Of a DNA stretch of 64,000 nucleotides, positions 1 to 64,000 are shown in pieces; position 1 is the first letter of the stretch, and every line of letters starts with the position of its first letter. The position numbers were made by a program, and so were the translations under genes. The stretch is from Patescibacteria group bacterium (GTDB lineage Bacteria > Patescibacteriota > Patescibacteriia > UBA1558 > GWA2-36-10): contig JBAYIR010000004.1 of NCBI GenBank assembly GCA_041665505.1, positions 6,797 through 70,796 on the forward strand, read 5' to 3'. The notes beneath the pieces were generated by a model that did not search any database, was not told the origin of the DNA, and saw only the letters and a list, made by a program, of their open reading frames with translations.

Positions 1-218
1 AGTAGTTGTTTTTATCCGTTTCTTCAGACGGAATAAATAAATCGCTTTTCATCTGTTTAGAAATTAATATTTAGCCGGGGGCTTGATATTTTTTCTTTGG
101 TATTCAACTGCTCCTTATAATAATATATGTTTCTGATTTTGTAAAATTATAACACTTTACTTTATAAAAATTAATTGTTATTATTTAAGTATTAAGAATA
201 AATAATAATCATTCTATT

Positions 219-761
219 ATGCCTATAAAAAAAATAAATACTTCTAGTAAAGCTAAAACTAGCTCTAACAAAAATACTGCTAAACTATTATCCAGTGGAG
301 AAGCAGATACTTTGATGGAATTTGAACAATTTATCTCCAAAAAACCTAATAAGTATAATAGGAGTAAGTCTTGGCTAGCTCTGACTTTGATTATTATTAT
401 CTTTTTATTGGGAGCCGTTTGGTTATTTATATCTAGAACAGAGACTATGGAAAAAGAATTTAAGTTTAAGGCTATTTATCTAGATAATGAGCAAACTTAT
501 TATGCCAAAGTAGTCAAAGAGGATGCTTTAAATATTTATTTAGATGAGGTCTATTATATTCAAATAGAAAAACAAACTATTCCGGCTACTGAGGAAGGAG
601 CCGAAGCACAAACAGTTGATGTACCAGTGCTGATTAAAAGAGGACAGGAGTTACATCGTCCACAAGGTTTGATGCAAATCAATAGATCAAAATTAGTAGC
701 GGTTGAAGAAATCGGAGCTGAGTCCCAAATACTAACTGAGATTCAAAGGATTAATCAATAA
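219..761 (+). CDS. hypothetical membrane-anchored protein (one predicted TM helix near residues 50-72)
   Basis: Six-frame ORF with a hydrophobic stretch LALTLIIIIFLLGAVWLFI; no recognisable family; followed by a terminator hairpin. Confidence 0.35.
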   Translation: MPIKKINTSSKAKTSSNKNTAKLLSSGEADTLMEFEQFISKKPNKYNRSKSWLALTLIIIIFLLGAVWLFISRTETMEKEFKFKAIYLDNEQTYYAKVVKEDALNIYLDEVYYIQIEKQTIPATEEGAEAQTVDVPVLIKRGQELHRPQGLMQINRSKLVAVEEIGAESQILTEIQRINQ

Positions 762-780
762 TTTTTCTTTAGTAATTTAA

Positions 781-817
781 TCCATCCATCCAGCCCTTCG
801 CGAAGGGCTGGATTTTT
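781..817 (+). terminator. rho-independent terminator (ccagcccttcgcgaagggctgg + T-run)
   Basis: Perfect 9-bp GC-rich inverted repeat followed by ttttt, directly after the ORF at 219..761. Confidence 0.6.
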
Positions 818-870
818 GTTTATTTAATCAAACTATAAAGTGTCTAGAATTACTTTACACTTTTTACTTT

Positions 871-1134
871 ATGGTTTATAATATAGACACCTTTATGCAA
901 AAGAGGATTAAGGATACAGGTCTGGTCAAAATTGGAGAACTAGCTAATATGTTCTCTGTTTTGCCGTCGACTATAAATTTTTATACTAGAGAAGGACTGA
1001 TCAAAGAAGATAGCCGTTCACAGGGTGGCTATCGTCTTTATAATCCTCATAAAGCCTTGCAAGCTTTAAAAAAAATTGAAGTTTTGCAAAGCAAAAAAAG
1101 ATATACCATAGAGGAAATCAAAAAGTTGTTATAA
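871..1134 (+). CDS. small MerR-family HTH DNA-binding protein
   Basis: Motif KIGELANMFSVLPSTINFYTREGLI...GYRLYN matches the MerR-type helix-turn-helix pattern (..tLRyYe..GLl.p.R...gyR.Y). Confidence 0.5.
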   Translation: MVYNIDTFMQKRIKDTGLVKIGELANMFSVLPSTINFYTREGLIKEDSRSQGGYRLYNPHKALQALKKIEVLQSKKRYTIEEIKKLL

Positions 1135-1411
1135 ACCTCTTAGGCCTTTTTTCATGCTTAAAGGCCTAAGAGTTTATATATAGGATGATTAATAAAACAA
1201 AAAATGAAAAAAAGATTGGACAAGGTATTTTGCTTACCAACTGGCGGTCAAAATAAAGTTTATCGAGCTAAATGTGGTAAAAAACACAAAAAAAGTTTTT
1301 GGCAGACTCTATATTCTTTGTTTTTCTAAGTCCGCATAGTGGTTAATACTGGAAATGTTGTCAAAATGGGCTTTTTCGGTTAGAATAAGCAAACTAGATT
1401 AAAATTAGAAT

Positions 1412-4321
1412 ATGGTAGATTTTAAGGAAAAAGAAAAAGAAATACTGGATTTTTGGGAGAAAAATAAGATTTTTCAAAAATCAATAGATAAAAATGCTCC
1501 CCAAGGAGACTATCTTTTTTATGATGGCCCGCCTTTTGCCACTGGCACGCCTCACTATGGTCATTTGGTTGGTTCTGTTATGAAAGATGTAGTACCTAGA
1601 TATTGGACTATGAAGGGTTATAGAGTAGAGAGAAAATGGGGTTGGGATGTGCATGGTCTGCCGATTGAAAATATTGTGGAAAAAGAGCTCGGCTTTGCTA
1701 CCAAAAAAGATATAGAAAAATACGGCATTGATAAATTCAATGAAAGTTGTCGTAGTCGGGTCATGGAATATGCTGATGCTTGGAAAGGTACTATTCGTCG
1801 TCTGGGTCGCTGGGTAGATATGGAAAATGACTACAAGACCATGGATTTAAACTATATGGAGACTATTTGGTGGGTCTTCAAAGAACTCTGGAACAAGGGT
1901 CTTATATATGAGGACTACCGCTCCATGCATATTTGCCCTAGATGTGAAACTACTCTGTCACAATCAGAAGTAACTGAAGGTTATAAAGATATTAAAGATT
2001 TGTCCGTCACGGCTAAATTTGAGCTTATTGATGAGCCAAATACATTTGTATTGGCTTGGACTACTACTCCTTGGACATTGATAGGCAATGTGGCTTTAGC
2101 AGTGGGCAAAGATATTGATTATGTAAAAGTAGAAGTAGAAGATTCAAAATATATTATAGCCAAAGAGTTAATAAAAAATTATCAAAAAGAGCTAGGAGAT
2201 AATCCAAAAATTATAGAGGAATTCAAAGGTCAAGATTTACTTGGTAAAAAAGTAAAACCTTTATTTGATTATTACTATAATGATAAAAATTTAGCTAATA
2301 GAGAAAGAGGCTGGCAAATATACGCTGGTGATTTTGTCACCACTGAAGAAGGAACAGGTGTGGTTCATATGGCGCCAGCTTTTGGTGAAGATGATATGAA
2401 ATTGGGTAAGGAAAATAATTTACCTTTTATCCAACACGTAGCTATGGATGGTTCTATCAATACTGAAGCCACTGATTTTGCAGGACTCAATGTCAAACCA
2501 AAAGATGATCACACTACTACTGATGTAGCTATTATAAAATATCTAGCGGCTAAGGGCTTACTTTTTGCTAAAGAAAAATATGAGCATAGCTATCCACATT
2601 GTTGGCGTTGTGAAACACCGCTCTTAAATTATGCTACCTCATCTTGGTTTGTAAATGTCACCAAGATAAAACCGGAGCTACTTAAAAACGCCAAACATAT
2701 AAATTGGGTACCAAACCATATCAAAGACGGCCGTTTTGGTAAATGGCTAGAAGGAGCTCGTGATTGGTCAATATCCAGACAAAGATTTTGGGGTTCAGTT
2801 ATACCAATTTGGGTTTGTGATAAATGTGGAGAAAAAAAAGTAGTGGGCTCAGTGGATGAATTATATGATCTCAGTGGTGAGAAAGTAACTGATCTGCACA
2901 AGCATGTAGTAGATAAAATAAGTTTTGCTTGTTCTTGTAGCGGCACCATGACTCGTATCCCTGATGTTTTGGATTGTTGGTTTGAGTCAGGCTCAATGCC
3001 TTATGCTCAATCACATTATCCATTTGAAGCTAAAAAAGATTTTGAAAAAAAATTCCCAGCCAAGTTTATTGCTGAAGGGGCTGATCAAACTAGAGCTTGG
3101 TTTTATTATCTACACGTCATAGCTGGTGGTATCAAAGATAGTCATGCTTTTGAAAATTGTATAGTAAATGGCATTGTACTGGCCGAAGATGGTAAGAAGA
3201 TGGCTAAGAGATTAAAAAATTATCCAGAACCAGATTTGATAATGGAGCAATATGGAGCTGATGCCTTGAGAATGTATCTATTATCTTCACCAGTAATGAT
3301 GGCCGAAGATTTCAATTTTACTGAAAAAGATTTACAAACTACCTATCGTCGTTTTACTGGCATCTTGCAAAATGTTTTGAATTTTTATTTGATGTTTTCG
3401 GGGGAGAAAAAATTATCTGGAGCTTTGCCCAAAAAAGTAGACAACGATCTTGATAAATGGATTATTAGTAAACTGGTTAGTCTGCAGCACGAAGTAGCTA
3501 GTGAAATGGAAGCTTATAATCTAGTCAAAGCTAGTCGTCCAATATTTGATTTTGTAGATGATCTTTCTACTTGGTATGTCAGACGCTCTCGCGACAGATT
3601 CAAAGACGGAGATAATCAGGCTATTACTACTTTGGCTTTTATCTTAAAAGAACTATCAAAAATAATTGCTCCTTTTGCTCCGATGACCGCGGAAGCAATT
3701 TATATGGAATTTGAAAATAACCAAGAATCAGTTCATTTGGAAAAGTGGAAAGTATTGGAGAAAAGATTGATTGATAGCAAAATTTTTAATCAGATGGATG
3801 TTATTAAGCAAGTTGCTGAGAGGGCACATGCTCTAAGAGCCAAATCTGGTATGAAAGTTAGACAACCATTAGCCACTTTACAGATTACTTTGGGTAAAGA
3901 TATAAAATTGGAAGAAAATTATAGTGAAATATTAAAGGATGAATTAAATGTTGAAAACATTGCCATTGTAAATAAATTAAATGAATCAGCTGGCTGGATA
4001 GTTGATGATACAGGTTTTGCTTTGGCAAAAATTTCTTTGGATACCAATCTGACAGACGAGCTTAAAGATAGAGGTGTAATCAGAGAACTGATTAGATTTA
4101 TCAACGCTATGAGAAAAGAGGCTGGTCTCAAACCAAGTGACAGTCCAGTAGAAACTTATAATACTAAGTCTGATTATTTAAAATCCGTAATTGTTAAATA
4201 TAAAGCTGAATTGATGACTGGTACTTCAGCTGGAGATTTGCTAGAAGTAGAGGAAAATCCCAAGATTAATAATACAGTCAAAGTAAACGAAGCAGAAGTT
4301 ACTTTAGGATTAAAATTGTAA
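1412..4321 (+). CDS. ileS: isoleucyl-tRNA synthetase, type 2 (eukaryote/archaeal-like)
   Basis: HIGH-region PPFATGTPHYGHL; KMSKS-region KMAKRLKNYPEPD typical of IleRS2; N-terminus EILDFWEKNKIF; 969 aa class I synthetase. Confidence 0.85.
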   Translation: MVDFKEKEKEILDFWEKNKIFQKSIDKNAPQGDYLFYDGPPFATGTPHYGHLVGSVMKDVVPRYWTMKGYRVERKWGWDVHGLPIENIVEKELGFATKKDIEKYGIDKFNESCRSRVMEYADAWKGTIRRLGRWVDMENDYKTMDLNYMETIWWVFKELWNKGLIYEDYRSMHICPRCETTLSQSEVTEGYKDIKDLSVTAKFELIDEPNTFVLAWTTTPWTLIGNVALAVGKDIDYVKVEVEDSKYIIAKELIKNYQKELGDNPKIIEEFKGQDLLGKKVKPLFDYYYNDKNLANRERGWQIYAGDFVTTEEGTGVVHMAPAFGEDDMKLGKENNLPFIQHVAMDGSINTEATDFAGLNVKPKDDHTTTDVAIIKYLAAKGLLFAKEKYEHSYPHCWRCETPLLNYATSSWFVNVTKIKPELLKNAKHINWVPNHIKDGRFGKWLEGARDWSISRQRFWGSVIPIWVCDKCGEKKVVGSVDELYDLSGEKVTDLHKHVVDKISFACSCSGTMTRIPDVLDCWFESGSMPYAQSHYPFEAKKDFEKKFPAKFIAEGADQTRAWFYYLHVIAGGIKDSHAFENCIVNGIVLAEDGKKMAKRLKNYPEPDLIMEQYGADALRMYLLSSPVMMAEDFNFTEKDLQTTYRRFTGILQNVLNFYLMFSGEKKLSGALPKKVDNDLDKWIISKLVSLQHEVASEMEAYNLVKASRPIFDFVDDLSTWYVRRSRDRFKDGDNQAITTLAFILKELSKIIAPFAPMTAEAIYMEFENNQESVHLEKWKVLEKRLIDSKIFNQMDVIKQVAERAHALRAKSGMKVRQPLATLQITLGKDIKLEENYSEILKDELNVENIAIVNKLNESAGWIVDDTGFALAKISLDTNLTDELKDRGVIRELIRFINAMRKEAGLKPSDSPVETYNTKSDYLKSVIVKYKAELMTGTSAGDLLEVEENPKINNTVKVNEAEVTLGLKL

Positions 4322-4325
4322 GCCC

Positions 4326-5024
4326 ATGGCTTTTAAGACCGAAGCATTTGTACTGCGCTCTAGGCCTTTTAGAGAGGCTGATAGAATTTATGATCTATTT
4401 ACTCCTCAAGAAGGTGTGCTTTCAGTAGTGCTTCGTTCCGCTGCCAAATCGCAGAGTAAATTAGCCGGTCATCTCATGCCTTTTTATAAAGTCAAAGTAA
4501 TGATTGGTCGTGGTAAGATGGATCATATGGCTGGAGCGTCAATTTTGGAGACCTACAGTAATTTACATAAAGACCTAAAGAGTATGTCACTGGCCTCTTC
4601 AGTAATAGAATTATTTTTGAGTGACAAGTCGATGGGGCAAAAATTTGTGGAATTTTCTTTGTTGGAGCACATTTTTACTATTTTGAATCATCAAGGTATT
4701 ACGATGAATAAAAAAATGATGTTAGTGCGAGCTTTCTTATGGAAGTATTTGTCGGTAGCTGGTTGGCAACCACATTTTGAGTCAAGACAAAATTCTGATA
4801 GTGATGGTATAATGTATATGGAACATGATCATAGCCGAGCAGTACCCATCAGTGGAGAGTTATTTGATTTTTTGCAGTTTATTATCCAATCCGATTGGCC
4901 ACAACTCATAAATTTATCTGTTGATAGTCGGCTCAACAAAGAATGGCTTAGGATTTCAAGAATATATTATCAATCAATATTTGAACAAGCTTCTAAATCT
5001 TTAAAACTATTTACCTATGGCTAA
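4326..5024 (+). CDS. recO: DNA repair protein RecO
   Basis: N-terminus TEAFVLRSRPFREADRIYDLFT..G.LS..LRSAAKSQSKL matches the RecO family pattern. Confidence 0.65.
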   Translation: MAFKTEAFVLRSRPFREADRIYDLFTPQEGVLSVVLRSAAKSQSKLAGHLMPFYKVKVMIGRGKMDHMAGASILETYSNLHKDLKSMSLASSVIELFLSDKSMGQKFVEFSLLEHIFTILNHQGITMNKKMMLVRAFLWKYLSVAGWQPHFESRQNSDSDGIMYMEHDHSRAVPISGELFDFLQFIIQSDWPQLINLSVDSRLNKEWLRISRIYYQSIFEQASKSLKLFTYG

Positions 5025-6855
5025 AATAAAAAAAAGAGAGTTGGATTCAGCTAAAAGAGCTCCAATTAGAAAACAAAATTACGAAGCACCATCTTTGGCT
5101 AAAAAAGAAAGGGAAGTGCCAAAAGAATATCAAACTTTTCAAAAAGCCCCCAAAGGCAAAGGCTCTTGTTTGTGGTTTTTATTTTTACTTTTTGTAGCTA
5201 CCGTAGCTGGATTTTGGTATTTCTCCAAACAAAGTAAGGAGACCATAGAAAATAGTATAAAATTATCTATTGAGGGTCCTCAAGAAATAATTTCAGGCGA
5301 TCAAGCTACTTATAAAATAACTTATGAAAATATAGACCTAGTCACTATGCAGCAGTTGGAACTAGCAGTACGCTGGCCCAATGGATTTTACTTTGATGAG
5401 TCTAACGTAGAAGCTGTCGATGAAAATACTACTACCTGGTTGTTGCCAGATTTAGCTCCTGGTCAAAAGGCTTCTTTGGAGATTAAAGGACAATTAGTTG
5501 GTCAAAAAGATGAAGAGCTGACAACTTCTTTTTCCTTGTCTTATAAACCAGAAAATTTTAATTCAGATTTTAAAGTCAAAGATAGTATCAATACAAAAAT
5601 ATCTGATGCCAAAATTGAACTTAGTGTTGAAACTGTTGATAAAACCTTGGTGGCTACTAATCAGGAAATGAAAGTTAATTTTACAAATTTAACAGAAGAA
5701 AATTTAACAGAACTTTATATTGATATTTTATATCCTGATGATTTTGAAATAACTCAAAAGACTGATGATACAGCCTTAGTAAACCCAGGAGAAGAAGAAT
5801 TTGCAGTAGATTTTGTCAAAGAAGGAGATTATTTCAAATTAAATCTGGATGCTAAGCAAAGTAAGACCATGTTGATTAATGGATTTTTTACAGTTGATAG
5901 TAAAGCCGAGCAATTATTGGTAGCTGAAATTGGTAATATGGCTGATGGAAAATTTCGTCGATTGGCCAGAGTAGAAAAAAATATTATAGTTATCAATCCA
6001 AAATTTGATATGGATTTTACTATCAATGGCCAAAAGGGTGATCAATCTATAAATTGGGGAGATACATTAGAATACCAATTAAAAGTGACCAATAGTAGTC
6101 AGGAAGCTATATCAGACGCAGTAATTATAGCTACTATAGATAGTTTGGCCCTTGATTGGAATAGTTTGGATACAGTTGGAAATTATAATGAAGGTAAAAT
6201 TACTTGGACCAAAAATGAAAATACCGATTTGAGTAGTTGGCCAGCTGGAGAAGCTAGAACATTCACTTGGAAAGTAAATGTAGTTAAAGATCCTCAACCA
6301 GATCGGATGGTAGAAAATATTATTGAAATAAAGATAGCTGGCCTAGAAGCTTGGCAGCAAGTTAGTTCTCCTTTAGTGTTAACTATTGGTGAAAGTCTTA
6401 GCTTTAATAATGGAGTATATTGGGATTTGGGTGGTCGAAGAGTAGGCTCTGGTCTATTACCACCTCAGGTCAATGAAAGTACAGAGTATTTGGTAGTTTG
6501 GTCTTTACCTCAGGCTACTGGTGCTTTTGATCAGGTGACTGTCAGCACCAATTTACCACCCCAAGTAGATTTTATTTCGGAAATGGATATTCAAGAAGGA
6601 ACTTTGGAGTTTGATTTAGAGGGGCGTAGTTTAGTTTGGTCTATGGAAAATTTTTCGGATATTAATCTGCCCACCACAGCTTCTTTTGTAGTCAGACTTA
6701 CTCCTGGTCAGGAAAATATTGGGCAAGCTATGACTATACTTAATACCACCACAGTGAAAGCTAGCGGTGTAGAAGATGTAGTGGTGCGTTCTAAAATTAT
6801 AAAAACTTCTGATGTCATGTCAGATAGTAGCGAGCCTATTGGTATTGTAGAATAA
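5017..6855 (+). CDS. large hypothetical N-terminally membrane-anchored extracellular protein (repeat/beta-rich)
   Basis: Single N-terminal TM (CLWFLFLLFVATVAGFWYF) then 550 aa Thr/Asn/Val-rich; start overlaps the recO stop; no family recognised. Confidence 0.35.
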   Translation: MAKIKKRELDSAKRAPIRKQNYEAPSLAKKEREVPKEYQTFQKAPKGKGSCLWFLFLLFVATVAGFWYFSKQSKETIENSIKLSIEGPQEIISGDQATYKITYENIDLVTMQQLELAVRWPNGFYFDESNVEAVDENTTTWLLPDLAPGQKASLEIKGQLVGQKDEELTTSFSLSYKPENFNSDFKVKDSINTKISDAKIELSVETVDKTLVATNQEMKVNFTNLTEENLTELYIDILYPDDFEITQKTDDTALVNPGEEEFAVDFVKEGDYFKLNLDAKQSKTMLINGFFTVDSKAEQLLVAEIGNMADGKFRRLARVEKNIIVINPKFDMDFTINGQKGDQSINWGDTLEYQLKVTNSSQEAISDAVIIATIDSLALDWNSLDTVGNYNEGKITWTKNENTDLSSWPAGEARTFTWKVNVVKDPQPDRMVENIIEIKIAGLEAWQQVSSPLVLTIGESLSFNNGVYWDLGGRRVGSGLLPPQVNESTEYLVVWSLPQATGAFDQVTVSTNLPPQVDFISEMDIQEGTLEFDLEGRSLVWSMENFSDINLPTTASFVVRLTPGQENIGQAMTILNTTTVKASGVEDVVVRSKIIKTSDVMSDSSEPIGIVE

Positions 6856-6857
6856 TT

Positions 6858-8000
6858 ATGTTTAGTCTAAAGCAAAAATCAAAAAAATCTAAAGCTAGAT
6901 TAGGGGTACTAAAGACTGCTAGAGGAGAAATTAGTACTCCTTTTTTTATGCCTATTGCTACCAAAGCGGCTATTAAATCTTTAACAGCTCAAGAGGTAAA
7001 AGATTTGGGTTTTGAAATTATACTTTCCAATACTTATCACAATCTGCTTCGACCTGGTTTAGAGGTGATTAAAAAGTTTGGTGGTTTGCACAAGTTTATG
7101 AATACCGACTTGCCGATTTTGACGGACAGCGGTGGTTATCAAGTTTTTTCTTTGGCTAAATTTCGAAAGATTATAAATAATAATATTGAATTTCAATCGC
7201 ACATTGATGGTTCACGTCATATTTTAAATCCAAAAAAAGTGATTGATATTCAAGTAGCCCTAGGTAGTGATATTATGATGGTCCTTGATGAATGTGTCGG
7301 ACTACCGACTAGCCGAGCCAAAGCTCTAGAGGCTTTAGAACGAACTACTACCTGGGCACAGATAGCACTTGATTATAAAAATAAATTAAATCAAAAATCA
7401 AGCCAGATAAAAAAACAATTAATTTTTGGTATTGTGCAAGGAGCTGATTTTAAAGACTTGCGTCTGCGCTCTGCTCAAGAATTGTTAGTAATAGATAGTA
7501 ATTTTTCCGCCAAAGGCGGACCAGCCTCTGGCTGGGATGGCTATGCGGTCGGGGGTTTAGCAGTAGGCGAGTCAACTAAGACTATGTATAAGGTTTTAGA
7601 TTATACCGTGCCAGTTTTGCCAGAAAACAAAGCTCGCTATCTAATGGGAGTAGGTTATCCAGAAAATATTATAGAAGCAGTCAAGCGCGGTATTGATATG
7701 TTTGACTGTGTTATTCCCACTCGGGAAGCTCGGCACGGCAAGTTGTATTTATGGAATGGTCAGCCAGATGTCACTAAAAAGAATTTTTATAAAACCATAA
7801 ATATCAATAATGCTAAATTTGTCAAAGATAGCAGCTCAATTAATAATAGTAATCTGAAAAATTATTCTAAAGCTTATTTGCATCATCTATTTAAAACTCA
7901 AGAGCCGCTAGCTCTAAGTTTGGCTACTTTAAATAATTTATATTTTTATGCTAGTTTAATGACCAACATTAGATTGGCAGTCAAGAAAAATAAATTATAA
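6858..8000 (+). CDS. tgt: queuine tRNA-ribosyltransferase
   Basis: ARLGVLKTARGEISTPFFMPIATKAA..., LPILTDSGGYQVFSL, Zn-site region CVIPTREARHG. Confidence 0.85.
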   Translation: MFSLKQKSKKSKARLGVLKTARGEISTPFFMPIATKAAIKSLTAQEVKDLGFEIILSNTYHNLLRPGLEVIKKFGGLHKFMNTDLPILTDSGGYQVFSLAKFRKIINNNIEFQSHIDGSRHILNPKKVIDIQVALGSDIMMVLDECVGLPTSRAKALEALERTTTWAQIALDYKNKLNQKSSQIKKQLIFGIVQGADFKDLRLRSAQELLVIDSNFSAKGGPASGWDGYAVGGLAVGESTKTMYKVLDYTVPVLPENKARYLMGVGYPENIIEAVKRGIDMFDCVIPTREARHGKLYLWNGQPDVTKKNFYKTININNAKFVKDSSSINNSNLKNYSKAYLHHLFKTQEPLALSLATLNNLYFYASLMTNIRLAVKKNKL

Positions 8001-8002
8001 TA

Positions 8003-8875
8003 ATGAAAAATGGGAGAGGCTTTACTTTAATAGAAATAATCATGGCTGTAGGGATTATAGCTCTTTTGGCCGCTATTTCTTTTACAGCTATTAACCCCAA
8101 TAGAAGAATAGGTCAAGCTAACGATGCTTTGAGAGAGGCTGCTCTAGCTGGTGTTGGTAAAGCTTTGGAACTTTATGTATCTGATCATGCTAGTTTACCT
8201 TCAGGTTTTATGACCGCTAACATAAATATTGGGCATAAAGTAGTGCTTTGTTCATCCGCTGCTACACTTAGCTGTGATGGTCAAACTAGAGCCTGTCTAG
8301 TAGTAGATGATACAGATTTTCTAACTACTTATTTAGGAGGAGATTTACCAGTTGATCCAGCCAAAAACAATACTACTGATACAGGCTATTATATTACTAG
8401 AATCAGTGGTGATGCTATATCATTTGGAGCTTGCGATGCTTATCAAAGTGCTAATATACAAATAGCTACACAGGTAGCTTTAGCTCCATATATTGTCACT
8501 TGCGGTGATGGTGATATTGGAGGAGCTGAGGTCTGTGATGATGGTAACACCACCACTGAAACTCAAATTTGTAATAATGATATTTTAGAAACAGGTAACC
8601 ACTGTAATGCAGATTGTAGTCAGGAAATAGTTTTGACTGAAACTTGTGATGATGGTCCTGAAAGCTGTGGCGATGGAGCAAAACAAAGTGGTACTTTTTG
8701 TAATGCTACTTGTAATGGTAATTATACAGTGAGTGAAGTCTGTGATTATACAGGATTTGCTTGTAGTGAAGCTCCTATTGCTCCTCATACTGGTGCTGTA
8801 GGTTGCCCTAGCGCTCCTTTTTGTAATGCAGATTGTAGTGCTTGTGTAAAAACATGTCCAGCCCCTCCAGCATAG
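8003..8875 (+). CDS. type IV pilin-like protein with C-terminal cysteine-rich (Myxococcus-type CGDG...CDDGN) repeat domain
   Basis: Class III signal peptide / prepilin motif MKNGRG|FTLIEIIMAVGIIALLAA; C-terminus has CGDGDIGGAEVCDDGNTTTE and 20+ Cys. Confidence 0.7.
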   Translation: MKNGRGFTLIEIIMAVGIIALLAAISFTAINPNRRIGQANDALREAALAGVGKALELYVSDHASLPSGFMTANINIGHKVVLCSSAATLSCDGQTRACLVVDDTDFLTTYLGGDLPVDPAKNNTTDTGYYITRISGDAISFGACDAYQSANIQIATQVALAPYIVTCGDGDIGGAEVCDDGNTTTETQICNNDILETGNHCNADCSQEIVLTETCDDGPESCGDGAKQSGTFCNATCNGNYTVSEVCDYTGFACSEAPIAPHTGAVGCPSAPFCNADCSACVKTCPAPPA

Positions 8876-8935
8876 AATTTTTAAATATGTTTATTGATAA
8901 AAATATAGTATAATAATATTATTGAAATAAATATT

Positions 8936-9739
8936 ATGTGTTGTTGTATAAAACAAAAAAAAGGATTCACCTTAGTAGAATTGACAATAGTTATTGCTGT
9001 GGCTTTGATACTTTCAGCTTCAGCTTTTTTGGTACTTAATCCTACTAAGCGTATTGGTCAGACCAATGATGCCAGGCGTTTTGAAGATGTAACAGCTCTA
9101 GCCAAAGCTGTAGAGCTTTATCAAATTGATAATGATGCTTTACCTACTACTTTGGCTACGGCTAATGTTAATGTTGGGCATAAAGTAGTGCTTTGTTCAT
9201 CAGCGGCTACACTTAGCTGTGATGGTCAAACTAGAGCTTGTCTGGTATTAAATGATACAGATTTTTTTGTCAATTATTTGGGAGGAAGTTTGCCAGTTGA
9301 TCCAACTAAAACTAGTACCGCTGACACTGGCTATTATATTGGTAGGAGTGGTGATAAAATGATTTTTGGGGCTTGTGATACTTATGAAGCCCCAACTATA
9401 GAATACATTGCTAAAGCCAGTTTAGGCGTCTATAGCTCAACTTGTGGCGATGGTGCCACTGAAGGAGCTGAAGTCTGTGATGATGGAGATGTCACTACTG
9501 AGGGGTGTCGCAATGGAGCACTAGATCTGGCCGGCACTTACTGTAATTCTACTTGTACGGCCCAGATTGTGATTAATACGTCAGAAGTCTGTGATTCAAA
9601 TGCAGCAGGTGGCTGCTTTGACTGGCCTACTAGTTCGCAATATCATGATAGAGTAGTATATAGTACAGCATGTAAAAATTATGCATTATGTTCCTCGGAT
9701 TGTGACAGCTGTGTGGCAGCCTGTATGGGTGAGCCATAG
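8936..9739 (+). CDS. type IV pilin-like protein, paralog of the upstream gene, with cysteine-rich repeat domain
   Basis: Prepilin motif KKG|FTLVELTIVIAVALI; block NVNVGHKVVLCSSAATLSCDGQTRACLV nearly identical to the upstream paralog; CGDGATEGAEVCDDGDVTTE. Confidence 0.7.
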   Translation: MCCCIKQKKGFTLVELTIVIAVALILSASAFLVLNPTKRIGQTNDARRFEDVTALAKAVELYQIDNDALPTTLATANVNVGHKVVLCSSAATLSCDGQTRACLVLNDTDFFVNYLGGSLPVDPTKTSTADTGYYIGRSGDKMIFGACDTYEAPTIEYIAKASLGVYSSTCGDGATEGAEVCDDGDVTTEGCRNGALDLAGTYCNSTCTAQIVINTSEVCDSNAAGGCFDWPTSSQYHDRVVYSTACKNYALCSSDCDSCVAACMGEP

Positions 9740-9814
9740 GGCCTTAGGACTGATATTATTTTTAAAACCGTCTAGTATAACTCGGCGGTTTTTTGATTTT
9801 ATGCTATAATTTAT

Positions 9815-10198
9815 TTGATGACACAAAACATAATAATACAAGCTAGTAAGATTTTGTTGATTGATTTAATAGGGGAAATTCTTTATTTCCCTATTTGGTG
9901 GTATAGTCAGGGACTAAAAAGGACAGTGCTTTATGTTTTTAACTCTATTAAAAATACTAATCGTAATTTGGCTGTCGGCTTAATGTTTAAAAGTCTGTTT
10001 AAGCCAATGTTTGGTCAATATGACAGAGAGGGGCGAATAATTAGTTTTTTCTTTAGACTGATTTTGACTTTTGCTCGCTCCATAGTTTTTTTGATTTTGT
10101 TGTGTCTTTATTTACTGATGATAGTTTTTTGGATATTTTTGCCAGTCTTAGTAGTTTGGGGTATTTTTAATAATTTTAATACTTTATGGAAGGCCTAA
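9815..10198 (+). CDS. small hypothetical polytopic membrane protein
   Basis: Three or four hydrophobic helices; stop overlaps the start of the downstream Clp-like gene (translational coupling). Confidence 0.3.
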   Translation: MMTQNIIIQASKILLIDLIGEILYFPIWWYSQGLKRTVLYVFNSIKNTNRNLAVGLMFKSLFKPMFGQYDREGRIISFFFRLILTFARSIVFLILLCLYLLMIVFWIFLPVLVVWGIFNNFNTLWKA

Positions 10199-12873
10199 AA
10201 TTTTTAAATTGTCAGGCCTGTCAAGGTACTGGTAAATTAAATGGAGCAAACTGTCCAACTTGTCTTGGCTACAGAAATTATTATTTTTCTAATAATAATT
10301 TTTTATATTTTGTCCGTCCAGTCAATTATATTTATATTTTTGTCAGAGAACTCAAAAAAACAGTTGATATTATTATCAATATATTTTTGTTAGGGGGAGT
10401 ATTTTTTTCATTGTATCTGACTTATCGCATACTAAATGTTGTGCAGTTTGAACCTAGAAATTTGTTAATTTTTTTAAGCACGCCAAAAATTGAAAATCTT
10501 TATTTATGGGCTTTGATTTTAGCTGATATGTTTTTGTATTATCGTCTAGTTATACCCGGTATTAAAAAAGCTCAAAAAGAAAAAAAATTAGCCAATAAAG
10601 ATATAAATGTTAAACATAATATTGCCGATCACTTGGGCCAAGAAGTAGCTAATATGATTGATAAGGCCTGGCTCTTTGGTAAATACAAAAAAACTTTTCC
10701 AATTAGTGTTTGGCATTTACTTTTTACTTTATTAAATGACAGAGATATCCGTTTGGTTTTGGCCAGACTAGGAGTAGGAGCTGATAATATTAAAAAAGGT
10801 ATTGATGAAAATATCAGCACCTTGGTAGCTGCACAAGCTGATAAATCAGAGCTAGATGAAACAGCTTTAGACGCCCTGCTCAATGCTTATTTTCATATGT
10901 TAGACAGACATGGTGAATATATTTTAGAAGTAGATTTGCTATATGGCGTGGTGACGACTAGCCAAGCAGTTCGGAATATGTTTTATGATATGGATATTGA
11001 TGAACAAAAAATAGATAATGTCATTTCTTGGGTGAAAATCAATAAAGATTTATTGGAAAGATATAAAAGATTTAGATCTCGGTCTATTTTTAAGCCAAAA
11101 GGCGGTATGAATAGATCTTATACAGCTATTGCTACACCAGTTTTAAATAGTTTTTCTCAGGATTTGACATTGATGGCCAAAGCTGGAGCTTTGGGGCTAT
11201 CTGTAGCCAGAGAAAAAGAAATTAGTGAAATTATATCTACAGTAGAGAGTAGCTTATCTAGTGTGGTCTTGGTGGGGCCACCTGGTATTGGTAAAGGAAA
11301 TATTATAGATGGAATTGCCAATTATATGATGGCTGAGGAAATTCCTGAACTTTTTCAAGATAAACGTTTGGTCTCTGTATCTACACCAATGCTAGTTTCA
11401 GGAGCTGAAGGAGCTGGCAGATTGGAGGAAAGATTTTTGGCCATTTTAAACGAAACCACTGCTTCAGGCAATATTATTTTATATATTGAAGATATCAACC
11501 AATTAGTAGGTATTTCATCTCAAGGCGCTGAAGGTATTTCTCTGGCGGAAATTTTGGCTGGTGAAATCAGAAAGAAAAATATTATAGTCATATCAACGGC
11601 CAATAATAAAGAATATGTAGAATATTTAGAAGGTACTAGCTTGGGCCAAGAGCTCAAAAAAATAAATATAAATGAGCCAGATAAAAATCAGACTATTCAA
11701 ATGATGGAGGCTCATGTGGGGATGGTAGAGGGTAAGCACAGAGTATATTTTACTTATGATGCTTTAGATACTATTTATGAATTGTCCAATCGTTATATTA
11801 CAGATAAGGCTTTACCTAGTAAGGCCATAGATTTGATGGATGAAGCTGGGATTTTGGTCTCTAAGCGCGGGCAAAAAGATAATTTAGTAAAGGCAGAAGA
11901 CATAGAAGCTTTGGTTAGCCATAAAACCAATATTCCTTTGACCGAGGTAACTACTCAAGAATCTGCTAAGTTGCTCAACATAGAAGAGGAAATTCATGAG
12001 CGTATTGTTGGTCAGGAAGAAGCAGTCAAGTTGGTTGGTTCAGCTCTAAGACGTGCTCGGGCAGAATTGCGGGATAAAAATAGGCCAATTGTCAATTTAC
12101 TTTTCCTAGGACCGACTGGTGTGGGAAAGACTGAATTGGCCAAAACAGTAGCTGAAAAATACTTTGGTGATGAAAACAATATGATCCGTCTTGATATGAG
12201 TGAATACCAAGATAAGACTTCCTTACCACGGCTGATTGGTTCTCCTCAAAATGCTACGCCAGGACTGTTGACGGAAGCAGTCAGACATAAACCATTTGCT
12301 CTGCTATTACTTGATGAAATAGAAAAAGCTAATCCGGAAATTTTAAATATTTTTTTACAAGTCATGGAAGATGGAAGGTTGACTGATGCTCTAGGGCGTA
12401 CAGTTGATTTTACCAATTTGATTATTGTAGCTACTTCAAATGCTGGTACATCTTTTATTCAGGATCAGATAAATGCTGGTCGTCAGGTGCATGAATTTAA
12501 AGATCAGTTGATTAAAGAAGAAATTAGAGATTTATTTAAACCAGAGTTTATCAATCGTTTTGATGGCGTGGTAGTTTTCCGTCCACTGACCCAAGAAGAA
12601 ATATTCAAGATTACTGGTTTCATGCTTAATAAAGTCAAAAAAAGATTAGAAGAAAAAGGTATTTTATTTGAAGTAACTGTTCCCGCTCAGCATGAATTGG
12701 CCAAGGCTGGTTTTGATCCGGTCTTTGGTGCTCGGCCACTCAGGCGGGTTATTCAAGAGCAAGTAGATAATACTTTGGCAGATTTCTTGCTCACGGGAAA
12801 ATTTGGTAGAAGAGATGTAGTAGTTTATGATGTTGGTGGAAAGATTAGCGTCAAAAAACCAACAGGCTATTAA
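10186..12873 (+). CDS. ClpA/ClpC-like two-ring AAA+ chaperone with N-terminal zinc finger and two TM helices; D1 Walker motifs degenerate
   Basis: N-terminus CQACQGTGKLNGANCPTCLGY then two TM segments; Clp-N-like repeats; D1 GPPGIGKGNI / ILYIEDIN; D2 GPTGVGKTELAK / LLLLDEIEKA; sensor-2 GARPLRRVIQ; no long M-domain. Confidence 0.7.
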   Translation: MEGLKFLNCQACQGTGKLNGANCPTCLGYRNYYFSNNNFLYFVRPVNYIYIFVRELKKTVDIIINIFLLGGVFFSLYLTYRILNVVQFEPRNLLIFLSTPKIENLYLWALILADMFLYYRLVIPGIKKAQKEKKLANKDINVKHNIADHLGQEVANMIDKAWLFGKYKKTFPISVWHLLFTLLNDRDIRLVLARLGVGADNIKKGIDENISTLVAAQADKSELDETALDALLNAYFHMLDRHGEYILEVDLLYGVVTTSQAVRNMFYDMDIDEQKIDNVISWVKINKDLLERYKRFRSRSIFKPKGGMNRSYTAIATPVLNSFSQDLTLMAKAGALGLSVAREKEISEIISTVESSLSSVVLVGPPGIGKGNIIDGIANYMMAEEIPELFQDKRLVSVSTPMLVSGAEGAGRLEERFLAILNETTASGNIILYIEDINQLVGISSQGAEGISLAEILAGEIRKKNIIVISTANNKEYVEYLEGTSLGQELKKININEPDKNQTIQMMEAHVGMVEGKHRVYFTYDALDTIYELSNRYITDKALPSKAIDLMDEAGILVSKRGQKDNLVKAEDIEALVSHKTNIPLTEVTTQESAKLLNIEEEIHERIVGQEEAVKLVGSALRRARAELRDKNRPIVNLLFLGPTGVGKTELAKTVAEKYFGDENNMIRLDMSEYQDKTSLPRLIGSPQNATPGLLTEAVRHKPFALLLLDEIEKANPEILNIFLQVMEDGRLTDALGRTVDFTNLIIVATSNAGTSFIQDQINAGRQVHEFKDQLIKEEIRDLFKPEFINRFDGVVVFRPLTQEEIFKITGFMLNKVKKRLEEKGILFEVTVPAQHELAKAGFDPVFGARPLRRVIQEQVDNTLADFLLTGKFGRRDVVVYDVGGKISVKKPTGY

Positions 12874-12979
12874 TTTATTCACCCGTCAGGATAAGCTTGG
12901 CGGGTTTTTAAAATAACTTGAAATTTAAGGTCGTTTCGGGTATAATTTTGTTATTGAAGTATTAAAATAATTATCTTTT

Positions 12980-14368
12980 ATGAAAGAATTGCGCAAGTTT
13001 GATAAGGTGGTAAATCTGGCTAAAACTAAAGGCTTTATTTTCCCTTCCTCAGATATTTATGGAGGTTTAAATTCTATCTATGACTACGGTCCTTTAGGGT
13101 TGGAATTGAAAAATAACCTCAAAAAGGCTTGGTTTGATTTTATGTTGGCTAGGCGTGATGTAGTCGGGCTTGATTCTTCAATTCTTATGCATCCGGAAAT
13201 ATGGAAAGCTTCAGGACATTTGGATGGTTTTTCCGATCCTTTAGTTGATTGCAAAAAATGTAAATCGCGTTTTAGAGCTGATCATCTACTAGAAAAAAAA
13301 GGTATTAAGCCAGATTTTGGTAAAGATAAATCTCCTGACATGGGAGATATGAAATGTCCAGAGTGTGGTGGAGAGTTGACCGAGGTCAGACAATTCAATT
13401 TGATGTTTAAGACTTTTATGGGGCCACTAGAGGATAGTGCCAATCAAATATATCTGCGTCCTGAAACTGCTCAGGGTATTTATGTCAATTTTCTAAATGT
13501 CATGAACTCCATGCGTATGAAAATGCCTTTTGGAATTGCCCAGATTGGTAAAGCTTTTAGAAATGAGATTACACCTGGCAATTTTACTTTCCGTATGCGT
13601 GAGTTTGAACAAATGGAAATGCAATATTTTGTTCACCCTGATAAAACAGAAGAAGTTTTTGCCAAGTGGCAAAATTTGCGTATGGATTGGTATAAAGATT
13701 TTGGTATTAATCCAGCTAATCTTCATTTTCGTGAGCATGAAAAAGACGAACTAGCTCATTATGCCAAACGAGCACTGGATATTGAATATAATTTTGGATT
13801 CTCAACTAATGAGACTTTCAAAGAATTAGAAGGTATTCATCATCGTGGCAATTGGGATCTTAGTCAACATCAGAAATTTTCCAAACAAAAATTGTCAGTT
13901 AAAGATGAAAATAATCAGGAATATATTCCCAATGTTATTGAAACCTCTGGCGGGGTAGATAGAGCTACTTTGGCCTTTTTGATGGAGGCTTATACTGAAA
14001 TAGATGGTGGTCGCAGTACTACTACCGAAAGTAATAAAGAAACAGAAGTAGTGCTTAAATTGGATAAACGTCTAGCTCCAATTAAAATTGCTATTTTACC
14101 TTTATCTAAAAAAACAGAATTATCTGATCAGACTGACAATATTTATAATATGTTAGTTTCCAAGTATCGTCTGGCTTATGATGAGACTGGCTCAATTGGC
14201 AAACGCTATCGTCGCCAAGATGAAATTGGTACACCTTATTGTTTGACAGTAGATTTTGAAACAATTAATGATAAAAAAGTAACAGTCAGAGATAGAGATA
14301 CTATGGCTCAAGAGCGTATAGCTATTGATGAATTATCAGATTATTTTCAAGAAAAATTTAATAAATAA
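12980..14368 (+). CDS. glyQS: glycyl-tRNA synthetase (dimeric glyQS type)
   Basis: N-terminus AKTKGFIFPSSDIYGGLNSIYDYGPLGLELKNN typical of class II GlyRS; anticodon-binding C-terminus. Confidence 0.85.
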   Translation: MKELRKFDKVVNLAKTKGFIFPSSDIYGGLNSIYDYGPLGLELKNNLKKAWFDFMLARRDVVGLDSSILMHPEIWKASGHLDGFSDPLVDCKKCKSRFRADHLLEKKGIKPDFGKDKSPDMGDMKCPECGGELTEVRQFNLMFKTFMGPLEDSANQIYLRPETAQGIYVNFLNVMNSMRMKMPFGIAQIGKAFRNEITPGNFTFRMREFEQMEMQYFVHPDKTEEVFAKWQNLRMDWYKDFGINPANLHFREHEKDELAHYAKRALDIEYNFGFSTNETFKELEGIHHRGNWDLSQHQKFSKQKLSVKDENNQEYIPNVIETSGGVDRATLAFLMEAYTEIDGGRSTTTESNKETEVVLKLDKRLAPIKIAILPLSKKTELSDQTDNIYNMLVSKYRLAYDETGSIGKRYRRQDEIGTPYCLTVDFETINDKKVTVRDRDTMAQERIAIDELSDYFQEKFNK

Positions 14369-14382
14369 TATTTTTATAATAT

Positions 14383-15651
14383 ATGTTTAAACGTATTGTT
14401 CGTCGTGATGGCAGTGTGATAATACTAGCCCCTAAAAGTGATACCAAAGCCATTACTTTTGAGGTGCTTTATAAAGTGGGTTCCAGGCAAGAGAATGATA
14501 AAAATAATGGTGTTTCTCATTTTGTAGAACATCTAATGTTTAAAGGTACTAGCCGAAGGCCAAACACAGCAGATATCGCTAGAGAATTAGACGGAGTTGG
14601 AGCGCAATACAATGCTTTTACTGGCAAAGAATATACAGGCTACTACATCACCGTTAATAATAGTCATTTGACTATGGCTATAGATATGCTCTCAGATATG
14701 CTTCATAATTCCAAATTTGATAAAGAAGAAATTGATAGAGAAAGAGGCGTGATTGTGGAAGAAATAAATATGTATGAAGACAATCCCATGATGTACATTG
14801 AGGAAGTCTTTGAAAATATATTGTTCAATAGCACCAACTTAGGTCGTCCTATTGCTGGACCAAAAGTAAATATTCAGACTATTTCTCGCCAGGCGCTCTA
14901 TAGTTATCATCAAAAATACTATTATCATGGCAATGCTATTATTGGCTTGGCTGGTAATTTTAATGCCCAGCAAGCTCTTAAATTAATAGATAAACTTTTC
15001 CCTATTAGTTCTCGTCAAGCTAGAATAAAAAATAAAGCCTTGCCAGCTATCAAGCAGACCAAAGCAGTAATAGAAATTATAGATCGCAATTTGGAGCAAG
15101 TGCAATTGATGCTAGGTTGGCGTACTTCTTCAGTCACGGATAAGAATTTTCTTTTTAATCAGCTTTTAGCCAATATTTTGGGTGGGACTATGAGCTCACG
15201 ATTGTTTTTAAATATCAGAGAAAGAAAAGGGCTTTGTTATTTTATTCGGGCAGAAGTCAGTGGTTATGAAGGCTTTAGTGCTTTTACTATTCACGCTGGC
15301 TTAAACAAAGAAAAAATTTATGAAGCGCTTCAAGCCATAAAAGATGAACTAAATAAAATAAAAAAAGATGGCATCACTGCTGAAGAATTATTGCAAGCCA
15401 AAGAAAATATCAAAGGGCATATGATACTAAGAATGGAAAGCTCTAGTGCGCATTTGAATTTTTTAATCTCCCAAGAGGCGATTGGCAAAAACATTAAAGA
15501 CTTGGATGAGAAGTTGGTTGAACTGGATAAAATTAGTCTTAAACAAGTAAATGATTTGGCCAAAAAAATTGTTGATTGGTCACAGTCAAATTTGGCTATT
15601 ATTGGTCCATTTAAAAATAAAGATAAATTTGTAAATATTTTAAAAAAATAA
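14383..15651 (+). CDS. M16-family zinc peptidase (pitrilysin/insulinase-like)
   Basis: Inverted zinc motif HFVEHLMFKGT (HxxEH) followed by ..REL...GA.YNAFT. Confidence 0.7.
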   Translation: MFKRIVRRDGSVIILAPKSDTKAITFEVLYKVGSRQENDKNNGVSHFVEHLMFKGTSRRPNTADIARELDGVGAQYNAFTGKEYTGYYITVNNSHLTMAIDMLSDMLHNSKFDKEEIDRERGVIVEEINMYEDNPMMYIEEVFENILFNSTNLGRPIAGPKVNIQTISRQALYSYHQKYYYHGNAIIGLAGNFNAQQALKLIDKLFPISSRQARIKNKALPAIKQTKAVIEIIDRNLEQVQLMLGWRTSSVTDKNFLFNQLLANILGGTMSSRLFLNIRERKGLCYFIRAEVSGYEGFSAFTIHAGLNKEKIYEALQAIKDELNKIKKDGITAEELLQAKENIKGHMILRMESSSAHLNFLISQEAIGKNIKDLDEKLVELDKISLKQVNDLAKKIVDWSQSNLAIIGPFKNKDKFVNILKK

Positions 15652-15680
15652 AAAGTTTGAAATTTTAAAACAAAAATTTT

Positions 15681-16721
15681 ATGTCTAAACAATCAATCTC
15701 CATCACCACCGGAACAATACTAAGGACAATACTAGTGCTGTTGTTTTTAAGTTTTTTGTTCTTAATAAAAGATGTTTTGGCTTTATTATTTATAGCTATA
15801 ATATTGTCAGCCGCCTTTGACCCATCAGTTGATTGGCTACAAAAATTCAAAATTCCTCGTGCTCTTAGTATTGTGGGCATTTATGCAATAGTTTTATCTT
15901 TTGTTACTTGGTCAATTTATCTTTTATCAGGGCCGCTAGCTGCTCAAGTAGTAGATATAGCCAATGCTTTTCCAGATTTTTATAAAAAAATTAATCAAAA
16001 TTTAGGGGGAGCGATAGATTTGAATAATTTATTTAACCAAGACGCCATTTCTGCTAGTTTTGCAGATATTACCAAGAGTTTAGGTCAAGCAACGAGTGGA
16101 ATATTCAATGTGCTTAGCTCGGTTTTTGGTGGAGTGATTAGTTTTTTTATGGTTTTGGTAATTACTTTTTATTTGACGGTAGAAGAAAATAGTATCAAGC
16201 GTTTTATCAATTCTCTTACTCCAGTTGGACATCAACCTTATGTTTCTAAATTGATAACTACTATACAACATCGTATGGGTTATTGGCTAAGAGGACAACT
16301 ACTCTTATCTTTGATTGTTTTTGTCATGGTCTATATTGGTTTGGCTATACTAGGTATCAAGTACGCTTTAATATTAGCACTACTGGCTGGTATCTTTGAG
16401 ATAGTACCATTTATTGGTCCTTGGATTGCAGCAATTCCTGGTGTATTTTTTGCTTTTTCCTATAGCCCTAGCAAAGCGTTGATGGTAGCTATTATGTATT
16501 TGGTTATTCAACAATTAGAAAATAATTTAATTGTGCCAAAAGTAATGGGTAAAAGCACTGGGCTTAATCCACTAGTGGTATTAGTTGCTATTATGATAGG
16601 TGCTCGTTTGGGCGGGGTGATGGGGGCACTACTAGCTGTACCTGTGGCCTTAGCAGTAGCAGTTTATGTAGAGAGTTTAATTGGGGAGAAAAAAAAGAGG
16701 GATAATAAATTAGCTAAATAA
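15681..16721 (+). CDS. AI-2E family transporter (PerM/UPF0118)
   Basis: About 8 TM helices with FEIVPFIGPWIAAIPGV motif typical of the AI-2E family. Confidence 0.65.
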   Translation: MSKQSISITTGTILRTILVLLFLSFLFLIKDVLALLFIAIILSAAFDPSVDWLQKFKIPRALSIVGIYAIVLSFVTWSIYLLSGPLAAQVVDIANAFPDFYKKINQNLGGAIDLNNLFNQDAISASFADITKSLGQATSGIFNVLSSVFGGVISFFMVLVITFYLTVEENSIKRFINSLTPVGHQPYVSKLITTIQHRMGYWLRGQLLLSLIVFVMVYIGLAILGIKYALILALLAGIFEIVPFIGPWIAAIPGVFFAFSYSPSKALMVAIMYLVIQQLENNLIVPKVMGKSTGLNPLVVLVAIMIGARLGGVMGALLAVPVALAVAVYVESLIGEKKKRDNKLAK

Positions 16722-16747
16722 AATTTATATTTTTTTAAGATAGAATT

Positions 16748-17413
16748 ATGCTGTATATAGTAGCTACACCAATTGGAAATTTATCAGACATCACACTCAG
16801 AGCTTTAGAAGTTTTGCAAAGTGCGGATATTGTTTTAGCTGAAGATACTAGAGTCACCAGAAAACTTTTTAGTTACCATCATATAAATACCAAACTTATT
16901 TCTTGGCATCAACATAGTGATCAAAAAGAATTTGCCAAACTAGCTCAATATTTCAAAGACGGTAAAAATATTGCCTTAGTTACTGATGCTGGTAGTCCAG
17001 GAGTTTCTGACCCTGGCGGTAAATTGATAGAATTAGTTTTGTCTGATTTTCCAGACACAAAGATAGTACCTATTCCTGGTGCTTCGGCTCTGACAGCTAT
17101 AGTATCAGTGGCAGGTGTGGCTATGGATAAATTTTTATTCTTGGGGTTTTTGCCTCATAAAAAAGGTAGAGAGACAATGCTCAGAGAAGTAAAAGAGAGT
17201 AAAATCCCAGTTATATTTTTTGAATCAGTTCATCGCATAGAAAAATTACTTACTCAGTTATCAGATTGTGACAAGCAATTAATAGTCGGTCGTGAACTGA
17301 CCAAACAGTTTGAGACGATTTATCGTGGTCAAGCCAAAGAAATATTTGAGAGCTTACAAAAAGATAAAAGTCAGATAAAAGGTGAGTTTGTGGTATTGGT
17401 TGATAAAAAATAA
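16748..17413 (+). CDS. rsmI: 16S rRNA (cytidine1402-2'-O)-methyltransferase RsmI
   Basis: MLYIVATPIGNLSDITLRALEVLQSADIVLAEDTR tetrapyrrole-methylase fold signature of RsmI. Confidence 0.8.
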   Translation: MLYIVATPIGNLSDITLRALEVLQSADIVLAEDTRVTRKLFSYHHINTKLISWHQHSDQKEFAKLAQYFKDGKNIALVTDAGSPGVSDPGGKLIELVLSDFPDTKIVPIPGASALTAIVSVAGVAMDKFLFLGFLPHKKGRETMLREVKESKIPVIFFESVHRIEKLLTQLSDCDKQLIVGRELTKQFETIYRGQAKEIFESLQKDKSQIKGEFVVLVDKK

Positions 17414-17850
17414 TGATTAAAGAAATACAAAAGTTTTGGGTGTCACAATCAGCTACTTGGATTAAAGACGGAAAATGTTTGATACTAGAAGCACGTAAAC
17501 GACCAGGGTATTGGGGATTAGTTGGTGGTCGTATCAATGAAGGTGAAGAGGCTGAAAGTGCTTTCAAACGCGAACTCAAAGAGGAATTAAATTTAGACAA
17601 TTTTGAAAATTTAGGCCTAGTTGATTACTTGGTTTTTTACAAGAATTCCAGCGGAAAGGAAATGTCTACTCCAGTGTGTATAGTTGTCTCTTTGATAAAA
17701 TCTGATCAGATAGTCGATATTTGTGATTTAAATGAACATAGCAATTTGACTTGGATTAGTGAAAATGAAATAGATAATTATAAGTATATTGTAAGGGGCT
17801 TGGATAAAATTATTAAAAAAGCTTTTGTTAAGTATAAAGGTATAAGCTAA
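17413..17850 (+). CDS. NUDIX hydrolase
   Basis: Nudix box GGRINEGEEAESAFKRELKEELNL (Gx5Ex7REUxEExGU). Confidence 0.6.
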   Translation: MIKEIQKFWVSQSATWIKDGKCLILEARKRPGYWGLVGGRINEGEEAESAFKRELKEELNLDNFENLGLVDYLVFYKNSSGKEMSTPVCIVVSLIKSDQIVDICDLNEHSNLTWISENEIDNYKYIVRGLDKIIKKAFVKYKGIS

Positions 17851-17866
17851 AATTATTTATAATAAT

Positions 17867-18133
17867 ATGTCAGTTACAAAACATTTAGGCACTATCACTA
17901 TTTTGATGAAAGATAGACATAGCTACGCGCTAGAAGTACAGGAAGTGCTGACAGCCAACGGCCATTTGATTATGGCTAGAATGGGCATTAATCCGGCTCG
18001 TACTTGCCTTAAAAATTGTACAGGAGTTATTACCTTAATAGTAGAAGGTACAGTCAAGGAAATAAATGATTTGACCAAAAAACTAGACAAAATCTATGGG
18101 GCAGTAGCCAAAAAAATTATTATTACTGATTAA
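17867..18133 (+). CDS. small ACT/NikR-C-like putative regulator (resembles the TM1266 'iron-only hydrogenase system regulator' family)
   Basis: 88-aa pattern ITILMKDR....VQEVLTANGHLIMARMGI...ITLIVEGT..EINDLTKKL recalled from the TM1266/TIGR03959 family; recognition from memory only. Confidence 0.3.
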   Translation: MSVTKHLGTITILMKDRHSYALEVQEVLTANGHLIMARMGINPARTCLKNCTGVITLIVEGTVKEINDLTKKLDKIYGAVAKKIIITD

Positions 18134-18585
18134 TGAATTTTATTATTAGACAATTAGAAGAAGCTGACATTACAGTCGCTAGTGGCTTTGTAGAAACAAT
18201 GGCTAATATGCATGATATTAGTGGCTTGCCTGTGTCTCAACTAAAAGACCTTTGGCAACAAGCTAGCCAGCCAGGCGTTTATTTTTTGGTGGCTATATCA
18301 CAAGAAGAGGCTTCTAGAGACCAAATTGTGGCTACAGTCAAATTGTTAGTGGAGCCAAAGTTTTTTCATGGTGGCCGTTTAGCAGGGCATATTGAGGATG
18401 TAGTAACTCGCCAAGGTTTTGAAGGTAATGGCCTAGCCAAAGCATTATTAGAAGAAGCTATCAAAATTGCTAGAACCAATAATTGTTATAAAGTAATTTT
18501 GGATTGTAAAAAAGAATTAGTAAATTTTTATAGTAAAGTTGGATTTAAAGAACATGATGTCTGCATGAGAATAGATTTAAATTAA
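18133..18585 (+). CDS. GNAT-family N-acetyltransferase
   Basis: Acetyl-CoA binding motif region HIEDVVTRQGFEGNGLAKALLEEA. Confidence 0.6.
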   Translation: MNFIIRQLEEADITVASGFVETMANMHDISGLPVSQLKDLWQQASQPGVYFLVAISQEEASRDQIVATVKLLVEPKFFHGGRLAGHIEDVVTRQGFEGNGLAKALLEEAIKIARTNNCYKVILDCKKELVNFYSKVGFKEHDVCMRIDLN

Positions 18586-18588
18586 GAT

Positions 18589-20028
18589 ATGTCCAAAAAA
18601 GAAAAATTTTATATTACTACTCCAATATATTATGTTAATGATAAACCGCATATTGGCCACGCCTATACTACAATAGTAGCTGATGTTTTGGCTCGTTTTT
18701 ATCGTGAGGAGATTGGTAAAGAAAATGTTTTCTTTTTGACCGGCACTGATGAACACGGAGCAAAAGTAGCTCAGGCCGCCGCTAAAGAGGGTTTAGATCC
18801 TCAGGCTTTTACCGATCAAGTATCGCAAAAATTTAAAGATACTTGGGAAAATTTGGATATTAGTTATGACCATTTTATTCGTACTACTGACAAAGGACAC
18901 AAAGACATAGTTATTGAGATATTAAAAAAATTAAAAGAGGCTGACGTTCTTTATCAGGGAGATTATCAAGGATTGTATTGTGTGGGTTGTGAAAAATTTA
19001 TTTTAGAAAGTGAGTTAGTTGACAATAAATGTCCAGATCACAACAAGATACCAGAAAAATTGATTGAAAAAAATTGGTTTTTTTCACTCCAGCAATTTTT
19101 ACCAAAAATAAAAAAAGCGATTGAAACTGGTGAATTATCCATTTATCCAGAGTCAAGGAAAAAGGAGGTCTTAGGACTGATTGATAAACAGGAATTGCCA
19201 GATTTTTCTATTTCTCGTAGTAAAAAATCAGTGCCATGGGGTATAGATTTGCCTTTTGATGCCAATCAAAAAACTTATGTCTGGGTTGATGCTCTTAGTA
19301 ACTATATTAGTGCTCTGGCTTATCCCCAGGGGAAAGATTTTAAAAAGTTTTGGCCAGCTGATGCTCAATTTTTAGCTTTGGATATTTTAAAATTTCATGC
19401 AGTTTATTGGCCAGCAATACTTATGGCTTTGGATTTACCTTTGCCAAAATTATATATTCATGGATTTTTCACTATTGATGGTAAAAAGATGAGTAAAACT
19501 TTGGGTAATGTTATTGACCCAAATAAACTAGTAGAGGACTACGGTTCAGAAATTTCCAAATATCTAATATTATCTCAATTTTCTTTTGGATCGGAGGCAG
19601 ATATAAAAATAGAAGATTTTCCAGTGAAATACAATGCTGACTTGGTGAATGGTTTAGGTAATCTGATTAACCGTGTGACCAACATGGTAGAAAAGTATTT
19701 AGATGGAAAAATAAAAGTAGATTTTAAATATACTCAGCTTGGTCAGGAAGAAATAAGACAGCTACATTTTAGAGAGGCGCTACTGACTATTTGGCAGGTA
19801 ATAGCCAAAGACAATTCTTTAATTGATCAGACTAAGCCTTGGGAGCTAGCTAAAGATGAAAAAAATCTGGGGCAGATAGAAAAAATACTTCAGGAATTGA
19901 TTTTGGATCTTTATAATATCGCTTTAGCCCTTAAACCATTTATGCCAAAGAAGTCTAAAGAGATTTTGGATATAGTTACAGCTGATAAGATAAAGAAACC
20001 AGAAAAGCCACTGTTTCCTAGATTATAA
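18589..20028 (+). CDS. metG: methionyl-tRNA synthetase (short form)
   Basis: ITTPIYYVNDKPHIGHAYTT (HIGH) and KMSKTLGNVIDP (KMSKS). Confidence 0.85.
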   Translation: MSKKEKFYITTPIYYVNDKPHIGHAYTTIVADVLARFYREEIGKENVFFLTGTDEHGAKVAQAAAKEGLDPQAFTDQVSQKFKDTWENLDISYDHFIRTTDKGHKDIVIEILKKLKEADVLYQGDYQGLYCVGCEKFILESELVDNKCPDHNKIPEKLIEKNWFFSLQQFLPKIKKAIETGELSIYPESRKKEVLGLIDKQELPDFSISRSKKSVPWGIDLPFDANQKTYVWVDALSNYISALAYPQGKDFKKFWPADAQFLALDILKFHAVYWPAILMALDLPLPKLYIHGFFTIDGKKMSKTLGNVIDPNKLVEDYGSEISKYLILSQFSFGSEADIKIEDFPVKYNADLVNGLGNLINRVTNMVEKYLDGKIKVDFKYTQLGQEEIRQLHFREALLTIWQVIAKDNSLIDQTKPWELAKDEKNLGQIEKILQELILDLYNIALALKPFMPKKSKEILDIVTADKIKKPEKPLFPRL

Positions 20029-20160
20029 TCATCTATAGTGGAGAAAAAACAGCCAATAGTGTATTATAGTAAAAACAATCATTAGTTATTATATATATTT
20101 TAAAATTAAATTTAAGTTTTATATTTTGAATAAAACTTATTTAAAGAGTGAAAAATAAAT

Positions 20161-20679
20161 ATGAATCTTTTTGACATTTTTTTGATCGTAGTGCTATTTA
20201 TCTTTACTTGGAAGGGTTTTAGAGCTGGTTTAGTAGGCGCTATTGGGGGATTGTTTGGAGTATTTTTTGGTATTTGGGCCGGCTCACACTATATGCAACA
20301 AGTCGGTGCTTGGCTGATGAGGGTGATAGATATTGATAATGAATATCTAGCTTTCATTATAGGATTTTTAGCTATTTTTTTGGCGGTCAATATTGCTGTC
20401 GGCATTATTGTTTCAGTTATTAATCGGGTTTTTCACATTATTCCTTTTATTGATATTTTGAATAAACTATTAGGAGCACTAGTTGGTATCATCACAGGGG
20501 CACTAGCAGTATCTTCTATAGTTTATATTATGTCACTTTTACCCATTAGTGATACTATAGCTAACAATATTTTGAATTCCCGACTAGCTGATATAGCTTT
20601 AAATATTGCTTTTATAGTCAAACCGTTTATACCAGCGGCAGTTAAAGAATTAAAATCAATTTTTGAAAATGTTAGTTGA
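20161..20679 (+). CDS. cvpA: CvpA-family membrane protein
   Basis: MNLFDIFLIVVLFIFTWKGFRAGLV N-terminus and 4-TM organisation typical of CvpA. Confidence 0.55.
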   Translation: MNLFDIFLIVVLFIFTWKGFRAGLVGAIGGLFGVFFGIWAGSHYMQQVGAWLMRVIDIDNEYLAFIIGFLAIFLAVNIAVGIIVSVINRVFHIIPFIDILNKLLGALVGIITGALAVSSIVYIMSLLPISDTIANNILNSRLADIALNIAFIVKPFIPAAVKELKSIFENVS

Positions 20680-21481
20680 TAGCCATACCCATCTAAATTT
20701 TGAAGCTTATCAAGATGACCTGTCAGAAGTGATAGGTCGTTGCCGTCAGGAAGTAATGGCAGTTATAAATGTCGGTGCAGCTTATAAAAGTAGTCTAAAG
20801 GCTGTTGATTTGGCTTTGGCTGAAACAAACTTTTATAGTGCTATTGGTCTTCATCCTATCCATGTTTATGATGAAAATTTTGAAGAGCAAAATTATCAAG
20901 ACTTAATCAATTCTGCCGAAGGTAAAATAGTAGCTATGGGAGAAACTGGTTTTGATTATTTTCATCTTTGGCAATCTTTAGCCAAGGGTGCCAAGTCAAT
21001 AGAAGAAGTAAAAGCTAAACAAGAAGCAGTCTTTCGCTCTCATATCAAACTAGCTAAAAAAAATAATTTAGCTTTGATAATTCATGGACGTAATGGTAAA
21101 GAAGATAAAACAGCTTATACTGATATCTATCGAGTACTCAAAGACGAAGGAATGAAGAGAGGGGTGATACATTGTTATGGTGGTGATTTAGAAGAAGCTA
21201 AAGCTTTTGTGGATTTGGGTTTTTATTTGGGTTTTACTGGTATTGTCACTTTTGATAAAACAGGTGTACTAGAACAAATCGCCAGATGGATACCAATTGA
21301 TAAGTTACTAATAGAAACAGATGCGCCATATTTGACACCAGTGCCTTATAGAGGTAAGCGCAATGAGCCTATTTATGTCAAATATGTAGCGGAAAAAATT
21401 GCAGAGATTAAAAATAAAAGTGTAGCAGAAATTATAGAAATTACTGGAGAAAATGCTAAAAAATTATTTAATTTAAAATAA
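20663..21481 (+). CDS. tatD: TatD-family metal-dependent hydrolase/DNase
   Basis: MLVDSHTHLNFEAY..., ..GETGFDY.., IHCYGG, LIETDAPYL. Confidence 0.8.
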   Translation: MKMLVDSHTHLNFEAYQDDLSEVIGRCRQEVMAVINVGAAYKSSLKAVDLALAETNFYSAIGLHPIHVYDENFEEQNYQDLINSAEGKIVAMGETGFDYFHLWQSLAKGAKSIEEVKAKQEAVFRSHIKLAKKNNLALIIHGRNGKEDKTAYTDIYRVLKDEGMKRGVIHCYGGDLEEAKAFVDLGFYLGFTGIVTFDKTGVLEQIARWIPIDKLLIETDAPYLTPVPYRGKRNEPIYVKYVAEKIAEIKNKSVAEIIEITGENAKKLFNLK

Positions 21482-21520
21482 TATTGTATTGCTTAAAATT
21501 TTTGCAATAATAAATATCAG

Positions 21521-21844
21521 ATGATGCCAGATGATAATTTTCAATTTTCTAAACTGACTCCAGAAAGTATTGTTATCAATTATATTCTAGACATGGAAAA
21601 TGGCGACTTTGGCATACTAGATGAAGTCAAAAGCGCTATTCATCAGCAAATAGCTCTAGAGTTAATTAAATTTGGGCAAGGAAAATTATTGGCTGATAAT
21701 TTGGAAAAATTTAAAAATATAGATAGACAGCAGATTGTAGAAGCTATACTTGAATCGGGGGATGATTTTCTGGCTAAACAATTGGCCGAGCAAGCTGAAG
21801 ATTTTGATCTAGACGGCCTTGGTAAATTAATAGATAAGATATAA
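21521..21844 (+). CDS. hypothetical acidic small protein
   Basis: ORF only; preceded by palindrome tattgcttaaaatttttgcaata. Confidence 0.25.
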   Translation: MMPDDNFQFSKLTPESIVINYILDMENGDFGILDEVKSAIHQQIALELIKFGQGKLLADNLEKFKNIDRQQIVEAILESGDDFLAKQLAEQAEDFDLDGLGKLIDKI

Positions 21845-21848
21845 TGTT

Positions 21849-22526
21849 ATGTTGAAGATTGGACATCGTGGAGCAATGGGCTATGAACCAGAAAATACTC
21901 TGCGTTCGTTTAAAAAAGCCATTGATTTGGGTGTAGATATGATTGAGTTGGACGTCTATGCTTTAAAAACTGGTGAATTGGTAGTAATCCATGATGATAA
22001 GGTAGATAGAACTACTAATAGGCAAGGTTATGTAATGGATAAGAGTTTTGATGAGTTGAGATCTCTTAATGCTGGCCAAGGTGAAAAAATACCAACTTTG
22101 GATGAGGTATTTGATCTGGTAGATAAAAAAATTCCTATCAATATAGAATTAAAGGGGGAAGGAACTGCTCTACCAGTAGCCAGATTAATTGAACAATATA
22201 TAAGTGATAAAAATTGGACGGAGGAGCATTTCTTAGTTTCTTCATTTAACCATTATGAGTTAAGAAAATTTCAAGAATTTAAGCCAAAAATAAGAATTGG
22301 TGCTTTAATTACTGGGATTCCAATTGGCTATAGTGATTATGGAGTAAAGTTGGGTGCATATTCAATAAATTTAAGTTTGGAATTTATTAATCAAGATTTC
22401 GTAGAGGATGCTCATAGTAAGGGCTTAAAAGTTTTTGTCTATACAGTAAATGATAAAGATGATATAAAGAGAATGAGAGATATGGGAGTAGATGGTCTAT
22501 TTTCCAATTATCCAGATAAAATATAA
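21849..22526 (+). CDS. glycerophosphodiester phosphodiesterase
   Basis: IGHRGAMGYEPENTLRSFKKAIDLGVDMIELDV GDPD signature. Confidence 0.75.
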   Translation: MLKIGHRGAMGYEPENTLRSFKKAIDLGVDMIELDVYALKTGELVVIHDDKVDRTTNRQGYVMDKSFDELRSLNAGQGEKIPTLDEVFDLVDKKIPINIELKGEGTALPVARLIEQYISDKNWTEEHFLVSSFNHYELRKFQEFKPKIRIGALITGIPIGYSDYGVKLGAYSINLSLEFINQDFVEDAHSKGLKVFVYTVNDKDDIKRMRDMGVDGLFSNYPDKI

Positions 22527-22536
22527 TATAAAATAT

Positions 22537-23577
22537 ATGGAATATTTAAACACAATATTAATAGTAGTAGCTTTTGCAATCATTATTTGGTTGATGATAA
22601 AAAATAATCAACCAAAAGAAGTCAAAGATGATAAAACAGCCGTGTTGTTGCAACAGTTAAATGATTTGAAAAATCAACTAGGTGAAAAAATTGATAATAC
22701 TACTAGGCATTCTTCCAAGATGCTCCAAGATCAATTTATAGAAACTAGCCGTATTTCCAAAGAAGTGACAGAAAAATTATTGAAGTTGGAAGAAACCAAT
22801 AAACAAGTAGTAGGTTTTACTGACCAATTACAAAATTTGGAAAAAGTTTTGACCAATTCCAAAACCAGAGGCAATCTAGGAGAGGCCAGTTTGGAATTAA
22901 TATTGTCAAATATTTTGCCGCCACAAAGTTATGAAATGCAATACCATTTTAAAAATGGTGAGGCAGTAGATGCGGTGGTTAAAATAAAAGACAAAGTTTT
23001 GCCAGTAGACGCTAAATTTTCTTTGGAAAATTATCGTCGAATCATTGGTGAAAATGATAAAGATAAAAAAGCCACTTTAGAAAAAGAATTTAAAAATGAT
23101 TTGAAAAAGAGGATTGATGAAACATCAAAGTATATCAGACCAAATGAAAATACACTGGATTTTGCTTTTATGTTTATTCCAGCTGAAGGGATTTATTATG
23201 ATTTACTTATCAATGAAGTCGGGGCAGTCAAAGTAAATACTAGGAGTTTGATAGATTATGCCTTTAATGAAAAAAAAGTAATTATTGTGTCACCAACCAC
23301 TTTTGCCGCTTATCTGCAGACAGTACTACAAGGTCTCAAGGCTTTACAAATTGAAGAATCAGCTAAAGAGATTAGAAAGAATGTTGAAATGCTGCAAAAG
23401 CATTTATTGGCCTATGGTGATTATCATAAAAAATTGGGCAATCAACTCTCTACTCTAGCCAACACTTACAATATTTCCAATAAAGAGTTTAATAAGATTG
23501 ATAAGGATGTGCTAAAAATCAGCGGAAAATCAGGAGAGTTTGAGTTGGAAGATGTAGAAAAACCAAGATTAGAATAA
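22537..23577 (+). CDS. rmuC: DNA recombination protein RmuC (start chosen at MEYLNTIL...; the ORF track starts earlier at 22492)
   Basis: N-terminal TM, long coiled coil, C-terminal FMFIPAEGIYYDLL...VIIVSPTTFAAYL typical of RmuC. Confidence 0.65.
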   Translation: MEYLNTILIVVAFAIIIWLMIKNNQPKEVKDDKTAVLLQQLNDLKNQLGEKIDNTTRHSSKMLQDQFIETSRISKEVTEKLLKLEETNKQVVGFTDQLQNLEKVLTNSKTRGNLGEASLELILSNILPPQSYEMQYHFKNGEAVDAVVKIKDKVLPVDAKFSLENYRRIIGENDKDKKATLEKEFKNDLKKRIDETSKYIRPNENTLDFAFMFIPAEGIYYDLLINEVGAVKVNTRSLIDYAFNEKKVIIVSPTTFAAYLQTVLQGLKALQIEESAKEIRKNVEMLQKHLLAYGDYHKKLGNQLSTLANTYNISNKEFNKIDKDVLKISGKSGEFELEDVEKPRLE

Positions 23578-23607
23578 TTATATTTTTTTAATAGCAAATT
23601 AAATAAA

Positions 23608-23631
23608 CCGTCCTCAAGTGGCGGTTTTTTT
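23608..23631 (+). terminator. rho-independent terminator of rmuC (ccgtc ctcaagt ggcgg + T7)
   Basis: 5-bp stem (one G-U) followed by ttttttt. Confidence 0.4.
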
Positions 23632-23677
23632 GGGACGGCGGGATTGCCTGGTGGCAATCCCGCCGTCATGCTCTGTG

Positions 23678-24061
23678 CTACGCGTGGCAGAATTGAGCTG
23701 CCACCAGCCGACCCAGGCCATCACTGGCCCAGTTGATGCTGTGGGTTTCCCATTGCCATTGGAAGCCCCTCCGCATTACCAGATCATACATCATTGGGCT
23801 GGCTACTACCGCCACCGGATTGATGTTTAGTGGCCATTCATCACCTTCGCTATCTCCAGCAAATATGAGAGTAGCAATGCCGAGCAGTGTGCCCTTCGGC
23901 AAGTACTGGTTGACGCCACGCCAGGTGGCTCTTCCGTCATCCATTTGGAAGATAGCGATATCAAAGGGATAAATATTGTCCCTTGCGGTGTAAGTAGAAG
24001 TGATGTCTTCTTCCATTTGGAACCAGGGCAGCTGATTGATCTGGATATTCTGGGTGTTCAT
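23678..24061 (-). CDS. hypothetical protein encoded in GC-rich island A (start at second Met, preceded by GGAGGT SD)
   Basis: 127-aa ORF MNTQNIQINQLPWF...; GGAGG 5 nt upstream of the ATG; GC content far above the backbone; no family recognised. Confidence 0.4.
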   Translation of the reverse strand: MNTQNIQINQLPWFQMEEDITSTYTARDNIYPFDIAIFQMDDGRATWRGVNQYLPKGTLLGIATLIFAGDSEGDEWPLNINPVAVVASPMMYDLVMRRGFQWQWETHSINWASDGLGRLVAAQFCHA

Positions 24062-24355
24062 GACAACCTCCATCAGTTATCGCACTGATTGGGCGTGACA
24101 GGGTTGAACTGTCAGGGGGTGGATGCTGCTCGTAGCAAATTCAATGAGCAGCACATTAGTTTCCATTAGTTGAAAAATACTGTGCTACCCATTGATATTT
24201 AATGTGAAAGAGCTAGATTAATATAGAATTATAGCATATTTTGTTTATTTTGTCAATGTTTAGTAGTATATAGTAGCTAGTATAATATTAAAAAAGTATT
24301 GACTTTTTCAAGTTTAGCGGTTATAATGTAGCCGCTTTTTGTTTATTATAAATTT

Positions 24356-24700
24356 ATGCCAGTAGTCAAAAATGACAATAAAAACAAGGCTAATAATGAG
24401 TGGCTAAGACAAGGAATGATGATGTTTGCCGAAAGTACCGGCTGGATCGCTTTCCCAGTCATAGGAGCTCTGTTTTTAGGTCAATGGCTAGATGAAAGAC
24501 AAGGCACAGGGCAGTTATATTTTTTAAGTATTACAGCTCTAGCTTTTATACTTTCTTCTGTGGGTATAGGCATGACAGGCGTAAAGTATATGAATAGAAT
24601 TGAAAAAGATGAAGCTGGGAAGAAAAATAATAAATCAAATAGCTTAGACAAAACCACACAGGAGAAAAAACAAGAAAATGAGCCAAGAAACGATAAATAG
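24356..24700 (+). CDS. AtpZ/AtpI-like small membrane protein preceding the ATP synthase operon
   Basis: Position immediately upstream of atpB; two TM helices and a Lys-rich tail, as in ATP-synthase protein I families. Confidence 0.4.
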   Translation: MPVVKNDNKNKANNEWLRQGMMMFAESTGWIAFPVIGALFLGQWLDERQGTGQLYFLSITALAFILSSVGIGMTGVKYMNRIEKDEAGKKNNKSNSLDKTTQEKKQENEPRNDK

Positions 24701-25580
24701 CAATCAAAACAATATAGAAGATACTTCGCGCATAGTTGAAGAAATTTTGGGTGAAGACTTAAATCAGGAAGCTGGCGCTCATACAGCTGAAGGAGCTGAG
24801 CATGAGGAGCACGAGCATACTTTATTTGCCGAAACAGTTTTTCAGGTTGGTGATTTTCCAATCACCAATTCACTGCTGACATCTTGGGTAGCAGTTTTTT
24901 TAATTATTATTTTGTCATTGGTCATTCGAGCTAAAAATAGTCGCATCCCATCAGTTTTCCAAAGTTTTATGGAAATAATTATTGATGGCGCACTGGGTAT
25001 GATGGATTTAGTGACCAATGATAGAGCTAAAAGTAAAAAAGTATTTCCAGTTATATTTTCAATTTTTCTTTTTGTGCTTATCAACAACTGGTTGGGGTTG
25101 TTACCGGGTTTAGGCTCCATTACTTATAATGGAGTAGCCTTACTAAGAGGGGGTACAGCTGATTTAAATACCACATTAGCTTTAGGGTTGTTTTCCGTAG
25201 TATCGGCCAATATTTTTGGTATGCTGGTAGTCGGTGGTTGGAATTATTTTAATAAATTTGTAAACATAAAAGCATTAATAGAAATACCTGGTAAAATTAG
25301 GCACGAACCAACCATTGTTTTGGTTAATCCTATAACTTTTTTTGTAGGATTAATTGAGATAGTGTCAGAAGTGGCCAAAGTAGCTTCACTATCATTTAGG
25401 TTGTTTGGTAATATTTTTGCTGGGGAAGTATTGATTGCTTCTATTTCAGCTTTAGTGGCTTATGGTGTGCCGCTACCATTTATGTTTTTAGAAGTAATTG
25501 TCGGAATTATTCAGGCCTTGATATTTTCCATTCTGACTTTGGTTTATTATACTATTGCTTCAGTTGAGCATGAACATTAA
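24678..25580 (+). CDS. atpB: F-type ATP synthase Fo subunit a
   Basis: Signature RLFGNIFAGEVL and polytopic membrane profile. Confidence 0.85.
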   Translation: MSQETINSNQNNIEDTSRIVEEILGEDLNQEAGAHTAEGAEHEEHEHTLFAETVFQVGDFPITNSLLTSWVAVFLIIILSLVIRAKNSRIPSVFQSFMEIIIDGALGMMDLVTNDRAKSKKVFPVIFSIFLFVLINNWLGLLPGLGSITYNGVALLRGGTADLNTTLALGLFSVVSANIFGMLVVGGWNYFNKFVNIKALIEIPGKIRHEPTIVLVNPITFFVGLIEIVSEVAKVASLSFRLFGNIFAGEVLIASISALVAYGVPLPFMFLEVIVGIIQALIFSILTLVYYTIASVEHEH

Positions 25581-26027
<447 letters not shown>

Positions 26028-26111
26028 TCGATTGTTTTGAGTGCTCTCTATATATGAGGGCACGACTAAGCAATTAATCTCTCGACATAGTTCGAGATAG
26101 AAGAAAATAAT

Positions 26112-26606
26112 ATGGAAATTTTAGAATTATTTGGAGTCGATTGGAAACTAATGACAGCTCAGCTAGTCAACTTTATTATAGTTATCTTGGTACTTTGGTT
26201 TTTTGCTTTAAAACCATTGACTAAGACTATGCAAAAGAGAAATGATGAAATTTTCAAAGGCTTATCAGACGCCAAAGCCGCTGAAGAAAGATTGCAGCAA
26301 GTTGAAAAGGAAGTCAAAGAAAAACTCATTGAGACTAAAGGTCTAGCCTCTGGTATTTTGGAAGAAGCTAAAAAACAATCAGAAAAAAGTAAACAAGAAA
26401 ACTTGACCAAAACCAAAGAAGAAGTCGCTAAATTGATTGTCAAAGCTAAAGAACAAATTGCTAGCGAAAAAGATAATATGTTAGTGGAAATCAAAGGTGA
26501 AGTATCTAGTATGGTAGTAGTGGCTTTGGAAAAGATTTTATCAGGTGGGCTGACAAAAGATATAGACAAAAAGTATATTGATAAAGCCTTAAAAGATTTA
26601 AAATAA
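26112..26606 (+). CDS. atpF: F-type ATP synthase Fo subunit b
   Basis: N-terminal TM then long charged helix; operon position. Confidence 0.7.
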   Translation: MEILELFGVDWKLMTAQLVNFIIVILVLWFFALKPLTKTMQKRNDEIFKGLSDAKAAEERLQQVEKEVKEKLIETKGLASGILEEAKKQSEKSKQENLTKTKEEVAKLIVKAKEQIASEKDNMLVEIKGEVSSMVVVALEKILSGGLTKDIDKKYIDKALKDLK

Positions 26607-27007
26607 TGAAAAAAGACCAAGCAAAAATTTTGGCTGCCGCTTTGTATAAAGCTAGTGGTGATAAAAAAGGCAAAGAATTAGATAAAGTGATTGCCAATTT
26701 TTCGGCTTACCTCAGTCAGCACCGTTTGGTGCCTATGATTCCTAATATATTAGGGCAGTTGGAAAATATTCATTTTTTAAAAGAAGGTATCATAGCTACC
26801 AAGATAACTAGTCGTGAAGAACTAGCTCAGGCGGAAATAAAAAAGATTTCTGATTTGATAAAAGCTAAAACCAAAAAAGAAGTAGTAGTTAAAACAGAAA
26901 TAGATAAAGAACTTATTGGTGGGGTAGTAGTAAAATATAATGACAAAATTATAGATATGTCCATCAAGCATCAATTAAACAATTTAGCAAAACAATTAAG
27001 CAATTAA
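26606..27007 (+). CDS. atpH: F-type ATP synthase subunit delta (short)
   Basis: Operon position between b and alpha; OSCP-like C-terminal [20 protein letters not shown]. Confidence 0.6.
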
Positions 27008-27011
27008 TAAT

Positions 27012-28544
27012 ATGTCTTACGATCATTTAGTAAAAAGTTTGCAAAAACAACTGGAAAATTGGCAATCAGATGTCAAAGAAGAAACAGCTGGTGAAGTTAT
27101 TGAAGTAGGTGACGGTATCGCCAAAGTATCTGGTCTATCAGATGTCATGGCTTCTGAGATGCTTGAATTTGAGACCAAAGCCGGAGATAAAATCTATGGT
27201 GTGGTTTTGAACTTAGAAGAATTTGCCGTTGGGGCTATTATTTTGGGTGAATATGGAGCCTTAAAAGAGGGCGACAAAGTAAAAAGAACCAAGCGTATTT
27301 TGGAAGTACCAGTTGGAGAAGCTGTGATTGGCCGAGTAGTAAATGCTTTAGGTCAACCAGTTGATGGTAAAGGTAATATAAAATCCAATGAGTTCTATCC
27401 AGTAGAAAAAATTGCTCCTGGAGTTATTACTCGTCAGTCAGTCTTTCAGCCACTAGAAACTGGTATCAAAGTAATTGATGCTATTATCCCTATTGGTAAA
27501 GGCCAACGTGAGCTTATTATTGGTGATCGTCAAACTGGTAAAACGGCTTTAGCTATTGATGCTATTATCAATCAAAAAGGCAAAGATGTTATTTGTATTT
27601 ATGTGGCTATTGGTCAAAAAGAATCAAAAGTAGCTAGAATCGTAGCTAAATTAGAAGAGACTGGAGCAATGGATTACACCACAGTAGTTTTAGCTGGTGC
27701 TTCTGAATCAGCTGCTCTTTCCTATATTGCTCCTTATGCTGGATGTTCTATGGGAGAATACTTTATGGACAAAGGCAAAGATGTTTTAGTGATATATGAT
27801 GATTTATCAAAACACGCTGTAGCTTATCGTCAGATTTCATTGCTACTTAAAAGACCACCAGGACGTGAAGCCTATCCCGGTGACGTTTTCTATGTGCATT
27901 CTAGATTATTGGAGCGAGCTGCTAAGATGAGTGATGAACTAGGTGGTGGATCACTAACAGCCCTTCCTATTATTGAAACTCAAGCTGGTGATATTTCAGC
28001 CTATATTCCTACCAATGTGATTTCTATTACTGATGGTCAGATTTTCTTGGAAACAGATTTGTTTTACAAAGGTATCAGACCAGCTCTATCTACTGGTTTA
28101 TCAGTTTCTCGTGTCGGTAGTGCCGCTCAGAAAAAAGCTATGAAAAAAGTAGCTGGTAAATTGAAAATGGATTTGGCTCAATATAGAGAGTTAGAGGCCT
28201 TTGCTCAATTTGGTAGTGATTTGGATGAAGCCACCAAGCAACAGCTTGATCGTGGGGCTAGAGTGACCGAGATTTTGAAGCAAGGTCAATTTAAACCACT
28301 TTTACAAAGCAAACAGATATCTATAATTTATGCTGCTGCCAATGGTCATCTAGATAAAGTGCCTGTAGCCAATTTAGCTGCTTTTGAACAAAAATTATTT
28401 AGTAAAATGGAAGCGGAAGGCAAAGACGTTTTAGATAATATTGAAAAAACTGGTTTACTATCCGAAGCGGATGAACAAAAATTAAAAAATATAATTAATG
28501 ATTTGGTAGAGTTAGAAGAAAAAGTCGGAGAAGACAAAAAATAA
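27012..28544 (+). CDS. atpA: F-type ATP synthase subunit alpha
   Basis: Walker [14 protein letters not shown]; 510 aa. Confidence 0.9.
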
Positions 28545-28577
28545 TTAATTTATTTGTCATCTGACAGAAATAAATAT

Positions 28578-29492
28578 ATGCCCCAGGCAAGTAGAGATAT
28601 ACAAAGAAGAATAAAATCGGTCAAGAATACCAAAAAAATTACCAAGGCTATGGAATTGGTCTCAGCCGCTAAAATGCGTAAAGCTGTATCGAAAGTATTA
28701 GCTTCTCGTTCTTATTCTGATTTGGTTTGGGATACAGTGCTTCATTTGGTCAAAAAAGTTGATACCAATAAACATTTATTTTTTAAAGAACCAAAAGAAG
28801 TCAAAAAAGTAGCCGTAGTGATAGTGAGCACCAATCGAGGTCTGTGTGGTAGTTTTAATACCCAATTAGTAAATAAAGTAATAGAATCTATTAAACTCCA
28901 TCATCCCGAAGTAGTCCAGACCGATATTATTACCTGTGGTACTAAAGGTAGAGATGAAGTCAGACGACATAAAGTAAATCTAGTAGCTGATTTTCATAAA
29001 GAAGATATTACAGCTAGTTCAGAAGATATACGGCCAATTGCTCATATGATTACCAAAGATTTTATAAGTGCTAAATATGATAAAATTTTTATAGCTTATA
29101 CTGATTTTATGTCTTCTTTAAAGCAAGTACCTCATGTCAAACAATTATTGCCTATAGTAGCTGAGATAGATGCTAGATTAGGACACATTAGTCATGATAA
29201 AGATAAAGTAGCCAAAATAAATGTAGACAGTTTTGCAGAATTTATTTTTGAACCAGGTATGAAAAGTATTTTAGATGCTTTTTTGCCAAGACTTTTGGAA
29301 GTACAAATTTATCAATCAGTCTTGGAATCAGAAGCATCAGAGCACAGTGCTCGCATGTTTGCTATGAGAAATGCTACTGACGCTGCTGGTGAGATGATCA
29401 GCGAATTAACCTTGGCCTATAATCAAGCTCGTCAGGCCAATATTACTGCTGAGATTGCTGAAATTGCTGCTGGTAGTGCCGCTTTAGAATAA
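28578..29492 (+). CDS. atpG: F-type ATP synthase subunit gamma (start at MPQASRDIQRRIKSV)
   Basis: N-terminus RDIQRRIKSVKNTKKITKAMELVSAAKMRKA. Confidence 0.85.
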   Translation: MPQASRDIQRRIKSVKNTKKITKAMELVSAAKMRKAVSKVLASRSYSDLVWDTVLHLVKKVDTNKHLFFKEPKEVKKVAVVIVSTNRGLCGSFNTQLVNKVIESIKLHHPEVVQTDIITCGTKGRDEVRRHKVNLVADFHKEDITASSEDIRPIAHMITKDFISAKYDKIFIAYTDFMSSLKQVPHVKQLLPIVAEIDARLGHISHDKDKVAKINVDSFAEFIFEPGMKSILDAFLPRLLEVQIYQSVLESEASEHSARMFAMRNATDAAGEMISELTLAYNQARQANITAEIAEIAAGSAALE

Positions 29493-29558
29493 ATTTAATA
29501 ATAAAATAATAATATTTACCCCGTTAGAAATTTACAATTGCGGGGACGTGAAGATTAA

Positions 29559-30938
<1,380 letters not shown>

Positions 30939-30960
30939 TCTTGTGTTCTAGGATAATATT

Positions 30961-31395
30961 ATGAAACAAATTAAGTTAAAAATAGTAACTCCAGAGAAGA
31001 TACTTTTTGAAGATATAGTATCTCAGATTTCTGTTTCTACAATTATGGGTGAGATTACTATTTTACCAAATCATATACCACTGGTGTCTCAGCTAGCCTC
31101 AGGAGAGATAGTTATTAAAACTGAGCAAGGTAAAGAAGATTTTATGGCTGTTTCTGGTGGTTTTATAGAAGTATTGCCAGATCAAGTAGTTATTTTGGCT
31201 GATACAGCTGAGCGGGCAGAGGATATTGATGAAGCTCGGGCCGAAGAAGCTCGTCAGAAGGCGGAAGAGATTTTGAAGACCAAAGTGGCTGACGCCGAAG
31301 GCTTTGCTATGTTTACCGCCAAAATAGAAAAAGAATTAGCTCGACTCAAAGTCGTTAGAAAACATAAAAATAAAAGAATAAATCCAGGTAATTAA
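30961..31395 (+). CDS. atpC: F-type ATP synthase subunit epsilon
   Basis: N-terminal beta-sandwich LKIVTPEKILFEDIVSQISVSTIMGEITILPNHIPLVS. Confidence 0.8.
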   Translation: MKQIKLKIVTPEKILFEDIVSQISVSTIMGEITILPNHIPLVSQLASGEIVIKTEQGKEDFMAVSGGFIEVLPDQVVILADTAERAEDIDEARAEEARQKAEEILKTKVADAEGFAMFTAKIEKELARLKVVRKHKNKRINPGN

Positions 31396-31420
31396 GAATT
31401 GACTAATTAAAGAAATTTTT

Positions 31421-31870
31421 ATGAATTTTACAGTGCCTAATGATAAACTAGGAAAACATGAATGCCCACTAGCAGTTATCAAGTGTGTTGATTTTAGATT
31501 TCGTGAATCTGATCAAGAATTTGTAGTTAAAGGTTTGGGTTTTGAGGATTTTGATTTGTATGCTTGGCCAGGTAGTGCCAAAGATGTTTTGAAAAATAAT
31601 GGTTTCAAAGTATCTTTTATTGAAAAAATTGTAGCAATTTCCAAAAATCTACATAATGTAAAAAAACTTTTACTCTTATGGAATTGGGACAGCGATGTTT
31701 ATGGTAGTAGTAAGAATTTTTTAGATAGTAGTGTGGAAGAGCAAACTTATATCAAAGATTTGCAAACAGTCAGAGAGATGCTACTTAAAGAATTGCCAGA
31801 TGATCTAGAAATTATTATGGCTTATTCCAAATTAGTGCCTCAAGGTTTGGATTACATTGTAGTAGAATAA
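31421..31870 (+). CDS. hypothetical protein between atpC and the complex-I-like module
   Basis: 149-aa ORF, no TM, three Cys; no family recognised. Confidence 0.3.
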   Translation: MNFTVPNDKLGKHECPLAVIKCVDFRFRESDQEFVVKGLGFEDFDLYAWPGSAKDVLKNNGFKVSFIEKIVAISKNLHNVKKLLLLWNWDSDVYGSSKNFLDSSVEEQTYIKDLQTVREMLLKELPDDLEIIMAYSKLVPQGLDYIVVE

Positions 31871-31965
31871 AGTCTTTTAAATACGTTAAAAAGCCATGTT
31901 TTTGGTTGACTAAATGATGAATTTAGTATACTATATTGTTTTAAAAACTAGCGAGTAGTAATAAG

Positions 31966-32508
31966 ATGATTAAACTTTTTTTAAAAATAATCAAAACTTC
32001 CCAAAATACTATTAAGGTTGATGAGTTTGATAGTGATGGAATAAAATTTGAATCACTTGGTAAAAAGACGAGATCCAAAATCACACATTTATTTGGTGGA
32101 TCTTTGGCTATCAGACAAATAGATGCTGGTTCAGATAATTCAGCTGAACAAGAGCTAGTCGCTTTATCCAATACTTTTTATGATTTGGAGCGTTTTGGTA
32201 TTCATTTTGTAGCTTCCCCTAAACATGCTGATATGCTCTTTGTCACTGGTCCAGTGACACGCAATATGGCTGAAGCTCTTCGCCGAGCGTATGAGGCTAC
32301 ACCCGACCCAAAGATTGTAGTGGCTGTTGGTGATGATGCTATCAGTGGAGGTATATACAAAGGTTCTTATGCTATTGTGGGTGCGGTTAGTGATGTTTTG
32401 CCGGTGGATTTTTCTATCCCCGGAGATCCGCCATCACCTAAAGTCATTCTTGGTCACTTACTTCGTATTATGAAGGAATTAGAAAATCAGTCATTCAAAA
32501 AGAAATAA
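31966..32508 (+). CDS. NuoB / hydrogenase small-subunit (HycG/EchC)-like protein with all [4Fe-4S] cysteine ligands replaced; protein contains no Cys
   Basis: FGIHFVASPKHADMLFVTGPVTRNMAEALRRAYEATPDPKIVVAVGDDAISGG...IPGDPPSP aligns to NuoB ..SPRQADVMIVAGT..KMAP.LR..Y.QMPEPK.VI.MGSCANGGG...PGCPP with C->D/S/L. Confidence 0.7.
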   Translation: MIKLFLKIIKTSQNTIKVDEFDSDGIKFESLGKKTRSKITHLFGGSLAIRQIDAGSDNSAEQELVALSNTFYDLERFGIHFVASPKHADMLFVTGPVTRNMAEALRRAYEATPDPKIVVAVGDDAISGGIYKGSYAIVGAVSDVLPVDFSIPGDPPSPKVILGHLLRIMKELENQSFKKK

Positions 32509-32509
32509 T

Positions 32510-34555
32510 ATGTTAGAACTAGCAGCATCTTCTATTGGTCTGGTCATTTTAATAGGGTTATTTACTGTTGGAGCAGTAGGCTCATTATTTTTGAGAACAG
32601 ATAAGCCAGCTAATGTTTGGAGTAGTTTTTTTGCTATTATCGGCTCTGTTTGGGGTATATTATTTGCCAGTCTGGTATTCTTTTTCAACCGGGAAATTAT
32701 TTTTTCCTTGACTTCAAGTATTTTTCCACTTTTGTCATTTTCATTTCATATTGATAAGTTAGCTAGTTTTTTTATTTTTACTATTTCACTCATTGCCTTA
32801 TTTTGCTCTATTTATGGGGCTGGTTATATCAAACATTTTTATAAAAAATATGACATTGGTGCTTTTGGATTTTTCTACCACCTGTTTATTTTAGGAATGA
32901 TTTCAGTAGTTATAGCGGCCAATGCTTTATTTTTTTTGCTAGCCTGGGAAATGATGTCTTTAGCCTCATATTTTTTGGTAGTTTATGATCGACATGATAC
33001 GCATAATGTAAAAGCTGGGTTTTTATATTTAGTTATGACTCATGTTGCTACAGCTTTTATTATTGTGGCCTTTTTACTACTGTATAAATTTACTGGGTCA
33101 TTTGATTTTGCTTTAATTCGCTCTAATGCCGAGTTGATTCCTCTCTGGTTAAAAAATACTGTTTTTGTGTTGACCTTAATTGGTTTCGGTACCAAAGCCG
33201 GTATTATACCATTTCATATCTGGTTACCTAGTGCTCATCCAGCTGCACCTTCGCATGTCAGCGCCCTTATGTCTGGTGTCATGATAAAAACTGGTATTTA
33301 CATGATGATTAGAATTTTTTTGGATTTATTACAGCCAGTGCCAGCTTGGTGGGGGCTTACTTTACTAGTAATTGGCTCAGTGTCATCTTTACTAGGTGTT
33401 CTTTACGCTTTGACTGAGCATGATATCAAGAAACTACTGGCTTATCATAGTATTGAAAACATTGGTATAATTTTATTGGGTTTAGGTAGTGCCTTAACTT
33501 TTTATTCTTTGGGGATGCCGTCTTTCGCTTTATTGGGGTTAGTAGCCGCGCTTTTTCACACTTTAAATCACGCTACTTTTAAATCACTATTGTTTTTGAG
33601 TGCTGGTTCAGTAATCAATCAAACGCACACGCGCAACATGGAAGATTATGGTGGTTTGATTAGGTACATGCCCCAGACAGCAGTTTTCTTTTTGATTGGC
33701 TCAATGGCAATTTCCGGCTTGCCTCCTTTCAATGGATTTTTTAGTGAGTGGCTCACTTTTCAGGCTTTGTTTCAAGGTATTATGCATTTTGCCATGATGG
33801 AGAAATCAATTTTTCTTTTGGCCGCAGGTGCCTTGGCTTTTACCGGTGGTTTAGCTTTAGCTTGCTTTGTTAAAGCTTTTGGTGTGATATTTTTGGCCAG
33901 ACCAAGAACTAAAGAAGCAGCTAACTCTCAAGAATCAGCTTGGTCTTTGCGTGTGGGTATGGCATCATTAGCTATATTGTGCTTATTATTTGGCTTATTT
34001 TCTGGCTCGCTAGTATCTTGGTTTACCAGAGTGGCTAATGGTCTAAGAATTTTTCAAGGTATTAATTCTTTTGTATCATCGCCAACTAATCAAATATTGG
34101 TTGCCGACAATAACTTTGCTTCCGTATCGGCCGCTGGTATTCTAGCTTTTTTACTTATCGTCTTGGTGTTAGTGCTTTTGGTATTCAAATATGTTATTCA
34201 TCGCCAACAAAAAATAAAAGTTGGTGCTACTTGGGATTGTGGAGTTGATTTGACTCCGCGAATGGAGATAACTGCTACTGGTTTTGCAAGATCAATTATT
34301 TTGATTTTTAAAGGAGTATTGAGACCTAGTATTCAGCGTGAGGTTGAATATCATGATTCGCAAACTCGCTATTTACCAAAAACTATTACAGTGGTGTCAG
34401 GTATCAATAATGTATATCAGCAATATTTTTATCAGCCTTTGTCCAAAAATGTTATTGCATTTGCACAGTCTGTCAGAAAAATTCAGAATGGTAATGTTAA
34501 TCTTTACATTTTATATATTTTTATTGCTTTAATTATTCTATTATTTTTTGTATAA
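32510..34555 (+). CDS. NuoL/MrpA/HyfB-like antiporter-type membrane subunit
   Basis: About 16 TM helices; motifs HIWLPSAHPAAPSHVSALMSGVMIKTGIY and LLAYHSIENIG typical of complex I antiporter-like subunits. Confidence 0.7.
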   Translation: MLELAASSIGLVILIGLFTVGAVGSLFLRTDKPANVWSSFFAIIGSVWGILFASLVFFFNREIIFSLTSSIFPLLSFSFHIDKLASFFIFTISLIALFCSIYGAGYIKHFYKKYDIGAFGFFYHLFILGMISVVIAANALFFLLAWEMMSLASYFLVVYDRHDTHNVKAGFLYLVMTHVATAFIIVAFLLLYKFTGSFDFALIRSNAELIPLWLKNTVFVLTLIGFGTKAGIIPFHIWLPSAHPAAPSHVSALMSGVMIKTGIYMMIRIFLDLLQPVPAWWGLTLLVIGSVSSLLGVLYALTEHDIKKLLAYHSIENIGIILLGLGSALTFYSLGMPSFALLGLVAALFHTLNHATFKSLLFLSAGSVINQTHTRNMEDYGGLIRYMPQTAVFFLIGSMAISGLPPFNGFFSEWLTFQALFQGIMHFAMMEKSIFLLAAGALAFTGGLALACFVKAFGVIFLARPRTKEAANSQESAWSLRVGMASLAILCLLFGLFSGSLVSWFTRVANGLRIFQGINSFVSSPTNQILVADNNFASVSAAGILAFLLIVLVLVLLVFKYVIHRQQKIKVGATWDCGVDLTPRMEITATGFARSIILIFKGVLRPSIQREVEYHDSQTRYLPKTITVVSGINNVYQQYFYQPLSKNVIAFAQSVRKIQNGNVNLYILYIFIALIILLFFV

Positions 34556-34557
34556 GT

Positions 34558-35490
34558 ATGATGATTTTTATTTGGATGTTACAAATTATTTTGGTGCCAG
34601 CTATTTCTCCGTTAGCCATTGGTCTAATTAATAAAATCAAGGCTCGATTACAAAATCGTCGAGGAGCAAGTATTTTCCAGCCTTATAAGGATATTTGGAA
34701 ATTATTGCACAAAGATGAAGTAGTAAGTCGTGATGCTTCTTGGATTTTTTATTATGCGCCTTATATAGTATTTACTATCACTTTGATTTTAGCAGGCAGC
34801 CTTCCTTTATTTGCCTCATTTTTGAATAATATTATGACTGGCGATTTATTGACGATTGTTTATTTGATTGCTTTTGGTACTTTCTTTTTGGCACTAGCAG
34901 GCTTAGATATTGGTGGAGCTTTTGGTGGTTTCGGTTCTAGTCGTGAAATGACCATATCAGCTTTGGCTGAGGGGGGATTGATTTTTTCTTTATTGGCTGT
35001 AGCTATAAATGTCGGCACTAGCAATCTTTTTGAGATGTCTACTCTTGGTTTTTCATTTTATGATCAACATCTTTTACCAACACTACTAGCCTTAGCTGGA
35101 TTTTTTGTGGTATTGCTCGCAGAAGCAGCTCGTTTTCCTTTTGATAATCCAGCTACTCATTTAGAGCTAACTATGGTTCACGAGGCTATGATTTTAGAAT
35201 ACTCTGGTAAAAGATTAGCTTTAATGGAGTGGTCGGCTGCTAATAAGCTGATTTGTTTTATTGCTATTGGTGCTAATATTTTTTTCCCTTGGGGTTTGGC
35301 TACTAGTGTAGGAGTCAGTGTTTTGATATTAAGTTTAATAATATTTATTTTAAAAATATTTATTTTTTGTGCAGTCATAGCTTTGATTGAATCCAGTATG
35401 GCGAAATTTAGATTTTTTCGTCTGCCAGATTTACTCTTTATTTCTTTTATTCTTAGCGTGATGGCCATCAGCCTCACCCAAATATTATGA
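34558..35490 (+). CDS. NuoH/HycD-like membrane subunit
   Basis: RRGASIFQPYKDIWKLLHKDEV matches the HycD/NuoH N-terminal pattern; 8 TM. Confidence 0.65.
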   Translation: MMIFIWMLQIILVPAISPLAIGLINKIKARLQNRRGASIFQPYKDIWKLLHKDEVVSRDASWIFYYAPYIVFTITLILAGSLPLFASFLNNIMTGDLLTIVYLIAFGTFFLALAGLDIGGAFGGFGSSREMTISALAEGGLIFSLLAVAINVGTSNLFEMSTLGFSFYDQHLLPTLLALAGFFVVLLAEAARFPFDNPATHLELTMVHEAMILEYSGKRLALMEWSAANKLICFIAIGANIFFPWGLATSVGVSVLILSLIIFILKIFIFCAVIALIESSMAKFRFFRLPDLLFISFILSVMAISLTQIL

Positions 35491-36134
35491 GTTTATTTAT
35501 TTCACAATTTTTATTAGCAATTATTTTTCTCACGATTGTTTTTTTGCATGGTGCCAAAAAAAATATGGGAGCAGTGCTTGCTTATAGATTGCAGTCATTA
35601 GCGGTAGTAGCTTTTACATTTAGCTCTTTTTTGGAGACTAGAGATATACTTTTACTTATTGTCTGTTTAGTTATCTTTATAGTAAAAGTTATTTTTGCGC
35701 CAATGTTTTTAGCACGTTTGATTAAAAAACATAAACTTACTTATTCGGTCAGTTCTTACCTCAATGCACCTCTGACTTTGATCATGATCGCCATTTTTAC
35801 TGCTATTGCTTATTCACAAAAATTTGTGCCTTTAACCAATCTCATGCCTGGCCATCAGACATTATTACATCTAGCTCTAGCTTCAATTTTTCTTTCTCTC
35901 TTTTTGATAGTCAATCGCAAAGGTGTGCTCTCTCAGATTATTGGTGTGTTGTCGCTAGAAAACAGTATAGTGACTTTTGTTTTTTATGCTGGTTTGGAGC
36001 AATCACATAGTTTGCAGCTAGGTATTTTATTTGATATTTTTATTTGGATTATTATTGCTATTGTATTTATGTCTATGATTTATCGCCACTATGATTCTTT
36101 GGATGTCAGTCGAATGAAGCAATTAAAAGATTAA
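35487..36134 (+). CDS. HyfE/NuoK-like small membrane subunit
   Basis: 215-aa polytopic protein with IGVLSLENSIVTF motif, located between the NuoH-like and NuoN-like genes as hyfE is in hyf operons. Confidence 0.4.
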   Translation: MSLFISQFLLAIIFLTIVFLHGAKKNMGAVLAYRLQSLAVVAFTFSSFLETRDILLLIVCLVIFIVKVIFAPMFLARLIKKHKLTYSVSSYLNAPLTLIMIAIFTAIAYSQKFVPLTNLMPGHQTLLHLALASIFLSLFLIVNRKGVLSQIIGVLSLENSIVTFVFYAGLEQSHSLQLGILFDIFIWIIIAIVFMSMIYRHYDSLDVSRMKQLKD

Positions 36135-36139
36135 CGCAT

Positions 36140-37582
36140 ATGGAATTACTATTTATTTTTTTACCATTATTAATTGCGGTTTTAGTGGGCTTGCTATCCA
36201 GACAAAGACTACTTATTGAAATTACTTCTGGTGTCGCTATAGGTCTTGCTTTTATTGCAACTATTTTAATAGCTCAAAATGTAGCTGCTTTTGACAGTTA
36301 TAGTCCTTGGCCTATTTTTTCTGTTGATGCACTAGGGGCTATAGTAATGCTTATTATTGCTTGTGTTGGTTTGATGGCTAGTATTTATTCTATTCCGTAT
36401 TTGCGCCAGGAAAGTGCTAAAGGTATCATTGGCTTTACTAGAGTTAGACAATATTTTAATTTATTGAATTTGTTTTTGGCCGTTATGTTTTTTGCCGTGA
36501 CCGCTAGCAATCCAGTAATGACTTGGATTGCCATAGAGCTAACTACTTTATCAACGGCTTTTCTGATTAGTTTTTACAATAAAGCTTCATCTATTGAAGG
36601 AGCTTGGAAATATTTAATTATTAATTCAGTTGGCTTGTTATTGGCATTTTTTGGGACCTTGTTATATTTGACTTCATTAGGAATAAATAGTGATAGTACT
36701 TTTGCTACTTGGAGCGCTTTACTGACTAATGCTCACAATCTAGATCCTCTGATTGCCAAACTAGCTTTTATTTTTGTTTTTATCGGCTATGGTGTTAAAG
36801 TTGGTCTTGCCCCAATGCATACTTGGCTACCTGATGCACATAGTAAATCACCAGCACCAATTAGTGCGCTTCTTTCGGGGGTACTTTTAAATGTTGCTTT
36901 TTTTACGGTGTTAAAATTTAAAATTATCACAGATGTGTCTGTCGGAGGGACGTTCTCAAGTACTATATTGATTAGCTTTGGCTTGTTGTCTATATTTATA
37001 GCAGCCATGATTATTCTGGTCCAAAAAAGTTACAAGCGACTATTGGCTTATTCTAGTATTGAAAATATGGGGATTATGTCACTTGGTTTTGGCTTTGGTG
37101 GCTTTGGTGGTTTTGGCGCTATTCTTCATATGCTATATCATTCGTTTATAAAATCAGCTCTATTTTTACTATCGGGTAATTTTTTACTCAAGTATAGCTC
37201 TGCTAAAATTAAAAACGTGCGTGGTGCTTTATTAGTTATGCCTCTGGCTAGCGTCCTGTTTCTAGTGGGGATTTTTGCTATTGCTGGTGTTCCGCCTTTT
37301 GGTATTTTTTTAACTAAATTATTTATTATCAGTGCAGGCATGTCTACTTATCCTATTGTTAGTATTGTCGCTGTAATTTTATTTTCCGTGGCTTTTGTTG
37401 GTTTATTTAAGCATGCTGGAGCTATGATTTTTGGTGAGCCGTCAGCTGAGATGAAGAAAGAAAAAGAAAATATTTGGTTGATTTTACCATCATTGGTTTT
37501 ACTGTTAACAATTTTCTTTTTGAGTTTTCAGCTGCCAAATTTTTTGTCAGTATTAATTAATGAAGCAGTTAAAGGGTATTAA
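36140..37582 (+). CDS. NuoN/NuoM/MrpD-like antiporter-type membrane subunit
   Basis: HTWLPDAHSKSPAPISALLSGVLLNVAFF and LLAYSSIENMG motifs. Confidence 0.7.
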   Translation: MELLFIFLPLLIAVLVGLLSRQRLLIEITSGVAIGLAFIATILIAQNVAAFDSYSPWPIFSVDALGAIVMLIIACVGLMASIYSIPYLRQESAKGIIGFTRVRQYFNLLNLFLAVMFFAVTASNPVMTWIAIELTTLSTAFLISFYNKASSIEGAWKYLIINSVGLLLAFFGTLLYLTSLGINSDSTFATWSALLTNAHNLDPLIAKLAFIFVFIGYGVKVGLAPMHTWLPDAHSKSPAPISALLSGVLLNVAFFTVLKFKIITDVSVGGTFSSTILISFGLLSIFIAAMIILVQKSYKRLLAYSSIENMGIMSLGFGFGGFGGFGAILHMLYHSFIKSALFLLSGNFLLKYSSAKIKNVRGALLVMPLASVLFLVGIFAIAGVPPFGIFLTKLFIISAGMSTYPIVSIVAVILFSVAFVGLFKHAGAMIFGEPSAEMKKEKENIWLILPSLVLLLTIFFLSFQLPNFLSVLINEAVKGY

Positions 37583-37585
37583 TAT

Positions 37586-39154
37586 ATGAATAAAGAAATA
37601 ATTAAACAATATTTACCAGACAATGTTGATGTGAATTTTTTTGCCAACGTCGCTGTCTTTGAAATAGCTACAGCCAATATTAAAGAAGTAGTAAATTTTT
37701 TGCGTAATGACAAAAATCTTTCATTGAAGTTGGTTACAGCTACCGATGAGCGCAAAGATAGTCATTGTTTTAAAATTTGGTATGTTTTTGGCCTACCTAA
37801 AGAAAATATATTTATTGTGCCTTTTATTAAATTAGAAGATACTTTGGAATTTCCTTCGGTCGCTTTGGCCTGCCAAGAAGCTTTGAATTATGAGCGTAAG
37901 ATCCAAACTTTTTTTGGTTTAGTACCAGTGGGACATACTGATCCTAGGTCTATTATTTTGCATGAAAATTGGCCAGCTAATATTTTCCCTTTGAGAAAAG
38001 ATTTTGACTGGCAATCCAGACCAGCTGTAGTCGAAGGGACTTATCAATTTAATCGGGTCAAGGGCGAGGGGATATATGAGATACCAGTCGGTCCTATTCA
38101 CGCTGGTATTATTGAGCCAGGGCATTTTCGTTTTAGCGTGGCTGGAGAAACTATAGTGTCATTAGAACCGCGTTTGGGTTTCACACACAAAGGTAGTGAA
38201 AAGTTGTTTGAACATTTTTCATTAGCCGATAGTGTGCGACTGGCTGAAAAAATTTCTGGTGACAGCTCTCTTAGTCACTCTTTGGCTTTTTGTCAGACCA
38301 TAGAGAGTTTAGCTGATTTGAAATTGCCAAAGCGGGCTGCTTATTTGCGGGTCATTTTTGCTGAGCTAGAGCGTCTAGCCAATCACTTTGGCGATATTGG
38401 GGCTATTATGCTGGACACGGGATTTAATTTTGGTGGTGCGCAAGGATCAAGATTGCGTGAGATGATTATGCAAATTAACGAGCGTTTGACTGGTAGTAGA
38501 TTTTTGCGTTCAGTCAATACTATTGGTGGAGTGCAAAAAGATTTAACAGAGGCTGAAATAAGCCAGCTAGCCAAAAGCTTAGAGATAATAGCCAAAGATT
38601 TTTCTGAAGTCATAGAAATTGCTGAAAATAGTTCATCATTAGTCAATCGTCTTCAAGACACTGGTAAGCTTACTCAGGCTTTTGCTAAAAGTCATGGCGT
38701 AGTTGGTGTGGCGGCTAGAGCTACTGGTATCGGATGTGATACGCGGGCTGATTTTCCTTATGCCGCTTATCAAGAATTATTTTTAGATAGAATTGAAACA
38801 GAAAACACTGGTGATGTTTGCGCACGATTTTATGTCCGCATCAAAGAAGTCAGAGCGTCCATAGCTATAATTGATGGTGCTTTGAAAGCTATACCTAAGG
38901 GACTCATCAAAACTAGTGATACTATTGTTCTCAAAAAAAATGCTTGTGCTATAGCTCTGGTAGAGGGTTGGCGAGGAGAGATTTTGTATTTTATCACCAC
39001 CGACGCGCAAGGGCAGATTAGTAGAGTTGTACCTCGTGATCCTTCTTTTCTGAATTGGAATGTCTTGGGTAAAGTTGGTGTAAATAATATAGTACCAGAT
39101 TTTCCTTTGATTAATAAAAGTTTTAATTTGTCCTATACGGGTAATGATTTGTAG
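37586..39154 (+). CDS. NuoC-NuoD fusion / HycE-like large subunit lacking both NiFe-binding CxxC motifs
   Basis: NuoC-like ALNYERKIQTFFGLVPVGHTDPRSIIL; NuoD-like VGPIHAGIIEPGHFRF...GFTHKGSEKLFE; N-terminal RxCGxC position reads RLAEKISGD; C-terminal DPCxxCxxH position reads DPSFLNWNV. Confidence 0.7.
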   Translation: MNKEIIKQYLPDNVDVNFFANVAVFEIATANIKEVVNFLRNDKNLSLKLVTATDERKDSHCFKIWYVFGLPKENIFIVPFIKLEDTLEFPSVALACQEALNYERKIQTFFGLVPVGHTDPRSIILHENWPANIFPLRKDFDWQSRPAVVEGTYQFNRVKGEGIYEIPVGPIHAGIIEPGHFRFSVAGETIVSLEPRLGFTHKGSEKLFEHFSLADSVRLAEKISGDSSLSHSLAFCQTIESLADLKLPKRAAYLRVIFAELERLANHFGDIGAIMLDTGFNFGGAQGSRLREMIMQINERLTGSRFLRSVNTIGGVQKDLTEAEISQLAKSLEIIAKDFSEVIEIAENSSSLVNRLQDTGKLTQAFAKSHGVVGVAARATGIGCDTRADFPYAAYQELFLDRIETENTGDVCARFYVRIKEVRASIAIIDGALKAIPKGLIKTSDTIVLKKNACAIALVEGWRGEILYFITTDAQGQISRVVPRDPSFLNWNVLGKVGVNNIVPDFPLINKSFNLSYTGNDL

Positions 39155-39205
39155 ATGTTAGTATAAGAGGTCATGTTAGACATAGTAAAAATTTTATATT
39201 TTTAT

Positions 39206-39233
39206 AAAAACCCCCTATTTTAGGGGGTTTTTA
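39206..39233 (+). terminator. strong rho-independent terminator ending the atp/complex-I-like transcription unit
   Basis: aaaaaccccctattttagggggttttt; 7-bp G/C stem flanked by A/T runs (bidirectional in appearance). Confidence 0.7.
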
Positions 39234-39379
39234 AAATTTTATATATTGACTATTTGGCTAAGGTATGATACAATTTTCCTTCATTATAGAATGTGCTATT
39301 AGAAGCTCAGTTAAAATAAGATGTAATAAATTACCAATTATTTTATCTGGGCTGCTAGTCAGCTCAATTAGTTCAATTC

Positions 39380-39925
39380 ATGACAGGACTGTCTTCTACA
39401 GGAGGTTGGCTCTTGAATAAGTGTTACGATGCCACTGGCGCCCCGTGCATGGATGGAGATTATTTTCCGCTTTTTCATGCGAAAGTAATCTCCATGTGTG
39501 GTCGGCTTGTTGACTTACTCCCTCAACCTGGGGGTGCCAAAACCCTCAGAACAGCCAATCTCTCGGCTCATGAGTTTGCCGGCAGATTCGTCAGCGTTTC
39601 TGTCGCCAAGCATGGTATCAGAACTATCGTCATTGGCACCCACCTTCAATGTGCCGCCTACGAGAAGTTTGGGCTTTCTTTGTCCGAAGAAGAAGCACTC
39701 CAGCGCCAGCATATTGAGAGAGCAGTTCGCTTTCTTAATGATTACGTCCCGATGGGGATCCAACACTACCTCAAGGAGGAAAAACTTCCCGAGCATGAAG
39801 TGCAGAACTTGGAGACCGTTTTGGAGAGCGGTATAATCATCCAAGCTCTGCTCATCAAGCCGTACGATATGTCGCGGCGCATCAAGGAACCTTCTGAAGA
39901 GTGTTTTGTGGAGCAAGTGCTCTGA
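39380..39925 (+). CDS. hypothetical protein encoded in GC-rich island B (alternative TTG start at 39413 preceded by AGGAGG with a 7-nt spacer)
   Basis: 170-181 aa ORF; GC content far above the backbone; canonical SD; followed by its own terminator; no family recognised. Confidence 0.4.
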   Translation: MTGLSSTGGWLLNKCYDATGAPCMDGDYFPLFHAKVISMCGRLVDLLPQPGGAKTLRTANLSAHEFAGRFVSVSVAKHGIRTIVIGTHLQCAAYEKFGLSLSEEEALQRQHIERAVRFLNDYVPMGIQHYLKEEKLPEHEVQNLETVLESGIIIQALLIKPYDMSRRIKEPSEECFVEQVL

Positions 39926-40010
39926 CCTACAATGTCCTTTTCATTTTTGTTGCCACCGCCCTTATCACTGGTGGCCCAGTTCTATACTTCTGCCCAAGCG
40001 CGGGCAGGGG

Positions 40011-40047
40011 ACTCTCGTCTTTAGAGGGCAGACGAGAGTTTTTTTTA
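40011..40047 (+). terminator. rho-independent terminator after the island B gene
   Basis: actctcgtc tttagagggca gacgagagt + ttttttttt (perfect 9-bp stem + T9); preceded by a second hairpin ctgcccaagcgcgggcag. Confidence 0.7.
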
Positions 40048-40080
40048 CTTTTGATTTTTCTATTGTTATGCGCTAAAATT

Positions 40081-43053
40081 ATGTATATGCCAATGGACTT
40101 AAATTACTTAAATAAAGCACAAAAACAAGCCGTTAGCCATGATCAGGGGCCGGCTATTTTAATAGCTGGGGCTGGTACTGGTAAAACTACAGTTATCACT
40201 TCTCGCATTGCTTATTTGATAGAGCAAAAAAAAGCTCAGCCAGATGAAATATTAGCTGTTACTTTTACTGAAAAAGCGGCTGGTGAGTTGGCGGAGCGAG
40301 TAGATAAGCTTTTGCCTTTGGGCTATAGTGATTTATGGATTCATACTTTTCATGGTTTTGCGGAAAAGGTTTTGAAAAACTATGCTTTGGAAATTGGTTT
40401 GTCCAATGATTTCAAATTATTAGATCAAACTGCCGCTTGGGTTTTGCTTAGAGAAAATTTGGACAAGTTTGATTTGGATTATTACGCCCCTTTGGGTAAT
40501 CCCACCAAATTTATTCACGCTTTGCTCAGTCATTTTTCTCGGCTGAAAGACGAAGTAGTTTATCCAGCAGAGTATCTCAAATATGCTCAAGATTTACATC
40601 TAGATACTGATCAAGCTGGTGATAGAGAGGAAAGAGCTATGGAAGTAGCTAGAGTGAGAGAAGTAGCCAATGCTTATCATGTTTACCAAGAGCTACTTTT
40701 GGAAAAGAATGCTTTGGATTTTGGTGATTTGATAAATTATACTTTGGAACTTTTCAAAAAGCGTCCGCAGATTTTGAAAAAATTTAGGCAGCAATTTAAA
40801 TATATTTTGGTGGATGAGTTTCAAGATACCAACTGGGCTCAGTATGAACTGATAAAGATTTTAGCTGCTCCAAAAAATAATGTCATGGTGGTTGGTGATG
40901 ATGATCAAGCTATTTATAAATTTCGGGGAGCAGCCATATCAAATATTTTAAATTTTAAAAAAGATTATAGTAGTCGGAAGTCCACCTCTGCTAAGGCTTC
41001 GGTAAAGACTCAACCGGCGCTTTGTGAGATTTTTTTAAATGACAATTATCGCAGTGGTCAGAAGATATTGGATACAGCTTATAATTTCATTCAGCAAAAT
41101 GATCCAGATAGATTGGAATATCAATATAAAAAGAAAAAAACTCCGCTCAATAAAAAACTTAAGAGTCATAGCACTAGTGATGGTTCAGTAGATGTTATTT
41201 CCTTTGTGGATAAAAACGCAGAAATAGATGGCATCTTGGCCAAGATAATAGATCTAAAACAAAAAGACAAAGAAGCTACTTGGTCTGATTTTGCTATACT
41301 AGTCAGAGCCAATGATCAAGCTCAAGGCTTTGTGTCTATGATGAGAAAAATAGGTATTCCTCATCAATTTATGGCTTCCCGTGGTCTTTATGCTCAGGAT
41401 ATTGTCCAAGATATTATGGCTTATTTGAAATTATTGGATAATTATCATGAGTCGTCCGCTTTTTTTAGAATATTATCTTTACCTATTACTGGTTTAAATA
41501 TTGAGACTATTATTAATCTCAATCACTTAGCTGGCAAAAAAGCTTGGAGTTTATATTATACGGCCAAAGTTTTTCGCCAACATATCAATTTGCCCTTGGC
41601 AGACCAAAAAATAATTGATAAAATAATTTTAGATATTGATAAGCACACCAAATTGTCCAAAGAGCAGCCCGTTTCCCAAGTAGTCTACAATTGGTTAGAG
41701 GATAGTGGTTATCTCAATATGTTGACTTTGGAGCAAAATCAATATAATAAAGACCAGTTGCATTTCCTCAATCAATTTTATAGAAAAATAAGAGCTTGGG
41801 AAGAAGAGTCTATTGAAGATACTTCTACTCATAATTTTTTGGAGACACTGGAGATGGAAATCCAATCAGGAGAAATGGGGGCAATGCAGTTTGATGCTGA
41901 AGCTGGGCCGGATGTAGTCAAAGTCATGACTGTCCACGGAGCCAAAGGCTTGGAATTTAAATATGTTTTTATTAGCAATTTAGTCCATTTGAGATTTCCT
42001 TCGACTGAGCGTCGTGATCCAATAGAGGTGCCTGATACTTTCATTAAAGAAGATTTACCATCAGGTGATGCTCATTTACAAGAAGAGCGTCGTTTGTTTT
42101 ATGTGGCTATGACTAGAGCCAAAGAAAAAGTCTATCTGACTTGGGCTAAAAATTATGGCGGAGCTACTAGTAAAAAACCATCTCGTTTTATAGATGAAAT
42201 TGCTATTTTGAGTCAAGAAATAAATACTCCTATTAAAGAACCAAGTAAGATTAATACCAAAAAAAGTAAAGCTAATTATCCTATCCCAAAAATATTTTCT
42301 TTTTCTCAGTTAAGGGCTTATGAAGCTTGTCCTTGGCAGTATTTTTATAATTTTATAGCCAAGATACCGACCAAAGGTAGTGCGCATTTTAGTTTTGGTA
42401 AGACTATGCACTCTACCTTACAGAAATTTTATCAATTAATCATCAATAATTCTGAACTAGGACAAGGCGACTTATTTTCTAAGGATAAAAAAATAGTCAT
42501 GCCGGGTGAAAAAGAGCTATTGGCTTTTTATGAAGAGTCTTGGATTGATGATTGGTATGAGAGCGACAGCCAAAAACAAAAATATTATCAAGATGGTATT
42601 CGTATTCTGAAGGATTATTATAAGCAGTATAAAGATAATTTTCCCATACCTTTGTTTTTGGAAAAAGGTTTTACTATCAAAATAAAAGATTATAGTCTGC
42701 GGGGTGTTTTTGATAGAGTAGATACTGACAAGACTGCTTGGAAAATAATTGATTACAAAACTGGTCAAGCTAAAGATAAACTGACTTTTGAAGATAAAAA
42801 ACAGCTGCTCATTTATCAGATTGCAGCTGAAGAAGTATTTAAACAGCCTGTCAAAGAACTTACTTTTTTTTATCTTAGCAACAACAGTGCAGTGTCATTT
42901 GTGGGTAGTGAAAAAGAAATAACTAAAGTCAAAGATTGGATAAAAACGACTATTGATAATATTAACAGTCATGATTTTACCGCTACACCAGGTCATGTCT
43001 GCGCCACTTGTGATTTTAGGTCAATTTGCCCTTATGCTAAATTGAATAAATAA
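40081..43053 (+). CDS. UvrD/PcrA-family SF1 helicase fused to a C-terminal Cas4/RecB-like PD-(D/E)xK nuclease domain with four conserved Cys (AdnB/AddB-like architecture)
   Basis: Walker A AGAGTGKTTVIT; motifs VDEFQDTN, VMTVHGAKGLEF; C-terminus CPWQYFYNFI...DYKTG...C..C..C (CATCDFRSICPY). Confidence 0.75.
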   Translation: MYMPMDLNYLNKAQKQAVSHDQGPAILIAGAGTGKTTVITSRIAYLIEQKKAQPDEILAVTFTEKAAGELAERVDKLLPLGYSDLWIHTFHGFAEKVLKNYALEIGLSNDFKLLDQTAAWVLLRENLDKFDLDYYAPLGNPTKFIHALLSHFSRLKDEVVYPAEYLKYAQDLHLDTDQAGDREERAMEVARVREVANAYHVYQELLLEKNALDFGDLINYTLELFKKRPQILKKFRQQFKYILVDEFQDTNWAQYELIKILAAPKNNVMVVGDDDQAIYKFRGAAISNILNFKKDYSSRKSTSAKASVKTQPALCEIFLNDNYRSGQKILDTAYNFIQQNDPDRLEYQYKKKKTPLNKKLKSHSTSDGSVDVISFVDKNAEIDGILAKIIDLKQKDKEATWSDFAILVRANDQAQGFVSMMRKIGIPHQFMASRGLYAQDIVQDIMAYLKLLDNYHESSAFFRILSLPITGLNIETIINLNHLAGKKAWSLYYTAKVFRQHINLPLADQKIIDKIILDIDKHTKLSKEQPVSQVVYNWLEDSGYLNMLTLEQNQYNKDQLHFLNQFYRKIRAWEEESIEDTSTHNFLETLEMEIQSGEMGAMQFDAEAGPDVVKVMTVHGAKGLEFKYVFISNLVHLRFPSTERRDPIEVPDTFIKEDLPSGDAHLQEERRLFYVAMTRAKEKVYLTWAKNYGGATSKKPSRFIDEIAILSQEINTPIKEPSKINTKKSKANYPIPKIFSFSQLRAYEACPWQYFYNFIAKIPTKGSAHFSFGKTMHSTLQKFYQLIINNSELGQGDLFSKDKKIVMPGEKELLAFYEESWIDDWYESDSQKQKYYQDGIRILKDYYKQYKDNFPIPLFLEKGFTIKIKDYSLRGVFDRVDTDKTAWKIIDYKTGQAKDKLTFEDKKQLLIYQIAAEEVFKQPVKELTFFYLSNNSAVSFVGSEKEITKVKDWIKTTIDNINSHDFTATPGHVCATCDFRSICPYAKLNK

Positions 43054-43054
43054 T

Positions 43055-43351
43055 ATGTCTTGGAATAGTTTTAAGGATTTAGCCAATCAGGTTGTTAGTA
43101 AAAAAGGGATTAGCCAACAAATTCAAGAGTCTTTGGTATTGGAATCAGCTAATAGATTATTAGTTGATTTTTTGTCTGATCAGTCTAAAGATAAAATGAG
43201 CGCTGTTTATTTTAAGGCGGGTGTTTTGACAATTGCCGCCTTAGATGATAATTTTTTAGAGAAATTGATAAATGATAAAGATTTATTTATAGCTAATTTA
43301 AATAGTAAATTGGGAGAGGAAATAGTAGTTAAGTTAAATTTTTTGAGCTAA
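43055..43351 (+). CDS. small DUF721/DciA-like protein
   Basis: 98-aa basic/acidic protein near gyrB; weak recollection of the DUF721 family pattern. Confidence 0.3.
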   Translation: MSWNSFKDLANQVVSKKGISQQIQESLVLESANRLLVDFLSDQSKDKMSAVYFKAGVLTIAALDDNFLEKLINDKDLFIANLNSKLGEEIVVKLNFLS

Positions 43352-43419
43352 GTTCATTTGAAATAAAATATTTTTAGAAGGAATTGTCCGTCACTGTTCA
43401 CTCGCACAGGGAGGTAGTC

Positions 43420-43707
43420 ATGTCTGAAGCCGTCGCTTACATCAAAATCATTGATACTCCTTCGGGAGAGGAAAACCTGCTCGCGCGTCATGAGTTTCAA
43501 GACTTGGTCTTACCGACCATCACCCCCAACGGTCAGCAAGTTGGCTACTACGTCGTCTATCTTTTGGATGCTCTGCCCATCATCAACGCGGAGCGCCCAC
43601 TCTTGGCCGAATGGCTCAAAGAGAAGTATCCAGAAGAGCAAGATCGCTCTAGTATCCGTCTCATTTTTGAGGCAACAGTCTGCCAAGAGACGATGGCCTT
43701 GGTATAG
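43420..43707 (+). CDS. hypothetical protein encoded in GC-rich island C (AGGGAGG SD 6 nt upstream)
   Basis: 95-aa ORF MSEAVAYIKIIDTPSGEENLL...; GC content far above the backbone; no family recognised. Confidence 0.4.
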   Translation: MSEAVAYIKIIDTPSGEENLLARHEFQDLVLPTITPNGQQVGYYVVYLLDALPIINAERPLLAEWLKEKYPEEQDRSSIRLIFEATVCQETMALV

Positions 43708-43735
43708 CAGATAGCAACGCTCGGCTGATGACAGT

Positions 43736-43766
43736 GGCGAAGCTGGGTTCAAACCCCAGCTTCGCC
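43736..43766 (+). terminator. 12-bp perfect hairpin (ggcgaagctggg ttcaaac cccagcttcgcc) after the island C gene
   Basis: Perfect inverted repeat; loop resembles a tRNA T-loop; weak downstream U-tract. Confidence 0.45.
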
Positions 43767-43815
43767 TCCTACTAAAAGTATTTTATTTGGAGCTTAATTT
43801 ACTTACTTACGAGGA

Positions 43816-44313
43816 GTGGGATTGATTTTTCAGGCTTTTTTTAGTATTATTCATATCAATGGATATCATAAAAGACTATCTGGCAGTAAAATAAATATTA
43901 ATTTTTTAAAGAGGGTGAATATCAGATCTTACAATATTATAATGTTACTAGCCACTGTTTTAGCGTGGCTGGGATTTTTTATAATTATCAACAGTTTTGA
44001 TCCTACCGAAGGCTCTTGGTTGGTTTATGCAATGTTTTATAGTATTTTATTTTTGAGCATTTTGGGTACGCTGTCTTTGATTGGTTTTTTGTCTCGTAGT
44101 ATTTTTAATCACAAAAAATCTAGGCCTAGACTTTTGGCTATTGAGTCTTTCCGTCAAGCCATTATATTTTCCGCTGTTTTAATCTTAGCTTTGATGCTTC
44201 AAGCCGGACGCATCTTGACTTGGTGGAATATGACTCTACTGATTGTCTTAGCCACGGTATTAGAATTTGTGATATTAGTTTTTCGTCAAAATGAAGAAGA
44301 TATAAAAAAGTAA
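43816..44313 (+). CDS. hypothetical membrane protein (4 TM)
   Basis: ORF with hydrophobic helices; no family recognised. Confidence 0.3.
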   Translation: MGLIFQAFFSIIHINGYHKRLSGSKININFLKRVNIRSYNIIMLLATVLAWLGFFIIINSFDPTEGSWLVYAMFYSILFLSILGTLSLIGFLSRSIFNHKKSRPRLLAIESFRQAIIFSAVLILALMLQAGRILTWWNMTLLIVLATVLEFVILVFRQNEEDIKK

Positions 44314-44366
44314 TTAGCTATTTAGTACTAGAGATATAAAAGTTTAATAAAATAATTTCTAATAGG

Positions 44367-45374
44367 ATGGAAAAGAAATTAAGTGAGCTCAAGAAAAAGT
44401 TTTTGCAAGAAATAGACGGAGTCAAAGATAGTAATCTTTTGGCAGATTTGAAGACCAAATATTTGGGACGCAAAGGTGAGCTGACTAATGTGCTTAAAGA
44501 AGTAAAAGACTTAGCGGCTGCTGAAAAACCAAAGATTGGTAAATTAGCTAATGAAGTTAAAACAGAATTGGCAGATTTTTTTATTAAAGCCGAGAAGTTA
44601 CTAAAAAATGCCCAAAGTGATGAGATAGATTTTGATCCATCTATGCCTGGTATTAGAGAAGAAGTCGGACATTTACATCCATCTACTATAGTGCAATATG
44701 AAATAGAAGATATTTTTGCTCAAATGGGCTTTGGAGTGTATGATGGACCGCAAGTAGAATCAGAATATTATAATTTTACCGCTCTAAATACTCCAGCTGA
44801 TCATCCAGCTAGAGATAGCCAAGATACTTTTTGGTTAGAGCAGGGTCTGCTTTTAAGGAGCCAAACTTCAAATTTGCAAGTGCGGATGTTAGAAAAATAC
44901 GGTTCACCTTTTCGAGGTATTTTCCCAGGTCGGGTTTTTAGAAATGAGGCCACTGATGCTAGTCATGATCATACTTTTTATCAATTAGAAGGTTTAATGG
45001 TAGACAAGGACATTAATATCGGCAATTTGATTGCGGTCATGAAATCATTTTTGTCTACATTTTTTAATACAGAGGTGGATGTCAGGCTCAGACCAGGATT
45101 TTTTCCATTTGTTGAGCCTGGTTTTGAGCTAGATATAAAATGCTTGATTTGTGATGGACATGGCTGTAGTGTCTGTAAGCAATCTGGTTGGGTAGAACTT
45201 ATGCCTTGCGGTTTGGTGCATCCAGAAGTGATTAGAGCTGGTGGACTTGATCCCAAACAGTATTCTGGTTTTGCTTTTGGTTTGGGCTTTACTCGGCTAG
45301 TGATGATGAGATATAAAATTGATGATATCAGGCTTCTTCAGTCGGGCGATTTAAGATTTTTAAAACAATTTTAA
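44367..45374 (+). CDS. pheS: phenylalanyl-tRNA synthetase alpha subunit
   Basis: Class II motifs FRNEATDASHDHTFYQLEGL and GFAFGLGFTRLVMMRY. Confidence 0.85.
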   Translation: MEKKLSELKKKFLQEIDGVKDSNLLADLKTKYLGRKGELTNVLKEVKDLAAAEKPKIGKLANEVKTELADFFIKAEKLLKNAQSDEIDFDPSMPGIREEVGHLHPSTIVQYEIEDIFAQMGFGVYDGPQVESEYYNFTALNTPADHPARDSQDTFWLEQGLLLRSQTSNLQVRMLEKYGSPFRGIFPGRVFRNEATDASHDHTFYQLEGLMVDKDINIGNLIAVMKSFLSTFFNTEVDVRLRPGFFPFVEPGFELDIKCLICDGHGCSVCKQSGWVELMPCGLVHPEVIRAGGLDPKQYSGFAFGLGFTRLVMMRYKIDDIRLLQSGDLRFLKQF

Positions 45375-45375
45375 T

Positions 45376-47805
45376 ATGTATTTATCACTGGATTGGGTCA
45401 AAGATTGGATAAAATTACCAAAAGATTTAGCTAGTAAACAGCTAGCCTTGGATTTTACTATGGCTATAGTAGAAGTGGAAGAAGTAATTGAGAGAGGAGA
45501 GGCACTGACAGGAATAGTAGTTGGTAAGATCAATGAAATCACCAAACATCCAGATGCTGACAAATTACAAGTTTGCCAAGTTGACACTGGAGAAAAAGTA
45601 GAACAAATTATTTGTGGCGGCACAAATTTAAATAAAGGCATGCTAGTAGCAGTAGCCAAAGTAGGTTCGCGTGTCAAATGGCACGGGCAGGGTGATTTGG
45701 TGACTATAGCCAAGACCAAAATTCGTGGTTTAGAGTCTAGTGGTATGATAGCGGCTGCTGAAGAGATTGGTTTGGAAAAGCTCTTTCCTCAAAAGTCAGA
45801 TAGAGAAATTCTTGATTTTTCAGCTCTAAAATTAAAAGTTGGTCAGCCTTTGGCTGAAGCTTTAGAATTAAATGATACTATTATTGATATTGATAATAAA
45901 TCAATTAATCATCGTCCTGACCTCTGGGGTCAATATGGTCTGGCTCGTGAACTAGCAGCTATTTATAAACTCAAGTTGAGAGAGTATACAGATTTTGAAC
46001 TCAAAGCCAAAAATGAAGTCAAACTCAAAGTAACAGTAGAAGATAAAAGCAATTGTTTTCGTTATTTGGGGATGGTCATAAAAAATATTAAAGTCAATGA
46101 TTCTCCTTGGTGGTTGAAAAAAAGACTAGAAGCAGTTGGTATTAGGCCGATAAATAATATCGTGGATGTGACCAATTATGTCATGTATGAGTTGGGACAG
46201 CCAATGCACGCTTTTGATGCCAAACATATTGAAGGTCATCATATTCAGGTCAAACAAGCTAGAAAAGGCGAAAAATTTGTGACTTTAGATGGAGTTAACA
46301 GAAAATTATCAGAAGGCTCTTTGATGATTGCTGACGCTAAAAAATATGTAGCTTTAGCCGGAATCATGGGCGGTCAAAATAGTGAAATTAGTAGCGATAC
46401 CAGCGAAGTCATACTGGAGTCAGCTAATTTTAGAGCTGCTAACATCAGACGCACTTCTACAAGTATTGGCTTGCGTTCAGAGAGTTCAGCTCGTTTTGAA
46501 AAGTCACTGGATCCAGTTTTAGCTGGTCTAGCTATTAGGCGAGCAGCAGAGTTAATATTAAAATTATGCCCAGAGGCTTATATTGCTAGTAATTTAGTGG
46601 ATATCGACAACAATCCATTTAAAACAATTAGTTTAGAAGTACCAGAAGATTTAATCAACAATCGTTTTGGGCTAGCTATTCCAACAGCTGAGATAAAAGA
46701 TATTTTGAAAAGATTACAGTTTGATTTAAAGTATAAAGCTAAAACATTTTTTATTACTGTGCCAAGTTTTAGAGCGACCAAAGATATTTCTATTCCCGAA
46801 GATATTGTGGAAGAGGTGGCTAGGATTTATGGTTATGACAATATAAAATTTGAATTGCCATTTGTAAATATTAAGAGCCCAGATATCAATTTAAGCCACG
46901 CAGCTGCCAAAGATATCAGGCGATGGCTCAGTTTCACTCAAAAATATTATGAGCTTTACAACTATTCTTTTACTAATCAAGTTTGGGCCAAAAAACTTGG
47001 TTTAGAATTAAACAATCACCTTAAAGTAAAAAATGTTTTTAGTCCCGAACAAGCCTATTTAAATATTTCACTTTTGCCAAATCTATTGGCCAGAGCAGAG
47101 GAGAATCTGCGCTGGTTTGATGAATTTAAGATTTATGAATTGGAGAGGGTCTTTGATAAAACTAGTAAAAGTATTTATCACACTGATAATACCAAAAAGA
47201 AATTTTTACCAAAGCAAGATAAATATTTAGCTGGCGTGGAGGTCAGTAAAAAGACTAAGGCTGATTTGTTTTTATCAGTTAAAGGAATGTTTGAAGCTTT
47301 GATGGATTATCTAAATATTAAGATAGATTTTGAAGACCTAGAGATTGTTTATGCTTCCACAGCTTATAATGTAAAATATAAAGACATTAGTCTTGGTCAG
47401 TTCGGATTATTAAAGTCAGAATTATTTGATAATAGCGATGTCAAAGTCAATGTGGCTTTTTGGCAGTTAAATTTTAGTTTACTGATTAAATATATTAATA
47501 AGGTCAAAAAATATAGTCCTCTAGCTAAATTTCCAGCAGTTTATAGAGATATGGCGGTAGTAGTGGATAAAAGTTTAAAATGGGCTGATTTAGAGGCTGA
47601 GATAGCTAAGATTTCGTCGCTTATTCGTCACTTAGAACCATTTGATGTTTTTTCTGGTCAGGGTATTTTAGAAAATAAAAAATCAGTGGCTTTTCATTTG
47701 GAATTTAGAAGTAATGATCGGACTTTATTGACTGAAGAGGTAGATAAATTAATGGAAGATATTTTGGCAATTTTAAATAAAAAATTTGCGGCAATTTTGC
47801 GCTAA
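45376..47805 (+). CDS. pheT: phenylalanyl-tRNA synthetase beta subunit
   Basis: 809 aa; tRNA-binding N-domain, B3/B4 and B5 regions; operon partner of pheS. Confidence 0.85.
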   Translation: MYLSLDWVKDWIKLPKDLASKQLALDFTMAIVEVEEVIERGEALTGIVVGKINEITKHPDADKLQVCQVDTGEKVEQIICGGTNLNKGMLVAVAKVGSRVKWHGQGDLVTIAKTKIRGLESSGMIAAAEEIGLEKLFPQKSDREILDFSALKLKVGQPLAEALELNDTIIDIDNKSINHRPDLWGQYGLARELAAIYKLKLREYTDFELKAKNEVKLKVTVEDKSNCFRYLGMVIKNIKVNDSPWWLKKRLEAVGIRPINNIVDVTNYVMYELGQPMHAFDAKHIEGHHIQVKQARKGEKFVTLDGVNRKLSEGSLMIADAKKYVALAGIMGGQNSEISSDTSEVILESANFRAANIRRTSTSIGLRSESSARFEKSLDPVLAGLAIRRAAELILKLCPEAYIASNLVDIDNNPFKTISLEVPEDLINNRFGLAIPTAEIKDILKRLQFDLKYKAKTFFITVPSFRATKDISIPEDIVEEVARIYGYDNIKFELPFVNIKSPDINLSHAAAKDIRRWLSFTQKYYELYNYSFTNQVWAKKLGLELNNHLKVKNVFSPEQAYLNISLLPNLLARAEENLRWFDEFKIYELERVFDKTSKSIYHTDNTKKKFLPKQDKYLAGVEVSKKTKADLFLSVKGMFEALMDYLNIKIDFEDLEIVYASTAYNVKYKDISLGQFGLLKSELFDNSDVKVNVAFWQLNFSLLIKYINKVKKYSPLAKFPAVYRDMAVVVDKSLKWADLEAEIAKISSLIRHLEPFDVFSGQGILENKKSVAFHLEFRSNDRTLLTEEVDKLMEDILAILNKKFAAILR

Positions 47806-47886
47806 TATTAGTTAAGAAATATCTATAAAAACAATCTAGGTTCTAGGTTGTTTTTTAAGTGATTTTATGCTAAAATAAAGACATAA

Positions 47887-49962
<2,076 letters not shown>

Positions 49963-49971
49963 ATTATAGCT

Positions 49972-51696
49972 ATGGAACTTAGCTATACAACTCTAAATAT
50001 TTTAGCATTATCTAAGGTGATTTTATTTTTCTATGGAGCTTTAATGCTCCTTTTTGTTTATAAAAATAAAAAACCGATTTGGTATTTATCTTTGACGGGA
50101 TTAAGTATTACGCTTTTTTATATATTTTTATCTTGGCCCCTCCAGCGAATGTGGGGTGGTAATATAGGGGATGAACTTTTTATTTCCGCATTTTTGGGCA
50201 AGGTTTTGTTTGATGGGCCAGCTCACGATTTTTATTATGGTTGGCTGCCAAATTTTTATCCGCCTTTATATTTTTGGGTGACTGGACTACTGTCTAGACC
50301 TTTGGCCAACAATGCTATAGTAGCAGCTAAAATAGGTCTGGCTGGTACTTTGCTTTTGTGGTTTTTTGGCACTTACTATTGGCAAAAATTATTTTGGCAT
50401 AAAATATCAAGTAGTAAAAAGAATCAAAATAATATAGTAGAATCAAATTGGTTTTGGTTTTTATTTCCAGTTGTTTATTTAGCGGCTTTGGATTTTGATA
50501 GCATAATTTTTAAGCCTTATGAAGCTATTTCAGCTTTATTTGGTGTTTTACTAATGGCTATAGTAGCTAGAGCCTCTTATGAAAAAAAATGGACCAAATA
50601 TCATTATCTGTTTATTGGTCTTAGTGGGGGCTTACTTTTCTTAGTTTATTATTTTTGGTGGGTGATATTTATTCCGACGCTGCTAGCTTTAATTTTTTTA
50701 AACAAAACACAGAAGTTTTTAAATTTTAAAAGATTTATATATAGTGGGCTAATTATTTTGGCTATCAGCTCAGTTTTTATAGGGCCACTAATTTATTCTT
50801 ATATAAAATATGGTATAGAAAATGCGCAGGCCATACATTTTGTCTATGGAGACTTTTTTTCTTTCATGCCTTGGCAAGAGATATCTATCAGATCACTGAT
50901 ATACATTTTTGGTCTTTTGTCCTTATTTATATTTAGCAGAAAAAGTTTTATCAAATCATCTCTGTTGATCTTGGTCTTTTCCTATCTTTATCAATTTATA
51001 AATATTTTGGCTTTTTTATTTGGTGCTAAGCCAATGCAAGCTTCCAAGCATCTTTATTTTTTAGCTACAGCAGCTATAGCCTTGGCTTTTAGTTATTTGG
51101 CTATTTATGTTTACAAAAAATATATTCAAAATTTAAAAATAGAGTATCGTCGGGGGATTTTGTTTTTGCTAGTATTACTACTTTTAACTAGATTACCCTT
51201 TGTCAATTTTATAGATAACCAGGACAGACTTTATCAAATAGAAAAAGATTTACAAAAGCCTCAATCAGTAGTTCAATTAGCCCAAGCTATAAAAACGCAA
51301 ATTCCTGATTATAAACAGCGTTTGTGGTTGTCCACTGGCTCTATGGATTTGCCTGCTTATTTGCCGCTATCATATTATATAGCCAATAGCATACATTTTT
51401 CTCATCATGCTTCTCTTTATTCACAGAGAATAGCTGAAGTAAAAGCCATGGCGCAAGCTAAAAATCCAGAAGAATTTTTAAGCATTATAGATAAAGGGCA
51501 GCCTTGGCCAATAGATAGTCTGTTACTTGGCGATGATAATCAAAATGATTATTATACTTTCTATTTTTGGAATGACAATTTTCCCAATGGTGGTAAAGAA
51601 GCTCAAATACATCTGCCAAAAAATTTAATTGTTGATAAATATTGGGACAAAGTATATAATGCAGATAATTGGTTAATATTTTTAAGAAAAAAATAA
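49972..51696 (+). CDS. large polytopic membrane protein, possibly a GT-C-type glycosyltransferase
   Basis: More than 12 TM helices, aromatic-rich loops; family assignment is a guess. Confidence 0.3.
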   Translation: MELSYTTLNILALSKVILFFYGALMLLFVYKNKKPIWYLSLTGLSITLFYIFLSWPLQRMWGGNIGDELFISAFLGKVLFDGPAHDFYYGWLPNFYPPLYFWVTGLLSRPLANNAIVAAKIGLAGTLLLWFFGTYYWQKLFWHKISSSKKNQNNIVESNWFWFLFPVVYLAALDFDSIIFKPYEAISALFGVLLMAIVARASYEKKWTKYHYLFIGLSGGLLFLVYYFWWVIFIPTLLALIFLNKTQKFLNFKRFIYSGLIILAISSVFIGPLIYSYIKYGIENAQAIHFVYGDFFSFMPWQEISIRSLIYIFGLLSLFIFSRKSFIKSSLLILVFSYLYQFINILAFLFGAKPMQASKHLYFLATAAIALAFSYLAIYVYKKYIQNLKIEYRRGILFLLVLLLLTRLPFVNFIDNQDRLYQIEKDLQKPQSVVQLAQAIKTQIPDYKQRLWLSTGSMDLPAYLPLSYYIANSIHFSHHASLYSQRIAEVKAMAQAKNPEEFLSIIDKGQPWPIDSLLLGDDNQNDYYTFYFWNDNFPNGGKEAQIHLPKNLIVDKYWDKVYNADNWLIFLRKK

Positions 51697-51706
51697 AATA
51701 AAAATT

Positions 51707-52783
51707 ATGAATAACCAAAAAGGGTTTATTGGTATTTTATTAAGCATCATTATGACCGCCATACTTGTTGGCGGGGCTACTTATTTTTGGCAACAGCAAG
51801 TAGTTAGTAAATTAATAAGTGATAAAACTAGTCAATTAGAGCAACAATCTCAAGATCAGCTAAAAATTTTACAAGAAAAAATAAGTGATTTAGAAAAAGC
51901 TGCTTCTTTGGCTGAGAGTGAGAATACCAATAATTGGCAGACTTATAGTAATAGTGAATATGGCTATTCTATAAGTTATTTAGAAGGTTGGTTGGTGAAA
52001 GAAAATGAGTATCCGGGTTGTGAAATAACTGCTTGCGACAGAATAAAAGGTTCTGATATTACTATAACTATCAAAAGAAGTGAAAACGAGTTGGATTTAA
52101 AAACATATATTGATAATAAAAAAGTAGGCTGGCACGCTAATAATTATTATGATGTTAAAGTAGATAATTTAGAAGCCATAAAAGAAGTGTATGATTTTAA
52201 TCAATATTCACTTCCGGCAGATGATGTAACTTCTTACTGGTCACCAGTTAATTATTTTATAAAAAAAGATAATTATATTTATTCTATTGAGCTGGAGATA
52301 AAACAACAAGCTGATGAACAAAAGTATCGAGAGCTATTTGGTGAATTAGTAGGGACTTTTAAGTTTTTAGATTATATTACAGCCGATTGGCAGACTTATA
52401 CAAATGAAAAACAAAACTTTACTTTTAAGTATCCTGGAGAATGGCAGATTTTATCAGATAGTGAATTTGATATGTCAGTAGGAATTGTCGCAGGAAAGAA
52501 TCAGTTCATGAGGCTCATAGTAAATCCAGATGGTTTTGGTCCTCATTTTCCAGATAAAGTTTTTAAATTAGAAAAATCAAATGGCCATCTTATTGTAAGT
52601 GATGAGCAATTGGTTGATAATGGAGAGAATAATAATTTAGATACTTATCAAATAATTGCAAGTGAGGATAGTGGTTCTGGCTTACCGTATTTTTGGATGT
52701 CCTTCACAGACAATAGTGGTAATGAAGATGCTTGGGACGAAACAGTGAAGAAAATTATAACGTCTTTATATCTTTTAGACTAA
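51707..52783 (+). CDS. hypothetical N-terminally anchored secreted protein
   Basis: Signal-anchor KGFIGILLSIIMTAILVGGA (pilin-like but lacks Glu5), then a 330-aa soluble domain. Confidence 0.3.
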   Translation: MNNQKGFIGILLSIIMTAILVGGATYFWQQQVVSKLISDKTSQLEQQSQDQLKILQEKISDLEKAASLAESENTNNWQTYSNSEYGYSISYLEGWLVKENEYPGCEITACDRIKGSDITITIKRSENELDLKTYIDNKKVGWHANNYYDVKVDNLEAIKEVYDFNQYSLPADDVTSYWSPVNYFIKKDNYIYSIELEIKQQADEQKYRELFGELVGTFKFLDYITADWQTYTNEKQNFTFKYPGEWQILSDSEFDMSVGIVAGKNQFMRLIVNPDGFGPHFPDKVFKLEKSNGHLIVSDEQLVDNGENNNLDTYQIIASEDSGSGLPYFWMSFTDNSGNEDAWDETVKKIITSLYLLD

Positions 52784-52922
52784 AATTAGCTATTTTTATG
52801 CAAAAACCCTCAAATTTGAGGGTTTTTTAGTTTACCTCTTGCCAAAATATTTTTTTTGTGCTATAGTAGTTTCGTTATAAACAGCCGTAAGCGCTGTTTT
52901 AAAAAACTTTTATTTTGAGAAT

Positions 52923-53105
52923 ATGAACAAAATAGTAAATTATTTTAAAGGGGCCAAAGAAGAACTATCTAAAGTTATCTGGCCATCAAGACAAACCACT
53001 ATTAATCATTCTTTAATGGTGATTGGTGTTTCTGTAGCAGTAGCTATTTTTTTAGGGATAGTTGATTTGGGGCTTAGTAAAGTTGTAGAAAACTTGATTA
53101 AATAA
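52923..53105 (+). CDS. secE: preprotein translocase subunit SecE
   Basis: 60-aa protein KGAKEELSKVIWPSRQTTINHSLMVIGVSVAVAIFLG; upstream of nusG. Confidence 0.7.
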   Translation: MNKIVNYFKGAKEELSKVIWPSRQTTINHSLMVIGVSVAVAIFLGIVDLGLSKVVENLIK

Positions 53106-53122
53106 TTTTAAGATATAAGCAT

Positions 53123-53668
53123 ATGCCAAAACAAACCGCACAACAGGGTCGAAGGTGGTATGTATTACATACTTATTCTGGTTATGAAGAAAATGTTTCT
53201 CGTAATTTAAAGCAACGTATTGAATCCATGGATATGGAGGATAAAATTTTTGATGTCCTGATACCAACTGAAACCAAAATTAAGATAAAAAATGGCAAAA
53301 GAAAAACCGTCAAAGAAAAGATTTTTCCTGGCTATGTCTTGGTCTCTATGATAGTAACTGATGCTTCTTGGTATGTAGTGAGAAATACACCAAATGTCAC
53401 TGGCTTTGTGGGTAGTGGTACTACACCGACACCTGTTTCCGAATCAGAAATAAAAGCTCTGATGCAAAGAATGGGTGCTGAAGAACCAGAATTTAAAGTA
53501 GATATAGAAATTGGTGAAGTAGTCAAAATTACTGATGGACCATTTAAAGATTATGAAGGTAAGATTTCCGAAGTTGATGAAGCTCGTGGCAAAGCCAAAG
53601 TCTTGGTTTCTATGTTTGGTCGCGAAACCCCAATTGAGTTAGATTTTTTACAAATTAAAAAAGTATAA
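53123..53668 (+). CDS. nusG: transcription antitermination factor NusG
   Basis: RWYVLHTYSGYEENV...KIFPGYVLV (NGN) and KOW EVVKITDGPFKDYEGKI. Confidence 0.85.
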   Translation: MPKQTAQQGRRWYVLHTYSGYEENVSRNLKQRIESMDMEDKIFDVLIPTETKIKIKNGKRKTVKEKIFPGYVLVSMIVTDASWYVVRNTPNVTGFVGSGTTPTPVSESEIKALMQRMGAEEPEFKVDIEIGEVVKITDGPFKDYEGKISEVDEARGKAKVLVSMFGRETPIELDFLQIKKV

Positions 53669-53679
53669 ATAATTTTGTA

Positions 53680-53738
53680 GGGAGCTCTGGCTAGTCGGCC
53701 GAGCGTTTGAACCTCGTAATAATAAATAATATGGCAAA
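53680..53738 (+). promoter_or_regulatory. 59-bp leader element, copy 1 (identical copy before rplA), includes the rplK start codon
   Basis: gggagctctggctagtcggccgagcgtttgaacctcgtaataataaataatatggcaaa is repeated exactly at 54198..54256. Confidence 0.5.
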
Positions 53739-54156
53739 GAAAATCAAACAAATGGTTAAGTTGCAACTCCAAGCTGGTAAAGCTACTCCAGCTCCTCCAG
53801 TAGGAACTGCGCTTGGACCACATGGCTTAGACATTCAATCTTTTTGTGTACAATTTAATGAAGCCACCAAAGATCGTATGGGTGAAGTAGTACCTATAGA
53901 TTTGGCAATTTATGAAGACAGAACTTTTTCTTTTGTCTTAAAAACTGCCCCAGCTTCTGATATGATTAAGAAAAAACTTAATCTAAAAAAAGGTTCTGGT
54001 AGTCCACTGCAACAAAAAATTGCTACTCTAACTAAAGCACAATTGACTGAAATTGCTTTGGCTAAAATGCCGGATTTAAATACTAAGGATGTTGAAAAAG
54101 CCAAACTTATAATTGCTGGTACGGCTCGTCAAATGGGAGTAAAGATAGAAGAATAA
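53731..54156 (+). CDS. rplK: 50S ribosomal protein L11
   Basis: MAKKIKQMVKLQLQAGKATPAPPVGTALGPHGL. Confidence 0.85.
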   Translation: MAKKIKQMVKLQLQAGKATPAPPVGTALGPHGLDIQSFCVQFNEATKDRMGEVVPIDLAIYEDRTFSFVLKTAPASDMIKKKLNLKKGSGSPLQQKIATLTKAQLTEIALAKMPDLNTKDVEKAKLIIAGTARQMGVKIEE

Positions 54157-54197
54157 TAATTTTGTCCCTCCTTCGCCAAGGCTATGGAGGACAAGAG

Positions 54198-54256
54198 GGA
54201 GCTCTGGCTAGTCGGCCGAGCGTTTGAACCTCGTAATAATAAATAATATGGCAAAA
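54198..54256 (+). promoter_or_regulatory. 59-bp leader element, copy 2, includes the rplA start codon
   Basis: Exact repeat of 53680..53738. Confidence 0.5.
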
Positions 54257-54934
54257 ATAAGTAAGAGATTAAAAGAGGCTAAAGCCAAGATTGAAAGCAA
54301 AAAGGTTTATAGTATCGAAGAGGCTATCAAGTTGGTCAAGGAAACTAGCGCAGTAAAATTTGATGCTTCTGTAGAAGTGCACGCCAAATTGGGTATTGAT
54401 CCCAAAAAAGGTGAGCAAATTGTCAGAGCTTCTGTGGTCTTGCCAAATGGTACTGGTAAGACAGTCAGAGTAGCTGCTTTTGTACCAGAGAATCGGGTCA
54501 AAGAAGCTAAAGACGCTGGGGCTGATTTGGTAGGTGGCGAAGAATTGATTGCTGAAATCAAGAAAACATCTAAAACAGATTTTGATATTGCGGTTACTGT
54601 GCCAGAAATGATGCCTAAGTTAGCAGCTGTAGCCAAAGTATTAGGTCAAAAAGGTCTAATGCCTAACCCCAAGACTGGTACAATTAGTCCAGATTTAGCT
54701 AAAATGGTTGGTGAACTTAAAAAAGGTAAAGTATCTTATAAAAATGATATTACCGCTAATATTCATTTGAGTATTGGTAAAGTATCTTTTGATGATGCTA
54801 AATTGATTGAGAATTTTAAAACATTTTTAGACTCTCTAAAAAAATCTAAACCACCAACTGTCAAAGCCACTTATATTAGATCCTTATTTGTTTCTTCATC
54901 TATGGGGCCTAGTATCAAGGTAAGTATAAATTAA
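54248..54934 (+). CDS. rplA: 50S ribosomal protein L1
   Basis: MAKISKRLKEAKAKIESKKVYSIEEAIKLVKE... L1 family. Confidence 0.85.
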   Translation: MAKISKRLKEAKAKIESKKVYSIEEAIKLVKETSAVKFDASVEVHAKLGIDPKKGEQIVRASVVLPNGTGKTVRVAAFVPENRVKEAKDAGADLVGGEELIAEIKKTSKTDFDIAVTVPEMMPKLAAVAKVLGQKGLMPNPKTGTISPDLAKMVGELKKGKVSYKNDITANIHLSIGKVSFDDAKLIENFKTFLDSLKKSKPPTVKATYIRSLFVSSSMGPSIKVSIN

Positions 54935-55227
54935 TTACTACTAGTAAATAGAAAATCATCCGAGAGGGTGGTTTTTTGTTTAAATAAAAACCCTAGTCAC
55001 AAGAACTAGGGTGGTCTTACGACCTATCCCTTTTTATCTAGTAGCTAGATAAAAGAGGATTTTGAGGAGTTCCCACAGAGCTTTGATAAACAAAGCAGTA
55101 ATGATTTGTTTCAGTAGATCTTGCCGATTCATCACAAAACCTCCTTTGAAAGAGCAGGTCTTTAAAGGTAGACCTAAAACCCCTTCCCAAATGGGAAGGG
55201 GTTGGGCTTATATTTTTAAAACAAATA

Positions 55228-55548
55228 TCAACGCAAACCTTTCCCGCGGGAAGGTCTGTTATGATGATTTAGTTTATTTAGCATCAATTTATAGCCACTC
55301 ATACCATTATTAAGCCATTTAGAAATACGAGCCACAGTAGTAGAACTTAGGCCAGTTTTTTGGACTATTTGAGTATAGGGAATATTTTTATCTAGCATTT
55401 GAGCAGCTTGCCAACGATTAGAAAATTCTGTGATTTCTGACTCTGTCAAAAGGTCACGCAAAAATAGTTTGGCTTCTTTTTGATTGTCTAAAGCTAATAT
55501 AGCATCAAATAGCTTAATTATTTTTTTATCGTATTTCATATTAATCAC
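55228..55548 (-). CDS. TrpR-like (YerC/YecD family) DNA-binding protein
   Basis: LTESEITEFSNRWQAAQMLDKNIPYTQIVQKTGLSSTTVARISKWL helix-turn-helix of the Trp-repressor-like family. Confidence 0.55.
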   Translation of the reverse strand: MINMKYDKKIIKLFDAILALDNQKEAKLFLRDLLTESEITEFSNRWQAAQMLDKNIPYTQIVQKTGLSSTTVARISKWLNNGMSGYKLMLNKLNHHNRPSRGKGLR

Positions 55549-55608
55549 TTTAGTTAAGTAAAGTATAGCATATAAAAAAAATATGTCAATATTTTTAAAA
55601 AAAGGAAA

Positions 55609-55633
55609 CCCGCCGCGTCAGACGCGGCGGGTT
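55609..55633 (-). terminator. rho-independent terminator of the island D two-gene unit (minus strand)
   Basis: acccgccgcg tcaga cgcggcgggt 10-bp stem followed on the minus strand by ttcctttttttaaaaa. Confidence 0.6.
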
Positions 55634-55658
55634 CAAACAGCGTGTCGTGGTCGATAGT

Positions 55659-55883
55659 TTAGCGACCACGCAAGCCAAGACGAGCTCTCTGTCGGAGCAG
55701 CTGCAGGTGAGCAAGGCGGGGATTGTTGGGCCGACTGACTGGTGGGCAGTCGCGACAGCGGAAAGGGTGAAGTACTGAGACGCTTTTGGTCTTAGGCTCT
55801 CCTTTCAAGACTGTCAAGCGACCCAAGCTGTCTTGACGGAATGTCCGCCTACAGCCCCCGATACACAGGAGTAGTGTGGGCAT
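55659..55883 (-). CDS. small Cys-containing, Arg-rich hypothetical protein (island D, gene 2; AGGAGG SD overlaps the upstream stop)
   Basis: 74 aa with CIGGC...CRDC; AGGAGG 5 nt before the ATG; GC-rich. Confidence 0.3.
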   Translation of the reverse strand: MPTLLLCIGGCRRTFRQDSLGRLTVLKGEPKTKSVSVLHPFRCRDCPPVSRPNNPRLAHLQLLRQRARLGLRGR

Positions 55884-55892
55884 GAAGACCTC

Positions 55893-56099
55893 CTAGGAAG
55901 TGAATCGTTGACGAGCCGAGGGAACACCGGCTAGCGTTTTGAGTTGTCTCCTGATGTCACAGTCGTTCAGACAGCCACTGGTGCGGCCGATAACTGTGGC
56001 GATAGCACTTAGTGGTGTAGAGGGATTAGCAATAGCGCCGATACATTGTTGGCAGTTTACCCGGGGGATTTTGGTCTGGGCGACCTTTATAGACTTCAT
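55893..56099 (-). CDS. small Cys-containing hypothetical protein (island D, gene 1; start at the Met preceded by GAAAGG SD)
   Basis: 68 aa with CQQC...GCLNDC; the ORF track starts earlier at 56195, but a sigma70-like promoter falls inside that extension. Confidence 0.3.
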   Translation of the reverse strand: MKSIKVAQTKIPRVNCQQCIGAIANPSTPLSAIATVIGRTSGCLNDCDIRRQLKTLAGVPSARQRFTS

Positions 56100-56150
56100 A
56101 TTAAGCCTTTCGGTTTTGGGTATTTTGTCGTCTCTTAGGTGCTTGCTTAT

Positions 56151-56179
56151 ATGGTAAAATTTACTGATAATTTTGTCAA
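56151..56179 (-). promoter_or_regulatory. candidate sigma70-type promoter for the island D unit (TTGACA-17 nt-TACCAT on the minus strand)
   Basis: Minus-strand ttgacaaaattatcagtaaattttaccat about 50 nt upstream of the SD/ATG at 56099. Confidence 0.3.
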
Positions 56180-56257
56180 CATTTATATTTGCCATATTTT
56201 AAGGCTTATGTTAAATTAGCTGTATTAAATTAATTTATTATTTATGGAGTTAAATAT

Positions 56258-57748
56258 ATGGAATTAGTATTTAAAATAAAAGAAAATCAAGAAGCAGAGG
56301 CTTTATTTGTGCCCGCCTTTCAAGATGACAAAGCTATTATAGCTCTACTTAGGTCTTTCAATTTTCCAAATAGTCAAGATATTTTAATTCGTCTTAGTAA
56401 GGAAAATTTTAAAGGTCTTAAAGGTCAATTGTTTGCTGTCCATAGTGCTAAACAAATTGTAGTTTTTATTGGGGCTGGACCAAGTAAGAAATTATCAGCT
56501 GAAGATTTGAGGTTACTAGCTGGTTATATAGTGTCTCATTTGAAAAAATACAAGACCACTAACATTGGTCTAGTAGCTAAACATTGGCTCAGAGGAACTA
56601 GTGAGGTCAGTCTTTTGGCCCAATCATTGGCTGAGGGGCTATATTTGGCTAGTTATAATTTTGATAAATATAAAACACAGGATCAAGAAAATATAAAAGT
56701 AAATATTGAAAAATTATTTGTTGATATTGATAATAAATTTAAAAATAAATTTAAAGAGGCTTGGCAACTTGGTTTGTTGATGGCTCAAGGCACTATCAAA
56801 GCCAGAGATTTGGTCAACGAACCAGCTGGACACATGACCCCTAGTTTTTTAGCCGATGAAGCAATGGCTATTGCTAAGGTCAATAAAAATATAATAGTCA
56901 AAGTTTTTGATAAAGAAAAAATTGAAGCTATGGGTATGGGGGCTTTTTTGGGCATTGCCCAAGGCTCCAATCAAGCTCCCAAGTTTATACATTTAATCTA
57001 TAAACCAGCCGGCAAAATCAAAGACAAAATAGCTTTAGTTGGTAAAGGTATTACTTTTGATAGTGGTGGTTTAAATGTTAAACCTTGGGAGGGAATGTTG
57101 CAGATGAAGATAGATATGGGTGGAGCGGCTACAGTCTTTGGAGTTTTTTCAGTTATAGCTAAAATCCAGCCCAAAGTAGAAGTACATGGTATTATTGCGG
57201 CTTGTGAAAATATGTCTTCAGGTTCAGCTATTAAGCCAGGTGATATCTTGACTAATATGCAAGGTAAGACTATTGAGATTGCCAATACTGATGCTGAAGG
57301 CCGGGTTACTTTAGCAGATTCTTTGGCTTATGCTCAAAAGCAAGGCATTAAAAAAATGGTGGATATTGCTACACTAACAGGCTCTATTATGGTGGCTCTG
57401 GGTTCACAATATGCTGGATTATTTAGTCTAGACTCAAAAATGTCTCAAGGTATTCTCAAATCAGCTCAAAAAACAGGGGAGAATATGTGGCAAATGCCTA
57501 TGGCTTTGGAGTATAAAGAGGCCAATGAAAGTAAAATAGCAGATATTAAAAATATTGGTAGTTCTAGATTGGGTGGTTCTATTATGGCAGCTTGGTTTCT
57601 TCAGGATTTTATCAGTGACGGCGCATCTTTGGTCCATATTGATATTGCTGGCCCAGCTTACGCTGAAAAAGAGATGAATTCATATATTCCAGTTGGTGGA
57701 GTAGGTTTTGGAGTGCGCACTATGCTTGATTGGCTCAAAAGTATTTAG
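56258..57748 (+). CDS. pepA: leucyl aminopeptidase (M17)
   Basis: VGKGITFDSGGLNVKP and NTDAEGRVTLAD M17 signatures. Confidence 0.85.
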   Translation: MELVFKIKENQEAEALFVPAFQDDKAIIALLRSFNFPNSQDILIRLSKENFKGLKGQLFAVHSAKQIVVFIGAGPSKKLSAEDLRLLAGYIVSHLKKYKTTNIGLVAKHWLRGTSEVSLLAQSLAEGLYLASYNFDKYKTQDQENIKVNIEKLFVDIDNKFKNKFKEAWQLGLLMAQGTIKARDLVNEPAGHMTPSFLADEAMAIAKVNKNIIVKVFDKEKIEAMGMGAFLGIAQGSNQAPKFIHLIYKPAGKIKDKIALVGKGITFDSGGLNVKPWEGMLQMKIDMGGAATVFGVFSVIAKIQPKVEVHGIIAACENMSSGSAIKPGDILTNMQGKTIEIANTDAEGRVTLADSLAYAQKQGIKKMVDIATLTGSIMVALGSQYAGLFSLDSKMSQGILKSAQKTGENMWQMPMALEYKEANESKIADIKNIGSSRLGGSIMAAWFLQDFISDGASLVHIDIAGPAYAEKEMNSYIPVGGVGFGVRTMLDWLKSI

Positions 57749-57757
57749 TATAAAACA

Positions 57758-57785
57758 AAAAAACCGTTGCGTTTGACGCGGCGGT
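57758..57785. terminator. bidirectional rho-independent terminator between pepA (+) and pth (-)
   Basis: aaaaaaccgttgcgtttgacgcggcggtttttt; hairpin flanked by A-run and T-run. Confidence 0.6.
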
Positions 57786-57795
57786 TTTTTGATTT

Positions 57796-58350
57796 TTAAT
57801 TATATTTATTAGCGGCTTCATCAAAGCCTTTGTCCAACACTTCTTCTAATATTAGATGACTAGTGTCCAACACTTCATTTAGTTTTTTCTTTTCAGTCGG
57901 GGAGAATTTTTTAAGTACAAAATCTTCTGCTTTGCCATTTTGGGGACCAATACCCAAGCGTATTCTTTTAAAATCTTTTGAGGTTAGGTGTTTTATTATT
58001 GACTCTAGGCCTTTATGTCCACCTGCACCGCGATTTTTGGATATTCTTAGCTTGCCGTATGGTAAGTCTATATCATCATGCACTACTATTATTTTGTTAA
58101 CTGGAAGTTTATAAAATTGTTTTAAAGCTTCCACTGCTTGGCCAGAATTATTCATATAACTTAGAGCTTTAGCCAAAACAATTTTTTCTTTTTTCCCTTG
58201 CCAACTAGCTATTAAGCTGTTACTTGATTTATGTTTGGTCCAGCTGAGTTCTTTTTTACTAGCCAAAGAATCCAAAACTAAGTAGCCAAAATTGTGACGT
58301 GTAAATTCATATTCTTTATCTGGATTCCCAAGTCCAATTATAAGTTTCAT
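57796..58350 (-). CDS. pth: peptidyl-tRNA hydrolase
   Basis: MKLIIGLGNPDKEYEFTRHNFGY. Confidence 0.85.
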   Translation of the reverse strand: MKLIIGLGNPDKEYEFTRHNFGYLVLDSLASKKELSWTKHKSSNSLIASWQGKKEKIVLAKALSYMNNSGQAVEALKQFYKLPVNKIIVVHDDIDLPYGKLRISKNRGAGGHKGLESIIKHLTSKDFKRIRLGIGPQNGKAEDFVLKKFSPTEKKKLNEVLDTSHLILEEVLDKGFDEAANKYN

Positions 58351-58363
58351 AATTTTTGTTTTT

Positions 58364-59719
58364 TTATTTATCTTTAGCGTTTTGGCTTTTAATCACTCGA
58401 ATGTGAATAGGGGTGCCCTCAAAACCAAATTTGTAGCGTAGATTATTTTCTATAAATCTGAGATAAGAGTCATGCAGGGAAGATTTAAAATCAATTTTAA
58501 TGGCAAAAATTGGAGGATTGGTGCGAATTTGTTTTAGACTATAAATATAAGGATGCTTAATACCTTTACCTCGAGATGGTTTGTGTCTTTTGACTATACT
58601 TTTTAGTAATTTGTCTAAAGTATTTTCAGGCAATACCTTATTTTTTTCATTGTAGATAGAAATAATGCTGTCTAGTATTTTTTTAATGCGTATTTTTTTG
58701 GTAGCGGATGAAAATATAATTGGCGCCCATCTGATAAAAGGAAAAAATCTTTTGTAATACATTTCAAAATCATTGCTAGTGTCAGTAGTTTTTTCAGGAA
58801 TTAAATCCCATTTATTGGCCAAGATAATTAGACCAACACCAGCAGCGTTAGCTTCATCTATTAGGTGTTTGTCTTGCCAAGTTAGTTTTTCACTGACATC
58901 AGTTACTAGTATTGCTATGTCAGCTTTTTTGATAGTCTCAATACTTTGATCAACCGATTGTTTTTCAAAAGCATCAGCTGATTTTTTACTCTGACGTCTT
59001 ATACCAGCCGTGTCTACAAAAATAATTTTTTGTCCTTCAAAAATAAATTCTATATCTTGAGAGTCTCTAGTAGTATGAGCAATAGCTGAGACAATTACTC
59101 TTTGTTCTCCTAAAATAGCGTTGATAATAGATGATTTACCAACATTTGGCTTACCTACTACAGCTACTCTGATTGATTTTTCATCACTTGGTACTTCTTT
59201 ACTTCTTTTCTTATTTTTTATTTTCTTGAGTTGAATAACTACTTCGTCTAGTAAATCACCAGTCCCTACACCATTAATAGCTGAGACTGGCCATGGTTGT
59301 TCTAAATTTAATTTGTAGAAATCTGATAAATATTGACGGGATCTATTATTGTCTGTTTTATTGGCTACTAATATTATTGGTTTTTGAATTTTTTTGAATT
59401 TTTTGGCTAGCTCCAAATCAGCTGGCATAATACCTGTTTTGGTGTCTACTACAAAAAGTAAGAGGTCAGCCTCTTTAATAGCTGTTTGAGCTTGCTCGAT
59501 AATTTGTGCATCTATATCATCATCAGATTGTCTTTCTAGTCCGCCAGTGTCAATTAAAGAAAAATCCATATCTTTCCAAGAACATATGGCATAATTTCTA
59601 TCTCTAGTTGTACCTGCCACATGAGAAGTAATGGCTTTTTGATCTGATATTAGACGATTAAACAAGGTAGATTTACCTACATTTACTCTGCCAACTATTG
59701 CTATTTTGTATAAAGCCAT
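58364..59719 (-). CDS. der: ribosome-associated GTPase Der/EngA (tandem G domains + KH-like C-terminus)
   Basis: Two P-loops GRVNVGKSTLFN and GKPNVGKSSIIN. Confidence 0.85.
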   Translation of the reverse strand: MALYKIAIVGRVNVGKSTLFNRLISDQKAITSHVAGTTRDRNYAICSWKDMDFSLIDTGGLERQSDDDIDAQIIEQAQTAIKEADLLLFVVDTKTGIMPADLELAKKFKKIQKPIILVANKTDNNRSRQYLSDFYKLNLEQPWPVSAINGVGTGDLLDEVVIQLKKIKNKKRSKEVPSDEKSIRVAVVGKPNVGKSSIINAILGEQRVIVSAIAHTTRDSQDIEFIFEGQKIIFVDTAGIRRQSKKSADAFEKQSVDQSIETIKKADIAILVTDVSEKLTWQDKHLIDEANAAGVGLIILANKWDLIPEKTTDTSNDFEMYYKRFFPFIRWAPIIFSSATKKIRIKKILDSIISIYNEKNKVLPENTLDKLLKSIVKRHKPSRGKGIKHPYIYSLKQIRTNPPIFAIKIDFKSSLHDSYLRFIENNLRYKFGFEGTPIHIRVIKSQNAKDK

Positions 59720-59723
59720 ATGT

Positions 59724-61373
59724 TTATTCTATTGTTTCCTCGCTACTCGTAGCTGTAGGACTAGAACTACTGGCTGTAGAACTAGTCAGTAGCATTGGAT
59801 CGATGGTAGTAATTATTTCTATTGTTTCGTCTATTATTTGATCTTGACCTAAAATTATTAGAAAATCTATCTTTTCTAAATCACCCTCTTCATTTTTTAT
59901 TCCCCATTTTGAGGCTACTATTGAGCTGGAATAGTCTAGGGGGATATCTTTTTTGATGGTGGTAAGGAAAATATTTTCTAAGGAAGTTTTGGTCTTAGGG
60001 TTTTGGTCAGTATAATCATATATAACAGTGCTAATCTTATCTTGAATTTCAGCATTACCATATCTGATTATATTATACCCTATTTGGTCTAAATAATTAA
60101 CTGCCTTGAGGGCTAGACCAGGGACAGCTGTGCCGTTTTGTATGACAATCTTAGCGTTTTCTTCACTAGCTTTTTGTAAATTAAAGATATTGGCTACTAG
60201 TAGTTTAATTTGATTATAGTTTCCAGCCACTGGTTGGAGAATATAAGCACCGTCTACAGAAATACCAGATTTGAGATAACCACCAGCTCTATCATCAATA
60301 GATTGGGCAATTATTTTTTGGGTATCTAACTCTTTGCTCAGATGTACCAGTTTGACGGCTTCCCATGGTTCGACATCTGTCTTGGTATATTTATTAAATA
60401 ATGAAAAAAGGCTGGTGATTTTAGCAGGGTTTATCAAAGTATTAAAAGAGGTGAGTTTTTCTTTGGCGGCGACTATTATTTTTTGCTGTCTTTTGATACG
60501 AGCAAAATCAGAACCTTCACCGTTGTTGCCATGGCGAGAGCGAGCATAGTCAAGGGCTGTCGAACCATCCATAGTTTGTTTACCAGCTTCAAAGGATACG
60601 GCCTTCCATTTGTCATTATAAGTCGGGAATTGGTTATCGGTAAAGGATTTTTCTACATCTATATCAACACCATCTATAGAATCTATCATTTCTACAAAGC
60701 CATTAAAATCTACGGCGGCAAAATAATGGATAGGTATGTCAAAAGTATCACTAATTACTTTTTTTACTAGTTCTCCACCACCAACACCATTGTTTTGCCC
60801 GATAGTGTAAACAGAGTTGATTTTACGGTAGTTATAACCATCAATTGGTACTATCATATCTCTGGGTAGAGAAAATACAGCTGCTTCTCTGGTCGATGGT
60901 TTGAAGCTAGCAATCATAATAGTATCTGTTAGATATGGGCCGTCATGTCCAGGCCCACCCATACCCATTAGGACAAAATTTATCCGATCTTCTTTTTCAC
61001 CATCTAAATATTTTTCTTTATTAGATATAATATGAGTTATTTGTCTAACTAGATAAGAATTTTTAACCCCAGATAAAAAACCATTATTGTCTGCCGATAG
61101 TATATTGGCTAAAATAAAAAATAGTATTATCAATATTATAAAAAACAAGGGGAGTTTTTTCTTCCCTCTAGTTTGTTTGGAATTAGCTTTTATTTCTTGT
61201 TTAGAGTCTTGTTTGTATTTGTTTTTGTCAGCCTGTTCGTCAGTTTCTATAGGTGGCTTAGCAGAAGCATAATTCAAATTTTCGTCTAAAAGGTTTATTT
61301 TACGTTTATTAAAATCCATTTTTTTACATTCATAAAGTGTATCAATTATACTAATAAAAGAACTATTAGTCAA
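59724..61373 (-). CDS. LytR-CpsA-Psr (LCP) family cell-envelope phosphotransferase
   Basis: N-terminal TM; core RINFVLMGMGG...LTDTIMIASF...VFSLPRDM typical of the LCP domain. Confidence 0.7.
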   Translation of the reverse strand: MTNSSFISIIDTLYECKKMDFNKRKINLLDENLNYASAKPPIETDEQADKNKYKQDSKQEIKANSKQTRGKKKLPLFFIILIILFFILANILSADNNGFLSGVKNSYLVRQITHIISNKEKYLDGEKEDRINFVLMGMGGPGHDGPYLTDTIMIASFKPSTREAAVFSLPRDMIVPIDGYNYRKINSVYTIGQNNGVGGGELVKKVISDTFDIPIHYFAAVDFNGFVEMIDSIDGVDIDVEKSFTDNQFPTYNDKWKAVSFEAGKQTMDGSTALDYARSRHGNNGEGSDFARIKRQQKIIVAAKEKLTSFNTLINPAKITSLFSLFNKYTKTDVEPWEAVKLVHLSKELDTQKIIAQSIDDRAGGYLKSGISVDGAYILQPVAGNYNQIKLLVANIFNLQKASEENAKIVIQNGTAVPGLALKAVNYLDQIGYNIIRYGNAEIQDKISTVIYDYTDQNPKTKTSLENIFLTTIKKDIPLDYSSSIVASKWGIKNEEGDLEKIDFLIILGQDQIIDETIEIITTIDPMLLTSSTASSSSPTATSSEETIE

Positions 61374-61481
61374 CCATCTATTTTTCTTTTAGCCCATAAT
61401 TTATAGGGCTTTATGTAGTTGATTTTAATTTTGGCATTGTGTATAATAATCCTATAAATTATATAATTTTTTACATTTTTT

Positions 61482-62132
61482 ATGAAAAAAGATAAAAATA
61501 TTAATTCAGATGATTTGTCACCAGAAAGGAGTGATATGGATATGAGTAATTTTTCAGAGGACGATGAAGATAGTTTAGTTTTTTCTTGGTTGAAAAAATT
61601 TGGTATTTTAATTTTTGAAATAGTCAAAGTAGTTTTGATTTCTCTGGCTATTATTTTGCCAATTAGATTATTTCTAGTGCAGCCTTTTTATGTGGAAGGG
61701 GCATCAATGGAGCCAAACTTTTATCAGAATGAATATTTGATTATAGATGAGATATCCTATCGTTTTAATGCTAAAGAGAGAGGTGAGGTTATTATCTTTA
61801 AAAATCCTAAAGACACCAAGTCTTATTTTATAAAAAGAATTATTGGGCTCCCAGGCGAGACAGTCTCTGTAGAGAATGGCAAGGTTTTTGTTGGTGGCGA
61901 ACAACTTGATGAGCCTTATATAGAAAATTTTTCATCTGATACGCATCTGGCTGTTACTTTAGGTGAAAATGAATATTTTGTAATGGGTGATAATAGAACT
62001 AATAGTTTAGACTCCAGACAATTAGGACCAATTCATAAAGATTACATTATTGGACGAGTTTGGATTAGAGGTTGGCCGATAGATAGAATTAATACTTTCA
62101 ATGTTCCAGAGTATAAAAAAATTAGTCAGTAA
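61482..62132 (+). CDS. lepB: signal peptidase I
   Basis: Box B GASMEPNF, box D GDNRTNSLDSR, box E RVWIRGWP. Confidence 0.8.
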   Translation: MKKDKNINSDDLSPERSDMDMSNFSEDDEDSLVFSWLKKFGILIFEIVKVVLISLAIILPIRLFLVQPFYVEGASMEPNFYQNEYLIIDEISYRFNAKERGEVIIFKNPKDTKSYFIKRIIGLPGETVSVENGKVFVGGEQLDEPYIENFSSDTHLAVTLGENEYFVMGDNRTNSLDSRQLGPIHKDYIIGRVWIRGWPIDRINTFNVPEYKKISQ

Positions 62133-62163
62133 AGTTTTAGGAGTTAATAAATAATTAAGATAT

Positions 62164-63483
62164 ATGGCAGTTAAAAAGAAAAAAGTCAAAATGCAATTGG
62201 TTAAAGGCATGAAAGATATTTTGCCAGATGAACAGCTTTATTGGAATTTGATTAGAAAAAAGGTAGAAAATTTTGCTAGAAATTACGGATTTTCTCGTAT
62301 TGATACGCCGATAGTAGAATTTACTAGTTTATTTAAGCGTACAGTCGGAGAAGATACTGATGTGGTGAGTAAAGAGATGTATTCATTTGTCAGCCCTGGT
62401 GGCGACAAATTATCTCTCCGTCCGGAAAATACCGCCTCTGTAGTCAGAGCTTATATAGAGCATGGTATGCTCAACTTACCTCAGCCAGTAAAACTTTTTT
62501 ATATTGGACCGCAATTTCGTCATGATAATCCTCAGGCCGGACGTTATAGGCAGTTTTGGCAATTTGGTTTTGAGGCCATTGGTGATGATGATCCAGTGAT
62601 TGATGCTCAACTGATTGCTATTTCTTATTATATTCTCAAAGAATTAGGTTTAGATATTGAAATTCAGGTCAACAGTGTTGGAGATAGTGATTCCAGAGCA
62701 GAATATATCAAGGTGCTTAAAAAATATTATCAAGATAAGAAAAAATTACTTTGTAAAGATTGCAACTTAAGATTAAATAAAAATACCTTACGTTTGTTGG
62801 ATTGTAAAAGCAAAAAATGCCAAGAGTTAGCTGAAGAGGCTCCACAAATAGTTGATTATTTGTCAGAAGGAGGCAAGGAGCATTTTATGGCGGTGTTGGA
62901 ATATTTGGATAGTTTGGATATTAAGTATAGTCTCAATCCTAGAATAGTCAGAGGTTTAGATTATTATACTCGGACCGCTTGGGAAATATTTGAGTGCTCT
63001 TCTAAAGATGGTAAACTTAATGCCTTGGGTGGCGGTGGACGCTATGATGATTTGGTAGATGCCTTGGGTGGCCGACCTACTCCAGCTATTGGTTTTGCTA
63101 TTGGGGTAGAGAGAGTAATTATGAAAATGCAAGAAGCTAAAGTAGAGCTTAATAAAAATAAAGGTTTTGATATTTATGTTGCTCAGCTAGGTAATGAAGC
63201 TCGTAAGAAAGCTATCAGTCTTTTTGAAGAGCTTAGATCACAAGGATTTTCTGTAACCGAGAATATGTCTAAGAAAGGTTTGAAAGATCAATTGGAGGCT
63301 GCTGATAAAAAAAATGCTAAATATACTTTGATTATGGGGCAAAAGGAAATATCTGACGATACCATATTGATTAGGGATATGGAGAGTGGTGTTCAGGAAA
63401 TTGTGGACTACAGAAAGATAAAAATGGAAATTAGAAAAAGACTAGATAAGAATATTGCTAAAAATTTAAAGCTTAAAAAATAA
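62164..63483 (+). CDS. hisS: histidyl-tRNA synthetase
   Basis: Class II motifs LRPENTASVVRAY, FRHDNPQAGRYRQFWQ, GGGRYDDL. Confidence 0.85.
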   Translation: MAVKKKKVKMQLVKGMKDILPDEQLYWNLIRKKVENFARNYGFSRIDTPIVEFTSLFKRTVGEDTDVVSKEMYSFVSPGGDKLSLRPENTASVVRAYIEHGMLNLPQPVKLFYIGPQFRHDNPQAGRYRQFWQFGFEAIGDDDPVIDAQLIAISYYILKELGLDIEIQVNSVGDSDSRAEYIKVLKKYYQDKKKLLCKDCNLRLNKNTLRLLDCKSKKCQELAEEAPQIVDYLSEGGKEHFMAVLEYLDSLDIKYSLNPRIVRGLDYYTRTAWEIFECSSKDGKLNALGGGGRYDDLVDALGGRPTPAIGFAIGVERVIMKMQEAKVELNKNKGFDIYVAQLGNEARKKAISLFEELRSQGFSVTENMSKKGLKDQLEAADKKNAKYTLIMGQKEISDDTILIRDMESGVQEIVDYRKIKMEIRKRLDKNIAKNLKLKK

Positions 63484-63620
63484 TCCCCTAACTGGGGATA
63501 TTTTTTTTGTTGACTTTTAGTTAAAAATCTGTCATTATAATTACGAGAATAATAGCTAAAAGCAATTATTCTTTTGACACTTTATAGGGAATTTAATTAA
63601 CAAGAAACGGAGGTGATTTT

Positions 63621-63866
63621 GTGCTAGAAGTTAAGCGTAAAGATGGAGAATCGTTTGAAAGCTTAATTCGAAGATTTACCAGAAAAACAATCCAAAGCGG
63701 CAAAATTTTGCAGGCTAAAAAAATTAGATTTTTTACTAAAGAGAAGAGTAAAAAAGCACTAAGAGATACAGCCTTACGTCGTAAAACTATTACAGCTCGT
63801 TTTGATTATTTGAAAAAAATAGGTAAATTAGACGATTTTGAATCAAGTCATGCCAAAAGGCGATAA
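63621..63866 (+). CDS. rpsU: 30S ribosomal protein S21
   Basis: Basic 81-aa protein VKRKDGESFESLIRRFTRKTIQSGKI; S21-like. Confidence 0.65.
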   Translation: MLEVKRKDGESFESLIRRFTRKTIQSGKILQAKKIRFFTKEKSKKALRDTALRRKTITARFDYLKKIGKLDDFESSHAKRR

Positions 63867-63892
63867 TTTTTTATTTTTTAGATATTTGTTAG

Positions 63893-64000
63893 ATGTCTTT
63901 AGAAAAAGAGATAGAAAAAAATTATATTGAAGCTTTTAAAGCTAAAAAAGAAATAGAAGTATCCACTTTGAGGATGCTTCGGAGTGCTCTGAAAAACTTG
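63893..64000 (+). CDS. GatB/YqeY-domain protein (5' fragment, runs off the window)
   Basis: MSLEKEIEKNYIEAFKAKKEIEVSTLRMLRSALKNL matches the YqeY N-terminus. Confidence 0.5.
   Translation, partial: MSLEKEIEKNYIEAFKAKKEIEVSTLRMLRSALKNL

Follow-up and report, generated by a model that had tools for sequence, protein, structure and literature searches.

Members of the beta-carbonic anhydrase (beta-CA) superfamily bind zinc through Cys-His-Cys ligands (PMC3230598) and carry an Asp-Arg dyad two and four residues past the first Cys (PMC3230598, PMC13144422). In DabA2, which is found next to the NuoL-like DabB2, a Cys2His zinc site is likewise accompanied by an Asp-Arg dyad, and the dyad mutant R355A impairs the enzyme (PMC13144422). 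For Pfam family PF20393 (Pro_CA_2), our literature search found nothing, including biochemical data for any member, and it returned nothing relevant on carbonic anhydrase in Patescibacteria or on GC islands in CPR. Loci of a different kind, e.g., O-antigen or capsule clusters, are hypervariable and of atypical G+C content between conserved flanks. Here, we describe a gene from a 64,000-nucleotide stretch of Patescibacteria DNA (the window) that invites comparison with all of these. It encodes a divergent Pro_CA_2 protein, referred to below as CAx, and fills a GC-rich patch, island B, that is a resident, lineage-conserved gene and no recent foreign insertion.

The limits of island B were set by merging 150-nt windows of more than 46% G+C. 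The resulting 728-nt stretch (39347-40074) has 49% G+C compared to 35.1% for the whole window, in which just three comparable stretches occur elsewhere (23561-24191, 43368-43828, and 55557-56148). Within the coding sequence (G+C of 0.499, z 6.0), the z-scores were 2.5 for GC1, 0.7 for GC2, and 9.7 for GC3 (0.55, against 0.258±0.030 and a maximum of 0.33 in the 54 other window genes), indicating that the G+C excess lies mostly at synonymous positions. An earlier note on this DNA had described the composition jump as akin to that of island A, which the GC3 z-score of the latter (11.6) bears out, and had suggested a tetranucleotide outlier check, in which 39401-40100 ranked first among 634 windows (z 5.1). 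The composition-normalised dinucleotide signature of the island was unremarkable (rank 230 of 634). Its adenine and T contents are 0.24 and 0.26, and its G+C skew is about 0, unlike that of host genes.

Island B is a real single-gene transcription unit, complete with its own promoter, structured 5′ leader, AGGAGG motif, TTG start, 170-aa ORF, 3′ hairpins, and terminator, as expected from the earlier description of a stand-alone gene. The features of the unit and its immediate borders are as follows.

39205-39233, + strand: intrinsic terminator of the upstream complex-I-like operon (13-pair stem, T tail, dG -18.1).
39246-39274, + strand: sigma-70-type promoter of CAx (TTGACT, 17 nt, TACAAT, extended TG; 10 of 12 consensus matches).
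39304-39353, + strand: leader stem-loop, conserved, 19 bp, in a 5′ UTR of ~130 nt.
39400-39405, + strand: Shine-Dalgarno sequence AGGAGG, 7 nt 5′ of the TTG start.
39413-39925, + strand: coding sequence of the divergent beta-carbonic-anhydrase-like protein (Pro_CA_2), 170 aa, TTG start.
39452-39496, + strand: hairpin within the coding sequence, codons 14 to 28 (dG -22.5, z -6.2).
39952-40008, + strand: two 3′-UTR hairpins (GCCACCG..CGGUGGC and CUGCCC-AAGCGC-GGGCAG).
40009-40047, + strand: intrinsic terminator of CAx (12-pair stem with 10 Watson-Crick and 2 G-U pairs, 9-nt loop, T8; dG -16, z -3.5).
40051-40079, + strand: promoter of the helicase-nuclease gene (TTGATT, 17 nt, TAAAAT), conserved in all relatives.

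The 181-aa ORF at 39380-39925 is present in the sequence, and the internal, in-frame TTG at 39413 had already been put forward as its true start. Comparative data agree: CAGGAGGTT is invariant in four loci and AGGAGGT is found in all eight that were aligned, the aligned start codon of relatives is TTG or GTG, and protein conservation begins only downstream of it, all of which favors the TTG start. The residues QEV in the annotated N termini of relatives are the Shine-Dalgarno sequence translated in frame. In the NCBI record, the gene appears as a shorter, 158-aa version named "carbonic anhydrase." Since the true start lies 11 codons 5′ of the first zinc ligand, this public call loses that ligand, and our analysis corrects it to the TTG-started protein of 170 aa.

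The TTGACT and TAnAAT elements of the CAx promoter are conserved in the related loci L001, L003, and L010 and also in L011 to L013. The upstream operon terminator, previously placed at 39206-39233, was recovered one nucleotide longer, and its homologue in relatives (aligned with L001) stands directly 3′ of a 149-aa Pro_CA_2 paralogue. The terminator of CAx itself exists as claimed, although the "9-bp/T9" given for it is only approximate; its stem pairs 40009-40020 with 40030-40041, is kept in L001 and L023, and was overlooked by the terminator scanner because of the 9-nt loop. The helicase promoter sets the downstream limit of the unit. Two other statements about this border call for revision. 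The GC-rich ORF is not fused in frame with the helicase, since the ORF at 39901-43053 lies in a different frame and is the helicase frame extended upstream. In addition, the proposed helicase start at 40081 would lie 1 nt past the -10 box TAAAAT (40074-40079), while the M(x)DL of relatives begins 6 to 7 nt past it, making the ATG at 40087, or possibly 40093, likelier.

RNA structure is a recurrent feature of the transcript. RNAalifold applied to eight relatives recovered the leader hairpin with 94% of cells paired, compared to 34 to 45% when the sequences were slid, and with compensatory changes in 8 of 19 pairs (dG -18.7, z -4.5); this stem-loop may act as an mRNA stabiliser or regulator. For the hairpin within the coding sequence, 74% of cells were paired in eight relatives versus 47 to 54% when slid, and seven pairs showed compensatory changes, with a register that drifts between sequences, so that its conservation is suggestive only. 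The 3′ end with its three hairpins is highly conserved within the subclade: the block 39951-40047 is nearly identical in the window, L001, and L023, with a window-L001 dS of ~1 in the coding sequence. The extra hairpin reported earlier, ctgcccaagcgcgggcag, was found here at 39989-40008 (dG -12.3). A whole-transcript folding z-score of -9.2 was discounted because the shuffling blends the AT-rich leader with the GC-rich body, and synonymous-codon shuffles of the coding sequence alone were used instead; these gave minimum free energy z-scores averaging -2.5 for 10 CAx orthologues, -4.9 for the window copy, and -1.1 for the 149-aa paralogue (30 shuffles; the sequences are related). Rfam returned no match at gathering score in the whole window and only chance-level terminator-type matches for the 5′ leader and 3′ UTR at E up to 1, and no known RNA family was found above chance in islands A to D.

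The product of the gene, previously given as unknown, is a Pfam PF20393 beta-carbonic-anhydrase-like protein. Homology and structure searches, both suggested in the earlier note, yielded a Pro_CA_2 match (34.1 bits, E 3.7e-8; gathering score of 30 bits), which is also precomputed for all six close homologues, and a predicted structure that matches the beta-CA fold. According to hhalign, CAx is related to the 149-aa paralogue with 99.6% probability (E 8e-24). In 170-aa numbering, residues C12, H77, and C80, corresponding to the zinc ligands, and D14 do not vary among 13 CAx sequences that are only 21 to 75% identical to the window protein, and when aligned to 6Y04, these residues fall on its C-x-D-x-R and H-x-x-C motifs. 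The predicted model, least certain at residues 1 to 25 (pLDDT below 50), the stretch holding the first Cys ligand, shows a beta-CA fold with Cys-His-Cys ligands and a catalytic Asp, and the protein is under purifying selection. A PDB sequence search with the close-homologue profile gave nothing, and a combined profile gave beta-CA matches at E 0.7 to 1.2, which are not significant alone; PHROGs, NCBIfam, and PADLOC had no match for any island ORF. The dyad Arg is missing in every CAx sequence, its position being taken by D, A, K, or L (Asp in the window protein), and the 149-aa paralogue retains the dyad motif as C-V-D-F-R. Activity is therefore probably altered, and given that mutation of this Arg impairs related enzymes, CAx may not be an active carbonic anhydrase. 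CAx would bind zinc and act on CO2/HCO3- or a related small molecule; it may also dimerize with the 149-aa paralogue and possibly works together with ion-translocating machinery.

The surroundings of CAx were compared across relatives, for which two further features of the window are needed.

31421-31870, + strand: canonical 149-aa Pro_CA_2 paralogue (tblastn identity of 78 to 81% to relatives; Pfam score of 29.9 bits).
31966-39154, + strand: complex-I / group-4-hydrogenase-like operon of six genes, which by Pfam are NuoB, NuoL-like, NuoH, NuoK-like, NuoN/M-like, and NuoC+D.

The earlier note had island B as an insertion separating the complex-I-like operon from the helicase gene, and it named the nuoCD-helicase junction of relatives as the place to check. 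CAx occupies the same slot in all relatives found, being conserved and syntenic in 14 of 14 distinct related loci. The note itself had listed this outcome as refuting its claim, and an insertion is not supported. The order atpC, 149-aa paralogue, CAx holds in every one of these Patescibacteria loci, with the paralogue as immediate upstream neighbor of CAx in 12 of the 13 others. A UvrD/PD-(D/E)XK helicase gene follows within ~900 nt 3′ of CAx in 11 of the 12 loci that reach past it and is adjacent in most; in L016, a methyltransferase gene lies between the two. The 7.2-kb Nuo operon that separates the paralogues in the window is absent from all 13 other loci, and it is this operon that is the actual extra segment in this genome. 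In L019, a CsoSCA_cat gene stands between the paralogues. In this Parcubacteria/Patescibacteria clade, the CAx/149-aa pair lies after the F1Fo ATP-synthase operon, and the slot between the paralogues would have captured a NuoL-containing operon here and a CsoSCA-like gene in L019. The 149-aa copy of the window is without the His and Cys zinc ligands (WNWDSDVYG versus WHWDCGAYG). Among 1.84 billion representatives, the homologue search gave only 38 matches, and every close one with a contig examined was in the same slot. Phage, plasmid, and IMG/VR viral sets held no copy of CAx; flanking direct repeats, tRNA, and mobility genes were not found at island B, nor were repeats of the island elsewhere in the window.

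CAx falls into deeply divergent classes between conserved flanks, with identities of 26 to 75% compared to 72 to 87% for flanking genes. Between L003 and L016, the 149-aa protein is 87% and the helicase 84% identical while CAx is only 27% identical, and between the window and L015, the values are 86% for the helicase and 39% for CAx. Such incongruent identities fit replacement better than simple vertical descent. The dN of CAx is 4 to 6 times that of its flanks in the window-L015 pair and about 1 times in the window-L001 pair. Its dN/dS is 0.11 for L003-L010 and 0.135 for window-L001, where dS is ~1.05; dS ranges from 1 to above 3 between lineages and is saturated in the more distant pairs. 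Compared with the flanks, dS was 0.44 versus 0.49 to 0.81 in one case and 1.05 versus 1.54 to 1.67 in another, and since synonymous divergence in CAx is below and not above that of its flanks, local hypermutation was discarded. Diversification of the DGR type was discarded as well: there is no template-like repeat in the window, no adenine-specific depletion, and no reverse transcriptase was seen nearby. The G+C excess is a stable property of CAx in every lineage examined, GC3 being above that of flanking genes in 14 of 14 loci (by +0.12 to +0.45) and ranging from 0.37 to 0.72 by lineage. Polarised synonymous changes were roughly balanced, with 14 W>S and 8 S>W, or 10 and 14, respectively, with another outgroup.

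Taken together, it is likely that CAx is a resident, divergent Pro_CA_2 paralogue in its own transcription unit, whose lineage-stable GC excess may, with low confidence, come from mRNA selection. Recent horizontal acquisition, in which a foreign GC-rich cassette landed downstream of the complex-I-like operon and ahead of the helicase gene, could draw on the GC3 and tetranucleotide outliers (z 9.7 and rank 1 of 634), on the gene's own promoter and terminator, on the three other islands of like composition within the window, and on the absence of island A from L010 and of island C from L010 and L019. It is nevertheless highly improbable, given that each of the 14 related loci has the slot filled and that promoter, leader, and Shine-Dalgarno sequence are conserved, that the locus lacks the repeats, tRNA, and mobility genes looked for, that no donor appeared among the representatives or in the phage, plasmid, and viral sets, that the product is a paralogue of a resident neighbor, and that the segment extra to other loci is the complex-I-like operon. 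We give hardly any credence to the view that the ORF is a by-product of G+C and the region a GC-rich gene for a structured RNA or the carrier of an antisense or overlapping gene. The strong local structures, negative folding z-scores, and long antisense ORFs (133 aa in both the window and L010) would suit it, but Pfam and fold matches, zinc-ligand residues invariant across 21 to 75% identity, a dN/dS of ~0.1, the lack of an Rfam family match, and an antisense frame that is broken in L001, L013, and L015 all point to a protein-coding gene. A dual coding/antisense gene was rejected by the same survey, in which antisense frames were stop-free in six of nine orthologues and broken in those three; the long frames reflect avoidance of TTA, CTA, and TCA codons.

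Of the readings that explain composition through the history of the locus, a single ancient transfer from a GC-rich donor to the common ancestor, with incomplete amelioration that is further along in L003, L010, and L013, is unlikely. The spread of GC3 from 0.37 to 0.72 does resemble differing stages of decay, and the near-zero G+C skew is unlike that of host genes; yet none of the 14 loci has lost the excess despite saturated dS, not even in classes that are only 25 to 40% identical, no excess of S>W was seen among the polarised synonymous changes, the dinucleotide signature resembles that of the host, and no donor family was found outside this slot. Alternatively, CAx may be a hypervariable locus at which divergent alleles are swapped by homologous recombination via the conserved flanks and held by diversifying or balancing selection, the G+C coming from the allele pool and/or a hot spot of GC-biased gene conversion. 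This is rather doubtful, even though the allele classes are discrete (27% for L003-L016, 39% for window-L015), the dN ratio to flanks moves from 4 to 6 times in window-L015 to about 1 in window-L001, the island C slot of three genomes is alike in that unrelated GC-rich ORFs are enclosed by 22-nt inverted repeats that are themselves conserved, and the degree of GC-richness co-varies among islands within genomes. Against it, no GC-rich genome was seen with the locus, flanking genes hold no imported GC-rich tracts, and the composition changes sharply, at a boundary within the conserved frame of leader and terminator; moreover, GC-biased conversion in bacteria generally has effects far below a GC3 shift of 0.24, and it would be unusual for diversifying selection to act on a cytosolic carbonic-anhydrase-like enzyme.

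Returning to the reading of CAx as a resident paralogue, the G+C excess would most likely, albeit with low confidence, be kept up by mRNA selection (on structure, stability, or decoding rate), with a probable further contribution from divergent alleles that are now and then exchanged in place. In favor of such selection are the dS of CAx, lower than that of its flanks, the folding z-scores against synonymous-codon shuffles, the apparently conserved hairpin in the coding sequence, and the 3′ UTR that hardly differs among three lineages. Residual foreign composition is a less likely source. As an account of a GC3 shift of ~0.24, however, selection for RNA structure is weak. Genomes with very GC-rich CAx also hold further GC-rich small ORFs (islands A and C) and L010 has neither; this co-occurrence points to a genome-level cause, which gene-specific selection does not predict.

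In some respects, islands A and C resemble island B. Island C is framed by a conserved 22-nt inverted-repeat pair, AAAATATTTTTAGWAGGA ... TCCTWCYAAAAGTATTTT, and its ORFs in the window, L015, and L023 have no protein similarity detectable among them. We tentatively raise the possibility, more doubtful than probable, that these Patescibacteria hold a class of small single-gene units in fixed slots (islands B, A, C, and possibly D), with GC-rich interiors of ~25% each base and no strand skew that diverge or are replaced far faster than their AT-rich frames of promoter, leader, inverted repeats, and terminators. If true, ordinary horizontal transfer with amelioration would not account for such a class, and an undescribed locus-specific process would be at work, be it targeted diversification, cassette exchange, or strong RNA-level selection among genes of a special expression class.

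An apparent foreign island is here replaced by a conserved pair of canonical and divergent beta-carbonic-anhydrase-like proteins that in a Patescibacteria clade is linked to the ATP-synthase operon, a case in which a G+C jump alone is misleading for island calling. Standard amelioration theory does not predict a syntenic gene that holds a GC3 excess of 0.12 to 0.45 through saturated synonymous divergence and splits into allele classes of 26 to 75% identity while its flanks stay at 72 to 87%. Other GC-rich small genes occupy fixed slots in the same genomes; if one mechanism is common to them, it would amount to a new way in which the genomes of ultra-small bacteria evolve locally. These organisms are usually regarded as purely fermentative, and the NuoL-type operon or CsoSCA-like gene lying between the paralogues hints that they might couple CO2/bicarbonate chemistry to ion translocation.

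When set beside the described systems, CAx resembles the Cab-type beta-CAs (Methanobacterium Cab, PDB 1G5C) in its small size (~170 aa) and in its Cys-His-Cys and catalytic Asp residues within C-x-D and H-x-x-C motifs. It differs from them in having C-x-D-G-[D/A/K/L] instead of C-x-D-x-R and family-specific invariants D34, S63, and H67, and it is without a significant sequence match to solved beta-CAs. The 149-aa Pro_CA_2 type shares these three residues with CAx along with the invariant C and D. CAx is only ~20% identical to it, lacks the dyad Arg, is ~20 to 45 aa longer (with a C-terminal extension of ~40 aa relative to the paralogue), evolves several times faster (26 to 75% versus 72 to 87% identity), and has a high GC3, in contrast to the 149-aa gene with its host composition.

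As in the DAB (DabA/DabB) and cyanobacterial Cup/NDH-1 systems, a beta-CA-like gene here adjoins an operon with NuoL- and NuoN/M-like subunits (PF00361), and purely by analogy, CAx might be coupled to the NuoL-like operon. Unlike DabA, CAx is one fifth the size and without the dyad Arg; it has no DabA domain (PF10070), Pfam finding only Pro_CA_2, and the NuoL-like neighbor is particular to this genome, while the other 13 loci have ATP synthase, mostly together with the helicase. With O-antigen and capsule loci, CAx shares, as an analogy, a slot between conserved flanks that is filled by deeply divergent alleles, and a composition lastingly different from that of the genome. Those loci are multigene, build surface structures, and usually have a lower G+C content than the genome, whereas CAx is one small cytosolic enzyme-like gene of higher G+C.

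Pfam assigns the 181-aa translation of the GC-rich ORF, whose product was called unknown in the earlier note, to PF20393 (Pro_CA_2, "putative carbonic anhydrase"), the 34.1 bits exceeding the family's gathering score of 30. A word-indexed search of 5.8 billion proteins returned just six proteins, one of them the window's own product. Across 13 sequences that are 21 to 75% identical to the window protein, Y5, C12, D14, G15, D34, G40, S63, H67, H77, C80, A82, Y83, and P150 are invariant; in an alignment with a solved beta-carbonic anhydrase (beta-CA), C12-x-D14 and H77-x-x-C80 fall on its zinc-site motifs C-x-D-x-R and H-x-x-C. The beta-CA class is defined in part by the Arg of an Asp-Arg dyad (PMC3230598), a residue that DabA2 requires for its function (PMC13144422); the position of this Arg is occupied by D, A, K, or L in every member of the subfamily to which the GC-rich gene, here termed CAx, belongs. 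CAx is thus of a Pro_CA_2/beta-CA-like subfamily without the dyad Arg, and our analysis shows that it has the beta-CA fold, retains the zinc ligands and the Asp, and evolves under purifying selection (dN/dS of 0.11 between the related loci L003 and L010 and of 0.135 between the window and L001).

According to hhalign (99.6% probability, E 8e-24), CAx is a true paralogue of the 149-aa Pro_CA_2 gene found upstream in the window (31421-31870, + strand). The canonical 149-aa protein keeps C-V-D-F-R and H-W-D-C. The window's copy has lost the His and Cys ligands, i.e., two of the three zinc ligands, and reads WNWDSDVYG where seven of eight aligned relatives read WHWDCGAYG; the remaining one, L019, lacks the segment through a deletion that removes the same Cys. 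Judged by these residues, the 149-aa paralogue is probably catalytically dead in this genome, and the loss of its ligands leaves CAx as the only one of the two whose metal site is complete.

The earlier note regarded the GC-rich gene as inserted between a complex-I-like operon and a helicase-nuclease gene. The loci compared were drawn from contigs of close homologues, distant matches from an exhaustive HMM search, and genome and metagenome scans, giving 14 distinct loci with the window included, 12 of which reach beyond CAx. The order atpD-atpC, 149-aa paralogue, divergent paralogue was present in all 14, and the UvrD/PD-(D/E)XK helicase-nuclease gene followed within about 900 nt, mostly directly, in 11 of the 12. 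In L016, a methyltransferase gene lies between CAx and the helicase-nuclease gene. In the two longest loci (L015 and L019), as in the window, a 98-aa gene comes next, and pheS and pheT lie beyond it. The slot is filled in every locus and its intergenic frame is conserved, which is what the earlier note had said would refute its reading, and the insertion was rejected; CAx is shown to be the tandem partner of the canonical paralogue, adjoining the ATP-synthase operon. Some relatives carry extra GC-rich small ORFs between CAx and the helicase that have no counterpart in the window (L015 9061-9327, an 88-aa ORF of 47% G+C; L019 6531-6985, a short Cys-rich ORF). In the window, 7.5 kb separate CAx from the 149-aa paralogue upstream, a gap filled by the following segment:

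31966-39154: six-gene operon encoding NuoB, a NuoL-like protein (681 aa), NuoH, NuoK-like and NuoN/M-like proteins, and a fused NuoC+D

This Nuo-type operon occurs between the two paralogues in this genome only and is the lineage-specific segment at the locus; L019 has a CsoSCA_cat gene in its place. Visual inspection finds no CxxC nickel-iron ligand motifs in the NuoD-like subunit, which reads DPSFLNW at the position of the hydrogenase motif DPCxxC, and the operon may therefore encode a hydrogenase-related complex without a NiFe site.

The gene model of CAx rests on the following features:

39205-39233: upstream terminator
39246-39274: promoter, TTGACT-17-TAnAAT, conserved in relatives
about 130 nt: leader, conserved in relatives
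39304-39353: 19-bp hairpin within the leader
39400-39405: AGGAGG, spaced 7 nt from the in-frame TTG at 39413
39413-39925, + strand: CAx, 170 aa
40009-40047: terminator of CAx

Both terminators, the AGGAGG with its TTG, and an extra hairpin, ctgcccaagcgcgggcag, had been proposed in the earlier note and were recovered. The supposed in-frame fusion to the helicase did not hold, as the long ORF at 39901-43053 is an upstream extension of the helicase frame and differs in frame from the GC-rich ORF. Protein conservation starts at about residue 12 of the 181-aa ORF, and CAGGAGGTT is invariant at the DNA level in four relatives, with either TTG or GTG occupying the aligned position after it; the 170-aa model was adopted on these grounds. 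The "QEV" common to the relatives' called N termini is the Shine-Dalgarno sequence read in frame. The NCBI call (158 aa, "carbonic anhydrase [Patescibacteria group bacterium]") starts at Met24 and so loses the first zinc ligand, a conserved Cys. In eight sequences, 94% of the cells of the leader hairpin were paired, compared to 34 to 45% in slid controls, with compensatory changes in 8 of its 19 pairs. The gene model with its Shine-Dalgarno sequence, TTG start, and own terminator is confirmed and refined. The upstream terminator, promoter, leader, Shine-Dalgarno sequence, and non-ATG start are all kept in relatives, and CAx is shown to be a stand-alone, conserved transcription unit. For the helicase-nuclease gene, ATG 40087 is a likelier start than the 40081 claimed earlier. 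Its upstream region (40051-40095) has no Shine-Dalgarno sequence, and a conserved -10 box, TAAAAT (40074-79), lies 6 to 7 nt upstream of the start ATG in all relatives, which suggests a leaderless mRNA beginning at 40087.

Merging sliding 150-nt windows of >46% G+C yielded four long GC-rich stretches (23561-24191, 39347-40074, 43368-43828, and 55557-56148). The second, which contains CAx, spans 728 nt with 49% G+C against a window mean of 35.1%, upholding the composition jump described earlier, and its G+C skew is about 0, compared to +0.1 to +0.3 in neighbouring genes. The CAx coding sequence has a G+C of 0.499 and a GC3 of 0.55, against 0.258±0.030 (maximum 0.33) for the window's 54 other genes (z 9.7); with z of only 2.5 for GC1 and 0.7 for GC2, amino acid content does not explain the excess. 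The tetranucleotide test proposed in the earlier note placed 39401-40100 at rank 1 of 634 windows (z 5.1). In its composition-normalised dinucleotide signature, the same stretch is unexceptional (rank 230 of 634).

The excess is not confined to the window, as GC3 of CAx exceeds that of the flanking genes in 14/14 loci by +0.12 to +0.45 (mean, +0.24). Several observations speak against a residual foreign composition. Synonymous sites are at or past saturation between lineages (dS of 1.05 for window-L001 and >2.5 for window-L015 and window-L003), and in the closest trio, synonymous changes, once polarised, run about equally in both directions, with no S>W bias. An exhaustive search of 1.84 billion cluster representatives gave only 38 matches, 3 of them below E 1e-10, and each close match with a contig examined occupies the same slot; phage, plasmid, and viral collections yielded no match. 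Among the window, L001, L003, L015, and L016, identities are 72 to 87% for the 149-aa paralogue and 78 to 86% for the helicase N terminus but only 26 to 75% for CAx, which forms distinct classes: L003 and L016 are 87% and 84% identical in the flanks but 27% in CAx, and for the window and L015 the figures are 86% for the helicase and 39% for CAx. Relative to the flanks, CAx dN is about 1 times for window-L001 and 4 to 6 times for window-L015. The locus combines a persistent G+C excess with hyper-divergence in a fixed slot, features that further small GC-rich genes in these genomes appear to share at least in part.

As to the cause, constraint at the RNA level is hinted at by CAx dS below that of the flanks in both informative pairs, which also led us to reject local hypermutation as the source, and by all 10 CAx orthologue coding sequences folding better than synonymous-codon shuffles (mean z -2.5; window, -4.9; paralogue, -1.1). 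In the same direction, a strong hairpin within the coding sequence (39452-39496; dG -22.5, z -6.2) has partial covariation support. The 3' UTR block 39951-40047, about 100 nt comprising two hairpins and the terminator with GGGCAG twice, is near-identical in the window, L001 (3310-3405), and L023 (about 4125-4225), whose coding sequences are 60 to 75% identical; it is absent from the L010, L012, L013 subclade and might act as a regulatory element or give rise to a small RNA derived from the 3' UTR. A genome-level cause is hinted at by the co-occurrence of very GC-rich CAx copies with other GC-rich small ORFs in fixed slots, and by islands A and C, described below; the L010 copy has only 41% G+C, and that locus is without other such ORFs. 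Base frequencies in the coding sequences of the CAx stretch and of islands A and C are nearly equal, at about 25% each. Dual coding and DGR-type diversification were rejected. RNA-level selection, in-place allele exchange, or another locus-specific process may account for the excess.

The window's other GC-rich islands are as follows:

23561-24191, minus strand: island A, a 127/131-aa ORF (GC3 0.61) between rmuC-like and atpI-like genes
43361-43788 (L015 13187-13624; L023 7529-8051): island C, 22-nt inverted repeats and a GC-rich ORF
55557-56148, minus strand: island D, orphan ORFs only, of 100 and 74 aa

Island C occupies a slot upstream of pheS that is bounded by the 98-aa gene and a gene for a membrane protein. 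Its ORF (43420-43707; GC3 0.59) has its own Shine-Dalgarno sequence and ATG and is enclosed by the inverted repeats AAATAAAATATTTTTAGAAGGA and TCCTACTAAAAGTATTTTATTT together with a GC hairpin. In the same slot of L015 and L023, these repeats surround unrelated GC-rich ORFs, likewise with their own Shine-Dalgarno sequence and ATG; L019 has nothing in the slot, and L010 has another ORF there, which is AT-rich. The arrangement resembles a cassette or a long-range RNA stem. For the island A ORF there is a single homologue, in the same slot of L024 (65% identity, GC3 0.64), and the slot measures only 157 bp in L010; the island contains a 15-bp perfect hairpin (23634-23667) and had no match in Pfam, PHROG, NCBIfam, PADLOC, or Rfam. 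Island D, the window's most GC-rich stretch (up to 57%), has a 13-bp perfect hairpin (55607-55633) and no Rfam match, and its 100-aa ORF found no homologue besides itself in 5.8 billion proteins.

CAx would be expected to bind zinc and act on CO2/HCO3- or on a related compound (COS or CS2, for instance), probably with altered kinetics given the missing dyad Arg. Beta-CAs function as dimers, so that the two paralogues may form heterodimers. The capture between them of a NuoL-containing operon in this genome, or of a CsoSCA-like gene in L019, suggests a possible link to ion-coupled inorganic-carbon chemistry similar to that of the DAB or Cup systems. CAx is unremarkable as a carbonic-anhydrase-like gene, but its molecular evolution is puzzling. 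Membership in the DAB/Cup systems fails because CAx lacks the PF10070 domain and a NuoL-like neighbour is found in one genome only; the likeness to these systems lies in the pairing, in this genome, of a CA-like gene with a captured NuoL-containing operon.

Follow-up and report, generated by a model that had tools for sequence, protein, structure and literature searches.

Introduction

Ribosomal protein L1 is known to control its own synthesis by binding an mRNA site that mimics its site on the 23S rRNA. The mRNA site is bound more weakly than the rRNA, and translation is repressed when the rRNA is limiting (PMC10931766; PMC3616713). Three placements of the L1 site have been reported by Fu et al. 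2013; the site was placed before rplA in Cyanobacteria, Actinobacteria and Chloroflexi and before both genes in more than 40% of the Firmicutes, and binding was validated in G. kaustophilus (PMC3616713). Dual L1 sites are also attributed to T. thermophilus and T. maritima by Mikhaylina et al. 2021, as that work is cited in PMC10931766. The literature that we searched contained nothing on L1 leaders of the Candidate Phyla Radiation (CPR) or on concerted evolution of ribosomal-protein leaders.

In the present study, we analysed a stretch of 64 kb from the phylum Patescibacteria (the whole stretch is called the window below), in which the same element stands in front of both rplK (L11) and rplA (L1). 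The arrangement of two L1 sites is already known elsewhere; the window adds a phylum outside those surveys and no new mechanism. Here the structure, the distribution and the probable history of the two copies are described, and the element is compared with the L1 sites of E. coli and of other bacteria.

Materials and Methods

We collected 160 loci around rplA from Patescibacteria genomes and metagenomes (819 kb); single loci are given below by their numbers (L001 and so on). An alignment of 86 distinct CPR rplA-leader sites was prepared, to which neither the window nor any genome with a site before rplK contributed, and the covariance model R1 built from this alignment is free of the window and of the dual-site genomes. 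The criteria for an L1-interacting autoregulatory mRNA leader were taken after Fu et al. 2013, in which the irregular stem is of 6-12 bp.

Results

The repeat and the genes that it precedes

On the forward strand of the window, the genes are ordered secE (52923-53105), nusG (53123-53668), rplK and rplA, and the intergenic gap between rplK and rplA is 91 nt. The L1 protein of the window matches solved bacterial L1 proteins (E 2e-69). The features of this locus outside the repeat are as follows.

52839 to 52867, + strand: sigma-70-like promoter 5' of secE (TTGCCA-17-TATAGT with TG), found by promoter scan
53731 to 54156, + strand: rplK (L11) coding sequence, Pfam Ribosomal_L11_N and Ribosomal_L11
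54248 to 54934, + strand: rplA (L1) coding sequence, encoding the presumed repressor, Pfam Ribosomal_L1 (E 7e-56)
54956 to 54977, + strand: terminator-like hairpin and U6 run 3' of rplA, found by direct reading and missed by the scan

In front of rplK and rplA we found a perfect direct repeat of 60 nt with the sequence AGGGAGCTCTGGCTAGTCGGCCGAGCGTTTGAACCTCGTAATAATAAATAATATGGCAAA. The copies start 517 nt apart, and each of them stops 8 nt inside its gene, the terminal bases being ATG GCA AA.

53679 to 53738, + strand: copy 1 of the direct repeat (60 nt, no difference from copy 2), made up of the operator, a spacer of A and U only, and the initial 8 nt of rplK
54196 to 54255, + strand: copy 2 of the direct repeat (60 nt, no difference from copy 1), made up of the operator, a spacer of A and U only, and the initial 8 nt of rplA

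With up to 3 mismatches tolerated, the 37-nt core of the repeat has exactly 2 matches in the 64-kb window, and it had none in 100 dinucleotide-preserving shuffles. The base immediately 5' of the repeat is unlike between the copies (U53678 versus G54195). Only the 5' 38 nt are GC-rich (61-63% GC, in a genome of 35% GC), and the 15 nt between operator and AUG are made of A and T exclusively. An earlier note, made on this DNA, had described an identical GC-rich element of 59 bp duplicated before L11 and L1. The duplication stands, but the length is 60 nt, with one more base on the 5' side, and the term GC-rich holds for the first 38 nt and not for the pure A/T spacer. The distance from operator to start codon is 15 nt at both genes, and this interval comprises the two initiation regions.

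53716 to 53730, + strand: rplK 15-nt spacer and translation initiation region, GUAAUAAUAAAUAAU, without a Shine-Dalgarno motif (sequence)
54233 to 54247, + strand: rplA 15-nt spacer and translation initiation region, identical to that of rplK (sequence)

A motif of Shine-Dalgarno type stands before only 4 of the 44 long open reading frames in the window; therefore, its absence before rplK and rplA is normal for this genome.

Fold of the two copies

The same fold was obtained for both copies. It consists of P1 (AGG/CCU), a 5' GA bulge, the P2 hairpin and a 7-nt 3' internal loop GUUUGAA, after which CC follows. P2 is GCUC(U)GGCU-AGUC-GGCCGAGC, of 8 bp, and P1 has 3-4 bp. The helices proposed earlier (GGGAG...CUC and CGAG..CUCG) were thus partly right, the conserved pairing being AGG/CCU for P1 and GCUC(U)GGCU/GGCCGAGC for P2. 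The predicted elements, with the scores of model R1, are listed here.

53678 to 53715, + strand: predicted L1 operator 1 (rplK); R1 19.4 bits, E 0.035, second best in 64 kb; fold
53679-53681 with 53712-53714, + strand: P1 of operator 1 (fold)
53682-53683, + strand: GA bulge of operator 1 (fold)
53684-53692 with 53697-53704, + strand: P2 of operator 1, U53688 bulged, loop AGUC (fold)
53705-53711, + strand: 3' internal loop GUUUGAA of operator 1 (fold)
54195 to 54232, + strand: predicted L1 operator 2 (rplA), of the same architecture as operator 1; R1 32.0 bits, E 5.4e-5, best in 64 kb; fold
54162 to 54194, + strand: extra hairpin with an invariant CCUCC/GGAGG stem core, lying between the rplK stop and operator 2 and abutting P1; fold, z -2 for the 106-nt region

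In copy 2, P1 has its full 4 bp (GAGG/CCUC). The outermost P1 pair of operator 1 is a U53678/C53715 mismatch, and the fold bulges U53678 and continues with G53677-C53715. The isolated element does not exceed shuffled sequence in stability (z -0.14 to -0.18); hence, the case for the structure rests on covariation and not on energy. There is no U-tract 3' of the structure, so that it is not an intrinsic terminator. The AGUC loop of P2, which is conserved in many relatives, was also considered as a mimic of the AGUC in E. coli H78, and this idea was dropped because the AGUC of H78 sits in a stem.

The extra hairpin is also present in L003/L089 and L006/L082, and it is absent in L001, L002, L004, L081 and L085. 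It has no U-tract and is no classical terminator. Its 5' arm begins 5 nt past the rplK stop, and a terminating ribosome would probably melt it.

Transcription of the locus

The promoter scan gave no consensus promoter next to either operator. Between rplK and rplA there is neither a consensus promoter nor a U-tract terminator, and the non-terminator hairpin described above is present there. The promoter before secE is the likely start of a putative secE-nusG-rplK-rplA transcript. Since this is the sole nearby promoter and the terminator-like hairpin follows rplA, both operators would be intercistronic elements, probably inside one such transcript, and this fits control at the level of translation.

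Two other candidates at the repeat were rejected. A promoter within it (TTGAAC-14 nt-TAATAT) has the wrong spacing, and the scan was negative beside either copy. A small upstream open reading frame of about 20 codons, starting at 54184 and running through operator 2, is unconserved, with a frame shift in L003 and no ATG in L006.

Comparison with known L1 sites

Rfam 15 gave no family at either copy, at the gathering threshold or at E up to 10, and none at gathering level in the 64 kb. The search with the Rfam leader models, which the earlier note had recommended as a check, was therefore uninformative. We therefore compared the element with the L1 sites of E. coli and with the related loci, of which the closest are metagenome-assembled genomes of Komeilibacteria with 81-84% L1 identity. 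In nearly all of the related loci, a motif of the form GAGGGA...ACCUC or GUGGGA...ACCAC lies right upstream of rplA. The invariant positions in the 86-site alignment are G1, G3-G5 and A6, together with the A and the CC before the last P1 pairs. In these 86 leaders, 98.6% of the cells in the P1 and P2 structure are paired, changes on both sides of P1 and P2 amount to 196 cells against 53 +/- 7 in shuffles, and sliding the 3' partners by 1-3 columns brings the pairing down to 43-53%; these figures are inflated and partly circular for the pairs that were demanded by the pattern used to pre-select the training sites, namely P1 and a minimum of 3 pairs in P2.

When the window was searched with R1 (64 kb, both strands, filters off), 54195-54232 came first and 53678-53715 second, and the next best match had 9.4 bits. 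The score of operator 1 is 12.6 bits below that of operator 2, since its outer P1 pair has U53678 at a position where G is invariant in the training set. When E. coli sequence was searched (16 kb with rrnB and the L11 operon), the same model placed the L1 operator of the rplK leader first (18.7 bits) and the L1 stalk of the 23S rRNA second (11.3 bits). This rplK-leader site is the genetically defined L1 operator. In the 160 related loci, R1 gave 137 matches at E up to 1, all of them on the coding strand; they immediately precede rplA or, in the dual-site genomes and L008, rplK.

Read from NC_000913, the operator before E. coli rplK is GGGAGCCUCUCAGAGGCGUUAUUACC, 16 nt before the AUG (the leader sequence is GGGGAGCCUCUCAGAGGCGUUAUUACCC, also 16 nt before the AUG), and its counterpart in the window element is GGGAGCUC...GAGCGUUUGAACC, 15 nt before the AUG. 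The L1 stalk of the E. coli 23S rRNA has the sequence GGUGGGAGGCUU...CUUGAAAUACCACC. The window element and the E. coli operator have in common the GGGAG, the hairpin, GCGUUnnnACC and the spacing to the AUG. With regard to the criteria for L1 leaders, the element lies in the untranslated region just upstream of rplK and rplA, has an irregular stem with an internal bulge and asymmetric loop, and mimics both the 23S rRNA and the operator of E. coli. These findings indicate that both copies are very probably functional L1 operators, as far as sequence and predicted fold can tell.

The suggestion that an L1-site mimic precedes each cistron is supported by the ranking of both copies as the top two in the window by a model of CPR rplA leaders. 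It had been added in the earlier note that a lack of similarity to an L1 site, together with absence of the repeat from relatives, would speak for an incidental duplication; we found the similarity, and the repeat is present in related genomes.

Distribution among relatives

An L1 site was found upstream of rplA in about 85% of the 160 related CPR loci, and sites before rplK, with or without one before rplA, were found only in a small Komeilibacteria-like group. Three layouts occur among the close relatives.

Site before rplK and rplA: the window, L001, L002, L003 (=L089), L004 (=L083/L084), L006 (=L082), L081 and L085; rplK-rplA gap 57-98 nt
Site before rplK only: L008; rplK-rplA gap 4 nt (E. 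coli: 3 nt)
Site before rplA only: the nearest outgroups L005, L086, L007 and others; rplK-rplA gap 53-66 nt

In the outgroups, the spacer between nusG and rplK is 6-25 nt, and for this reason the rplK site has the appearance of a copy of the rplA leader that was inserted there. In a neighbour-joining tree of L11 and L1 (369 aa), the dual-site genomes form one group with L008 adjacent to it. This tree suggests a single origin of the rplK site, and we go no further than that because its bootstrap is 27-39%.

In many other CPR lineages (loci L015-L080 and L091-L160), rplK is not adjacent to rplA. The Magasanikbacteria loci have no rplK in the upstream flank, of which at most 2.5-3 kb were examined. 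Elsewhere the two genes are 0.4-2 kb apart with unrelated genes, such as a 291-aa dehydrogenase-like open reading frame (L035) or a 140-aa membrane-like one (L052); examples of such split loci are L035 1568-3001, L052 2469-3001 and L064. In the CPR genomes with a split rplK, rplA has its own consensus promoter, and the L1 site comes immediately after it.

Probable concerted evolution of the copies

In the leader tree, the rplK copy groups with the rplA copy of its own genome in 5 of the 8 genomes, with bootstraps for the same-genome pairs of 87 (window), 100 (L085), 78 (L006), 65 (L002) and 43 (L001). The two copies within L004 and within L081 are strongly diverged. Their rplK copies retain the invariant positions, and P2 is fully paired in them with another sequence, which argues that the rplK copy is itself under selection.

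The identity of rplK and rplA leaders averages 87% within a genome and 75% across genomes, and orthologous leaders are 74% (rplK copies) and 77% (rplA copies) identical. Among the 40,320 permutations possible for the 8 distinct dual-site genomes, the true same-genome pairing is the single best. The genome-specific variants common to both copies lie in the distal P2 stem, the P2 loop and the AU spacer, and the same parts vary freely between genomes; hence, copying between the sites explains the pattern better than selection does. Taken over the 8 distinct dual-site genomes, the data indicate that the copies are kept alike by gene conversion or, equally, by repeated re-duplication. A recent duplication, which had been offered earlier as the alternative to L1 control, gains support from the grouping of the paralogues by genome in the relatives, and it is compatible with the L1-site reading.

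Other features of the window

Directly 3' of rplA (54935-55230), rplJ and rplL are absent. The terminator-like hairpin is followed there by several inverted repeats and then by a convergent gene of the Trp-repressor family (55228-55548, - strand; Pfam Trp_repressor, E 2e-20). L001 appears to be without this gene, since it has about 350 nt from rplA to the sequence matching the window just upstream of the open reading frame at 56258. ARAGORN and Rfam (gathering threshold) gave no tRNA, tmRNA or other known RNA family in the 64 kb.

On the - strand, 55600-56195 has 55-60% GC in this genome of 35% GC, with a sigma-70-like promoter (56179-56151) and a strong terminator (55634-55606), and it folds better than shuffled sequence (z -3.8). 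It contains open reading frames of 100 and 74 aa, both with CxxC pairs, and AGGAGG stands before the second. The closest relative, L001, is without this stretch. No Rfam or Pfam match was obtained for it, and blastn against the PLSDB plasmids and the fetched loci gave nothing beyond the short terminator hairpin. The GC-rich part (55600-56150) was first taken as a non-coding RNA, and the later checks made a small foreign gene pair at least as likely; 55600-56195 could be a structured RNA or a small foreign cassette of two genes, the gene pair being at least as likely.

The GC content is also raised (52-57%) in two other islets within long intergenic gaps, at 23600-24100 (- strand) and 43380-43760 (+ strand), which have no sequence similarity to each other. 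They contain plausible open reading frames of about 127-131 aa (23678-24073, - strand) and about 95 aa (43420-43707, + strand), each with a strong Shine-Dalgarno motif ahead, unlike the host genes, which are mostly without such motifs. By these sequence features, both islets look like horizontally acquired small genes.

Discussion

In the present study, we found that rplK and rplA of a Komeilibacteria-like genome of the Patescibacteria are each preceded by the same predicted L1 operator, joined to the same start region. The explanation that we favour is as follows. The 38-nt GC-rich part would fold to imitate the GGUGGGAG...AAAUACCACC core of the L1 stalk in the 23S rRNA. When more L1 is made than there is free 23S rRNA, it would occupy both operators, and bound L1 would block the loading of the 30S subunit separately at the AUGs of rplK and rplA, 15 nt downstream. 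Because the cistrons are 91 nt apart, translational coupling as in E. coli should be impossible and repression could not be passed across the gap, so that each cistron would need an operator of its own; L008, with one operator plus coupling, may represent the alternative solution. The identity of the copies would arise from repeated copying of the operator and initiation cassette between the two positions by gene conversion, and as a side effect both cistrons would have equal initiation strength and equal sensitivity to L1. In short, we infer L1 binding, repression, co-transcription and conversion for two L1 operators fused to AU-rich starts without Shine-Dalgarno motifs, which would repress separately and be kept identical, and we consider this explanation as a whole likely.

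We also propose a history of the cassette, on which we are evenly divided. In a Komeilibacteria lineage, a copy of the operator and initiation cassette of the rplA leader may have been placed before rplK and then repeatedly homogenised, and the relatives may keep all three states as a snapshot of operator movement; concerted evolution would then be seen for the first time in an autoregulatory leader of a ribosomal protein. If true, it would give a direct snapshot of how the L1 operator moves between rplA and rplK across phyla, by duplication and then by loss with translational coupling.

Other explanations have to be weighed against these. The rplA copy might be the only working operator, with the rplK copy a recent incidental duplicate without a regulatory role. 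The 100% identity of the copies fits a very young duplicate, the outer P1 pair of copy 1 is weakened and its model score is lower, and the rplA position is ancestral, since the outgroups have the rplA site only. However, a site at the rplK position occurs in 8 distinct dual-site genomes and is the sole site in L008, in L081 and L004 the diverged rplK copies have kept the invariant positions and still form a fully paired P2 through other sequences, and P1 of the E. coli operator is also just 3 bp; we therefore give little credence to an idle rplK copy. We also find it very doubtful that the element is a structured RNA serving some other function (in RNA processing or stability, in attenuation of transcription, or as a site for L11 or another protein) and only superficially resembles an L1 site. 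The two best matches of the leader-trained model in 16 kb of E. coli are the L1 operator and the L1 stalk of the 23S rRNA, the site is restricted to positions upstream of rplA and rplK in 819 kb of related DNA, and the missing U-tract speaks against an intrinsic terminator, although Rfam has no match, the L1-site identity is predicted from sequence, and an extra conserved hairpin adjoins copy 2.

The identity of the copies, in turn, might come from purifying selection for one optimal operator and initiation sequence and not from conversion or re-duplication. Some shared sequence is indeed expected, as both sites presumably bind the same protein and both genes begin with MAK. Against this, the identity extends to the distal P2 stem, the loop and the AU spacer, which vary freely, the variant common to the two copies differs from genome to genome (as in L085 and L006), and orthologous copies are 74-77% identical versus 87% for same-genome paralogues, which makes selection as the sole cause rather improbable. 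An assembly artefact or a dispersed mobile repeat is practically negligible as an explanation. The window probably comes from a metagenome assembly, in which repeats can mis-join, but independent assemblies from different studies have the same two-site layout with their own variants, and the repeat has two copies only in the window and none elsewhere in the loci of the relatives.

Two L1 operators kept alike by copying, which we prefer to the above alternatives, would extend L1 autoregulation by rRNA mimicry to the CPR, including lineages in which rplA is away from rplK. The presence of the site in about 85% of the loci supports the view that it is among the most widespread feedback elements of ribosomal proteins. 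These L1 sites would go unnoticed in Rfam-based annotation, a gap that model R1 could fill. In addition, the Komeilibacteria-like group is a compact natural series for the change of operator position and for coupling versus separate control, and, in a genome largely without Shine-Dalgarno motifs, one may ask how initiation would be blocked by a repressor bound 15 nt upstream. The novelty is modest and lies in the duplication of operator, initiation region and first codons as one homogenised unit, and in the occurrence of the rplA-only, dual and rplK-only states among close relatives.

Among the known systems, the operator of the E. coli L11 operon resembles the window element in GGGAG-hairpin-GCGUU(A/U)(U/G)(U/A)ACC, a P1 of 3-4 bp, the GA bulge and the 7-nt 3' loop, and its distance to the AUG is 16 nt, compared with 15 nt in the window. 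E. coli has one operator, translational coupling over a 3-nt gap between rplK and rplA, and a Shine-Dalgarno motif between operator and AUG, whereas the window has two operators, a 91-nt gap and no Shine-Dalgarno motif, and rplJL does not follow rplA. The L1 stalk of the 23S rRNA (H76-H78 region), the primary L1 site, shares GUGGGA...A(U)ACCAC with the window; the stalk compared is that of E. coli, and it differs from the window element by a longer 3' segment and a longer hairpin (43 nt between the conserved ends). In Actinobacteria, Cyanobacteria, Chloroflexi and the archaeal L1 operon (Methanococcus vannielii), the site lies directly before rplA, as in most of the CPR relatives, and unlike in the window there is no site before rplK. 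The Firmicutes (Geobacillus kaustophilus), T. thermophilus and T. maritima have one site per gene as the window does, the pair being presumably co-transcribed. The window differs from them in its phylum (Patescibacteria/CPR), in the full identity (100%) of its two sites, spacers and first codons, and in the concerted evolution of these among relatives, the Firmicute and Thermus pairs having been compared by layout alone.

What the first reader, a model, noticed from the sequence alone, without database searches (positions are those of the whole stretch)
55590..56179. GC-rich island D: promoter-SD-two small Cys proteins-terminator cassette on the minus strand next to a TrpR-like gene
The minus strand reads TTGACA-17-TACCAT, then GAAAGG-ATG, then a 68-aa ORF with CQQC...GCLNDC. 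Its TAG stop overlaps AGGAGG-ATG of a 74-aa ORF with CIGGC...CRDC and an Arg-rich tail. A 10-bp GC hairpin plus U-tract follows. Each protein has four Cys in paired spacing, as in zinc ribbons or small metal-binding proteins. The GC-rich body breaks the conserved rplKA-rplJL-rpoBC synteny region. I tested and disfavoured an RNase P or tmRNA identity (see rejected list).
Basis: partly seen in the sequence, partly recalled or inferred. Interest (0 to 1): 0.6.

Follow-up and report, generated by a model that had tools for sequence, protein, structure and literature searches.

The report
Two-gene operon for small cysteine proteins
The GC-rich patch is a real, self-contained two-gene operon for two tiny, basic, four-cysteine proteins found only in a few related Komeilibacteria (candidate-phyla-radiation bacteria); it is not a structured RNA, and what the proteins do is still unknown.

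Summary
On the minus strand lie a TTGACA-17-TACCAT promoter, GAAAGG-ATG, a 68-aa ORF (56099..55893), a TAG stop overlapping AGGAGG, a 74-aa ORF (55883..55659) and a 13-bp terminator.

Comparative data support coding:
- Homologous cassettes sit at the same site, upstream of pepA, in relatives whose PepA is 92% and 71% identical.
- Both reading frames, all eight cysteines, both Shine-Dalgarno (SD) sites and the promoter are kept.
- dN/dS is 0.30-0.34 for ORF1 and 0.00-0.24 for ORF2. Against L004, all 8 ORF2 substitutions are synonymous (p = 2.5e-4).

No Rfam family matches, and there is no net covariation for an RNA fold. ORF1 and ORF2 share a frame in the window but not in L011, so TAG read-through is excluded.

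The cassette is dispensable. It is absent from one 92% relative and from others at 66-67%, and it is reduced to a frameshifted ORF1 remnant in another lineage. No homologues exist outside this clade, and structure models are low-confidence, so function is inferred only: probably a zinc-binding, nucleic-acid-binding pair.

One oddity remains. Synonymous-site GC is about 0.5 against 0.24 in host genes, although synonymous divergence equals that of the flanks.

This is a lineage-specific orphan operon of modest interest.

The parts
56151..56179 (-). Sigma-70-type promoter: TTGACA, 17 nt, TACCAT
   Evidence: The promoter scan scores it 10 of 12. The -35 TTGACA and a -10 of TAYCAT or TAAAAT are kept at the same place in L004, L011, L008 and L012.
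56100..56145 (-). 5' untranslated leader of about 45 nt with the SD GAAAGG (56111-56106)
   Evidence: Read from the sequence. A purine-rich SD lies 6-9 nt before the ATG in all homologues (GAAAGG, GGGAG, AAGGGG). A 1-nt indel here in L004 rules out the 100-aa extension.
55893..56099 (-). ORF1: 68-aa basic (pI 10.5) protein with C16-x2-C19 ... C43-x3-C47, predicted helical
   Evidence: Listed. It has the same length (68 aa) and no indels in L004 (85% identity) and L011 (53% identity), and all 4 Cys are invariant. dN/dS is 0.30-0.34. The AF2 model has 4 helices but a pLDDT of only 60.
55889..55895 (-). TAGGAGG: the ORF1 stop codon overlapping the SD of ORF2 (translational coupling signal)
   Evidence: TAGGAGG is invariant in the window, L004 and L011, while the spacer and the start codon vary (ATG or GTG).
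55659..55883 (-). ORF2: 74-aa very basic (pI 11.8) protein with C7-x3-C11 ... C43-x2-C46 (zinc-ribbon-like) and an Arg-rich C-terminal helix
   Evidence: It is 100% identical in L004 despite 8 nucleotide substitutions (p = 2.5e-4). It is 59-63% identical in L011, with the block RTFRQDSLGRLTVL invariant. dN/dS is 0.00-0.24. The AF2 model shows beta-hairpins plus a C-terminal helix, with pLDDT 56.
55646..55670 (-). Small hairpin spanning the ORF2 stop codon
   Evidence: Inverted repeat I4, with 11-nt arms 91% complementary. A hairpin in a shifted register is possible in L004. Its role is unknown.
55597..55634 (-). Intrinsic terminator: 13-bp stem (9 G-C pairs), 3-nt loop, T-run
   Evidence: Found by the terminator scan. 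It is kept in L004, and L011 has a different GC hairpin plus T-run at the same place. RNAalifold counts 3 compensatory pairs in it.

Best explanation
Island D is a bicistronic, protein-coding operon of a Candidatus Komeilibacteria (CPR/Patescibacteria) genome. It has its own sigma-70-type promoter and intrinsic terminator.

Shown:
- The operon encodes two lineage-specific small basic proteins, ORF1 (68 aa) and ORF2 (74 aa). ORF1 has the pattern CxxC...CxxxC and is predicted helical. ORF2 has CxxxC...CxxC and an Arg-rich tail.
- Both ORFs are under purifying selection.
- The ORF1 stop codon is embedded in the SD of ORF2, which points to coupled translation.
- The operon has co-diverged with its neighbours in the rplA-pepA interval since the split from the relative whose PepA is 71% identical.
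- It has been lost or degraded in several lineages, so it is accessory.

Inferred:
- Each protein binds one metal ion, most likely zinc, through its four invariant cysteines.
- The two proteins are made in roughly fixed proportion and act together.
- Their very high pI, and the Arg-rich helix of ORF2, suggest that they bind nucleic acid.
- The likeliest role is therefore a small regulatory or addiction-type (toxin-antitoxin-like) pair rather than an enzyme.
- The atypical GC content most simply reflects an old acquisition from a GC-richer donor that is only partly ameliorated.

The confidence given applies to the statement as a whole. The shown part (a real, translated, two-gene operon and not an RNA) I would put at about 0.85, and the inferred zinc-binding and nucleic-acid-binding role at about 0.4.
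For: Anatomy.

Organism: the best PepA matches are Komeilibacteria.

Homologous cassettes at the same site:
- L004/L005: PepA 92% identical, cassette about 93% identical in nucleotides.
- L011/L009/L010: PepA 71% identical.

Coding signature:
- ORF2 against L004 has 8 of 8 substitutions synonymous, randomisation p = 2.5e-4. ORF1 has 9 synonymous against 10 non-synonymous codons, p = 0.035.
- Against L011 there are no frame-breaking indels, all 8 Cys are kept, and there are 17 and 21 synonymous codon changes.
- NG86 dN/dS is 0.30 and 0.34 for ORF1, and 0.00 and 0.24 for ORF2.
- The other five frames carry 4-12 stops.

Vertical history: dS between the window and L011 is 1.28-1.38 in the cassette against 1.31-1.57 in pepA and der. 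Four-fold-site divergence is 0.43-0.44 against 0.49-0.61.

Not an RNA: there are no Rfam hits. The RNAalifold covariation term is +1.83, with many pairs broken in L011.

Charge: pI is 10.5 and 11.8.

Accessory status: the site is empty in L006, L016 and the P0009 contig. L012-L015 hold a frameshifted, ORF1-only remnant.
Against: - There is no homologue outside this small clade in 5.8 billion clustered or 1.84 billion representative proteins.
- There is no Pfam, PHROG, NCBIfam or PADLOC hit.
- There is no PDB sequence hit or fold hit. The AF2 models are low-confidence.
- Metal binding, nucleic-acid binding and any toxin-antitoxin-like behaviour therefore rest on sequence pattern and charge alone.
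- Only three independent cassette sequences exist, two of them close to each other, so the selection statistics are based on few substitutions.
- Expression is not shown.
- The GC anomaly is not clearly explained by amelioration. Polarised substitutions are 14 GC>AT against 11 AT>GC. I estimate, from the host's synonymous-site GC, that host mutation bias would give about 3:1.
Confidence: 0.65

Rival explanations
1. The island is a structured non-coding RNA, or a dual-function RNA whose fold rather than its ORFs is the selected feature. On this view the GC-richness is maintained for RNA structure.
For: - It is a GC-rich island in a 35% GC genome, with its own promoter and terminator.
- The minus-strand fold has z = -3.47 against shuffles, versus -1.41 for the plus strand.
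- Synonymous-site GC stays at about 0.5 in two lineages separated by dS of about 1.3.
- GC>AT and AT>GC changes are nearly balanced.
- In L012 the C-terminal half of ORF1 is still well conserved after a frameshift.
Against: - No Rfam family matches at gathering score or at E<=10, apart from terminator look-alikes.
- The RNAalifold covariation term is positive (+1.83). About a third of the predicted pairs are broken in L011, and the only coherently compensated helix is the terminator.
- Substitutions are concentrated at third codon positions of the two ORF frames: 8 of the 9 in ORF2 against L004, counting the stop-codon change.
- SD sites and start codons are conserved.
Confidence: 0.07
2. The pair is a type II toxin-antitoxin or similar addiction or defence module. 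One small protein would be toxic and the other would neutralise it and autoregulate the promoter.
For: - Two small co-transcribed genes of about 70 aa are translationally coupled under one promoter.
- Presence and absence are patchy among close relatives, and the cassette lies in a variable hot spot.
- The composition is atypical.
- The two proteins are under unequal constraint: ORF2 is 100% and ORF1 is 85% identical in L004.
- In L012 the second gene has been lost and the first gene has decayed.
Against: - No PADLOC, Pfam or NCBIfam toxin or antitoxin family matches.
- No homologues exist in any other lineage, phage or plasmid, whereas toxin-antitoxin families are normally widely dispersed.
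- The cassette has been inherited vertically at one site rather than moving.
Confidence: 0.15
3. The island is a decaying remnant of horizontally acquired DNA with no present function, and the ORFs are fortuitous or pseudogenes.
For: - The GC content is foreign: GC3 is 0.52-0.57 against 0.21-0.26 in host genes.
- There are no homologues.
- The cassette has been lost or degraded in several relatives.
- Gene callers skipped ORF2 in every assembly.
Against: - dN/dS is well below 1 in both ORFs over two depths of divergence.
- The cysteines, SD sites, promoter and terminator are all retained across a dS of about 1.3.
Confidence: 0.05
4. ORF1 and ORF2 are one 146-aa protein made by read-through or recoding of the in-frame TAG.
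For: In the window and in L004 the two ORFs are in the same frame, separated only by TAG plus three codons.
Against: - In L011 ORF2 starts at a GTG in a different frame from ORF1, yet both proteins are conserved.
- An invariant AGGAGG sits before the ORF2 start.
- The one substitution in the linker is non-synonymous (GTC to GCC).
- The host genes in the window read normally with the standard code.
Confidence: 0.02

Closest known systems
Small C4 zinc-ribbon or rubredoxin-like proteins (for example the YgiT/MqsA N-terminal zinc ribbon, or the small CPxCG zinc-finger proteins of archaea)
   Same: ORF2 has two cysteine pairs about 31 residues apart (C7, C11 ... C43, C46). AF2 predicts beta-hairpins around the first pair. 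The protein is small and has a basic tail. The spacing resembles that of rubredoxin and MqsA, which I recall from memory.
   Different: No Pfam, NCBIfam or PDB profile of any zinc-ribbon family matches at E<=1. The first knuckle is CxxxC rather than CxxC. Metal binding is untested. The structure model is low-confidence, and the fold search gave nothing.
YacG-type or treble-clef CxxC...CxxxC zinc fingers
   Same: ORF1 has C-x2-C ... C-x3-C, and the second pair sits at the start of a predicted helix followed by a conserved basic stretch (CxxxC-x-[IL]RRQL). The cysteine pattern recalls YacG (C-x2-C-x15-C-x3-C), which I recall from memory.
   Different: The spacer is 23 residues, not 15. Pfam, which contains the YacG model, gives no hit. 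The predicted fold is all-helical at low confidence, and there is no PDB hit.
Type II toxin-antitoxin operons
   Same: Both are compact two-gene operons of proteins of about 70 aa, with overlapping translation signals, one promoter, and strain-variable presence.
   Different: There is no homology to any known toxin or antitoxin. The cassette shows no mobility or wide distribution. Toxicity is untested.
Phage 'morons' and other promoter-gene-terminator cassettes of atypical GC content
   Same: The unit is autonomous (promoter, genes, terminator), its GC content differs sharply from its surroundings, and it sits between unrelated genes.
   Different: The context is chromosomal housekeeping genes (secE-nusG-rplK-rplA, pepA, pth, der), not a prophage. 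There is no phage or plasmid match. Synonymous divergence equals that of the flanks, so the cassette is old and vertically inherited.

Membership tests
Any Rfam RNA family (RNase P, tmRNA, 6S, riboswitches and others) | A covariance-model score at or above the family's gathering threshold | tested here: not met
   There are 0 hits at gathering score in the whole window and in five related loci. At E<=10 in 55300-56400 only sub-threshold matches appear, nearly all on the terminator hairpin. ARAGORN finds no tmRNA.
Structured non-coding RNA (unclassified) | A conserved secondary structure supported by compensatory base changes across homologues | tested here: not met
   RNAalifold on the window, L004 and L011 gives a covariation term of +1.83 kcal/mol, and many predicted pairs are broken in L011. 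Only the terminator helix shows coherent compensation. Power is limited, with just 3 sequences.
Protein-coding gene (generic) | The reading frame is conserved, with an excess of synonymous change | tested here: met
   dN/dS is 0.30-0.34 for ORF1 and 0.00-0.24 for ORF2. ORF2 has 8 of 8 synonymous substitutions, p = 2.5e-4. There are no frame-breaking indels in L004 or L011.
Zinc-ribbon / C4 zinc-binding small proteins | Four invariant metal-ligand cysteines in two pairs | tested here: met
   All four Cys of ORF1 are invariant in 4 sequences, and all four Cys of ORF2 in 3 sequences.
Zinc-ribbon / C4 zinc-binding small proteins | A sequence or fold match to a described zinc-ribbon family | tested here: not met
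   Pfam, NCBIfam, PDB profile search and Foldseek give no significant hit. The models have pLDDT 56-60, so the fold test is weak.
Zinc-ribbon / C4 zinc-binding small proteins | Stoichiometric metal binding | not testable with these tools
   This needs purified protein and metal analysis.
Type II toxin-antitoxin system | Two adjacent, co-transcribed small genes | tested here: met
   The operon has one promoter, a stop codon overlapping the next SD, and one terminator.
Type II toxin-antitoxin system | Homology to a known toxin or antitoxin family | tested here: not met
   PADLOC, Pfam and NCBIfam give no hit at E<=1.
Type II toxin-antitoxin system | Toxicity of one product, neutralised by the other | not testable with these tools
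   This needs expression experiments.
Stop-codon read-through or recoded TAG | The downstream ORF stays in frame with the upstream ORF across homologues | tested here: not met
   The ORFs are in frame in the window and L004, but out of frame in L011, where ORF2 starts at GTG.
Recent horizontally transferred cassette or phage moron | Atypical composition, together with lower divergence than the flanks or a mobile-element context | tested here: not met
   The composition is atypical. However, dS equals that of the flanks at the deep node, the neighbours are housekeeping genes, and there are no phage or plasmid matches. The 19-nt inverted repeat flanking the island belongs to the trpR promoter, which is also present at the empty site in L006.

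The most novel reading that the evidence does not exclude
The cassette's high GC content, including at four-fold degenerate sites, may be actively maintained inside a 35% GC genome rather than being a fading trace of transfer. The same may hold for the three other GC-rich single-gene islands in the window. That would imply selection at the nucleotide or RNA level on a class of small accessory genes in CPR bacteria, for example on mRNA structure or stability, on a dual RNA and protein function, or through a GC-biased repair process. The ORF1/ORF2 pair would then be a previously undescribed family of zinc-binding, nucleic-acid-binding proteins specific to Komeilibacteria.
Probability: 0.12. Interest if true: 0.55.

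Novelty: new member of a known kind. Interest (0 to 1): 0.3.

Why it matters
This is a clean example of a real small-protein operon that automated gene callers largely miss. ORF2 was not called in any of the assemblies examined, and ORF1 was called only with a wrong start or not at all. It adds a lineage-specific pair of Cys4 proteins to the poorly known accessory gene pool of CPR bacteria.

It also shows that the rplA-pepA junction is a variable hot spot in Komeilibacteria.

The persistence of about 50% GC at synonymous sites, despite saturating synonymous divergence in a 24% GC3 background, is a small evolutionary puzzle that could be tested with more genomes.

None of this bears on a long-standing open question, and no function can yet be assigned.

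Tried and rejected
- **Known RNA families.** Rfam at gathering score and at E<=10, and ARAGORN, found nothing.
- **Conserved RNA fold.** RNAalifold gave no net covariation.
- **TAG read-through into a single 146-aa protein.** Rejected by the frame shift between the ORFs in L011.
- **The 100-aa form of ORF1.** Rejected because the extension covers the promoter and is frame-broken in L004.
- **Homology searches.** The word-seeded search, exhaustive phmmer over 1.84 billion representatives and a profile search returned only the protein itself, the L011 ORF1 (P0123) and the L012 remnant (P0125). P0122 and P0124 are tandem-repeat proteins whose scores are summed artefacts.
- **Metagenome scan.** Its single hit, L007, is a 17-residue pattern match antisense to a LolA-like gene in 60% GC DNA. 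It is a chance match.
- **Phage, plasmid and viral-contig searches**, by DNA and by protein, found nothing significant.
- **Domain libraries.** Pfam, PHROGs, NCBIfam and PADLOC gave nothing.
- **Structure.** AF2 single-sequence models have pLDDT 56-60, and Foldseek against the PDB gave no hit at E<=0.001. PDB profile searches gave E>0.5.
- **Terminal inverted repeats of a mobile element.** The 19-nt and 12-nt inverted repeats flanking the island lie in the trpR promoter. That promoter is present at the empty site in L006 and absent in L011, so they are not element ends.
- **GTDB genome scan with PepA.** It returned only a 45% identical Elusimicrobia locus, which was of no use.
- **Literature searches** returned nothing.

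Full report
**What is there.**
Read on the minus strand, window 56179-55597 contains, in order:
- a sigma-70-type promoter, TTGACA-17-TACCAT, at 56179-56151;
- a leader of about 45 nt carrying GAAAGG six bases before an ATG at 56099;
- a 68-aa ORF ending in TAG at 55895-55893;
- AGGAGG at 55894-55889, overlapping that stop;
- an ATG at 55883 opening a 74-aa ORF that ends at 55659;
- a 13-bp GC hairpin at 55634-55606, followed by a T-run.

The body is 54% GC in a window that averages 35%.

There are two refinements. The mechanically listed 100-aa form of ORF1 is not real: its extension covers the promoter and is frame-broken by a 1-nt indel in a relative. Also, ORF1 and ORF2 lie in the same frame in the window.

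**Is it an RNA?**
- Rfam finds nothing at gathering score in the whole 64 kb. At E<=10 in the region it reports only weak terminator look-alikes.
- Five related loci are also blank.
- ARAGORN finds no tRNA or tmRNA.
- The minus strand folds somewhat better than shuffled sequence (z = -3.47). However, an RNAalifold run on the three available homologues gives a positive covariation term (+1.83), with many pairs broken in the distant homologue. Only the terminator helix is coherently compensated.

**Where it comes from, and its relatives.**
The neighbouring PepA finds Candidatus Komeilibacteria as its best named relatives. The same contig exists as an independent Logan assembly. Looking up contigs that encode close PepA relatives gave a natural comparative series.

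| Locus | PepA identity | State of the site upstream of pepA |
|---|---|---|
| L004/L005 | 92% | Same cassette between the trpR-like gene and pepA, about 93% nucleotide identity |
| L006 | 92%; closer to L004 than to the window | Empty site, 136-bp spacer |
| L011/L009/L010 | 71% | Recognisable cassette directly between rplA and pepA, with no trpR |
| L008 | 70% | Same promoter, two GAAAGG-led ORFs of 68 and 65 aa with cysteines, and a terminator. Only its second ORF resembles the ORF1 family, and weakly (hhalign P = 9e-4, probability 23%) |
| L012-L015 | 66% | Four independent assemblies with identical sequence. They keep the promoter, a frameshifted ORF1 and a terminator, with no ORF2 |
| L016 | 66% | Nothing at the site |
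| P0009 contig | 67% | Nothing at the site |

The cassette is therefore an accessory element of a variable rplA-pepA hot spot. The split between rplKA and rplJL is clade-wide and independent of it.

**Coding evidence.**
- Between the window and L004, ORF2 differs at eight sense positions. All eight changes are synonymous, so the protein is 100% identical (randomisation p = 2.5e-4). ORF1 has nine synonymous and ten non-synonymous codon differences (p = 0.035).
- Against L011, ORF1 has the same length with no indel and is 53% identical. ORF2 has a single two-codon indel and is 59-63% identical. All eight cysteines are invariant, and the block RTFRQDSLGRLTVL is kept through seven synonymous nucleotide changes, as counted by hand on the alignment.
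- Nei-Gojobori dN/dS is 0.30 and 0.34 for ORF1, and 0.00 and 0.24 for ORF2. The neighbouring housekeeping genes give 0.04-0.11.
- The promoter hexamers, the purine-rich SD before ORF1 and the TAGGAGG junction are conserved.
- The other five frames carry 4-12 stops.
- In L011, ORF2 starts at GTG in a different frame from ORF1. The shared frame in the window is therefore incidental, and TAG read-through is excluded.

**History and composition.**
- Synonymous divergence of the cassette equals that of its neighbours at the deep node: dS is 1.28-1.38 against 1.31-1.57. Four-fold sites differ at 0.43-0.44 against 0.49-0.61.
- The cassette has therefore been inherited vertically since the ancestor of the window and L011 lineages, and was lost in L006 and others.
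- GC3 is nevertheless 0.52-0.59 in all copies, against 0.21-0.28 in host genes. Four-fold GC is 0.48-0.50 against 0.24.
- Substitutions between the window and L004, polarised with L011, run 14 GC>AT to 11 AT>GC.
- My rough two-state calculation shows that an ancestor with GC3 of about 0.75, half-way ameliorated, would also fit. Ordinary old transfer is therefore the default reading, and active maintenance of GC remains an open minority possibility.

**What the proteins are.**
No relative exists outside this clade in any search:
- the word-seeded search;
- exhaustive phmmer over 1.84 billion representatives (the two large hits are tandem-repeat artefacts);
- the profile search;
- metagenome and viral contig scans (the one metagenome hit is antisense to a LolA-like gene);
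- phage and plasmid collections.

Pfam, PHROGs, NCBIfam and PADLOC are blank. PDB profile searches are blank as well.

The AF2 single-sequence models are weak, and Foldseek finds nothing:
- ORF2: pLDDT 56, N-terminal beta-hairpins plus a C-terminal helix.
- ORF1: pLDDT 60, four short helices.

Both proteins are strongly basic, with pI 10.5 and 11.8.

From the invariant Cys4 patterns, the charge and the coupled translation, I infer a pair of metal-binding (probably zinc-binding), nucleic-acid-binding small proteins that act together. A regulatory or toxin-antitoxin-like role is the likeliest guess. This part is inference, not demonstration.

**Verdict.**
The feature is a lineage-specific orphan operon: a new family of a familiar kind (small Cys4 proteins), accessory, and of unknown function. 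Interest is modest. The only surprising element is the persistently high synonymous-site GC.

Noticed in passing
window 53679-53743 and 54196-54260 (+ strand): A 65-nt direct repeat, 97% identical, lies immediately upstream of both rplK and rplA and runs into the first codons. Its GC-rich 5' part (AGGGAGCTCTGGCTAGTCGGCCGAGCG...) can form a hairpin. It recurs before both genes in L012/L013 with compensatory changes (CTGGC/GCCGAG becomes TTAGC/GCTGAG). It is probably an r-protein (L1 or L11) autoregulatory leader present in two copies. Rfam gives no match.
   Followed up: partly
window 23591-24190, 39351-40060, 43381-43790: Three further GC-rich islands (about 50% GC, GC3 0.54-0.60) each hold one clear ORF, and two of them have a GC hairpin terminator. 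Island A holds a 127/131-aa ORF on the minus strand. Island B holds a 181-aa ORF with a weak Pro_CA_2 hit (E = 3.7e-8). Island C holds a 95-aa ORF with a GGAGG SD. None matches PHROGs, NCBIfam or PADLOC.
   Followed up: partly
window 1-64000: No tRNA, tmRNA or Rfam family at gathering score is found anywhere in the 64 kb. This is unusual for a stretch of that length but was not pursued.
   Followed up: no
L006 787-1963; L008 1187-2560; P0009 and P0010 contigs: The rplA-pepA interval is a hot spot for variable content. L006 and the two JGI contigs carry an LDcluster4-domain gene plus a gene of 211-290 aa. L008 carries a CDP-alcohol phosphatidyltransferase gene and a second GC-rich block (45-55% GC) of SD-led small ORFs (66 aa, 71 aa and more). 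The trpR-like gene itself is present or absent.
   Followed up: partly
L012 3082-3503 (identical in L013, L014 and L015): A remnant cassette keeps its promoter, a frameshifted ORF1 and a terminator. The ORF1 C-terminal half is still well conserved in the old frame. ORF2 is absent. The remnant is identical in four independent assemblies, so the frameshift is real. Gene callers annotated it as a 109-aa protein (P0125) that reads through the terminator.
   Followed up: yes
window 55562-55589 (minus strand): The trpR-like gene (YerC/YecD-type, Pfam Trp_repressor E = 2.5e-20) has a near-consensus extended -10 promoter, TTGACA-16-TG-TATACT, directly after the island's terminator. This promoter is conserved in L004, L006 and L008.
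   Followed up: partly
window 55659-56099 compared with L004: At the shallow node, the cassette's synonymous divergence (dS 0.15-0.26) is lower than that of the flanking genes (0.36-0.82). At the deep node it equals them. This could reflect synonymous-site constraint, or a recombination event between the window and L004 lineages.
   Followed up: no
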